From positions 1 to 48,884 of the forward strand of contig JYFJ02002919.1 in assembly GCA_000934665.2 (NCBI GenBank): 48,884 nucleotides of DNA. The letters are read 5' to 3'. Below are positions 1 through 48,884 of this stretch, one piece after another; position 1 is the first letter of the stretch, and each line of letters opens with the position of its first letter. A program made the translations under genes and the position numbers. The notes under the pieces were generated by a model. The model was given only the letters and a program-made list of their open reading frames with translations. It was not told the DNA's origin and ran no database searches. This stretch comes from Catajapyx aquilonaris. Lineage: Eukaryota.

Positions 1-1097
1 AATCGGCCATTGCTTTTACAGCATTCCTTCGAGTCCTTGCTCCGAATACCTTCAGTTGATTGATCACAAAAGACAGTTTGTAACGGGACCTAAAAATCCT
101 TGCGCGTTTTCTGCAACTTCCTGGCTGGGAAATATATGGTCAAAGGGAGGGTGATATCCACCCTTCTTGTCTTGACCATATTCACACGCTAACAAGTTAA
201 ACGATTTGGAACGAACTTGAGCAAGACTAGGAAATGCGTGTGCACGTGCATATAATAATAATTGACAAAAAAAAAGAAGCCTGTTTTTTTGTGTGTGTGT
301 CTGTGTGTCGTATAGTATAGTACCGTAGTACCGTAGCGAGGAAGGTAAAAGTACTTTTTAAGAGCGGGTTGAGGGTCGCAACTTCTAACTCTTCCAACTA
401 CTTTCACTTTCTTCCTTGGTTTCGGTTGGATATTGCATCCTAAACACGTTTTGCCGTAACCTGATTTGCACTCGCATAATTTGCTTTCGCACAAAAAATG
501 TCTGGTCTATTGAGGAAAACGGACAGTCAGTTTTTGTTATGTTCCATTGGTCGTGTTTCGTAACTTTGTTGCGTAATTTGGTTGATTGGATTATGTGATA
601 AGATGCAGCACTTTGCTAATTATTTAACTGCCGTTTTACATTGCTTTTTGCTCAAGAATGAAAGCGAAGTTGTAACTATATGCATTACGTATGTGAAGAA
701 ATGTAGATAATATAATGTGAAACCAAGGTAAAATGTGCGCAAAAATAATTAGCTATTCCTGATACTTTATAAATGATATTAGTTTGATAATAGGCTACAC
801 AAAATTAAGTTACCTGGAAGTTAATCAACACAGTTTTGCTATACTTGTACAGCTTCTTAAACCATGCACGTTACACTACTAATTAATAATCCATTAATTT
901 GCAAACGAGACATTACATTAACACTTTTTTTAATTAATTAATCGCCATCAAAGAAGGGAAAGTATGTAAGAAAGCAGATGTTGCACAGAATTATTAAACT
1001 CTAAGAAAAAATTATTCGCGAACATCTTTTCACATTTTGGTATGATGTCGTGGTCCTATACGACACTGTTAATCAGTGATGATGATCTTGTACTCAC

Positions 1098-1124
1098 CAG
1101 GAGGAACGCTATCCACTTTTTCAT
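1098..1124 (-). CDS. First coding exon (MKKWIAFLL) of a probable secreted-protein gene; remainder not identified, probably outside the window
   Basis: On the minus strand ATG AAA AAG TGG ATA GCG TTC CTC CTG is followed by a consensus GTGAGTA donor. TATATAAAAGG lies ~90 nt upstream (1211-1222). The peptide resembles the start of a signal peptide. Confidence 0.5.
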
Positions 1125-1210
1125 GCTGAGATGTGATGTGGGGTACTGAGGTGGGTCCCCTGTTTGGCCTCCGTGTGTCAGTCTCTCTCTGTTGGGCCCC
1201 CTGGATGACC

Positions 1211-1222
1211 TCCTTTTATATA
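1211..1222 (-). promoter_or_regulatory. TATA box of the minus-strand signal-peptide gene
   Basis: Reverse complement reads TATATAAAAGG upstream of the ATG at 1124. Confidence 0.45.
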
Positions 1223-2241
1223 GTTCACTGGTATTGGCACCTGGACAACACCATAGCCCGCCTCCTTTTTATGCCCTCACAAACAGCTATTCAATTTCCC
1301 ACCAAACACGACCTCCCTCCATAGTTTTTGTGTGTCCAAAATTTCACGTACGTTTATCACTCCAAATTGGTACCATAACCTGGTTGACTTATTAAGTGTG
1401 TACGAGCCGTATTATTTAATATCTGAAAAATGTAAGCACCTAGCTGGATTAGCAAATTTGCAATTAACTGCAATTACTGAAGCTAAAAAAATGGGTGGAA
1501 TTTTCGTCTCACTGATAGTTATTGCTAACTTGTATCATTGCATTGCCAACACTGGTTACTGATTACTGGTAACAATATATCAGTGGGACGAAAATTCTAT
1601 CCAATATGATATTAGGAACCATCCCATCACCAATTTTGTGATGTTTACACACCCCCAAATATTCGTTGAAAATTATCCCCATAATAATTCCAATTACAGC
1701 CACTTAATCACATTCCTTGAAAAAATAATTAGTTCCAAAAAAAAAAAAAAAAAAAAAAGCCGATTCAAACTATGCGCCTTCAAAAGAGCCATCAAGCGGC
1801 TTGTATCCACACTAACGGACACAAAATGGCTTCCAAATAGGCCAAACGGTGGGCCAAACCTATATGTATCTGAAATATTCAAACGGGAAAATAGGTACGG
1901 ACGCTCATACGCATCCATTGGCTGTCTGATGGGTTCTGCATTTTCATTGGTTCCGACTAGCAAGCGCTCTGCATCGATTTGGCCGTGTAATGCCCGTGTC
2001 GTCACTCCTGTGAACCCCGCACATTTCACAGTTTACCCCTCCCAGTATCCACCGGATGGCCAGCCTGCGCATGTGCCGTGACTGCTTAACCTCTCCGATT
2101 GGCTGCGACTCCAAATCCCATGGCCGTGATTGGATGTGGCGGATGTGTCTCCGTGCACGTGACGTCACATCCTCCCTGTTGAGAACACGCCGTTAGTCTC
2201 TGGCTGATCGTTTCCGGCTTTTGCTTTGGCAGCGAAGGAAG

Positions 2242-4934
2242 ATGCCGGGCTTCAGCAGGAAGGCAAGTTCTATCTATTCCCTCCTCCATTCCCCCACTAA
2301 TGTTGGCCTAAGGTCAAAGGGCAACGTTAGGCACTGATGATGAGACCAAGAGTAGGTCCAGTAGTAGCTGGAACATTCCAGCAGTGATAAAAAAAAACCT
2401 CTTGCTGAAGTGCATTCGAACATTGCGTGCATTACATGTTAGAAGTATGACCTCCCCCCAGCTAATTAGAGCTCTATTTGCAGCCGATAGTGATAGATGC
2501 GAGTGGGCATCTGCTGGGGCGGTTGGCTGCCGTCGTGGCCAAGACCGTTCTGCAGGGCAACAGGGTCGTGGTTCTACGCACCGAGCTCATCAACCTTTCT
2601 GGTAACTTCTACAGGTAAGGTTCAAGCCAGCGATTAGTCACTTGTACACTAAGACTTAATTCTGGACAAAGTCCACGAAGCCCCGCAGGGTAATTATCCA
2701 GTCTACTTGGGCGCGACGTACAGTATTCGCGGTGGGCAGACCTAGTGCTGACTTTCCAGAGTGGCAGAAAAGCAATTTGAGCTCAAACAACCGTGTATAA
2801 CAGAAGTTAAGACATTTTAACCATACCATTTTCCGATTCCGCTTTGCGACGGCCATGTTGTATACCAATAGTAGCACACTGATCGATACTATTGCGGATT
2901 AGGTGAGTTCTATGCCGATACGCTGCTGTATATTCTAACGATACGGTTCCGTAGATTCCACGTACCTTATTGCAGGTTGGGTGGGTACAAAAAAGCAGCT
3001 GCTAGCAAGAAATGATGCATCTGCTCACGATGATCTGGATAGGCACGTTTAAACATAAATTCCGCTAAATAGCCTGGAAAATGGTCCTTCGGGCCATATC
3101 TATGTAATAAGATGTAAAATTGGCGTAAGGGTACATGCTGACCAAGGAATAGGCCTACAAATTTCTAACCGGAATCCCCGTACTTTTATAGCTACACTCC
3201 TAGGCATATATCTGCTGAAGATAGGGCTGTATCTGCATGGAAGGAAGGTTAGGTTGGATTAGGTTAGACTAGGTTACCCAACCCAACCTAACCTTCCTTC
3301 CATGCCGATACAGCCCTATCTTCAGCGGATACAGACCCTATTCTAAGTGGTACACTATGCCAACACAACCTGACCTAACCTCCTTTCCTTGTGGATACAG
3401 CCCTATCTTCAGTGGATACAAGCCTATTCTATAGCAGAGCAATGGAATGTGTATACATTATGTTAAAATGTCTAACTTCAGTTCTACATGGTTGTTTGCG
3501 CTCAAATTGCTTTTCCGCTACTCGGGATAGTCAGCACTAGGTCCCTATGCACTTAGTTGAACAGTAAGTACCACCATGAACACTACATCATGCCCACCTA
3601 AACTAGATAATTACCGTCACTTGTGAAGTGAGGTGGGGCAATGATAAAAATTATTTGTAAGCCAGCACACATCAAAAGCTCAGTTTAGACGTCACATCCT
3701 GGCAGTATCCCAGGAAAATTGAATTCGTACACAGAGACTTGATTCCGGACAAAGCCCATGAAGCCCTGCAGGTTTAATTCATGTACATTGCAATGACATT
3801 GATTACTAAGGTGCTGATGATGATGATTCCACCCGGTCTATGAAAAGCTATGATTAGATCCTTTCCTTGCCAGTGAAACAACTGAAGCACTGATAAATTG
3901 CAATGCAGTTCAACTACACAAAAAAAAAGGCATCCGGATCTGTACACATGCCATTTATGCATTAATGCAAGGAACTAATTGCACTTTTTTCCCCCTAGGA
4001 ATAAGTTGAAGTTCATCGCATTCCTCCGTAAGCGATGCAATGTGAACCCAGCACGTGGCCCCTTCCATCACCGTACCCCCGGAATGATCTTCTGGAGGGC
4101 TGTGAGGGGGATGGTGCCTCACAAGACCAAGCGGGGTGACGCGGCGCTGAGGAGGATGCGTGTGTACGAGGGGTGCCCGCCACCGTATGACAAGAAGAAG
4201 AGGATGGTTGTACCAGCTGCCATGAGGATCATGTGTCTCAGGCCTGAGCGCAAGGTGAAGCACTCGATGCGATGGATTGTTGAGAAAAGATTCCCATAGA
4301 GTTGCTGAAAGTTTGCCAAATATTTTGTGGCCATCCGGACATGCAGAGCAATGATGACACTGTTTATTTTACCTTACCTAATCTGAGAAGCCTGTGCAGA
4401 TATGTCATTACTGAGCTTGCATTACTTGTGCCCTTAATTCTGGTATGCTTGTGAATTTTTTTGTATGGTTCTCATTTTCAATTCTTGTTGTAGTATTGCT
4501 ATCTGGGTCGCTTGGCCCATGAGGTGGGATGGAAGTACCAGCATGTGGTGAAGACACTTGAGATGAAGCGGAAGGTGCGGGATGCCGTTAAAAAGAAGAA
4601 GCGAGTCCAAAACAAGGTACATGCACACTGTACATTAACCTGTTTCAGAAAAATCTGCGTTGAAAAAGCTGACGTAATGCTCAATTCCTCGATGATGACG
4701 AATTACAATTCCTTACCTAATTTGTCTGATCACCGTGATCTGAAAAAGTATCTGAGAGGAACAATCAAATTGCATTACAATTGATATTACACATGATTGG
4801 TCCTAATTTATATAAACTCCTTGTTTGTTTGTTTTTTTTAACAGAAAATGAGGCGTGATGCAGAGAAGAAGGTGACGAAACAGGTTGAGGGCTTGAACAC
4901 CATTCTGAAGTCTTACGGGCACAAAATGAAATGA
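2242..4934 (+). CDS. RPL13A: 60S ribosomal protein L13a (uL13); exons 2242-2262, 2484-2614, 3999-4254, 4494-4616, 4845-4934
   Basis: Spliced product [27 protein letters not shown]...[13 protein letters not shown]...NPARGPFH...[12 protein letters not shown]...[15 protein letters not shown]...KSYGHKMK*. Splice phases are consistent. Intron 1 is GC-AG. A pyrimidine-rich leader lies at ~2211-2227. Confidence 0.97.
2331..2413 (+). ncRNA. C/D-box snoRNA, RPL13A intron 1
   Basis: Terminal stem GCACT...AGTGC enclosing box C ATGATGA, a C'-like GTGATAA and box D CTGA, ~70 nt upstream of the 3' splice site. Confidence 0.75.
2691..3613. mobile_element. Foldback/MITE-like element in RPL13A intron 2
   Basis: Imperfect inverted arms 2739-2820 / 3463-3543, extending to ~2691 / ~3613. 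An inner near-perfect hairpin at ~3208-3331 has a TTAGG/CCTAA-like centre. Confidence 0.6.
3012..3141 (+). ncRNA. Possible SNORD35(U35)-like C/D snoRNA or degenerate copy
   Basis: ATGATG (3012) followed by CTCACGATGATCTG (3024-3037), near-complementary to the conserved LSU rRNA AGACCGUCGUGAG. Box D and terminal stem are unclear; the first CTGA is at ~3138. Confidence 0.35.
3811..3890 (+). ncRNA. C/D-box snoRNA, RPL13A intron 2
   Basis: Stem GTGCT...AGCAC, box C ATGATGA, D'-like ATGA, C'-like ATGATTA, box D CTGA (3882-3885). Confidence 0.78.
4341..4422 (+). ncRNA. C/D-box snoRNA, RPL13A intron 3 (SNORD34-like guide)
   Basis: Stem ATGCA(G)AGC...GCTTGCAT, box C 4351-4357, D' CTGA 4383-4386, D CTGA 4411-4414. 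Guide CCTTACCTA is complementary to LSU UAGGUAAGG. Confidence 0.78.
4685..4761 (+). ncRNA. C/D-box snoRNA, RPL13A intron 4 (SNORD34-like guide)
   Basis: Stem TTCCTC...GAGGAA, box C 4692-4698, D' CTGA 4726-4729, C'-like GTGATCT, D CTGA 4752-4755. Guide TTCCTTACCTAATTTGT. Confidence 0.82.
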
Positions 4935-6405
4935 ACAAGGTGTATATACACAGAACCCCCAAAAGTAAAAATGGTTTCGTACACCTGAATTTGGATTTTT
5001 TAGGTCCTTGCGTATTTCCTTTTACCCTCCGCTTTCATTCCAGGGACTTGTTGCAATACTGTGTCTATCAGGGACTGCTCGTCACAATTTTGGTATGTTC
5101 GGCTAACTATAAAAAAATTTAAAATCAGCATTTTTTATGTTCATAGCGCTAATGATTTGCAAAGTTCTTAATTATCCTGTTGAGCAAGAGAAATTATTTT
5201 TTTTATTTTCGTAGGTTAATATTTAGTATAATTTATGCACTGTTTCTAATAAGACATTCCTAAACGAGTGTCTCCTAACATATGCCTTGATGCCTCCACA
5301 TCTTAAACATACACCTGTCTAGGTACGAGTGATGGGCGACCCAAAGCCACAAATGGCTTTCACCAGGTGAACAAAAAAATGAGACGGCACTAACAGGTTC
5401 ATCTTCTGCTAATGACAGACAAATCAACAGTGCAGCCGCTCCACAACTGATATCTACGCATATGGCGTGACGAAGTGGACCAAAATCCTGACAAGGCACA
5501 AAATTACTTGTCAAATTGTCAGAATGGGAATTTTTAGAAATTGTAGCGCAGGCTCTAGGTGCTACAAGATGGCAGCGAATAAAATTACTTACTGCTCATA
5601 TTTGCATCAAGTGGGACATGCCAATATTTAATATTTTGTTACAGCTTAGAAAGCATAACCAGACTAAACTTGTGTGCGCAAAAAATTCTATTCATGCGTG
5701 ATCAGTGAAAACCAATATCACACAAGAAGATCGTTTTGTATGCAAATCACATGTGATAAGGACCACATGTCCTTCCAAGCGTGGAAGAAGGCACCCAAAT
5801 CTCTTGTGTTGTGAGTGGGTGGGCCCCCCCATGGTGGGTGTCCTCTTCTTCACTTTCCCTTCAAGAAGATATTCCAGCAACAGTTGGCGGATAGGCAAGA
5901 TGAAGCTGGCACAAAAATCAGAAGAGAAATGCTTCACCAGCTTCTTAAGCGGACGTCCACCCTAGAAAGTGATTGGACATTTTTAATGTGTTGACCATTT
6001 CAAAAGAAAATTATTTTGCCCCTCCAAAAAATAATTTTTGCACGCTTTCCGTTTTTCGCGAATGGATTTTTATCACCTGACACACATGCGTAATGCGTGA
6101 GGTGCGACAATGTATTTAAGTGACACACAACTCTTGCAGTCCATGAAAACCAGCCGCATTATTATTTTTTTTCGTTTCATTCATAATTTCGCACTTTTTT
6201 TGCGCTCTTGCAAAAAAAAAATGGCGAACTCGCCCCTCCTGACAAAACGAGTTTGAGGTTCATAACCTCATAATGGTGGGAAAATTAATGTACCGCCGCA
6301 CACAATCACGGGTATGACCCCACAACATAATCCATCATTACAAATTGGTCATGTTACGGATTTTTGCAGCTGTCACGCCTTTCAAAATTTTATCTATGTA
6401 GTAAA

Positions 6406-6967
6406 GTAGTAGTAGTAGTAGTGTAGTAGTAGGAGTAGTAGTAGTATTGTAGTTGTAGTAGTAGTAGTAAGAGTATTGTTGTAGTAGTAGTAGTATTGTA
6501 GTTGTAGTAGTAGTAGTATTGTAGTTGTAGTAGTAGTAGTATTGTAGTTGTAGTAGTAGTAAGAGTATTGTTGTAGTAGTAGTTGTAGTAGTAGTGTAGT
6601 AGTAGCTGCTGCTACTACTACACTACTACTGCTGCTGTTCCTAATTACTAGTAGTAACTATTAGTAGTAGTAGTACTAGTGTAGTAGTAGTAGTAGTAGT
6701 AATTGGGAACAGCAGCAGTAGTAGTGTAGTAGCAGTAGTGTTGTAGTAGTTGCTGCTGCTACTACTACTACACTATACTACTGCTGTTCCTACTACTACT
6801 ACACCACTACTACTACTGCTGCTGCTACTACTACTACTGCTTCTGCTGCTGTTCCTACTACTACTACTACTACTACTACTACACTGCTGCTGCTGCTACT
6901 ACGACGACTACTGCTGCTGTTGTTGTTGTTACTACTGCTGCTGCTGCTCCTGCTGCTGCTGCTGTTC

Positions 6968-7018
<51 letters not shown>

Positions 7019-7090
7019 TTGTTCCTACTACAACTACTACTACTACCACCACTACCAAGAGCTCTTGCTACTACTAAGTTACTACTACTA
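6406..7090. repeat. Compound trinucleotide microsatellite (GTA/TAG switching to CTA/CTG)
   Basis: Directly visible; orientation switches around 6600-6750. Confidence 0.95.
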
Positions 7091-7454
7091 GACTTCTTCA
7101 TGTGGTGCAAAAGTTGAGATCGAACAATTTCACTAACATTTATTATTAATAATTTTAATGGCACAATTTCTTTTAAATATTTCGAGTCCACTGGAATCAG
7201 TGGAACGGAACCGTATGCAATTTGCATGGAGTTACATTCAGCACATGATGTGTGGAAAGCTTGCAGCCTCTTCTTCACCATGATGATGATGATGATGATG
7301 ATGAAGAGTGGTCGTATTTGCTGAAAGGATGGGTGGGTGGAGGAAGTGAGGGAAAGGTATAGAGGGGAGGAGGGGAATAAGGGAGACAACAAAAAGGCAT
7401 AAAAATGGGGGTGGTCGACACAGTTTGGGAGCAGTTGGGAAAGAAGGATCCAAG

Positions 7455-10095
7455 ATGATGGTGACCCTGGCTGGACACATCGCACTGGTGAGTAGTACAG
7501 TAGTAACATCTTAACAATAATATATTGCACATTGTTAATCTCTATGAAATGAATGAATGTTTATTCCCTTCTGCTGGACACCTATTGGTGTTTTATAAGG
7601 GTGACCGCTTTTAAGTACATTTTAATCTCTATGAAATGTTGAATGAATCACTTTCGAGAAAAATGCAGATATAAAATAGCAATACTGAAAATCATATGTA
7701 GATTTGGCTCGGGTCTATGACTCTGTCCGCGGTGAGTCATCAGTAGTGCACCATCTATGTGAGACGTACGTCCACAGCTGGCTGGGGACAGTTGCCAAGT
7801 TTTGGCAAAGGGTTTACTCTCGTGCTAGACTATAGATAAATTTATTGTTAAAGAAGTTTGTTTTAATGCAGATTAATATAATTATGATATCACAGCGTAT
7901 GTGACATACATGTTTACAAGCTGCAATTTATTTGATTTTTTTTCGGCCATAATATTTCGACTGGCAGATTTTTAAAATATGAAGATTAAAGAGCGTGATA
8001 TTATTAAAAACTGCTTGGTACTAATTGCTCGGTGCAAATTTTTAATTAATTGCCTGCCTGGATCTCCGCACGCAAAAGCAAACTCGCTTATCTATAAAAA
8101 TGCATCAAGTACAGTGCATATTAAAATTGCCCCCGCGTAAAATTAACCTTCAAAAACTTGAATTTTACGACCCAGCAATCTGCGTGTCCAAGGTAAAGGT
8201 TCCGTCTCTGGGAAAAGAAGACGAGAAAAAAAAAAAGTTGGAAGCCAGGGAGCAGCATACAAGTCACGATTTGCTAATTTAGAAAGCCAGTAAGTCCATC
8301 TTTTCCTACTTGCATTACACCCCTTTTACTTTTCCCACATCACTTTTTTTTACTTTTTCATTTTTTTTAAGCTGGTAAGTTTCGAAAATGAAATTAAAAT
8401 AAACGTGTAAGCGTGAATTAGTGAAAGCAGCATACTTTGCATACAAGGTTGCTAGAGCAGTTAAAATTGTGACTAGGCTACTATGTGACACCCTGTAGCT
8501 TAATGGCTAGGCGTGACTGTCCCTTCACGTAGACTCATCACCTAGGTGCATGTTAGTTGCCAGTTGACTGCTAGTAATTGACTTTGTGGTTCGCAGGTGT
8601 GCTTCTTTTGCTTGTTGGCTGCTGTAAGTGCGGGCAAGTACGCCTCTGGTAAGTACTACCAGTACGCCGACGTACCAGGATGGGGCGAGTATGAGTTCGG
8701 GTACCACAGAGGCAACGAGTACCACAACATCGGAAGAAACGAGAAGGCCAAGAAGTGGAATTTTAAAACGCAGGTTAATATTTTGGACATTGTGACTCAC
8801 CCTATACTATACACTCTTAAAATCACGCATAGAATCACGCTTATATTTATACGCGACGGTATGGATCACGCTTATATTTATACGCGACGGTATGAATCAC
8901 GCTTATATTTATACGTGACAGTATAGGAAAATTTATTTTTATACTCACAGGATGGGATCATGTATTTTTACACGTGACAGTATGGGATCACCCATATTTT
9001 ATGCGTGCCATTATAGTATCACGCATATATATATACGTGACGGTATGGGATCACCCATGTTATACGTGACAGTATAGGAAAATTCACATTTCTATACTAA
9101 CAGGATGGGATCATGTATTTTTACACGCGACAGTATGGGATCACGCTTAGAACAAGCATGATAATATGGGATCACGCTTAAAATATACGTGACAGTATGG
9201 GATCACTCATATTTTATGCGTGACATTATAGTATCACCCATGTTATACGTGACAGTGTAGGAAAATGCATATTATTATATTAACAGGATGGGATCATGTA
9301 TTTTTACACGTGACAGTACAGTATCACCAAAGGGTATCACGCATATTTTATACGTGGGGGTACGGAATCACGCATATTTTTATACGTGACATTATAGGAT
9401 CACGTATAATTTTATATATTTTATATATTTTATATATACTTACAGTATCATCGCATATTTAAGCGTGACAATATGGGATCACGCATATGTTTATGCGTGA
9501 TTAGGGTTTTATCCTTGTTGTCATCCTATACTAATAGTACAATGCATGTCCTGTGCAGGTCAAATGGCAGGACAAGAAGGGAGGATACGGCCACCATCTG
9601 TGGGACTACAACCATGGGAGTCATGACAAGCACAAGTGGCATGACGAAGGCATGTATGGTAAGGGGTACGGCGACATCGGTTCCGGTACTTCAGGACACG
9701 CAACCTTCAAGAGTCTGGGTTACTCCGGGTACCGACCGGTTGCAGACTACGCCTCCAGTTACACAATAAAGAGCAACAAGAAGGGCAAACGGTACAAGAG
9801 CAGGACACACCAGACGGTACCGGTGCCCACACCCCATCAGGAAGACGAGACGTACGTGCTGGAGTACGCCGAGCCCATACCTGCCGTGGCTGATCACGAT
9901 GAGTACCAGTACCAGCCGGATCACTACGATGATCACCACCACCACCAAGATGATCACTATCAACACGATGCTGATGACCTGGGTGCTTTTGCAGCATCCG
10001 GACTGGCTGACTTCCACGTCGGTATGCCCGAAGAGATACGTGTACCTGCCACGGTCAAGAAACCTAAACGCAAACCGTACCTGACCTACCATTAA
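7455..10095 (+). CDS. Secreted His/Asp/Tyr-rich protein (~248 aa), function unknown, possibly cuticle-associated; exons 7455-7487, 8597-8773, 9559-10095
   Basis: Signal peptide MMVTLAGHIAL|VCFFCLLAAVSA is split by a phase-0 GTGAGT intron. Core EYEFGYHRGN...FKTQ|VKWQDKKGGYGHHLWDYNH, then a His/Asp-rich tail. AATAAA at 10251-10256. Confidence 0.8.
8810..9500. repeat. Degenerate ~30-bp minisatellite (GTGACAGTATGGGATCACGCATATTTTATAC-like) filling intron 2 of the secreted-protein gene
   Basis: Repeated motif directly visible. Confidence 0.85.
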
Positions 10096-10419
10096 GTTGA
10101 ATCTGTATGTACCATTGTCATTGTTAAGCTGATAGCGAAGTCTATGGGAATTGTTCACACCAGCAAACCATTAGAAGCCCAGACTTTTTTTTAGTATATT
10201 AATTTTTATAGTTCCCCCAAATTGTTGTTGTATCGCACTTGTTATGGGTCAATAAAGTTTGTTTCGTTATGCATTGTACTTGAAGTTTATGCAGCTCTTG
10301 TTTGACTCGGGCATTGAAGTCTCCGTCTAATCCAAATTAGCTAATTGCTAGTTGTTTGATAAATTGTTCAGTATGGCACGAGATAAACTAGCAAGAAAAT
10401 TAATTAATTAAATAATTAT

Positions 10420-11270
10420 CGCACTATTGTTTGCAAATTGCGCGCAAAAATCCCGCAGTATTTAATTAAAAACTCATTAATAATGTGCCGACCCGTTGCT
10501 CATTCGGGCATTGAAGTCTACTTAATTGTTACTGGTTATTCAACAAAATTCGCAATATATCATTTGGTATTTTGGCACTGTTGCTTGCAAATGCGGCGCA
10601 AAAATCCATCGCAATTTTTAAACATTAAAACTCGTTGCATACTCGGGAATATTTGAAGTCTCTTAAATTTTTACTGGTTATTTAACAAAATTCGCAATAT
10701 ATCACTTGGTATCTAAATGAAATAAATTTCGACAAATTATATCCGCACTATTGATTGCAAATTCCGCACAAAAAATTCCTCGCAAAGTAAAATTAATACT
10801 CGTTGCACATTCGGGAATAATTGAAGTCTCTTACTGGGTTATTTGACGAAATTAGCAATATTCACTTGGTATATAAATTAAACAGATTTTGACAAATTAT
10901 ATCCGCACTATTGATTGCAAATTTCGCACAAAAATCCCGCGTAATTAAAAAAATTACAACCCGTTGCATATTCGGGAATAATTGCAGTCTCTTACTGGTT
11001 ATTTGACGAAATTAGCAATATTCACTTGGTATAGTATAAATTAAACATATTTTGACAAATTATATCCGCACTATTGATTGCAAATTTCGCACAAAAATCC
11101 TGCGTAATTTTTTGAAAAGTAATACTCGTTGCATATTCGCGAATAATTGAAATCTCCTTAATTTTTAGTGGTTATTTGACGAAATTAGCAATATCACTTG
11201 GTATCTAAATTTTGACACATTTATATCCGCACTATTGCTTCCAAATTTCGCTCGCAAAAAAATCCTGCAA
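10420..11270. repeat. ~160-bp tandem repeat, about 5 copies
   Basis: GCACTATTGATTGCAAAT...CTCGTTGCATATTCGGGAATA...CACTTGGTAT recurs near 10421, 10575, 10744, 10904, 11067 and 11228. Confidence 0.85.
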
Positions 11271-11960
11271 TTTTCTCATTAAAAAACTGTGGTAAATGCA
11301 CCGATCCAAATTGCAAGCCACCTGACTTATGGGTGCAACGCCTCCCTAATTATTTTTTTTCTCTCTCGTTCACAATGAGCCGCATTTTCTTAGCCCAACT
11401 AGTTTTATTTCCCCCCCCCCCCTCACCCCATTGTGTCTACAAAAAAAAATGCCCCCCCCCCCCGGCCCCTTCCCCAATTTTTGGGAGAGCATTCCAACCT
11501 AGCAAAATCCTTTGGAGAAGAGGTGGAACCTTATACTTATCCCATCATCCAATCCTGCACCATGATATCGAAGGGGGGGATCGTGAGGATCTTGCCAAGA
11601 TACAACCTCATCATCATCATGGGCATAGAAAAACCCAATCTTGTAAAAAAAAAAAACCATTTTAAACCACCCCCCTGAAGACATTAAAGAGCTGGCCAAA
11701 AATTTCTGGAAGGGAAGAAAAAAAATGTTTAGTCAGATGGATGAAGTTGAGTAGTGATGGTGTCCTCTTTTCGTCTTCTTAGTTCTTCTTCTCAACAGCC
11801 CCTGGAGCCATTATTTCCACCTCCTCCTCCTCCACCACCACCACTGTTGAGAAGAAGAAAGATCCAGCTGACCAATCCGAGAATGGTCCCAATTGGCCCC
11901 AAGGCCTGCCTTCCCCGTCACCTGCTGAGAGTGGTGGAGTCCACCTGGCTTGCTTTCAAG

Positions 11961-14046
11961 ATGGCCTTCTTGTGTCCGGTCAGGATTCGAAGGGGAAAGA
12001 AGAAGAAGGGTAAAAAAAATAAATATAATCATCATTTTCATACTAACAGAGAGAGAAAGAAAGAGAGAGAGAAAAATAAGAGCATTGTTGGTGAGGGGGA
12101 AAAAAAAGATGTGGAGGAATGGTCTGTTGGTCACTTCTTGTGTGGTCTGGCGTCTTCAAAGACAGCCTTGGGCAGAGTTTGTCATTTTTTTTGGGTAGAC
12201 AATTAAAACTGCTAATTAACTAATTGATGGACATTTTAAATTGTTAGGTAACCCACATTATTGTGGTTGAATGTCTCAATGTGCTGAGATGACCTTGTAC
12301 GAAGCGGCCACAGAATTTTGTGTACATTTTTTGACACATCCTGTTACCAATATTCTGACATATTTTTGGTACATACTGTCATACTGACAGACCAATATTC
12401 TGACATTTTTTGGGGTACGTACACGGTTATACTGCCAGATAAATTTTTTGACCATTTTTGGTACATCCTGCCATACCAAATTTAAAAAAAAAACATATTT
12501 TGGTCCATCTTGTCACCAACATAAAGATTCTTTTGGTACATCCTGCAACCAATTGACATTTTAAAGTACATCTAGTACCAATATTTTTGACATTATTTGG
12601 TACATCCATTACCAATGACAATTTTTGGTACACACTGTTATACTCCTAGAGCAATTTCTTAAAGCAATTTTTGGTACGTCCTGTTATACCAATATTTTGA
12701 CAGTTTTTGAGTACATACTATTATACCGACATACAATTTTTTTCTGACATTTATTGCTAACTTGCATAATTTTTTTTTTTTGAACGGCAGAGGGTAGCGC
12801 AAAGGATGTGCCGATACGTAGTCCGCCGTCGCTTGGGCGCATTACTGGCAGCGCATCGATTGAGACCCTGGTGCGTGTTGGGTTGGAGAAGGAAGCTGGG
12901 TTTGGACCGGACTCCAAGATGGTGGTGATGCATGATTTCACTCCATGCGTCGATGACGAGCTGGAGGTCAAGAGGGGATGCGTGAGTGTCCGCTTCGGTA
13001 CATATGTTTGAATAATTTGTTTTGATATGTACGTCCGATCTGGCAGGTGGTGAACATCTTGTACCGTGAGAACGACTGGGTGTATGTGATAAGCGAGGAT
13101 CAGCATGAAGGGTTTATTCCGCATTCATACTGCGCTGTGTATGGATCGCAAATGGCCGACCTGGCAATGAGCCATGTTAAGAAGAAGCTGCCGAGAGACC
13201 AGGGGACTTCCGCAACTGGTGACAACACGGGGTCGGCCGGACCAGGCGTCGTGTGTCCCGGAGCAAGCGGCGGAGAGGCCGAGACGGAAGTGGACGTGGA
13301 GTCGGACAACGACAGCTACGGAGTGGTCAAGCAGCAGGTGGTGGCCACGGCGATGGGACAGCAGTTGGCACAGACGACGTCGCAAGTGTCGCTTCATAGC
13401 AACACGACAGCCACATCGCAACCGGACGTACACCCATTTTTTAAGGTACGGTACCGGTACGATTTATGCTTCAATTGGGGCGTTAACTGGCCTTATTCGC
13501 AGGATCCGTCTGGTCGCTACATCGTGCTATACACATTCCCCGCTCGTGACGAGAACGACGTGAGTGTCGAACGAGGCGAGTTTGTCACCGTTCTGAACCG
13601 TGAAGATCACGATTGGTTCTGGATTGTGCGAGCGAATGGCCAGGAAGGGTTTGTCCCATCAGCATTTGTCTATCCGGCGGAGGTTGTTCAAGCAGGTGGG
13701 GGTCAGCTCCAAGGCGTCGGATACAACTCGCCACCAAACAGCGGCGCAGGAGGAGCCCATCTCCAACAGCCGTCAGCGGACGACCTGAGGTACCACGGGA
13801 CCGAACTCGTGATGCTGTACGACTATAAGGTGAGACGCACCGTTCTCTACAAGCGCATGTACTAATCACTTATCGTTGCAGGCGCAGGCTCCTGATGATC
13901 TGTCAGTCCGTCGAGGGGACTGGATCTACGCAGATTTGAGCAACCAAACGGTGGAAGGTTGGCTCTGGGCGTACGCTCCCAAGACCAGGAAGTACGGGTT
14001 CATACCCAAGGCGTACGCTAGACCACCTGCGATGACCTCCTTGTGA
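11961..14046 (+). CDS. Dlish: SH3-domain adaptor Dlish/Vamana (Dachs ligand with SH3s); exons 11961-12009, 12791-12981, 13047-13445, 13503-13829, 13882-14046
   Basis: N-terminus MAFLCPVRIRRGKKKK and the GRITGSASIETLVRVG motif. Three SH3 domains (HDFTPCVDDELEVKRG, YTFPARDENDVSVERGE, YDYKAQAPDDLSVRRGD). Ends RPPAMTSL*. Confidence 0.92.
12320..12740. repeat. Degenerate minisatellite (TTTTGGTACATCCTG...ACCAATATT) in Dlish intron 1
   Basis: Motif recurs about 10 times. Confidence 0.7.
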
Positions 14047-14429
14047 CCCATAAGGAAAGTTGTTCACAAGTAACAACAATTTGCGTATATCTAGTCTTTA
14101 CAACAAACTGAGAGAAAAAAAATGTTAAGTAAGCTCAACCAATTAACGTGTAGTTGGGGCTCTTTTTTTCCCCCCCAAAATTTGCATTCAAAGGATCGAA
14201 TCATATTTACTCTGCGCATGTCCCGATTTTTTAAAGGAATTAACCGGTGAGATATTTCCATTACTTGTGTACTGGAAATTTGTACATGATTGTAATTACG
14301 CTGGTTGTAGTGCATTTTTTTTGAGCTTTTTTTGGTGCCAAATGCTGTTTTTTAAAATACTAATTACATATAATTTACCAGTGATAAATAACTACGACTT
14401 TTATTGATCCCAATTGAATTTCAGACAGA

Positions 14430-15170
14430 TTTTATTTACGCTGAATCCTGTACTACAGGCTGTATTTCATTGAGATTATACACAATAATTAGTGCAAGTG
14501 CAACTTGTAATATATATTACTGTACGCTTTACTCTTTTCATTTAATTTCTCCTGTATTACAAATATTACAAGCTGTATTTAATTTTTGAGATCTTATGTA
14601 ATTAGTCCAAGTAACATTACTTGTAATAACAGTAAGCTTTGCTCTTCTTACCTGTAATTTCTCATGTATTACAACTTGTATTTCCTGTAATTTTTCCCTA
14701 CATTACAATTTGTATGTCCTGTAATTTTTCCCTACATTACAAGTTGTATTTCATGTAATTTTTCCTGCATTACAACTTTTCATGTAATTCCTGGATTACA
14801 AGTATTTCCTGTAATTTTCCTGTATTACAGGATGTATTTCCTGTAATTTCTCCTGTATTACTAGTACATCCTGTAATTTTCCTGTATTACAGGATGTATT
14901 TCCTGTAATTTCTCCTGTATTACAACTAGTACATCCTGTAATTTCTCTTGCATTACACTGCGCATTTAAACTGTATTTCTTACATGCAACCATACTTAAT
15001 TAGTGCAAGTAGCATTAATTGTAATAGCTATACGTTTTATACTCTTCATTTTATTTATGCTGAATCCTGTATTACAGGATGTATTATCCTTGAGATCATA
15101 CATATAATTAGTGCAAGTGTGATTACTTGTAATAACCATACGCTTGACTCTTCTTACCTGTAGTTTCCAT
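14430..15170. repeat. Degenerate tandem repeats (CCTGTATTACAGGATGTATTTCCTGTAATTT) between Dlish and MRPS15
   Basis: ~30-bp units at 14650-14960, flanked by longer related units. Confidence 0.75.
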
Positions 15171-15242
15171 GTAATTGCAGGTTGAAAATGAAGAAGGGAA
15201 TTGTTAGAACAAACTCATTGTATTTGCGACTCATTACATTAT

Positions 15243-16718
15243 TCACTCACTAGCGGCTAACTTCTGCTGTTCGCTCTGGACCTTTTCCAGCGTCGCTCTC
15301 GCATCCTCCAGCTGCCTTTTCTCTTCCGCAATCTCGTCAGGATTGTCCGTGAATCCCAGTTCTTCCCTTTCCTTCAGTATAAACTCCAACTTTGCCACCT
15401 TATCCCGCAAGAATCCTTCCTGCTGGCCCTCCAGCTCCTGCTTGTATGCATCCAGCTGCTCATTCACGAAGCGATCGCAGTGTTTGTCTGTCAATCGACG
15501 CAGGGACGACCGTCGGGTGATCCAGTGCGCAAACCTGCAATGGCACTCGGTGTAAGACTACGTCACGGAAGCTACTTGAAGCGCTTACATTGGATCGGGC
15601 TTGTACACGATGTTGAGCTGCTCCAGCACCCACTCAAAGCGCTTGTAGTCCCACCGCCTCAGGTGCGTGAGAAACTTCTTCCGTCGGTCGATCGCATGGC
15701 ACAGTTTTATCTTGTTCATCTTATCATACGGATTCTTCTCCATATGACCCTGCATTACGCGGATACGGCCGGTCAGCGCTCCAACTGTAAAGTAAAGACA
15801 GGTGAGCAGGTACGCAATTAGATGTACGCAGCACGTACTTGCAGCCTCGAGCGATCCTGTGTCCATCAGGTGCGACTGCGTCTTCCGCATGACATCCCTC
15901 TTGTACTGACGTGTCGCCAGAAGTCGGTTGGTGAACTCGAACGTGAACAACTTCTTGTCCACATCGCTCGCACTGTAATGACAAATCCGCTAATTAAATT
16001 GATAGGCGCAACATTCCACATTATTCTTGTACAAAAGTCGCAATGTTATACGCTCTTTTTGAGCAATAGTTGCAACTTTTTACCGGAACGAGATTACCAT
16101 GGCAATGGGATTACCATGGCAACGGAATTACCATGGGAACGGGATTACCATGGCAACGGGATTACCATGGCAACGGGATTACCATGGCAACGGGTTGTAT
16201 AATAGTTGTAATGTTGTACGTAATTTTTGTATGAAAAGTTGTAACGTTGTACGTTCCTTTTGTATGAAAAGTTGTAGCGTTGTACGTTCTTTTTTGTATG
16301 AAAAGTTGTCACGTTGTACGTTCTTTTTTGTATGAAAAGTTGTAACGTTGTACGTTCTTTTGCGTATAATAGCTGCAACATTTTATGTTCTGTTTTGAAT
16401 ATGAAGGTCGTGATGCCGTACCTTCACTTACGTTCAATAATAATTAGTTATATATTACGTAGTACTACGCCTGTTATACCTTTGGTACACTTTTGAGTCC
16501 CTGAGCATCTCGTGAACCTGGGTCATGTCAATCTTTGGAAGGGTCTCGAGGTCACCAGATTTTCTGGGGTCATGAACGGGTATGGGGTCAGGCCTGATCC
16601 ACTTTATGGTCAGGTCGGACTTGAACGCAGACACCGCAGGCGACACGTGAATAAGTCTCCTTATTTGACCCGCTAATAACCTTTGACCCCACAAGCCGAA
16701 CAATACACGACCAGACAT
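15243..16718 (-). CDS. MRPS15: Mitochondrial ribosomal protein S15 (uS15m); exons 16718-16480, 15972-15839, 15784-15589, 15534-15243
   Basis: Arg-rich transit-like N-terminus, KSDLTIKWIRP...KSGDL, and S15 core DTGSLEAAIGALTGRI...IDRRKKFLTHLRRWDYKRFEWVLEQLNI. Splice phases are consistent. Confidence 0.93.
16090..16370. repeat. Two adjacent minisatellites in MRPS15 intron 1: 17-bp GGGATTACCATGGCAAC (~6 copies) and ~33-bp TGTATGAAAAGTTGTAACGTTGTACGTTCTTTT (~5 copies)
   Basis: Directly visible. Confidence 0.9.
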
Positions 16719-16854
16719 TTTTTTTTTTTTTTCCTTTTTCGAACCCTTAAAAAAATTGACCTCAACTCAAAATTCGAACATGGTTTCAAAAACGTTCGAA
16801 ATAAAAAATTGCGCGATGGTGTAATAAGTGTGCAACCAACAAGCGTTGATTTGT

Positions 16855-17080
16855 GGCCAGCGTTGCCAACCTGACCCGTATAAACTACCGTACCACAAGA
16901 GTCAAAAATTACCGCATTTCGCCCTAAAATGTAACTGACAGAGAACAGAAGAATCCTCCTATCTGTAAGCTCGTCGGATATAACTTTATTATATTTATTT
17001 TACTTATATTTTATTTTATTTGGAATACCGAATACCGTACATGTCAATACCGTATAGCGCACAGGTTGGCAACGCTGGCC
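16855..17080. mobile_element. Small inverted-repeat element (MITE-like) in the MRPS15/ASCC3 divergent promoter
   Basis: Perfect 19-bp inverted repeat GGCCAGCGTTGCCAACCTG (16855-16873) / CAGGTTGGCAACGCTGGCC (17062-17080). No clear TSD. Confidence 0.55.
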
Positions 17081-17354
17081 CAACCGGAGTGAGTTGTACA
17101 TATTCGTTATCGCAAATTTCTTATCGCTAAATTTCATTCCAAAAAAAAAAAAGAAAAGTTACGCCACTAGTTGACACAATTTATTTTTTGGTTAACAAAG
17201 TTGCTCTCGTTGTTAAACTATTTGCGCCCAAGTTACTGCCCCAAGTTAGCACAAGTTACACCCATGTTAGCGCTCCAACAAAAATTTCTCTACTAACAAG
17301 GTTAGTACAGCTGTTCCAATGTGGTATAACCTAACATACATTTCCTACACCTAC

Positions 17355-17642
17355 AGATTGCATACGAATTGCGTACAAATTGCGTACAAATTGCATGAAG
17401 ATTGCGTACAAATTGCGTACAAATTGCATGAAGATTGCGTACAAATTACATACAGATTGCACACAAATTGCATACAAATTGCATGAAGATTGCGTACAAA
17501 TTACATACAGATTACACACAAATTGCATGAAGATTGCGTACAAATTGCGTCCAAATTGTATGAAGATTGCGCACAAATTGCGTACAAATTGCATGAAGAT
17601 TGCGTACAAATTGCATTTAGATTGCGTACAGATTGCGTACAT
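17355..17642. repeat. 11-bp unit minisatellite (TTGCGTACAAA / TTGCATGAAGA) in the probable ASCC3 5'-UTR intron
   Basis: Directly visible. An acceptor CCCTCCAG ends at 17685, just before the ASCC3 ATG. Confidence 0.9.
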
Positions 17643-17693
17643 TCCCTACAAAGTCTCGCGTAACCTGGTCTTATGTTCCCTCCAGCCCCAAGC

Positions 17694-20600
17694 ATGAATT
17701 ACCCGAGACTGGGCCAGGCTTTGCGGATCCTGTGCGATGTGGTGGATCCGACCGAATCACGACCGCCTCCTAAGCAGAACTTGACTTTGCTGCGGCAGAG
17801 GAGACTTGCGGAGGCCGCCTTCTCCTGGACGGACTTGAAGGAGAGGCTGGAGAAGGAGCTCTGGGAATGGAAGGAGCTGCAGAAGACGATGGCCCAGCTG
17901 CTGGGGCTGGCCAAGGAAGTCGTTGGTCAGTCCGGATGGGGGCGTACGGGCGTGCTTGTTCGTAACGAGCGGTTTTATTTGCAGGGAGCGACTGCAGCCA
18001 GCAGGTCATACGCGAGACGGCTGTTGAGCTGTTCCGGATGTTTCTAGATGAAAGCATGTTGACGCAGAGTAACGTGAACAAGCTGAAGCGGCAGTTCGGG
18101 TCGGCTGATCCGCATGTTGTGAAGCAGTTGATGCAGCTCGTTCAGTCCGTTCGGGAACGACTATCGGACGAGGCAACCGCCGCGATTAAAGCCGGATCGA
18201 AGCAGGACAACTGCGGCGATGAATTTGGGAAGAACATCACGTACAGATTCCCAGCGCCGTTTACGGATTGCACATTGACATTTCACAAGCGGATCGAAGG
18301 GCAAAAAGCGGATTCGGAGTTTAGTTTGGCTTACAGTAACGTAATGGCCGTTTCGAGCAAGCTGAAAGTCGACGCTAAAGAAAAGCAACAGAGTCAGGAG
18401 GTACGTATAATTAGATCTGAAATGGCAGCGACTACATCTGTTTGTTTCAGGCTGCGATGTACGGCCGACGCTGGTTAGAAGACGAGATCAAAAAGTCGTA
18501 CAAGACGGACAAACCGGCTGGAATGTCGCTATCGGAGTTTGCGTCGACGTTGCTCACACTTTTGGGCACATCGAAACGAAACGACGAGCTTCAGAATGAG
18601 GTACACTGCGGTATGATCGCAGCGTAATTTTTACTCACCCGGTTTTCAATTGCAGATCTTCGAGTTCCTCGGATTCGATCGGTTTGAGTTGACGCAAACC
18701 TTGCTTCAAAACCGGAGTAAGATTCTGGCCGAGACCGCACCGAAGTCCAACACGCCCGCGGGATCGTCGCAGTTTTTGCAATCAGGTCGGTTGTTATTGC
18801 CCGAATTTAGGAAATTAACTGATTGCAATATTGCAGTTTCGCAGTTGTCCGAGGGATCGAGTCGACCGATATTTGGATGCCAGGTTTTTGTGTTCTCAGA
18901 GGGGGAAAAGCAGCTGCGAAAGCAGTTCAGGAAAGAGGAGCGGAAGTTTCACCGGGTGGTCGCCGCTTCAAGAGCGGACGCGCCTGATGAAGACGACAAA
19001 TTCGATCCGATGTTACTCCGAATGAAGCGAAACGAGTCGCTAATTGCGGCTGTTAACCAGCCGATAATTAGAACCCGTATTTTGGCCAGCCATCCGCCGA
19101 AGGAAGTGTATCCGCATGTGTATGACCTATACGCACATGCCAGACAATCAGCAGGTAATCGCTGTACTCGTTTTAATAGCATGGAATTTACCGATCTGCA
19201 ATTGCAGGGTTCATATCGGGCGTTAAGATGGTGCTGCCTGAAGGATTCGAAAGGACCGAGAACACAATGTACGAGGAGGTTAACATTCCGGCGTCGGGCA
19301 AACCGCCGGTTAATGTCGGGAAAGAATTGGTTCCGATTTCTTCGTTAGATAAGGTGCAGTTTATTCCGTATGATTCCCGACGGACAATTTTTAAATCCGA
19401 ATTGTTTGCAGGTGGGACAAGCCGTGTTTGCGGGAATGGAAACGTTGAACAGGATTCAGTCCGTTGTGTTCGAAACGGCGTATGGAACTAATGAGAATCT
19501 TTTGATATGCGCTCCAACCGGAGCCGGAAAGACGAACATTGCGCTACTGGCTTTGACGCATCAGATTAAGCAGCATATTACTGAAGGAGTTATCAGAAAG
19601 GATGAGTTTAAGGTCCGACGTTTTTTGTTTTGTTAACCGGCTTGTTGTTAACGATTTCGTACTTTCAGATTGTGTATGTGGCGCCGATGAAAGCGTTGGC
19701 TGCGGAAATGACTGCGAATTTCAGTCGACGTTTAGCCCCGCTTGGTCTTCAGGTTCGGGAGCTTACGGGCGACATGCAGCTGACGAAAGCAGAGATGACG
19801 GCCACGCAAGTTCTGGTAACGACTCCTGAGAAATGGGATGTTGTGACTCGGAAAAGCACTGGCGACATCGCTTTAGTTCAGCTTGTTAAGCTGTTGATAA
19901 TCGACGAGGTGCATCTGCTTCATGGCGACAGAGGGCCTGTCGTTGAAGCGCTTGTCGCAAGGACGCTCCGGCTGGTACGTCCTGATGTGGTTCGCTATGG
20001 AGCAGTTTACATTGTTTGTACTTCAGGTCGAGTCGTCCCAACGGATGATACGCATCATCGGATTGTCCGCGACGCTTCCGAACTACCTCGACGTTGCAGC
20101 GTTCCTTCAGGTTAATCCGTATGTCGGCCTGTTCTCATTCGACTCCCGTTTCCGGCCTGTTCCACTGGGCCAGACGTTCATCGGGATCAAATCGACTAAG
20201 GTGCTGCAGCAGATGAACGATATGGACCAAGTTTGTTACGAGAAATGCGCCTTGATGGTTGAAAAGGGGCATCAAGTTATGGTGTTTGTACATGCGAGGA
20301 ATGCGACGGTCCGGACCGCTTTGGTCCTTCGAGAGATGGCGACCAAAAACGGTCAGCTTCAGTCGTTTCAAGCGGAACCTGGCCCGCGGATGGGGATCGC
20401 TCTGAAGCAAATTGCGAGGTCGAGGAACAAGCAGTTGGTGGACCTGTTCGGCGATGGATTCTCGATTCATCATGCGGGGATGCTTCGAAGCGATCGGTAC
20501 GTACGCAATCCGTATGCGATTGAACACTAATGATGCGTTTTACAGGTCGATGGTTGAGAAACTGTTTGGGGACGGATTCATTAAAGTTTTGGTCTGCACG

Positions 20601-23600
20601 TCGACGTTGGCTTGGGGCGTTAACTTGCCTGCTCATGCCGTTATCATCAAGGTACGTTTTCCGAAAGCGTCGCTTTGACACCACTAATTGCAGCCGTTGT
20701 TCGCAGGGAACTGAGATATACGACGCTAAGCATGGGTCGTTTGTGGACCTGAGCGTGTTGGACGTTCTTCAGATTTTCGGACGGGCTGGACGGCCACAGT
20801 TTGACAAATCGGGGCATGGAACTATCATCACGGCTCATGCGAAGCTCAGCCACTATTTGTCGCTGCTAACGAACCAGTATCCGATCGAAAGCAATTTCGT
20901 GACGTGTCTGGCGGACAATCTTAATGCGGAGGTAACGCTGTTGTAATCGTGGTCATAGCAAGTACTAACGGATTCTTTCAGATTGCGCTTGGAACTGTGA
21001 CGAACGTGAGCGAGGCTGCCGAGTGGCTGATGTACTCGTACTTGTACGTCCGAATGAGGCGTAACCCGCAAGCGTACGGGCTTAAGTACAACGTTGTTCA
21101 GGTGCGACTCATTTTAAAGTGTGGTTAAACGCGATTAATGTAACGTTCGCCAACAGGATGATCCGCAGCTGCTTGGAATACGGCTTGAGCTAATAGCGGC
21201 TGCGGCTAAGAAGCTGGATGCGGCCAAAATGATCCGTTATGCGGAAGACACGGGATACTTGTACAGCACAGACCTGGGCCGAACTGCGAGCCACTATTAC
21301 ATCAAGTACGACACTGTCGAGATCTTCAACGACATGGTGAAGCCGATAATGGACGAGTCGAGGATTATCGAGATGATTTCACATGCGCAAGAGTTTGAGC
21401 AGCTTAAGGTACGGCAGGTACGACTGTCGATGTTGTTGATACATTTTTGATGTCTACAAGGTGAGAGATGACGAGATGGAAGAGCTTGACGAGCAGACGA
21501 GGGAGCGATGCGAGGTTCCGGTGTTCGGCGGAAGCGAAAACACTCACGGGAAGGTCAACATCTTGATCCAAACGTTCATATCAAGAGGACGGCTCAACTC
21601 GTTCTCGCTCATATCGGACCAAAACTATGTCATTCAGGTACGTAAAACGTTAATGTCCGCAATAGAAGTACGTTCATTGTATTAATTTCCCGTAGAATGC
21701 AGTACGAATCGCTCGGGCCTTGTTCGAGATCCACCTTCTGAAGAATAACGCATTGTTGGCCGGTCGGCTTCTGAAGTTCAGCTTGTGTTTGGAGCAGCAA
21801 ATTTGGGGATTCGAAAGCGCGCTCAGGCAATTCCGAGTGTTCGGCGAGGACATACTTGTGAAGTTGGAGCAGCGGAATTTATCGATTGATCGGCTTCGAG
21901 ACATGAGCGTTAAAGAAATCGGTCGGTATTACTCGTATTAGTTAATTGGTTTATTAATTGCGGACATTTCGCAGGGTTACTGGTAAGCAACCAGAAGCAG
22001 GCTGCGATGTTGAAGAGTTGCGCTGAGGAAGTTCCGAGGCTTGAGCTCGATGCGACTGTTCAGCCCATTACGAGGACAGTGCTTCGGATTACAGTCGTCG
22101 TCACGCCTGATTTCAAGTGAGTCGTTATTGTCGTCTAATTGCGTTTAATTAACAAGCGGTTATTTCCAGCTGGAACGACCGGTTTCACGGGAAGACCTCG
22201 GAGTCCTTCTGGTTCTGGGTCGAGGATCCGGACAGCTGCTTTATTTACCATCACGAGCTGTTCATCCTAACGAAGCGGCAGGTTGTGAAGAAGGATCCGC
22301 AGCGATTAGTGTTTACAATACCAGTTGGCGAGCCTTTGCCGTCGCAGTATTACGTACGGGTACTGAGCAACAAGTGGGTCGACTCGGAAACGGTTTTCCC
22401 CGTTTCGTTCAAACATCTGATCCTTCCGCAGCATTACGCGCCGCATACAGGTTTGTTCGTAATTGCGGTTTTGCTGATCGCATTTTAATCGCACTTTGTC
22501 CGGCAGAGTTGCTGAATTTGGATCCGCTTCCCAAGAGCGTTTTGGAGGATCCGGCGATGGAGTCGCTCTATTCGTTCAGCCATTTCAATCCGGTTCAGAC
22601 CCACTTCTTCCACTGTTTGTACCATACGGACAGCAACGCTTTGATCGGCGCTCCGACTGGTTCTGGGAAAACCGTGGCGGCTGAACTCTGCATGTTCCGT
22701 GTCTTTCGGAAGTACCCGGGGATGAAATGCGTGTACATCGCGCCATTGAAGGCGCTCGTACGGGAGCGAATGGAGGACTGGAAGGTGAAGCTGACGAACA
22801 TCCTCGGGAAAAAGGTGGTCGAGTTGACTGGCGACGTTACGCCGGACATGGGAGCGATTGCGGCTGCGGACGTTATCGTGACCACACCGGAAAAGTGGGA
22901 CGGAATCAGCCGAAGCTGGCAGCATCGCTCCTACGTGCAGGTACGCCCTGATGTGCAACACGTAAATTGCATCTACATATATTAATTCGCTAGGCTGTGG
23001 CGCTTATTGTGATCGACGAGATTCATCTACTTGGAGAAGACCGCGGGCCTGTTCTTGAAGTTATCGTCTCGCGAACTAACTTCATCGCGGCTCATACTCA
23101 CAAGACATTGCGCGTCGTTGGGCTCTCGACGGCTCTGGCGAACGCACTGGATTTGGCTCACTGGCTGGGAATAGGCGAGCAAGGGCTGTACAACTTCAGG
23201 CCGTCCGTCAGACCAGTTCCGTTGGAGATACACATCGCGGGCTTCCCAGGAAAGCATTACTGTCCGCGGATGGCCACGATGAACAAGCCGACATTCCAAG
23301 CCATCAAACAGCATTCGCCGCACAAGGTCGGTTTATTACGATTGTACCGTGCTGTTTGATTAACCCCCGATTGTCTTACAGCCCACGTTGGTGTTTGTGT
23401 CGTCGCGTCGGCAGACACGGTTGACAGCGCTTGACCTCATATCGTTCCTCGCGAGTGACGGAAACCCGAAGCAATGGCTGCACACTTCGGAGGACGAGAT
23501 GTCGCAGGTCATCTCAGGTATTAAGGATATGCATCTGAAGCTGACTTTGGCGTTCGGGATCGGCGTACATCACGCGGGTTTGCAGGAGCGGGACAGACGA

Positions 23601-26600
23601 ACCGTGGAGGAGCTGTTCGTCCACCAGAAGATTCAGGTATGTATGACAATGCACCAGATGCGTCCGAGGGGCTAACCGGACTTTCCTTGTAGATTCTGGT
23701 GGCGACGGCGACGCTTGCTTGGGGCGTTAATTTCCCGGCTCATTTGGTCGTGATCAAAGGGACGGAGTATTACGACGGGAAGACACGTCGGTATGTGGAC
23801 ATGCCCATAACGGACGTCCTGCAGATGATGGGGCGAGCTGGACGTCCGCAGTTTGACGACCGGGGCGTCGCATGCGTCTTGGTTCAGGAAGGGAAGAAGA
23901 ACTTCTACAAGAAGTTTCTGTACGATCCGTTCCCCGTCGAGTCCTCGCTTCTGGAGGTCCTTCCGGATCATATCAACGCGGAGGTGGTCGCGGGAACCAT
24001 CAAGAGCAAGCAGGACGTGTTGGACTACCTCACTTGGACATACTTCTTCCGACGCCTGGTCCAAAACCCATCGTTTTATCACTTGGAGACACTCGATCCG
24101 GACCATCTCAACAAGTATCTCTCGGGTTTGGCCGAGCGGGCCATGCAGACGCTACAGTTCGCCGGATGCGTCGAAATCGACAGCGTAAGTTGCCTCGGTT
24201 ACAAATGTTTACTTTAATTGTTACCCATTTACGGTTCAACTCGACTGGTAAGTACATAACATGCTGATTTCCGAGGTACAAATGCGTTTAATTGTGTTTC
24301 ATTTGAAGCGAGGGCAGCCGCAATGTGGAAATATTTGATGGACCGAAAGAGGCGACATGTTCTTCGCGGGTACTGTTCGCTTTGCGAGCCGCAGAGTGAC
24401 ATTCATCGGCAAGAGCAAGTGATGCTGCTGGAATCGTATCGGCTGAAGTGCGACAACTGGAAGGTGATGACTGTGGATCGGACGAGAGATGCGCAGCTTG
24501 CGTTGTTGGACGGACGACGAAAGTTCAACTTGGATCCCGAGAGCGGCGTTCGGTATCTCGTTGAACGTGGGATCGTTCAATTGAAGCCGGACGCAATCGC
24601 ACAGTTTTTGTACGGAGGGGAACGTCTAAGTAAGGTTGCGATTGGCAACTATTTGGGCGACCATCACGAGTTCAACACAATGGTTCTGGCCGCATTTTTG
24701 GAGCTGTACGACTTGTCCGGATTGGTATTGATGGAAGCGCTCCGACAGTTTTTCTGGAAGTTTGTCCTTCCCGGCGAAGCGCAGCAGGTGTCCCGCATAC
24801 TCGAGTGTTTCTCGCAGCGTTACTGTCGGCTCAACTCGGCCGTGTTTGCCAATACTGACGCCTGCTTTCAGCTATCCTTCTCCATCATAATGCTGAACAC
24901 AATTTTGCACAACCCGAACGTTAAGGACACGATGACTGTCCATCAGTTTGTGACGATGAACCGAGGCGGAAATGACGGACAGAACTTTCCCGAGGAGCTT
25001 CTCATCAGCATTTACCATGACATCCTGCAGGAACCGTTTGCGTCTCCGGAAGAAATGGGCCCGTTTGTCAATCCGGAGAAGGAAGGCTGGCTGTGGAAAC
25101 GAGGACGGTTGTGCAAAGGGAAACGGCGATGGTTCGCATTGAACGACGGCTGTCTCTACTATTTTAAGAGTGCGTTTCAGAAGAAACCGGCCGGATTTAT
25201 CCCGCTGCAGAACGTCCGAGTTCAGCACTGCCGGAAGCCGCATCATTTTCAGCTCCGTCCGCTCGGTTCTGAACGTCTGAAGTGCTGCAAAGCGAAGGAG
25301 AACGGCACTGTCATAGTCCGATATCAATCGGCGTACCGGATGTCGGCTGTCGATTGCGAGGAAAAGGACGAGTGGATGAATTGCATCAGGGAAAGTCTCC
25401 GCAGCAGTTCGTCGTTCGATAACGACTGTTTTGAAGAGGAATTATATTAGCGTTTTATTCGACTTGCTATGTATTTTTGAGTCACATTACACATGTTTAT
25501 TGTACCTGTTCATTGCTGTTTTCATAACGTGAACATCGTATTCGTAAGGTTGTGTGTGAGCGATTCCCTCAGTGTCGATAAATTATGCACTGGTTTTTCC
25601 AGGACAACCGTGGATTGATGTCGACGCCACTTGGTCGCATCGCATCATACTACTACCTTTCCCATGAGACGATGCAGCTGTTTAGAGACAAAATGGGTTC
25701 GGATCTGCCTCTTGAGGATATCCTGGACATCATGACCAACGTGAAGGAGTACGAAGAGATTCCTGTGCGTCACAACGAGGATATCATGAATGGGTACGTT
25801 GCGGTCCGTACTGATCATGTGCGGTTCTTACGCATTCATTACTTCCGCAGGGATCTAGCGAAGAGCTGTCCAGTGGAGGTTAATCCGTACACGATGAACT
25901 CCCCGCATACGAAGGCGCACCTTTTGTTCCAATCCCATTTCTCCCGATTGGATCTTCCCTGTTCGGACTACTTCACGGACCTCAAGTCCATTTTGGATCA
26001 GGCCATCCGAATAGTACAGGCCATGATTGACGTCTGCGCCGACCGAGGTTGGCTTCAGACGACCCTCCGCCTTCAGCAGCTCATGCAGATGATAGTGCAA
26101 GGTCGGTGGGTGTCCGACCCTCCGATTCTGACCCTCCCGCACTTGGAGAGGCATCACCTGCACTGCTTCCAGTCTTCCGTACGAGGAATGCGGCCGCTCA
26201 GCCACCTTCCGCAGCTTGTGGCGGCATGTTCGCGGGACCGAGGCCAGTCGCATTTCCTGCAGGACATGCTGCAGGATGAGCTGGAGCCGACGGAGATTGA
26301 AGAGGCAAGTTGGACAATGCTGGTTCGATTTGTGTTTGAATGTTTTTCATCCGCAGATTCGTAATGTGTTGAGCGAAATGCCGCAAGTTAATCTGAGTGT
26401 GAGCGTGCGTGGCTGGTGGGACGTCCGTGGCGAGGAGGTCCGTCCGCTCCAGTTGAAGCTTCCGCCGGGTGTCCCCAGTATGTGGTACCCTATCCACTGC
26501 GGACAGGAGTACACATTGGTTGTTGAGATGCAGCGGCTTGTCGGATGGAAAGGAAGGAGCAGGGAAAGATTCAAGAAGGTGCACGCCCCGCATTTCCCGA

Positions 26601-26988
26601 AACCAAAAGACGAAGGGTGGTTCCTGGTGCTGGGAACCACCGAGGATCGCGACCTCGTTGCGCTGAAGAGGGTCAGCACAGGGAAATCGCCAAGGAACAC
26701 ACACTACATCAGTCTGCGGACACCGGATAGGACAGGTACGTATCGCGTATGTTTGTATCCGCAGCGTTAATTACGTTTAATTGTCCTGCAGGTCGTATTA
26801 TCTACACGCTGTACGTCATGTCCGACTCGTACTTGGGGCTGGACCAACAGTACAGCCTGAAGTTTGAGCTGCTGCCTGCTTCGGCAAAGGCCATGCCCAA
26901 CTTGGACGCTATCGAGATGGACAACGTGGCCTTGGAGGAAGACTGGGACGCATCTCCGACCAAGAAGGACGTGGATTCCGTCTGGTGA
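17694..26988 (+). CDS. ASCC3: Activating signal cointegrator 1 complex subunit 3, tandem Ski2-like helicase with Sec63 domains; ~25 coding exons
   Basis: N-terminal [11 protein letters not shown]. Cassette 1 has [21 protein letters not shown]; cassette 2 has [30 protein letters not shown]-terminal [10 protein letters not shown] and [12 protein letters not shown]. Introns are ~50-60 nt except 24185-25602. Confidence 0.95.
24323..25450 (+). CDS. Divergent cytohesin-family ARF-GEF (Sec7 + PH), single coding exon, nested in an ASCC3 intron
   Basis: Uninterrupted 375-aa ORF. Sec7: GRRKFNLDP...[11 protein letters not shown]...[22 protein letters not shown]...[27 protein letters not shown]...KRRWFAL...LYYF...GFIPLQNV. 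Confidence 0.92.
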   Translation: MWKYLMDRKRRHVLRGYCSLCEPQSDIHRQEQVMLLESYRLKCDNWKVMTVDRTRDAQLALLDGRRKFNLDPESGVRYLVERGIVQLKPDAIAQFLYGGERLSKVAIGNYLGDHHEFNTMVLAAFLELYDLSGLVLMEALRQFFWKFVLPGEAQQVSRILECFSQRYCRLNSAVFANTDACFQLSFSIIMLNTILHNPNVKDTMTVHQFVTMNRGGNDGQNFPEELLISIYHDILQEPFASPEEMGPFVNPEKEGWLWKRGRLCKGKRRWFALNDGCLYYFKSAFQKKPAGFIPLQNVRVQHCRKPHHFQLRPLGSERLKCCKAKENGTVIVRYQSAYRMSAVDCEEKDEWMNCIRESLRSSSSFDNDCFEEELY

Positions 26989-27339
26989 AACAAAATGGCC
27001 GCAAATTGTTCCTAGCGACTGACGATGCGACAATTACTGTGATATTCGGACATGCAATTTTGCAATCTTTTTTTCCCCCCTTATTATTACATACTGGACA
27101 TGTTGCAAGTTCTGTTCCAACTAATTATATGCGGATAAAACTTTTTTTTGTCAACAAGTAGTGCGAGTTTTTAATATCTTCGTATACCGACACCCATTAG
27201 CTCATTTGGGCAATCAGTCAATCAGTCTACATACCAATGACCAAGTACTTGTCATTGAAAAGAAAACAAATTATTATGACATGCATTTTTTTTCCAGAAA
27301 AAAAAAATTTGCGCGCTTTAATTCGAACGTCCTTAACTG

Positions 27340-27925
27340 CTATTTATAGCCACTTATTCTAAATAACGGCTATAGCCGTGATTTCATGTTGGATGATTAT
27401 TTCGTTGCTGCTGTGCTTCTTTCTGCCCTGGAATCGCCAATTGAGATATAGCCGTTCTAAGTAACGGCTATAGCCGTGATTTTAGCTTGGCTGCTTATTT
27501 CGTAGCTGCTGTGCTGCATTCTGCCCCAGAATCGCCAATTGAAATATAACCGTTCTAAGTAACGGCTATAGCTGTTATTTAGGCTGGCTGCTTATTTCGT
27601 AGACGCTGTGCTTCATTGTGCCCCCGAATCGCCAATTGAGATGTAGCCGTTTTAAGTAACGGTTATAGCTGTTATTTTAGACTGGCTGCTTATTTTGCAG
27701 CTGCTGTGCTTCATTCTGCCCCGGAATCGCCAATTGAGAAGTAGCCGTTCTAAATAACGGCTATAGCCGTGATTTCCTGTTGGTTGCTTATTCTGTAGCG
27801 GCTGTGCTTTATTCTGCCCCTGAATCGCCAATTGAGATATAGCCATTCTTAGTAACGGCTATAGCCGTGATTATTAGGCTGGCTGCTTATTTCGTAGCTG
27901 CTGTGCTTCATTCTGCCCTGGATCC
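27340..27925. repeat. ~102-bp tandem repeat, ~5.5 copies, directly upstream of TRAPPC5
   Basis: GCCGTTCTAAGTAACGGCTATAGCCGTGATTT...GCTGTGCTTCATTCTGCCC...GAATCGCCAATTGAGATATA is repeated. Confidence 0.92.
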
Positions 27926-28012
27926 GCCTTTCTTTTTTTTGTGTTCGATTTGCGTTCGATTTTTTTTTCTTCTCTCGGCGTTGTACCGGCGAGGGCGGTA
28001 CCGGACTGCGGT

Positions 28013-28843
28013 ATGTCTGGTCAGGGGATCACCATTTCGGCCGTGCGACCCAAGACGTCGATCCTGGACAAGAGTTTGAGCAAAGGGAAAGGGGAGGTCA
28101 GCCTGAGCGTGTTTGCCCTCCTGTTCTCAGAGGCAGTACAGTACTGTCAGAACAGGTAACTACTTCACATCTTGTTGCGGGTGTTACGTTACCCAAATAA
28201 TGCCCCCTCCATTCATTGCAGGGTGTACACTGTTCCGGAGCTGCAGACGAAGCTGTCGGAGATGGGCCAGCACGTCGGGGTGAGGGTCGTCGACCTGTTG
28301 TTCGTCCGGGAGAGGAACTACAAGAGGGAGGTTAAGCTCCTGCAGATCCTCCAGTTCATCAAGACCACCCTTTGGAAGGTCTGATTTTGATCCGCACGTA
28401 TTAAAAGTACGCGACTAATTACGTTACGTTTCCAGACCCTCTTTGGCAAGGAGGCGGATAAGCTGGAGTACGTGAATGACGATCAGCGCACGTACTACAT
28501 CATAGAGAAGGAGCCTCTGGTCAACTGGTTCATATCCGTACCGAAGGACAAAGGGAGTCTCAACTGCGGTGCATTTGTGGCCGGAATCATCGAAGCTGTT
28601 CTCACCACATGCAATTTTGTGAGTCACGTTCGGTTGACAAGACGAAACACTTTTTGCTCAGAATCTGTTATGCAGCTTCCAATTTGCATATTTCGGTATA
28701 ACGCGAATATGGAAACTGATGACATTAATTTCATTGCTTTGCAGCCTGCCAAAGTGAGTGCTCATTGGCACAAAGGTACGACTTACATGATCAAGTTTGA
28801 TGATTCTGTGATCGCTCGGGACAAACAGCTGGAAGATCGTTAG
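28013..28843 (+). CDS. TRAPPC5: Trafficking protein particle complex subunit 5 (Trs31); exons 28013-28155, 28222-28378, 28436-28618, 28745-28843
   Basis: SILDKSLSKGKGEVSLSVFALLFSEAVQYCQNR...YIIEKEPLVNWFISVPKDKGSLNCGAFVAGIIEAVL...AHWHKGTTYMIKFD. Confidence 0.95.
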
Positions 28844-29026
28844 GACATATGATGCATTTATTTATTTGTATATGAAGCATTAAAATAATAAATAAGGTGC
28901 TAATGGTCTCGCCTTACATCCCAATCTGTGAATGTTTCATAGTGTACATGTATAGTCATCAAAACACAAGAACGGAAAAAAAATTTAATATAAATACAAC
29001 ATAATTGCTACTGTCATTATCTTTTA

Positions 29027-32000
29027 TCATGCGCAGTTCCGAGGATCTCTGTTTCCTCCCTGTGGATCTTGTAAATCGATCCTCTGGAAGACTGGGCACT
29101 GGCCCCACGTTCCGTTCCTGCGGAATTCCATGCACTCCCTCATTTCTGAGGCTGTGACTTCGAAACTTGCATTGCCGTAGGAACTGATCTTGAATACCGA
29201 TACCCTATCCGTAATGTTTGGTGTGGGTAGCTCATACGCTTTGGCCTCGTAGCGCAAAATTAGAGAGTCGTCGACGCCGAGGTAAATGTCACCAGTGTAC
29301 ACTTCCCTGTGAAAATTATTGGCTCGTGTCAAGTTGGTTGCCATTTCAGAAAGAGTGCGGCAGACTCACCGGGTGTTTTCCATGGGATACCTGAAGCCTC
29401 CGTTGGCCGCATACAAGCAAGCGTATTCCGGCACGCCCGTGAACGACTGGAGGCTGATCCGGATGGTCCGCTTGGATAGATTAATTGCGAATATGAAGCT
29501 TTCCAATCCGGGAAGGGATCTGCGGAGGGTAACACTAGTAGCAATCTGTCCCGTATGTACTGTACGGGGGACGTACCTGGCAATAGCAAGTGCGCCGTGC
29601 CCCTGAACCGTCTGAATTTCCAAGTTTCCGTCCCTGATTGTGGTGTGGTTTCTCAGACCCAGAAGCCTGTGATACAGATATAGTTGTCTGGCTTGCTCGT
29701 CCATGTCCCGACTGATTTTGTAGTCACACATGTCCTTAGCCAATGGCAAGTTGTCGCCTTTAACTGTCAACTGTTACACTCTCTGCATTTCATAACGCTA
29801 ATAATCTTGGTACGTACTTAATAAAGAGGAATGAGTCCAATGCACCTCGGAATTGTAGTAATCAAGTGACATGCCGCTGTGTTCGGCGCTTCTTGCGTCA
29901 TCTGCGTCAACTACACGCGGCTTGGGGTCATCGTCAGTGTGAATGGTTTCGTCGCCTGCTATTGCCATGACCGTGCCTGGCAGCATGAACATGAGGGACT
30001 TGATCCCGTCGTTTAGCTTCCCATGTATCCTCGAACCCAACGCAGGATGGGCATGATGTGACAACTAGTTGTAGTAAAAGAAATGTTTTTTAAATAAATA
30101 CCACAGCGCAATGTATTGGATGCGTACAACAAAATGTACAATCTGTCACAAAAAAAGTTTTGGTCACTTTGGCCCAAGTTTTCCGTTTCATTTTCGGCCT
30201 AAACTTTTTGTGACAAATAGTACCGTACTGTTATTAATGAGCAATTTGCATACCGGCCAATTGAGCCAAGAGTCGCTGGGAATCTCCCGGAAATAAGAAG
30301 TGATATTATACATGAGCTCTATGGAACTGTAGGATTCCAGAGAAGCCAACGATTTCGAGTCCATGTCGAAGAAGAAGTTGTTGGGAACAATAGTGGTTGT
30401 GTTTGTCAACGCCGCTTGGTAGCTGCACACGGAGGAAAGGTCCCCGTCGCTGATATCGACAATCATAATCCTGTGGGGGAGGGAAAAAAAATTTGCCATT
30501 AATTGTTAACGAATTGTACTCTCATGATAGTTGAGTTTGAATCGACGGTACGCACTTTATCGCATCATGTGAATGTGTGAATATTATGATGATAATGTGT
30601 GAATATGACAGGGTATGATGACAATGTGCACTAACTTTTTATCTCCAGTTTTATTTTCAACCTCATCCAGGCACTTCCTGAACTCCTGCAGGACCCCCAC
30701 AACTTCCTCTTGATTGTATGTGTAATCATGAGCGAGGTACCGGTACTCCGTCGTTCGCACGTACTCCTCCTGGCCACCACCGTTTGGGCTTTCACTCCTC
30801 AGGTCCTCATCTTCGAAGAGGTACCCAGAGTGCAACACTCGGATCCCATCCACTCCTACCTCGCCGGTCCAGTACCTGATGATCTCCTGCAACGACATGA
30901 TGTCGGTGAGGTAGCCCGGACAAACTTCCTACTTGATTATGATATGTATGTGATGTGATGTGAAATGTTCTCACCTTCATCTCTTCTAGCACTGCCGGAT
31001 TCCGGTAGTTAAGGTCAGCTTCTGACCTGTCGAAAGCGTGGTAGTAGAACATGGCTCTCTGTTCGTTCCACTCCCATGCTGATCTGCCGTATCGACTCAA
31101 CTGTAAAGTGTTACAGCAGTATATTGTATAGCTTTTTTTTGGGGGGTGTGGCGATAGGAACCCTCTTTTCTTACCCAGTTGTTAGGAGGAATTGGGGTAG
31201 CGTCTGGGTGTGTGCTGTTGTAGTTGCTCCATACGTAAAAGTCCTTGTATTTTTCTTCACCTTTCACGGAGCTAATAAACCATTTGTGCTGGACACTCGT
31301 GTGATTCGGTATGAAGTCGATTATCAGCCTTGTACCTGAGGAATGCCGATGTAATGCCGTAAAATTAATTGCATGTTTTTTTTATATAAATTAAAAATTA
31401 AATACTGTACCTCGACTTCTCAAGTAGTTAACCAAACGCTTCATGTCTCCAAATGCAGGGTTGACAATCCTGAAGTCCTGAACGTCATATCTGTGGTCTC
31501 TATTGGGCGACTTGAATATCGGACCCAGCAAGAGTGTTCTAACTCCAATGCTTTCCAAGTACGCCAGTTTTTCCTGAATCCCTGCAATGGGTATTTTGTA
31601 TACCACAAGATGAAAGCGTATAGTAATAGCATGCAAGTACTAATACATCGCACTATATTCATACAGTGCAACAATCTTTTTGGGTGTTATAGCACACATG
31701 ATCACTCACCTTCTTCTGAATCTTTCCAGTCCTTCTCAGCGTCCAACAGTGAATGCGGATATATCTCGTATATGACCTGCATTCGCCACCAATCTTCATC
31801 CGGTTGACAGTTAGGCTCGGTCATCGCTCCGTACCAAAACCGCAGACCGTGGTTCGTGCGAGGAGGACCAGCCGGTATCATAACCAAGAAGAGTAGCATC
31901 AGAACGTTGGCGAGAATGAGCAGGATTATGTATATGCAGCAACAGTATATGATGCACGGTCTCTCTCTGTGCACCAGAAGCAGTGCTGCACCAGGATGAA

Positions 32001-35000
32001 CTCTACGTGGTGCATCCGTGGCAGCATCCGACGTCTGGACCGTCTTCGGTGAAGACGACAACTCGGTTTCTTTGGTGCCCCAAGTGTCTTCGAACTGGAT
32101 GTGTTTTGAGAGAGTGTCGAGACGCTTCACTAGGTCATCACTACTTATGATCTCACTCTCTGTCGTGATTGGGGTTGTAGTTGAGAGTAGCCGTCTGCTC
32201 CTCAGTTCCACCATGTTTTCCTTTTGAAATTGGGAGTGAGGAGACTCGAGATTGACGATCAGTGTCATAGGCACGGGGATTTTCTCGTTGTACTCAATTT
32301 CCTGTGGAAAATACATTGAAGGATTTGACAGTGCACCACACCTTAGAGATTTGAAAATGCTCACCCAATTGGATGAGGCTACCGGCTGCTGTGCTCTTCT
32401 TATCTCCAGTGTAGCCATTCCTGACGCCGAATCCTCCTGTTCAGACGACTCCTCCGATAAAGTGCTCATCAAATCCGGCGTCTGTTCATTGAAGACACCT
32501 CGTGATGCTGTGACCCTTTCGATGACAGGCTCGTTCACAGGATAATCAGATTCAAACTTGTTGGAATCGAGCTGAGCATTATCCTGCTCCACGTCTGGTT
32601 CCGTAAGGTGTGAGGTGCTGTCAGCCTCCTGATCGCTGCTGTACACAGGTACTGCAGCCATCCTCTTCATCAATCCCTCATCGTCGTCATACAATCCAAA
32701 ACGAAAGCCCAGTTCAGGAGGTGTCTGCTCCTCATCGGAGGGTGGCTGGTCATCAATGACCTCTGTGGTACTTTCACCCGGAGGTGTCGGGAGTGAACCT
32801 GGCGATGGCTCTTTAGGTAAGGAAGTCACCGAATATTCCAACACGGAAATGACTTGCTCTTCATCTACGGGAGTAGAAACTCCCGATGTGAAGTTGGTCG
32901 GGGAAGACTCGGCCTCACTTTGGTACGTGTTGGACTGTCCTTCAGACGAATAAGTCGCTGCCAGCACTTCTTGCAAAGTCTCTTCGATGGACTGCTGGAG
33001 AGTGGCCTCGCGAGAGTCAGTCTCTGATTGTTCTTTGAGAGTCTCAGGCCCTTCGCTTTCTGGGAGTTCTTCTGGCCCTTCTTGAGATGGATAAGCCTCT
33101 GTCTCTTCTTGAGGCGGATAACTCTCTGGCTCTTCTTGAGTTGGATAGGTCTCTGGCCCTTCTTCAGGTGGACAAATCTCGGGCCCTTCTTGAATTGAAT
33201 AAGTCTCGGGTTCTTCTTGAGTTGGATAAGTCTCTGTCACTTCTTGAAGTGGATAACTCTCTGGCTCTTCTTGAGTTGGATAAGTCTCTGTCACTTCTTG
33301 AAGTGGATAACTCTCTGGCTCTTCTTGAGTTGGATAGGTCTCTGTCACTTCTTGAAGTGGATAACTCTCTGGCTCTTCTTGAGTTGGATAAGTCTCTGGC
33401 CCTTCTTCAGGTGGACAAATCTCGGGCCCTTCTTGAATTGAATAAGTCTCGGGTTCTTCTTGAGTTGGATAAGTCTCTGTCACTTCTTGAAGTGGATAAC
33501 TCTCTGGCTCTTCTTGAGTTGGATAAGTCTCTGGCCCTTCTTCAGGTGGACAAATCTCGGGCCCTTCTTGAATTGAATAAGTCTCGGGCCCTTCTTGAGT
33601 TGGATAAGTCTCTGTCACTTCTTGAAGTGGATAACTCTCTGGCTCTTCTTGAGTTGGATAAGTCTCTGTCACTTCTTGAAATGGATAACTCTCTGGCTCT
33701 TCTTGAGTTGGATAAGTCTCTGGTCCTTCTTCAGGTGGACAAATCTCGGACCCTTCTTGAGTTGAATAAGTCTCGGGTTCTTCTTGAAGTGGATAGGTCT
33801 CTGGCTCTTCTTGAGGTGGGCAAATCTCGGACCCTTCTTGAGTTGAATAAGTCTCTGATTCTTCTGGAAGTGGATAACTTTCTGGCTCTTCTTGAGTTGG
33901 ATAAGTCTCCGTCACTTCTTGAAGTGGATAAGCCTCCGGCTCTTCTTGAGCTGTATGATCTTCTGCCCCTTCTTGATAGGAATAAGCATCTGTCACTTCT
34001 TGAAGTGGATACGCTTCTGTCTCCTCTTGAGGTGGATACATTTCTGTCTCCTCTTGAGATGGATACATTTCTGGCTCTTCTTCAGATGGATAAGTGTCAG
34101 GCTCTTCTTGATCCTTGAAAAGTGTTAGCTGCTCTTCAGGCAGTGATATCTCATCAGGCTCGTCTTGGACCTGGGACGTTTCTAGTTGCTCTTTAGACGA
34201 AAGTGTCTCAGGCTCTTGATTGTCCGGCTGTTCTCCAATCGACACTGTCTCGAACTCTTCTTTGGAATGGGATATCTCGGGTTCTACTTTAGTTGGAGAA
34301 GTAGTTGGCTGCTCTTCAGACGGAGACGGTTTGATCTCGGGCTCCTGGAAAGTCTCTGGTAGCTTTTGAGATGATAATTCTGCGGGATCTTCATGGGCAT
34401 AGGAAATCTCTGGATGCTCTTGAGACTGCGATATCTCTGGTGTTTCTATGGCCTGCGAAGATGTTGGGTACTCTGTAGATCGTAGCATTTCGGACTGTTC
34501 GTTTGACTGAAGAGACTCAGGCTCTACTATTGATAGAAATGAAGACTCCAGCTGTAGCTGGGACTGGGAAGTACCTTTCTCAGTTGAAGGATATTTAGCC
34601 ACTTGATATTTCGCGATGGGCGTTTCATTGATAGAAGTCACAGGTTGCTCCTGTGGCTGCTGCACTAAAGCTGCGTCCGATTCGCAGTGGCAAACAACTG
34701 CCGATGAATGCGGCACTCGAAAGATTCTATCTGTCACTGGAGGTACTTCTTCAGGTGTGTGGTATCCCAGAGTATTATTATCTCCTATGATATGCACTCT
34801 TTTTTTCTCTTTAGACGGGGTCACAGCTGGCTTTTCTATGGCCTGGGAAGTGGTGGGGTGTTCCTTAGGAGGATGTGTGAAGAGTTGATCTTCCATGGGA
34901 GAAGTAGCTGGTTTTTCGGTGTCTCGCCTAGGGAAAGCAGCTGGCTTTTCTATGGCCTGGGAAGTGGTGGGCTGTTCCTTAGGAGGATGTGTGAAGAGTT

Positions 35001-35782
35001 GATCTTCCATGGGAGAAGTAGCTGGTTTTTCTGTGTCTTGCCTAGAAGCAGCTGGCTTTTCTATGGCCTGGGAAGTGGTGGGCTGTTCCTTAGGAGGATG
35101 TGTGAAGAGTTGATCTTCCATGGGAGAAGTAGCTGGTTTTTCTGTGTCTTGCCTAGGGAAAGCAGCTGGTTTTTCTATGGCCTGGGATGTGGTGGGCTGT
35201 TCCTTAGGAAGATGTGTGAAGAGTTGATCTTCCATGGGAGAAGTAGCTGGTTTTTCTTTGTCTTGGCTAGGGAAAGCAGCTGGTTTTCCTTTGTCTTGCC
35301 TAGGAAAAGCAGGTGGTTTTTCTTTATCTGGAGAATATGTAAATTTTCTGCCAGGCGGATAAATCATTACTATTTCTTCAGGTGGAGGTGAACTTGATTT
35401 TGTTTCAGAATCGCAGTGACACGCCATTGCCGACATATGTGGAACTCGGTCATGTTGTTCAACCTCTTTGATCTCTTCAGATGGTGTTTCAGATTGTGTT
35501 TCAGATTGTGTTTCAGATCCTGAGTAAATGCCAATTCTCGGGATCCTTAAGTTTGACAGCCTGTTTGTACGGAGATTAATGAGAGAGAACAAACGGCATG
35601 TTATTGAGTATATATCGCTGGAACAATGCATCAAATGTTGTTGTTTTTTTCAATAGAAAAGACAGACCTTGTCGGATGTGACCGAAAATGTTTCCGAATC
35701 TTGTCCAACCTGGACAATCTGGTCTGTGGGAATACTGATATAGGCCCTGGTGCGCCCGACGTGTGAACATGACCATGGTGCC
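29027..35782 (-). CDS. SLC3/rBAT-like type II membrane protein: long acidic repeat N-terminus, one TM helix, catalytically degenerate GH13 (maltase-like) ectodomain; 5' end uncertain
   Basis: TM helix IYCCCIYIILLILANVLMLLFLVMI, then PNCQPDEDWWRMQVIYEIYPHS, GIQEKLAYLESIGV, YDVQDF, IIDFIPNHTS, PPNNW, DLNYRNPAVLEEMK, GVDGIRVLH and MLPGT...GDE across ~11 exons with GT-AG junctions. Confidence 0.85.
33075..34110 (-). repeat. Coding 27-bp (9-aa) tandem repeat, EEPESYPLQ / EVTETYPTQ / EGPEICPPE variants
   Basis: Visible in DNA and in ORF 31702..35634. Confidence 0.9.
34830..35320 (-). repeat. Coding ~114-bp (38-aa) tandem repeat EKPATSPMEDQLFTHPPKEQPTTSQAIEKPAAFPRQDT, 4 copies
   Basis: Visible in DNA and in ORF 31702..35634. 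Confidence 0.9.
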
Positions 35783-36220
35783 CTAGAAATGGAACATCGA
35801 GGAACAATAGACATGTGATGTTCATATGGACGTCGTTGTCGACATCAGTTCAAAGACAACGACGCCGTATGATTTAGGAAAATATATTCTAGTTTCTCTC
35901 ACTGTCTGGCTGGTTTGCCACGTCCCGATGAAATTCGGACCTGCAGTTTGGGGAAGGACAGATGCAGGCAATGTCTCGGTATATCTGACTCGCGGTGGTG
36001 CCTGTTGGAAGCGATCCATACGATTCCACGGACCCATCGTCCTCCTCCGAGCTGCTCATTTTGTGCTCCTCTGTCAGTACTCGGGTCTGATAGATTGGAA
36101 ATCACGGAGCCTACAACAGAACACGACCTGTTATCTCGCTCTGTTTCCGTGGAAATGCAGAGTCGGCGGTAAACAATAAACTGTAAGAGTAACATATTTT
36201 GCCAAGTTCTCAGTTCAGTC

Positions 36221-37936
36221 ATGGGGAAATTCATAATTGGTTGGGACCTGGCCAAACTGTACGTGATGGCTACTGTGGCTTCGCTCTTGTTCACCTTGTA
36301 CGCCGTTAATTATTGTGAGTAAACCTAACACAACTGCACAGCGACACCGGCAGGAAAAATATCCTAAGTCATCGATGTAAGGGTAAAAGGTTGTGAGATG
36401 TGACATCCCTAGGTTGTCACTTCAGACTTTTGTAGTGGTCATCGCCACATCCTATAGATTTTCAAGGGATCCTACAACCCACAGCAGTGTGGTAATTGTT
36501 TTTTTCACTCATTACGTGTAACTGAATGTCGAAATTACACCGTCATTGATATTTCTGAGTGGATCAATATAATTAATAGATTTCGTGTATCCCGTGGCTC
36601 TTCCCAAACGGCCAGACGTGATTGAGGTCATCAGTAAAGATGAGGCCAGGTCATTAAGAGCGGCGAGATACGCTCATCATTGCAACGGTTCCCTACAAGA
36701 AGACAAAGAATTTTCGTGGCTTTTCACCAGGTGAATAACCAGACACACACCTGACCCTTGCAAAATATATTTTGCTGTACGACATATTGTTGTGTGTGCA
36801 ATGCTTGGGTTTATTTTAAAATCTAATGTGATTGCAACTTTGTGGACACTATTTCTTAGAGACATCGCATACTACACGAGGCCCTCGGACGACTCGACAC
36901 TTTACGAGCCAGAGTTTGTTTGTGGTTTGGATGGCCAAGGACCAGTTTTCCTTCTGGTGGTGGTTATGAGCTCTCCTTCTCACTTTGGCCACAGGGATGC
37001 CATCAGGAGGACATGGGGATCGGAGCTGACAAAGATGAGGAGTGATGTCCGCATGGTGTTCTTCCTCGGGCTTCTCAATGACACCCATTTGCAGGTAATT
37101 AGCAATGCCCTGTAATTATCATGAGTCATGCTGCACTATAAAGCAATGCTTCACAGTCTGAGGTGACGTATGAGATGTCTCGATATGGTGACATCGTTCA
37201 AGTCGAGTTGTGCGATTCCTATCAAAACTTGACCCTGAAGTTGGTCCACACTTTGAAGTGGAGTCTGAAGAGATGTCCCAAAGCCAGATTCATCATGAAG
37301 GCTGACGACGACATCTTCATTTCGCCTTCTAACCTTCTCAGAATGCTTGAACAGCACGAGAGGAAGGTGAGATCATTAGGAAATAAAAATATTGAATTTC
37401 ATGCGAACTTGTTTCCACATAACTATTCTGTTTAGTCAGTCTAGACTCTAGACTGTCTATAGAGAATGAATAACATAGTGAAATGTCGTAAACATTTACA
37501 TTAAATACCGCAGAGTGAAGATTATGTGCTCATCGGATCAGTGTTCCCAAACTGGGGGCACCATATTGAACCCCGATCCAAGTGGTACGTCCCCGAGACA
37601 CTGCGCATCTCCCCTCCACTTCCGCCGATATTACAAGGTCCATCTTACATATTCTCCGGATCTCTGCTTCCACGTCTCTACAATGAATCACTGGACACTC
37701 CTTTTGTTAACCTAGAGGACGTATTCCTGACCGGTCTGGTTGCTGTCCAGAGACTCGGATTAACTCAGACAAATGACCGTAGGTTTCATCGTGGCAAGCC
37801 CTTGCACCTGGCCTCGTACCTGAATGTGATTAGGGCCCACAGTTTCACTCCTCAGGAATTGATATCGACCTGGGAGAAGATCGTAGGGCTCAAAAGAGCC
37901 CGAGCGGGCAGGTGGAACGGTATTGTTCATGGGTGA
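36221..37936 (+). CDS. Beta-1,3-galactosyltransferase-like (GT31) copy 1; exons 36221-36314, 36580-36730, 36860-37094, 37157-37366, 37514-37936
   Basis: N-terminal signal anchor, then RDAIRRTWG, DIVQVELCDSYQNLTLK, MKADDDIFI (DxD), SKWYVP and EDVFLTG. Confidence 0.88.
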
Positions 37937-38132
37937 CATTGTGTGTTGGATTTTGTGTACGCCAGCAGGGTTCTTTGCATGAATGGCCATTTCTCTCTCA
38001 AAATGACACTTTATGCCGTTGTTTTATTCCCTTCGTTTGTGATTGTCTGGAACTTAATTAAACCACTTTCCCATGTCTAAGGGATGTGCAGGTAGTGTTT
38101 TTTTTATGAGGAGCAACAATGCTCCTATGATG

Positions 38133-38315
38133 AAGAACATTCTAGTGGAAATGAACGCCCTAATTATTTACATTTAGCAGAGATTTAATTGCATTTATGG
38201 TCTTCATGCGGGGCCTTACATTAACTGGCGTCATCTGTGGGTGGATGGAGAACCTTCAACATGTGCGGACAATCCGCATGAGAGCGCTGCTGGTTGAGTC
38301 GCCAATGCGGCGGGA
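38133..38315. repeat. ~180-bp segment duplicated near-identically at 41048-41230
   Basis: AAGAACATTC.AGTGGAAATGAACGCCC...GGTTGAGTCGCCA.TGCGGCGGGA occurs at both sites. Confidence 0.85.
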
Positions 38316-38489
38316 GGCCCCTTATCCTGATGTTCCAGGTAGACTCTAAGTGAGGCCAAAGAGACCTCAACAAACCATGGAGGAACCATTTTGGACTGCT
38401 CTGGTTGCTGCCCAAAGTCTCGGACCGATGACCGATGACCGGCGACTTTATATGCTCTCAAGCCTCTTCCCATGTGTAATGATGATGTG

Positions 38490-38640
38490 TTATTATCTGG
38501 ATGTGATTCGGGTCCACAGTTTCACTCCTCATGAACTGCTGCTGTCTACCTGGGAGAAGGTCGCAGCTTTCAAAAAGAGCGTGAGCAGCACAGCTGTCAA
38601 CAACATGTGCAACAGTTCGTGGGTGAACTATCTGGTGTTG
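38490..38640 (+). pseudogene. 3'-terminal fragment of a fourth GT31 gene
   Basis: YLDVIRVHSFTPHELLLSTWEKVAAFKKSVSSTAVNNMCNSSWVNYL matches the C-termini of copies 2 and 3. No upstream exons were seen. Confidence 0.8.
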
Positions 38641-38971
38641 TCTGGTGGGGGCAATATGATTGCCGGGTACAGACGTCGCAGCTGTTGGCAGAACCCACCA
38701 CATGTTTTGGTGAAACGGCAGGATGATGTGTATAGGTGGAACAATGTACTGTACTTGTACAAGAAAGTGGTTCCAGAGAGTTTTTTAAAGAAAAAAAAAC
38801 AGCGTAGGCCTAAGGAAAAAGGGCGAATATCCCAGGTGCTAATAAAGGGACAAATTTGGCCCAAACTTCGCATTTTGTGATAAAAGTGTGAAACTCGGTT
38901 ATTCTCTCGTTCTTTGGACACTTCTAAGCATATTTGGATATGGAGTCACGCCCCTTATTCGTCCTGATTAA

Positions 38972-39736
38972 AGGGACACTCCACTCAAAATACAAGTTGA
39001 TCTGTAAAGACAAGGCAAAAATCCTGATTCCGGTGATACCATCCGTTTATCTCTGAGACGAACGGTAATGTCAGGGGAAGAGACGAACGTCGGAAAAAAT
39101 TCGAGGTCTGTTCGAGAGTGGCGCCGCCTGGCCACCTGGCCAAGTTAGGCGACGTTGGATAGTAGCGCCGCCCTTCCCAACGGGCATTAGGGGAAGTTGG
39201 CTTCGGACACAACCAGATCCCCACGGATCCCCATACCCGTAGGCAACTTATCCAAGTCGCCGTTGGGAAGGGCGGCGCTACTATCCAACGTCGCCTAACT
39301 TGGCCAGGTGGCCAGGCGGCGCCACTCTCGAACAGACCTCGAATTTTTTCCGACTTTCGTCTCTTCCCCTGAGATTACCGTTCGTCTCAGAGATAATAAT
39401 GCATACCCCGTTATCAGCCTATCGGCTCTTTAGGGGGGAGGTTTTGTTTTGCCTGGAACTCTTTGCTTTCATTTTACTGCGCTTTTTGGGATGGGATAGG
39501 GACGGAAGGAAGCGGCTGTGGCCTATTAATTACGGAAACAACTCCGGAATTTTCCTGGAAGGACTGTGGGAAACCACAGAAAACCATGGTCAGAGCTCCC
39601 GATTAGCAGTCGGACACCATATCCCCTACTCCAAACTGCTTCGGTACGTCTCAGAGATAAACGGATGGTATCACCGGAATCGGGATTTTTTGCCTGATTT
39701 TTACAGATCAACTTGTATTTTGAGTGGAGTGTCCCT
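38972..39736. mobile_element. Palindromic non-autonomous DNA transposon (Kolobok/T2-type MITE) interrupted by a SINE
   Basis: TTAA TSD at 38968-38971 and 39737-39740. Termini AGGGACACTCCACTCAAAATACAAGTTGATCTGTAAA and its exact reverse complement. The arms stay inverted for ~200 bp. Confidence 0.88.
39397..39646 (-). mobile_element. tRNA-derived SINE copy (B box deleted) inserted in the MITE
   Basis: Reverse-complement match to the 43930-44213 SINE. 14-bp TSD CGTCTCAGAGATAA at 39383-39396 and 39647-39660. Confidence 0.88.
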
Positions 39737-39789
39737 TTAATGTCAATGTATATTGTATGTGCACGTGTATGCGCCTGTTCAATATAGTA

Positions 39790-40505
39790 ACCCTGCGAAA
39801 GTGATTTTCAGCAGGGTCGGTGATCGTGACCCCACTTCCATACAATCATGTTCACAAGTGTCCAAATTGTCCAATTGTGGCGAAATTCACGGTTTTATCA
39901 CATAATGCAAGGTCCTTATTCATGGAACGGTATGATGCAGCTGTTTGATTTGGCAACCCCGCGAAAGTGACCTCCAGTGGGGTCACCCAGCGTGGCCCCA
40001 CGTACAAATATGCTGAGAAGTGTCCAAAGAACTGGTGTACTGAGTTTCATGTTTTTATCACGGAATATAGAGTCCTAAATAATTAATAATAATTAATTTG
40101 ATACCCCATTATCAGCCTACCGGGCTTTTCTAGGGGGGAATTTCTCCCAATTTTTTGTCTGGAACCCTTCCATTTTTACTATTTTTCTCATCATCGGAAT
40201 GAAGCAGGGAAAGGGAAGGAAGGAAGCGGCTGTGGCCTACATTACGGTAACGACCCCGGAATTATCCTGCAAGGACCATGGGAAACCACAGAAAACCACG
40301 GTCAGGGTCGCCGGCCTCCGGGATTCGAACCCAGGATAGAGTCCTAAATATATGATGCAAGATGCACCTGGTAGATATGGCAACCCTGTGAAAGTGACCC
40401 CCGGCGGGGCCACCCATCGTGGGCCGACGTCCAGATGTCCTCAGAAGTGCCCAAAGAATGAGTGTACCGAGTTTCATACTTTTTATCACAAGATGCAAAG
40501 TTAAA
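39790..40505. repeat. ~165-bp degenerate tandem units (x3), one inverted relative at ~38865-38950
   Basis: CC.G.GAAAGTGA...AAGTGTCCAAA...TTTTATCAC recurs at ~39791, ~39958 and ~40384. Confidence 0.7.
40082..40335 (-). mobile_element. 5'-truncated tRNA-derived SINE, related subfamily
   Basis: Retains B box (GGATTCGAACC on plus) and the GGTTTTCTGTGGTTTCCC core. 15-bp TSD ATAGAGTCCTAAATA at 40067-40081 and 40336-40350. Confidence 0.85.
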
Positions 40506-41504
40506 ACCCTCAGCATCCGGATTATTAAAAACAATTTAGGAAGAAGGGCTAATATCCATTGAATTTTTTTACGCTTAAATATAATTATATAAATATTTTC
40601 TAATTGTCATGTCATTGCCAAAGAAAATCAATGCATTGCTCCAATGCAATCCAAAAATCTAGAGCTTCTAGCCCCTTCTACAGTAATGATGCGATTTGTG
40701 AGGGCAATTTTAAATTTTAAATCTATTATAATTAGCGCTCCTGTAAAAAAGTTTTTAATTGGTCTATTCACACTTTCTCTCCTCTTTTTGAGTGAGCAGC
40801 AATGCTCTTGAATTATTGTCTTTTGGTTGAGTTTTTGGCGGGGTGGTGCGCGGACCACCCCTTTCCTACAAAAATTAGAAGGTAATTGAAACCACATTGC
40901 AATTATACGTTACAACGGTCTAATATCATGTCATCCCAGAGGTGAACCAGGTTGAGGCAAAGACTCCGTGTTTTGGCCTGGCCCATGTCATTTACTGCCT
41001 CGTTAAACCTGGGGTTTATTAATTGCGTAGTGATCAGTGATATTAGGAAGAACATTCGAGTGGAAATGAACGCCCTAATTATTTACATTTAGCAGAGATT
41101 TAATTGCATTCATGGTCTTCATGCGGGGCCTTACATTAACTGGCGTCATCTGTGGGTGGATGGAGAACCTTCAACATGTGCGGACAATCCGCATGAGAGC
41201 GCTGCTGGTTGAGTCGCCAGTGCGGCGGGAGTTTGAATCTCAAACATAACAAAGACTTTGTTGCACTTTACTCGGAACATAAACACAATCCAGTCCATGT
41301 GTGGATGCGCACCATGTTTTCAATGAAAAATGCAATTGACTCCATTCCTATCCGGAATGTCAACAAACGACATGGGAGCCAATATGAACGTTGTAATTCC
41401 CGGAACTGTTGTGTAAAACCATCCAAGAGTTTGTTTATTTTTCCGACCAGTTCTACGACATATTGGAACAGTGCTGCGTAACATTCTCGCTCATCAGTTC
41501 GGTC

Positions 41505-43200
41505 ATGGCGAAGAAGGTCGCATCTGGAGTATTCAAACTGTATGTGGTTGCTGGGGTTTCCCTCTTGCTCAACTTGTGCCTCATTTACTGGCATGGTTAG
41601 TAATCCCAGCACTTGATTGAATCGCAGTCCAGCACAATAAGCTGGACTTTTGTTTTTGTGAAAGGTTGTGAGATGCGACCTCCCTATAGGTCGTCACTCT
41701 AGACTCTTTGTAGTGGTCATCGCCTCATCATATACGTAGTTTTCAAAGGGATCCTAGTATACAAGCCACAGCAGTGTGGCAATCGGTTTTTCACTCGTTA
41801 CGTGTAACTGAATGTTGAAATTACACCGTCATTGATATTTCTTAGTGGATCAAGATAATTAATAGATTTCCTGTATTCAGTGGCTCTTCCCAAAAGGCCA
41901 GAAGTGATTGAGGTCAGCAGTGAGGAGAAGGCCAGGTCATTAAGAGCTGCGAGATACGCCCACTATTGCAACAGTTCTCTACAAGAAGACAAAGAATTTT
42001 CGTGGCTTTTTACGAGGTAAATATCCAGACACCTGACCCTTTCAAAATATATTTATCTGTAGTCTACCACAAATTGTTGTGTGTGCAACGCTTATTGGGT
42101 TTATTTTAAAATCTAATTTGATTGCAACTTTTTGGACGCTGTTTCTTAGAGACATCGCATACTACACGAGGCCATCAGAAGACTCGACACTTTACGAGCC
42201 AGAGTTTGTGTGTGGTTTGGATGGCCAAGAACCAGTTTTCCTTCTGGTGGTGGTTATGAGCCCTCCTTCTCACTTTGGACACAGGGATGCCATCAGGAGG
42301 ACATGGGGATCGGAGCTGACAAAGATGAGGAGTGATGTCCGCATGGTGTTCTTCCTCGGGCTTGTCAATGACACCCATTTTCAAGTAATTAGCCCTGTAA
42401 TTATCACGAGTATTTCATTAACGCAATGCTTCATAGTCTGAGGTGACAGCCGAGGTGACCCGTCATGGTGACATAGTTCAAGTCGAGTTGTGCGATTCCT
42501 ACCGAAATCTGACTCTGAAGGTGGTCCACATGCTGAAGTGGACTCTGAAGAGATGTCCCAGGGCCAGATTCATCATGAAGGCAGACGACGACATCTTCAT
42601 TTCGCCTGCTAATCTCCTCAGAATGCTTGAACAGCACGAGAGGAAGGTGAGATCATTTACCCTTAATTTATCCTTAATTTGAATTGATGAATAAGGAAGT
42701 GAAAAATCGAGTTTAAATTTTGCTAACTTCCACAGAGTGAAGATTATGTGCTCATTGGATCAGTGATCCAAAACCGTTTAGAACATGCTCCTCCACGATC
42801 CAAGTGGTACGTCCCCGAGACACTGCGTCTCCAACATCCACTTCCTCATAATTTACATGGGCCATCTTACATATTCTCCGGATCTCTGCTTCCAAGACTC
42901 TACAATGAATCACTGGACACTCCTTTTGTGAACATGGAAGACCTATTCTTGACCGGTCTGGTTGCTGTCCAAAGGCTCGGGTTGAATGTGACAGATGACC
43001 GGGGATTTCATGTCATTAAGCCTTTTCACATCTGCTCATACCTGAATGTGATTCGGGTGCACAGTTTCACTCCTCAGGAATTGTTAATGGCCTGGCGGAG
43101 GGTCGCAGATTTCAAAAAGGAGGTGAGCAGGACTGGCGGCAAATTGTGTAGCACGTCCAGGGTGAAACATCTGGAGATGGAGTACTCCAGGGTACCTTGA
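41505..43200 (+). CDS. Beta-1,3-galactosyltransferase-like (GT31) copy 2, 5 exons
   Basis: Exon 1 MAKKVASGVFKLYVVAGVSLLLNLCLIYWH. Same exon layout and motifs as copy 1 (RDAIRRTWG, KADDDIFI, EDLFLTG). Confidence 0.88.
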
Positions 43201-43709
43201 ATGACGTACAATTCGCGGCACGACGACGGCAGTGCAAACAAGGCTTTACATCTCCGTGTGCAGAAGCAGACTGCCCGAACAATGGTATCACACACAGTGT
43301 TGTTAGTGTTATGCTTCCATTCAACGGGATGAGGATGGTTTTTTTTAGGTTTGTGCAATATGGTGCCTAAATCACTATTCATTTTTTATATTCTGTGTAT
43401 GAAGTGTACTAAAATTGTTTCAAAATATAGGCATTTTTAAAAATCGAAAGGACGTGAAGGAAGCAGCTTATAATCACCAATTAACAGTCATGAGTTGAAT
43501 GAGAGCAATGATGAAATTCATGCGACATATGGGTGATTGCAGTCTGTATAAAACTATCATTATTTACAGCCTCTGCATGTAGACAAAAGAAGAACAGTTA
43601 TTCCTCGACATCCTCGTATGGTGGAATGTTTCACCGCACGCAACTGCAGCATAGGCTACATATTGCGAGACTATGAGACTGTATATGCCATATGCTACTT
43701 ATTTCAATC

Positions 43710-45815
43710 ATGGGATCGATCATACCTGGAAGGGGTATAGGTTTAGTCAAACTATACGTGATTACAGGAATTATTATCTTGTGCACTTTGAACTTCATTT
43801 ACTATGGTGAGTAACCCTAATCAATATCTCTTAAAAATTTCTGCCACAATAAAGTCGGTTTTATTTTTATTTTTTAAATACTTACGCCACACGCTTGTGA
43901 CAGGATAATCTCTATTATTGTAACATAAACCGAAGCAGGTTGGCATAGTGGATAAGGCATCCGACTGCTAATCGGGAGGTCCTGGGTTCGAATCCCGGGG
44001 CCGGCAACTCTGACCTTGGTTTTCTGTGGTTTCCCACGGTCCTTCCAGGGAAATTCCGGAGTTGCTTCCGTAATTAATAGGCCACAGCCGCTTCATTCCG
44101 TCCCTATCCTATCCCAAAGTGCACAGTAAAATGAGAAGCAAAGAGTTCCAGGCAAAACAAACTTCCCCCCTAAAGAGCCGATGGCTGATAACGGGGTATG
44201 AATTATTAATTATTATTATTGTAACATAAATTGCGTTATATCTTCGACAAAGACCTGCGTAGCAGAGTGGTCAGTTAAATGTTAGGGCCTACTGGTTTCC
44301 CCTAATTTCATGTAAGTTATTCGCAAAATTACAGTCTTGATTGGTCTTTTTAGTGCATGGAATTAATTTAGTGACTACCGCTTTATGTTTTTACCAGCTC
44401 TTCCCAAAAGGGTAAACGTGATGAAAGGCAGCAGTGAAGATGAGGTCAGGTCATTAAGAGCTGCGAGTTATGCCCATCATTGCAACAGTTCTCTCAAGGA
44501 GGACAAGGAATTTTTATGGCTTTTCACGAGGTAAAATATGCAGACACATGACCTTTTATGCTATTCCAAAGTAGACTATCATAACTGCAGTGTACAGTAT
44601 TACAAAGGTTTTAAACTCTATTTCCATTTCATAAGTGTCCATATATTATTCTGTATAAATAGTTCTGAACGCAACGTTTTGGACGCTGTTTCTTAGAGAC
44701 ATCGCATACTACACAAGGCCATCGGAAGACTCGACACTTTACGAGCCAGAGTTTGTGTGTGGTTTGGATGGCCAAGAACCAGTTTTCCTTCTGGTGGTGG
44801 TTCAGAGCTCGCCTTCTCACTTTGGACACAGGGATGCCATCAGGAGGACATGGGGATCGGAGCTGACAAAGATGAGGAGTGATGTCCGCATGGTGTTCTT
44901 CCTCGGGCTTATCAATGACACCCATTTGCAGGTAATTAGCAATGCCCTGTAATTATCATGAGTCATGCTGCACTAACGCAATGCTTCACAGTCTGAGGTG
45001 ACATATGAGATGTCTCGACATGGTGACATCGTTCAAGTCGAGTTGTGCGATTCCTATCAAAACTTGACCCTGAAGGCGGTCCACACGTTGAAGTGGAGTC
45101 TGAAGAGATGTCCCAAGGCCACATTCATCATGAAGGCTGACGACGACATCTTCATTTCGCCTGACAACCTTCTCAGAATGCTTGAACAGCACGAGAGGAA
45201 GGTGAGATCATTAGGAAATAAAAATACTGAATTTCATGTGAACTTGTTTCCACATTACTATTCTGTTTAGTCAGTCTAGACTATAGACTGTCTAGAGAAT
45301 CAATAACACAGTGAAATGTCGTAAACATTATTTTACATTAAATACTGCAGAGGGAAGATTATGTGCTCATCGGATCAGTGTTCCCAAACTGGTGGCAACA
45401 TATTGAACCCCGGTCCAAGTGGTACGTCCCCAAAACACTGCGTCTCCAACCTCCTCTTCCTCAATTTTTACATGGTCCATCTTACATATTCTCCGGATCT
45501 CTCCTCCCAAGACTCTACAATGAATCACTGGACACTCCTTTTGTGAACATAGAAGACGTGTTCCTGACTGGTCTGGTAGCTGACCGTCGACTGGGATTGA
45601 CCCTGACGGATGACCGGAGGTTTCACGGTGTCAGGCCTTTTCACGTGTGCTCTTACCTGGATGTGATTCGGGCCCACAGTTTCGCTCCTCAGGAATTGCT
45701 GGCCAATTGGGAGATATTCGTAGCGTTAAATAAGAGTGCGAGGATACCTGGGAACAACATGTGTAACAGTTCGTGGGTGACATATCTGAGTATAATGTAC
45801 TCGAGTATCCCTTGA
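43710..45815 (+). CDS. Beta-1,3-galactosyltransferase-like (GT31) copy 3, 5 exons
   Basis: Exon 1 43710-43806 MGSIIPGRGIGLVKLYVITGIIILCTLNFIYY; exon 2 44398-44530; same catalytic motifs; stop at 45815. Confidence 0.88.
43930..44213 (+). mobile_element. Full-length tRNA-derived SINE in intron 1 of GT31 copy 3
   Basis: A box TGGCATAGTGG, B box GGTTCGAATCC, body with GGTTTTCTGTGGTTTCCC and an (ATT)n tail. TSD TATTATTGTAACATAAA at 43913-43929 and 44214-44230. Confidence 0.9.
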
Positions 45816-46704
45816 GTGAAGAAAACGGAAACGTGAAGCATACACGCCGACGTACATGAGTTTTATTGCGGGTAGGAGAGCAGGACGGTCGCGCTCAATC
45901 GTGATTGACTTCGAGATAAAAATGCCATAATTTTGCTTGAAAATGGCATTATTCTTTAATTGATATTTTTCCAAACATTTATTTTAGCGATTTTTTTTGT
46001 TTTATCATAAATCAGGCTGATATCCAAAAGTATTTTTTTTTGCGGACGACATAATAAACAAGCAACGGCGCGCCGGTCTCTGAGTGATTTTCTGGTAAAT
46101 TTCAGGCGAGCAAATACATGAATTTTATCAGATGCGACCCAGGTTAATGCTAAAAAGCGGTTCCTTTATCTCACCCTGACAAAATTAGATGTAGTGAGGG
46201 AGAAGGATGATTCTGGAGCTAATTTAGTCCAGAAATTCGATCATATTACATCTGGAAAATATTTTGAAAATCACTGAATACGATGGACATAGGTAATGGA
46301 GACAATCATTCCAAAGAAAAATTCAGTCTGGTGCATACAAATAATTTAATATTACTTATTTGTGTTGTTACATAATTATGAGGCGTGGTCACTTATTTCA
46401 CTCAAAAAAACACCAAGTGCTGTGTTAATCACTTGTCAGTGATAGATGAAATTACTTCGCAAAATTGGTCTTTGATTATAACAGGTTAAGGGATTGTAAA
46501 AACACGAAGACCTAGAGGTCTTATGCGAATTGAAAACATCCTAATAATGGTGCATTACGTACATTACGTGCAATTATACAATGAAACAATAATAAGTACA
46601 TTGTTAACACTACTAAAACCTTGAATGGTGAATGGTAACTTTTCGAAACGAGTTGGAAACACTATAACTTGAGTATGTTACTTTGCACTGTAATAATTGG
46701 GAAC

Positions 46705-47162
46705 TCACTTAGGTGTTGGGTACGAGCAGTTGTATGAATTACTTTCAGATGACCTGAATTGCACAAGAATGACGAGATAAGTCGTTACATAGATGCCGCA
46801 ATCTGTAAGAAGAAAAATGTATGGTGCTGAATGTGTCTTTATATGGTGCAAGTAAGTTACTGGTATATTCCTATTGGCTATTGCATTGTTAGAGATCAGT
46901 AGATAGGAACATACTGATGTGATCAGACCGTTACTGATGATGAAGTAATTGGCTGCAGTGAACTGAACTGGAGGACCGCTCATCCTTTGAATCAACGTCT
47001 GGACCTGTCACAATAAGCAGGGAACATTCAGTCAGATTATTACTAAGAAATAAAAATGGAAGGAAGTCAGTGAACGTTGTTTGACCCCCTGACCTGTTCT
47101 TGGCAGTCCTGACTCAGGTTCAACTTGCGAATTTTGAGCAAGTGCTTCAGAGGCTGGGTGGA
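46705..47162 (-). pseudogene. Gustatory receptor (7tm_7) C-terminal exons 47162-47094, 47004-46915, 46802-46705; frameshifted in the last exon
   Basis: PVQFTAANYFII and the diagnostic TYLVILVQF motif; phase-0 introns and a 90-nt penultimate exon, as typical of GRs. Canonical splicing gives IAASM* before the TY motif. Confidence 0.75.
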
Positions 47163-47803
47163 CTGCAAATTAATGTCGGATATCCACCTCATTATTCTAA
47201 TTTTATTCTTACGGGACTTGCGCATTATAGTCTAGACTGATTTCCGAAAAAAGTAGTGCATGTGAGGTGCATTTTTGAGTAGATGTTGGGAACCACATTT
47301 TTAAACATAAATAGAATGCGCTGAATCCAATAGACCCGGTTTCCAAGCCGAATATTGATTGCTAGACCTCGTAATTAGCCAAAACAAAATGGCTGTCAAT
47401 GTCCGTAATAATTAATACGGAAATATATTTCATAACTCTGGAACGGCTGAAAGGATTTGATTGATTTCTTCGGGTAATATAAAAGACCATAAATGTATAG
47501 GTCAAACAAGTGGTTTGCGTAGGGGTCAAAGTATAGGTCAAAGGTCAAACGGTCAAAGGCGTTCGAATGTATTTTTTGACGGAAGCAGTGTTTGTTTTCC
47601 TTCAAAATGTCATTCAACACGACTTTGACCTTTGATGCAGCAGTCACACGTGGACGTATAACTTACCACTTTCACCCCAAAATGAATGTACCGCTATACC
47701 ACATGCCTCTTATTAGTATTTTTAATTTTCTAATTTTTTGATTTTTGATTTTAAAAAAAAAACAACATTCATACAAGTGGTACAAGCACACATTGAAGTG
47801 CAC

Positions 47804-48470
47804 CTCAGTTCCGATTTGCGACATTTGCAGCTCCTGCTCACGCAGTGTTTCTTGCATGAACATGATAATTATCATCTCGGTGCAACCATCGATGACATCA
47901 GAATAGGCTCTCGTCCTGAATCACCCCGTTTCCATCCCATATTCACAGCCACAGGAAGGTTAGGCGTGGCACAATGAGCATTTCTCCACACCATAGCTTG
48001 GTAGTGTACTCTCAATCTCTCATCAAGTACAAATGAAGAGAATCACGTCTTGTAGGTGACATTGCTTCTGGCTTACAAGTTACAACCCTTGGAAAACAAT
48101 ATTATATCTTGCTGTATCAACTGAGTCTGTCGTGTGCACAGCATTATATAATTACTAGTAGGATACCCGGCGTTGCTCGGGTTATGAAATACTTTTCCAT
48201 GTAGGTGTAAGTCATTGATTTGGTAGTAACCTTTGAAGTAATTATGGCTATACATAATGTTGGCATACCTGTAACATGGAGCATATTGCATGTGCATGAA
48301 GTCCAAACTCCAAACTGCGGATGTCAGATTGTAAGAGAGTGCACAATACGCCTTAAAAATCCAGCAAAAGTATGGAAAAATTGAAGGCTGTGCAGTAAAT
48401 GTAGAATAGCTTTGAAAGACAGGCACCTCTCTTAGTCATTCTCCAACCCCAAAAATAATGGCAAACCTGG
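47804..48470 (-). pseudogene. Possible degenerate upstream exon(s) of the gustatory receptor
   Basis: Hydrophobic ORF pieces in several frames, and a phase-0 GAG|GTGCAC donor after SQIGTE. No continuous ORF. Confidence 0.3.
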
Positions 48471-48884
48471 CCTGGATGACTGTGCCAGCAGGCAGCTATG
48501 GGGTCGCTGGAGTACTCAAGGCCCACCACCACGTTAAGGTTAAGGCGGCGCATTAGTAAAAATACGGTAGGTGCATTTTTCAGGGAATTTAAAAACTTCG
48601 TGGCGAAACGTACCGTTAATCGGAAAAATCACGAAGAAGGTGCCCTGCGCAAAGGTTTGGCCTTTACTATATGGTGTTACCATACTCGATATGAATGCAT
48701 TAAAATTGTGGACATACGGGCGCAGAAGCGTTCCCGACTTTGTCGCGTTCCTGCCGCCATTCGAATGGGCTTTTGGGGAACGCCATTTTCCTTTCACTTC
48801 AACTCGATGAAAAGGTCACTTCTAGGCCGAAAATGGTAAAATGACGACGAAGGTGCCCTGCGCCAGATCATGTCCTATATTTTT

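Follow-up and report, generated by a model that had tools for sequence, protein, structure and literature searches.

How does a complete Sec7–PH coding sequence come to fill most of one intron of ASCC3, and is it a gene, a duplicate or a relic? The question arises in the window analyzed here, a stretch of 48,884 nt from Catajapyx aquilonaris. The reading that best accounts for the locus, with a probability of roughly 0.7, is that of a lineage-restricted cytohesin duplicate, possibly RNA-mediated, which has evolved fast but under selection and which forms its own transcription unit inside intron 20 of the host gene.

Host gene and nested frame

A homology search, tblastn, a splice-site model and the resulting spliced frame define an ASCC3 gene of obelus type, with its start ATG at 17694, its stop at 26988 and no internal stop in the 2,227 codons. 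There are 23 introns, one per 291 nt, and 22 of them measure 49–59 nt. Introns 1 to 12 are 59, 50, 55, 53, 58, 56, 52, 49, 55, 50, 55, and 52 nt long; introns 13 to 23 are 58, 53, 53, 56, 53, 55, 56, 1,418, 57, 52, and 56 nt long. One of them (26305–26356) has a GC donor. The sequence-only reading had described a sole long intron among introns of about 50–60 nt, and this is confirmed, intron 20 being the only exception. Its boundaries come from a splice-site scan scored against four ASCC3 proteins, and in tblastn residues 1616 and 1617 of the Lycorma ASCC3 protein are contiguous across the gap. The features of the host and of the nested frame, all on the forward strand, are the following.

17694–26988, + strand: ASCC3 (obelus-type), 24 exons, 2,227 aa
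23693–24184, + strand: ASCC3 exon 20, with the final part of RecA2 of cassette 2 and the winged helix, last residue 1821
24185–25602, + strand: ASCC3 intron 20, 1,418 nt, phase 0, GTAAGT...CAG
24323–25450, + strand: nested cytohesin-like coding frame without introns, 375 aa and a stop codon
24503–25039, + strand: Sec7 domain, residues 61–239 (Pfam, E 2.2e-64)
25076–25399, + strand: PH domain directly after Sec7, residues 252–359 (Pfam, E 3.6e-16)
25603–25793, + strand: ASCC3 exon 21, with the first part of Sec63 of cassette 2; next intron at 25794–25850

The stretch 23693–24184 encodes a winged helix of SNRNP200 type (Pfam PF23445, E 3.6e-26), and the frame of exon 21 matches Sec63 (Pfam PF02889, E 5.6e-18). 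The insertion, previously assigned to the second helicase cassette, does lie there on Pfam and the gene model, between these two domains and after residue 1821. The nested frame takes up 1,128 of the 1,418 nt of the intron (80%), leaving 138 nt on the 5′ side and 152 nt on the 3′ side; it is wholly contained in the intron, and the ASCC3 exons join across it. Translation and Pfam bear out the claim of an intact frame for a 375-aa Sec7+PH protein, on the host strand and lacking coding introns. An open frame of 396 codons with such domain scores is far beyond chance. Fusion with ASCC3, or exonization of the nested frame, can be rejected on two counts: upstream of the ATG, no acceptor is in frame (of the six AG sites in 24185–24330, none shares the frame of the ORF), and translation continuing out of exon 20 meets a stop at 24215.

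The encoded protein has the makings of a folded Arf exchange factor. The catalytic glutamate (E152) is kept in the motif LPGEAQ, at an invariant alignment column, and the closest solved structure by sequence is cytohesin-3 (E 2.8e-97). The AlphaFold model has a mean pLDDT of 83.4, mostly above 90 in residues ~60–240 and 260–360, with low confidence in the first 52 and last 12 residues. The modeled Sec7 domain superposes on that of ARNO with an rmsd of 1.0–1.4 Å; the modeled PH domain has seven strands and a helix, with pLDDT mostly above 90, and matches the Grp1 PH domain with a TM score of 0.80.

A divergent cytohesin and its likely origin

The nested protein shares with canonical cytohesins (cytohesin-1 to -4, including Grp1 and ARNO, and steppke) a Sec7 domain followed directly by a PH domain, the catalytic glutamate and the Arf-groove motif IIMLNT, and Grp1 and ARNO are its top matches in both sequence and fold. 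It differs in being only 44–54% identical to members that are 71–91% identical to one another, in having a short and uncertain N-terminal heptad region, and in lacking introns in its coding sequence. Canonical cytohesin genes are multi-exon. The other candidate family is BRAG/IQSEC, which also has a Sec7–PH tandem without the cytohesin type of autoinhibition; BRAG2 Sec7–PH is also matched by the model (E about 1e-21). However, identity to BRAGs is 25–27% against 41–45% to Grp1, and the PDB sequence score is E 1e-35 against 1e-97 for cytohesin. The comparison indicates that the nested protein is derived from cytohesins and not from BRAGs.

Cytohesins are defined by heptad repeats, a Sec7 domain, a PH domain and, at the C-terminus, a helix overlapping a polybasic region (PMC5752578), and residues 252–260 of Grp1 contribute to autoinhibition (PMC5752578). 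The C-terminal element is missing in the nested protein, whose acidic tail lacks any K/R run and ends about 10 residues past the PH helix (residues 364–375, pLDDT <50), whereas the cytohesins of Anopheles and walrus run on into RKKK. Aligned with either Grp1 or the Anopheles cytohesin, the autoinhibitory Sec7–PH linker shows a gap of five residues. At the N-terminus, a single helix is modeled at residues 26–47 (pLDDT ~42–61), residues 1–24 are below 50, and some database alignments begin at residues 20–22. A sequence alignment to Grp1, laid on the published list of the 12 PIP3-contacting residues of its PH domain (PMC3173609), shows six positions kept (K273, R277, K282, R284, Y295, and K343) and six changed (G276 deleted, V278L, T280K, R305A, N354Y, and H355Q). 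The nested protein retains a Sec7 domain predicted to be catalytically competent and a PH domain predicted to fold, while the C-terminal helix, the polybasic region and part of the linker, the elements that autoinhibit canonical cytohesins, are gone. It probably acts as an Arf-GEF whose regulation and membrane targeting are altered. Cytohesins are among the most conserved signaling proteins of animals (>70% identity between insects and mammals), and a selected copy that has lost about half its identity together with its autoinhibitory parts would be a natural experiment on the indispensable Sec7–PH core.

The divergence is extreme. Identity is 44–50% to 38 animal cytohesins, and 46–54% in local alignments to ten cytohesins; these ten are 51–91% identical among themselves, and the seven arthropod and vertebrate ones 71–91%. 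Orthologue-level conservation with steppke or the canonical arthropod cytohesins would be of another order, as the arthropod cytohesins among the 120 matches listed are 74–98% identical to the Anopheles protein. In a quick tree, the nested protein has a terminal branch of 4.62, where the median is 0.21. The protein falls there into an unresolved polytomy, and the tree points to no donor lineage. Across most of its length no match is above ~52%: a word-indexed search covered 5.8 billion clusters and gave 73 hits, and a full HMMER scan covered 1.84 billion representatives and gave 7,948. The exact protein sequence is absent from a collection of 15 billion proteins, which may reflect an annotation miss or a genome outside the collection. 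A metagenome scan with the protein found no orthologue, and only two of its 28 pattern matches encode a relative, both weak and confined to the PH domain (43% and 36% over ~58 residues).

The host gene has not followed this course. Its ASCC3 is 55–63% identical to nine other ASCC3 proteins, which is within their own range, and the comparison indicates that the acceleration is specific to the nested gene while the host protein diverges at a normal rate. The ASCC3 tree places the host, an arthropod, outside all sampled insects, and the framing of the nested gene as a steppke, which suggests a fly, does not hold. A dipteran affinity is ruled out by this tree and by the diagnostic columns, of which the nested protein shares none of eight dipteran ones; it shares seven of the 16 that separate arthropods from vertebrates.

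The origin most likely lies in a lineage-specific duplication. In the proposed sequence of events, a canonical cytohesin would have been duplicated, possibly through an RNA intermediate, and the copy inserted into an ASCC3 intron of formerly ~55 nt, where it diverged rapidly. The case for a duplicate is how well cytohesins are conserved in every other arthropod sampled. One can instead suppose that it is the organism's only cytohesin, a steppke orthologue that lost its introns, moved into the ASCC3 intron and evolved fast, with no canonical parent elsewhere. Divergent arthropod cytohesins do exist, with quick-tree branches of 2.28 in Eurytemora and 1.09 in Cordylochernes. Yet a sole orthologue seems unlikely given the narrow identity range of the listed arthropod proteins, the similar range (71–91%) that canonical cytohesins keep across phyla, and the absence of a general rate acceleration in the host ASCC3; moreover, the loss of autoinhibition and of half of the lipid contacts seems improbable in an essential single-copy gene.

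For the favored duplicate, the part played by RNA is less clear. The sequence-only reading had called the gene a retrogene, and what stands of this is the absence of coding introns, where ~3.9 would be expected in 1,128 nt at the ASCC3 density. No A-run that could be a poly(A) remnant follows the nested stop, and the insert is flanked only by short repeats at the level of chance, not by a target-site duplication. Both marks may have decayed at such divergence. Retroposition is unproven, the missing introns being its sole positive sign.

The same reading took nesting on the host strand to be exceptional. It is not so in D. melanogaster, where, in the sections of Assis 2016 used here (PMC5174743), 28.7% of nested genes share the strand of their host, and introns are absent from 71.5% of these. 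The pattern described there is of young, often RNA-mediated and fast-evolving genes, the same-strand ones intronless, that arise by insertion into long introns. The present gene resembles the same-strand intronless class of that account in being short, on the host strand, without coding introns, fast-evolving and apparently a duplicate. It differs from it in the host, whose other introns measure 49–59 nt, and in taking up 80% of the intron that contains it. By analogy, the locus fits the known class of fast-evolving duplicates nested in introns, and, as same-strand nested genes are mostly intronless in that source, it would be a new case, one whose protein is a variant. A literature search returned no report of a cytohesin nested in an intron and none of a steppke retrogene.

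Flanks and expression

Little room is left around the frame for signals of its own, and nesting is here extreme: the strand is that of the host, a promoter would have less than 140 nt to itself, and ~150 nt is left for 3′-end formation. Such tightness would make the locus a compact system for the study of how a guest and its host escape interference in transcription and in splicing. The flanks contain the following.

24200–24295, + strand: bipartite motif (TACAAATG ... TTTAATTGT) in the 5′ flank, two copies starting at 24200 and 24277
24205–24247, + strand: possible first coding mini-exon (candidate), adding 19 residues if 24248–24308 is spliced
24248–24308, + strand: candidate intron of the nested gene, 61 nt, GTAAGT at 24248 and AG at 24307–24308
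25451–25602, + strand: 3′ flank, 152 nt, GC 0.375

The candidate mini-intron had been noticed before, and its sites are indeed present. Scored with weight matrices that derive from the introns of ASCC3, the donor reaches 7.9, the median of real donors and within the top 1.6% of 3,128 GT sites, and the acceptor 5.9, within the top 4.8% of 2,741 AG sites. Its assignment to the 5′ UTR is less secure than the sites themselves, since splicing would put the ATG at 24205 in frame, so that the mini-intron may be coding. Its removal would also eliminate two upstream ATGs, at 24261 and 24282. The bipartite motif has no other occurrence of its combined pattern in the window, and its repetition is matched in alignment score by 17 of 2,000 shuffles. 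Among core-promoter motifs in 24000–24325, neither TATA nor DRE is found, and the only initiator-like site, TCATTT at 24299, is uninformative because it overlaps the candidate acceptor. At the other end, there is no AATAAA between the nested stop and the ASCC3 acceptor, the sole polyadenylation-signal variant of the 3′ flank being GATAAA at 25577, 26 nt before that acceptor.

On the favored reading, the nested gene would be a compact transcription unit of its own, starting at or just upstream of the boundary between exon 20 and the intron. Its transcript would lose the 61-nt intron, and its 3′ end would fall either within the final ~30 nt of the host intron or downstream of them. The gene is probably expressed in a restricted manner, which would keep competition with ASCC3 splicing rare. 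In the sequence-only reading, the promoter would be exonic or the product would come from ASCC3 pre-mRNA, and polyadenylation behind the nested frame would truncate ASCC3.

It is improbable that the nested gene has no promoter and is made from ASCC3 primary transcripts, whether by intron retention with internal initiation, by trans-splicing of a spliced leader onto 24308, or by cleavage in competition with the acceptor at 25602. Some features agree with such routes: the host donor lies only 138 nt from the ATG, an acceptor-like site precedes the ATG by 14 nt, and the only polyadenylation-signal variant is close to the host acceptor. The host is also placed outside the insects, and trans-splicing occurs in some crustaceans. 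However, the distance from the good donor at 24248 to the acceptor at 24308 is that of a typical intron, a point in favor of ordinary cis-splicing; the unspliced leader contains three upstream ATGs; a cistron behind 1,821 ASCC3 codons would be poorly translated; and no spliced leader was seen. A specific form of the idea, in which each ASCC3 primary transcript yields either ASCC3 mRNA or, through the acceptor at 24308 and a 3′ end at the host acceptor, the mRNA of an autoinhibition-free Arf-GEF, is highly doubtful. If true, one promoter would supply either a helicase for ribosome rescue or a regulator of membrane traffic, as a binary choice.

Selection on the nested frame

Being intronless and strongly divergent, with altered residues at 24 family-invariant positions (including R148V, D157S, K264C, W266G, and H335Q), the frame could be taken for a dead copy, such as a processed pseudogene. 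This is very improbable, as the substitutions avoid the invariant sites. With columns defined from 34 canonical cytohesins, the family consensus is kept at 83 of 107 invariant columns against 49 of 150 variable ones (<90% conserved), an odds ratio of 7.1 (p 7e-13). Simulated neutral drift leaves the frame open in 22 of 2,000 runs at 82% identity, in one at 68% and in none at 57%; here, 375 codons are open at ~50% divergence. GC3 is 0.645 in the nested ORF and 0.666 in ASCC3, codon usage correlates with that of ASCC3 in frame (r 0.75) against 0.41 and 0.19 in the other frames, and both domains are modeled with confidence. Residue conservation and the drift simulation thus uphold the earlier view of a retained gene, and the nested frame is, on this evidence, a protein-coding gene under selection and not a pseudogene. 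The changes at the 24 invariant residues and the loss of half of the PIP3 contacts could nevertheless mean a decaying rather than a new function.

An assembly artefact or foreign DNA, which might be supposed for an arrangement known from a single window, is hardly credible, since the insert is bounded precisely by an intact donor and an intact acceptor with the flanking ASCC3 exons contiguous in the protein alignment, its GC3 and codon usage are those of the host gene, and its flanks (GC 0.41 and 0.375) resemble local introns. Transposon or foreign cargo was likewise rejected, there being no terminal repeats or target-site duplications at the insert. Elsewhere in the window, Rfam identifies only a tRNA, away from the nested gene, and the opposite strand carries a 3.9-kb open frame that is likewise uninterrupted, so that intronless coding sequence is not unique to the nested gene.

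Host gene and nested frame

The window is eukaryotic DNA, in which a cytohesin-like gene (the guest) lies within an intron of an ASCC3 helicase gene (the host).

Features of the window (coordinates, strand, description)
13026-13865, +, open frame encoding an SH3 domain (Pfam E 6e-15), surrounding DNA GC-rich (0.55)
17694-26988, +, ASCC3 (obelus-type) helicase gene (homology, tblastn, splice model)
24185-25602, +, ASCC3 intron 20, from GTAAGT to CAG, 1418 nt, phase 0, after residue 1821
24323-25450, +, nested ORF, same strand as ASCC3, uninterrupted, 375 codons
~28013-28843, +, multi-exon gene for a TRAPP-complex subunit, directly downstream of ASCC3 (Pfam TRAPP E 7e-16 on the third exon frame)
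31702-35649, -, uninterrupted 1315-codon frame rich in E, P, T, and Q, no Pfam match
42727-43200 and 45342-45815, +, two frames, each with a galactosyltransferase domain (Pfam PF01762, E 2e-7 and 3e-9)
43935-44006, +, tRNA gene between the galactosyltransferase frames (Rfam, 40 bits)

With the ASCC3 of Lycorma as query, tblastn gives collinear segments over 18460-26886, and a 164-aa exon translation matches ASCC3 proteins at up to 76% identity. Every GT-AG candidate junction was scored against four ASCC3 proteins, one GC-AG intron and the first intron being added separately. The resulting model has 2227 codons and 23 introns, without internal stop. All introns but one are 49-59 nt long (22/23); intron 20 separates the winged-helix domain from the Sec63 domain in the second helicase cassette (Pfam). 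Its donor at 24185 is weak on a local donor matrix (1.8 versus a median of 7.7) because its exonic side is poor, the intron side being GTAAGT, and a stronger donor sits 63 nt into the intron, at 24248. Intron 22 (26305-26356) has an apparent GC-AG pair with a GCAAGT donor, the sole non-GT donor among the 23.

The nested ORF contains a Sec7 domain (Pfam E 2.2e-64) and a PH domain (E 3.6e-16), and is a cistron separate from ASCC3. That it might be a part of ASCC3 was rejected: translation continued from exon 20 into the intron terminates at 24215, all six AG sites in 24185-24330 fail to join exon 20 in frame with it, and acceptor-like sites within it mostly lack pyrimidine tracts. The ORF, intron, and strand were re-derived, and every coordinate of the sequence-only reading was correct.

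Minisatellite arrays are unusually dense upstream of ASCC3, with periods of 17-183 nt (6405-7055, 8829-9416, 10575-11211, 14651-14957, and 16087-16397). A 98-nt tandem repeat (27357-27922, 5.8 copies, 85% matching) takes up the greater part of the interval from the 3′ end of ASCC3 to the start of the TRAPP-subunit gene. The 31702-35649 frame includes units of 27 nt (38.6 copies, 33071-34111) and 114 nt (4.1 copies, 34824-35288) and a hydrophobic stretch near its C-terminus; its product resembles a repetitive protein, membrane-bound or secreted, that is specific to the lineage.

Divergence and constraint

The nested protein is very unusual for the cytohesin family. A word-indexed search of 5.8 billion clusters returned 73 matches, none with more than 50% identity at 80% coverage or more, and the exact sequence is absent from a collection of 15 billion proteins. 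A full HMMER scan covering 1.84 billion representatives yielded 7948 matches; the best near-full-length ones are 51-52% identical, and the first of these belongs to the Anopheles gambiae cytohesin cluster. By contrast, the Anopheles protein is 74-98% identical to the arthropod cytohesins within its top 120 relatives. Its identity to walrus cytohesin-1 is 71%. In a pairwise table with ten cytohesins, the nested protein shows 46-54% identity, versus 71-91% among the seven from arthropods and vertebrates. In a quick IQ-TREE analysis of 41 rows, where its placement is ambiguous, its terminal branch is 4.62 versus a median of 0.21. The ASCC3 of the window shows 55-63% identity to nine others, which is within the range that these have among themselves. 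Hence, the acceleration is specific to the nested gene.

The host lineage was placed with a FastTree phylogeny of 41 ASCC3 rows, a sample without crustaceans, myriapods, springtails, or other chelicerates besides a trombidiform mite. The ASCC3 of the window is sister to a 27-row clade that contains every insect sampled; the joint clade, outside of which the mite falls, has a support of 95, and the insect clade excluding the window one of 99. The nested protein has none of eight dipteran diagnostic columns, and at 16 columns separating arthropods from vertebrates it shows seven arthropod and two vertebrate states. The tree and these columns thus indicate an arthropod that is not among the neopteran insects as sampled, and the tree and the dipteran columns rule out a fly lineage.

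Constraint on the nested gene was judged by three internal tests: site pattern, neutral simulation, and composition. Relative to 34 canonical animal cytohesins, the nested protein has the consensus residue at 83 of 107 invariant columns, versus 49 of 150 columns that are less than 90% conserved (odds ratio 7.1, p 7e-13); seven rows were excluded beforehand, namely the query, two outgroups from outside the animals, Eurytemora and Brachionus, which have the longest branches, and two unnamed rows. Its divergence has therefore respected the core of the family. When the coding sequence was randomly substituted down to 82% identity, the frame stayed open in 22 of 2000 runs; at 68% it did so in one of 2000, and at 57% or less in none of 2000. 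GC3 is 0.645 for the ORF versus 0.666 for ASCC3, and its codon usage correlates with that of ASCC3 (r 0.75, versus 0.41 and 0.19 for two off-frames); GC is 0.41 and 0.375 in the flanks of 138 and 152 nt, near the value of the short introns (0.425). The AlphaFold model (35-row alignment) has a mean pLDDT of 83.4, and most of either domain exceeds 90; its Sec7 part superposes on that of ARNO with an rmsd of 1.0-1.4 Å, and its PH part matches that of Grp1 (cytohesin-3) with a TM of 0.80. Site pattern, simulation, composition, and modelled fold together make a processed pseudogene very unlikely.

Catalysis and regulation

The nested protein retains the catalytic glutamate E152 (LPGEAQ) and the IIMLNT groove motif. 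In cytohesins, PMC5752578 describes a Sec7-PH linker plus a helix at the C-terminus that occlude the catalytic site, and a construct without the polybasic region that is fully active. Whereas canonical cytohesins have this C-terminal helix/polybasic region, the nested protein stops about ten residues past the PH helix, with an acidic tail, and its linker shows a 5-residue gap. PMC3173609 lists 12 residues of Grp1 that form hydrogen bonds with PIP3; mapped by alignment, six were kept and six changed, including R305A and H355Q; the same source describes H355 as crucial for binding and insertion. The protein is probably an exchange factor that is active but differs in its regulation and in how it is targeted to membranes. 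An alternative is a partial loss of function, and the change of 24 invariant residues speaks for it. The first 52 residues include one helix, modelled at low confidence. The whole model fits autoinhibited Grp1 poorly (rmsd 17-19 Å) although single domains fit well, a mismatch given little weight because AlphaFold domain placement is uncertain.

Origin and candidate expression signals of the guest

The sequence-only reading had proposed a retained same-strand retrogene, which is partly supported. That the gene is intact and not a dead copy is borne out by the constraint tests and the modelled fold, but apart from the lack of introns the marks of retroposition are absent. The coding sequence has no introns, versus 3.9 predicted from ASCC3 density, which fits an RNA-mediated duplicate; inspection downstream of the nested stop revealed no poly(A) remnant, and no direct or inverted repeats above chance flank the insert. 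The odds of retroposition are about even. Because cytohesins are conserved in every other arthropod sampled, the guest is probably (about four chances in five) a duplicate rather than the sole cytohesin orthologue. The minus-strand frame at 31702-35649 is also uninterrupted over 3.9 kb, so an intronless frame is not unique to the guest.

In D. melanogaster, according to PMC5174743, about 10% of genes are nested, 71.3% of them on the opposite strand; internal genes are intronless in 71.5% of same-strand versus 37% of opposite-strand nestings, and are often young RNA-mediated duplicates, fast-evolving and tending to testis-specificity. The guest fits the intronless same-strand class. It differs in degree: the host intron was evidently a short one, not a long one (compare PMC5174743), and the guest, although its family is exceptionally conserved, diverges more than any other animal member seen here. 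The literature searched contained nothing on a nested cytohesin or a steppke retrogene. The genomic arrangement is of a known class; the protein is a novel cytohesin variant.

Upstream of the guest ATG, a candidate mini-intron of 61 nt (24248-24308) has the top donor-like site of all intron 20 (score 7.9, equal to the median for genuine donors and within the top 1.6% of all GT sites) and an acceptor scoring 5.9 (top 4.8% of AG sites). Its removal would delete the upstream ATGs 24261 and 24282 and bring ATG 24205 in frame, for a 394-aa product; the mini-intron may therefore be coding. A start at 24205 would place the transcript start at most 20 nt from the host donor, or within exon 20. Between the nested stop and the ASCC3 acceptor there is no AATAAA, only the variant GATAAA at 25577, 26 nt before the acceptor; the same holds for the 3′ region of ASCC3, where GATAAA is at 27134, and the TRAPP-subunit gene has AATAAA about 45 nt past its stop. 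The 3′ end of the guest may overlap the host acceptor, or its transcripts may run into downstream ASCC3 exons.

A bipartite motif, TACAAATG ... TTTAATTGT, occurs in two copies, at 24200 and 24277, the observed score being reached in 17 of 2000 shuffles. A 33-nt tandem repeat (17352-17641, 8.8 copies), about 50 nt upstream of the ASCC3 ATG at 17694, carries ACAAATTGCA twice per unit, and this unit weakly resembles the TACAAATG motif of the 5′ flank of the guest.
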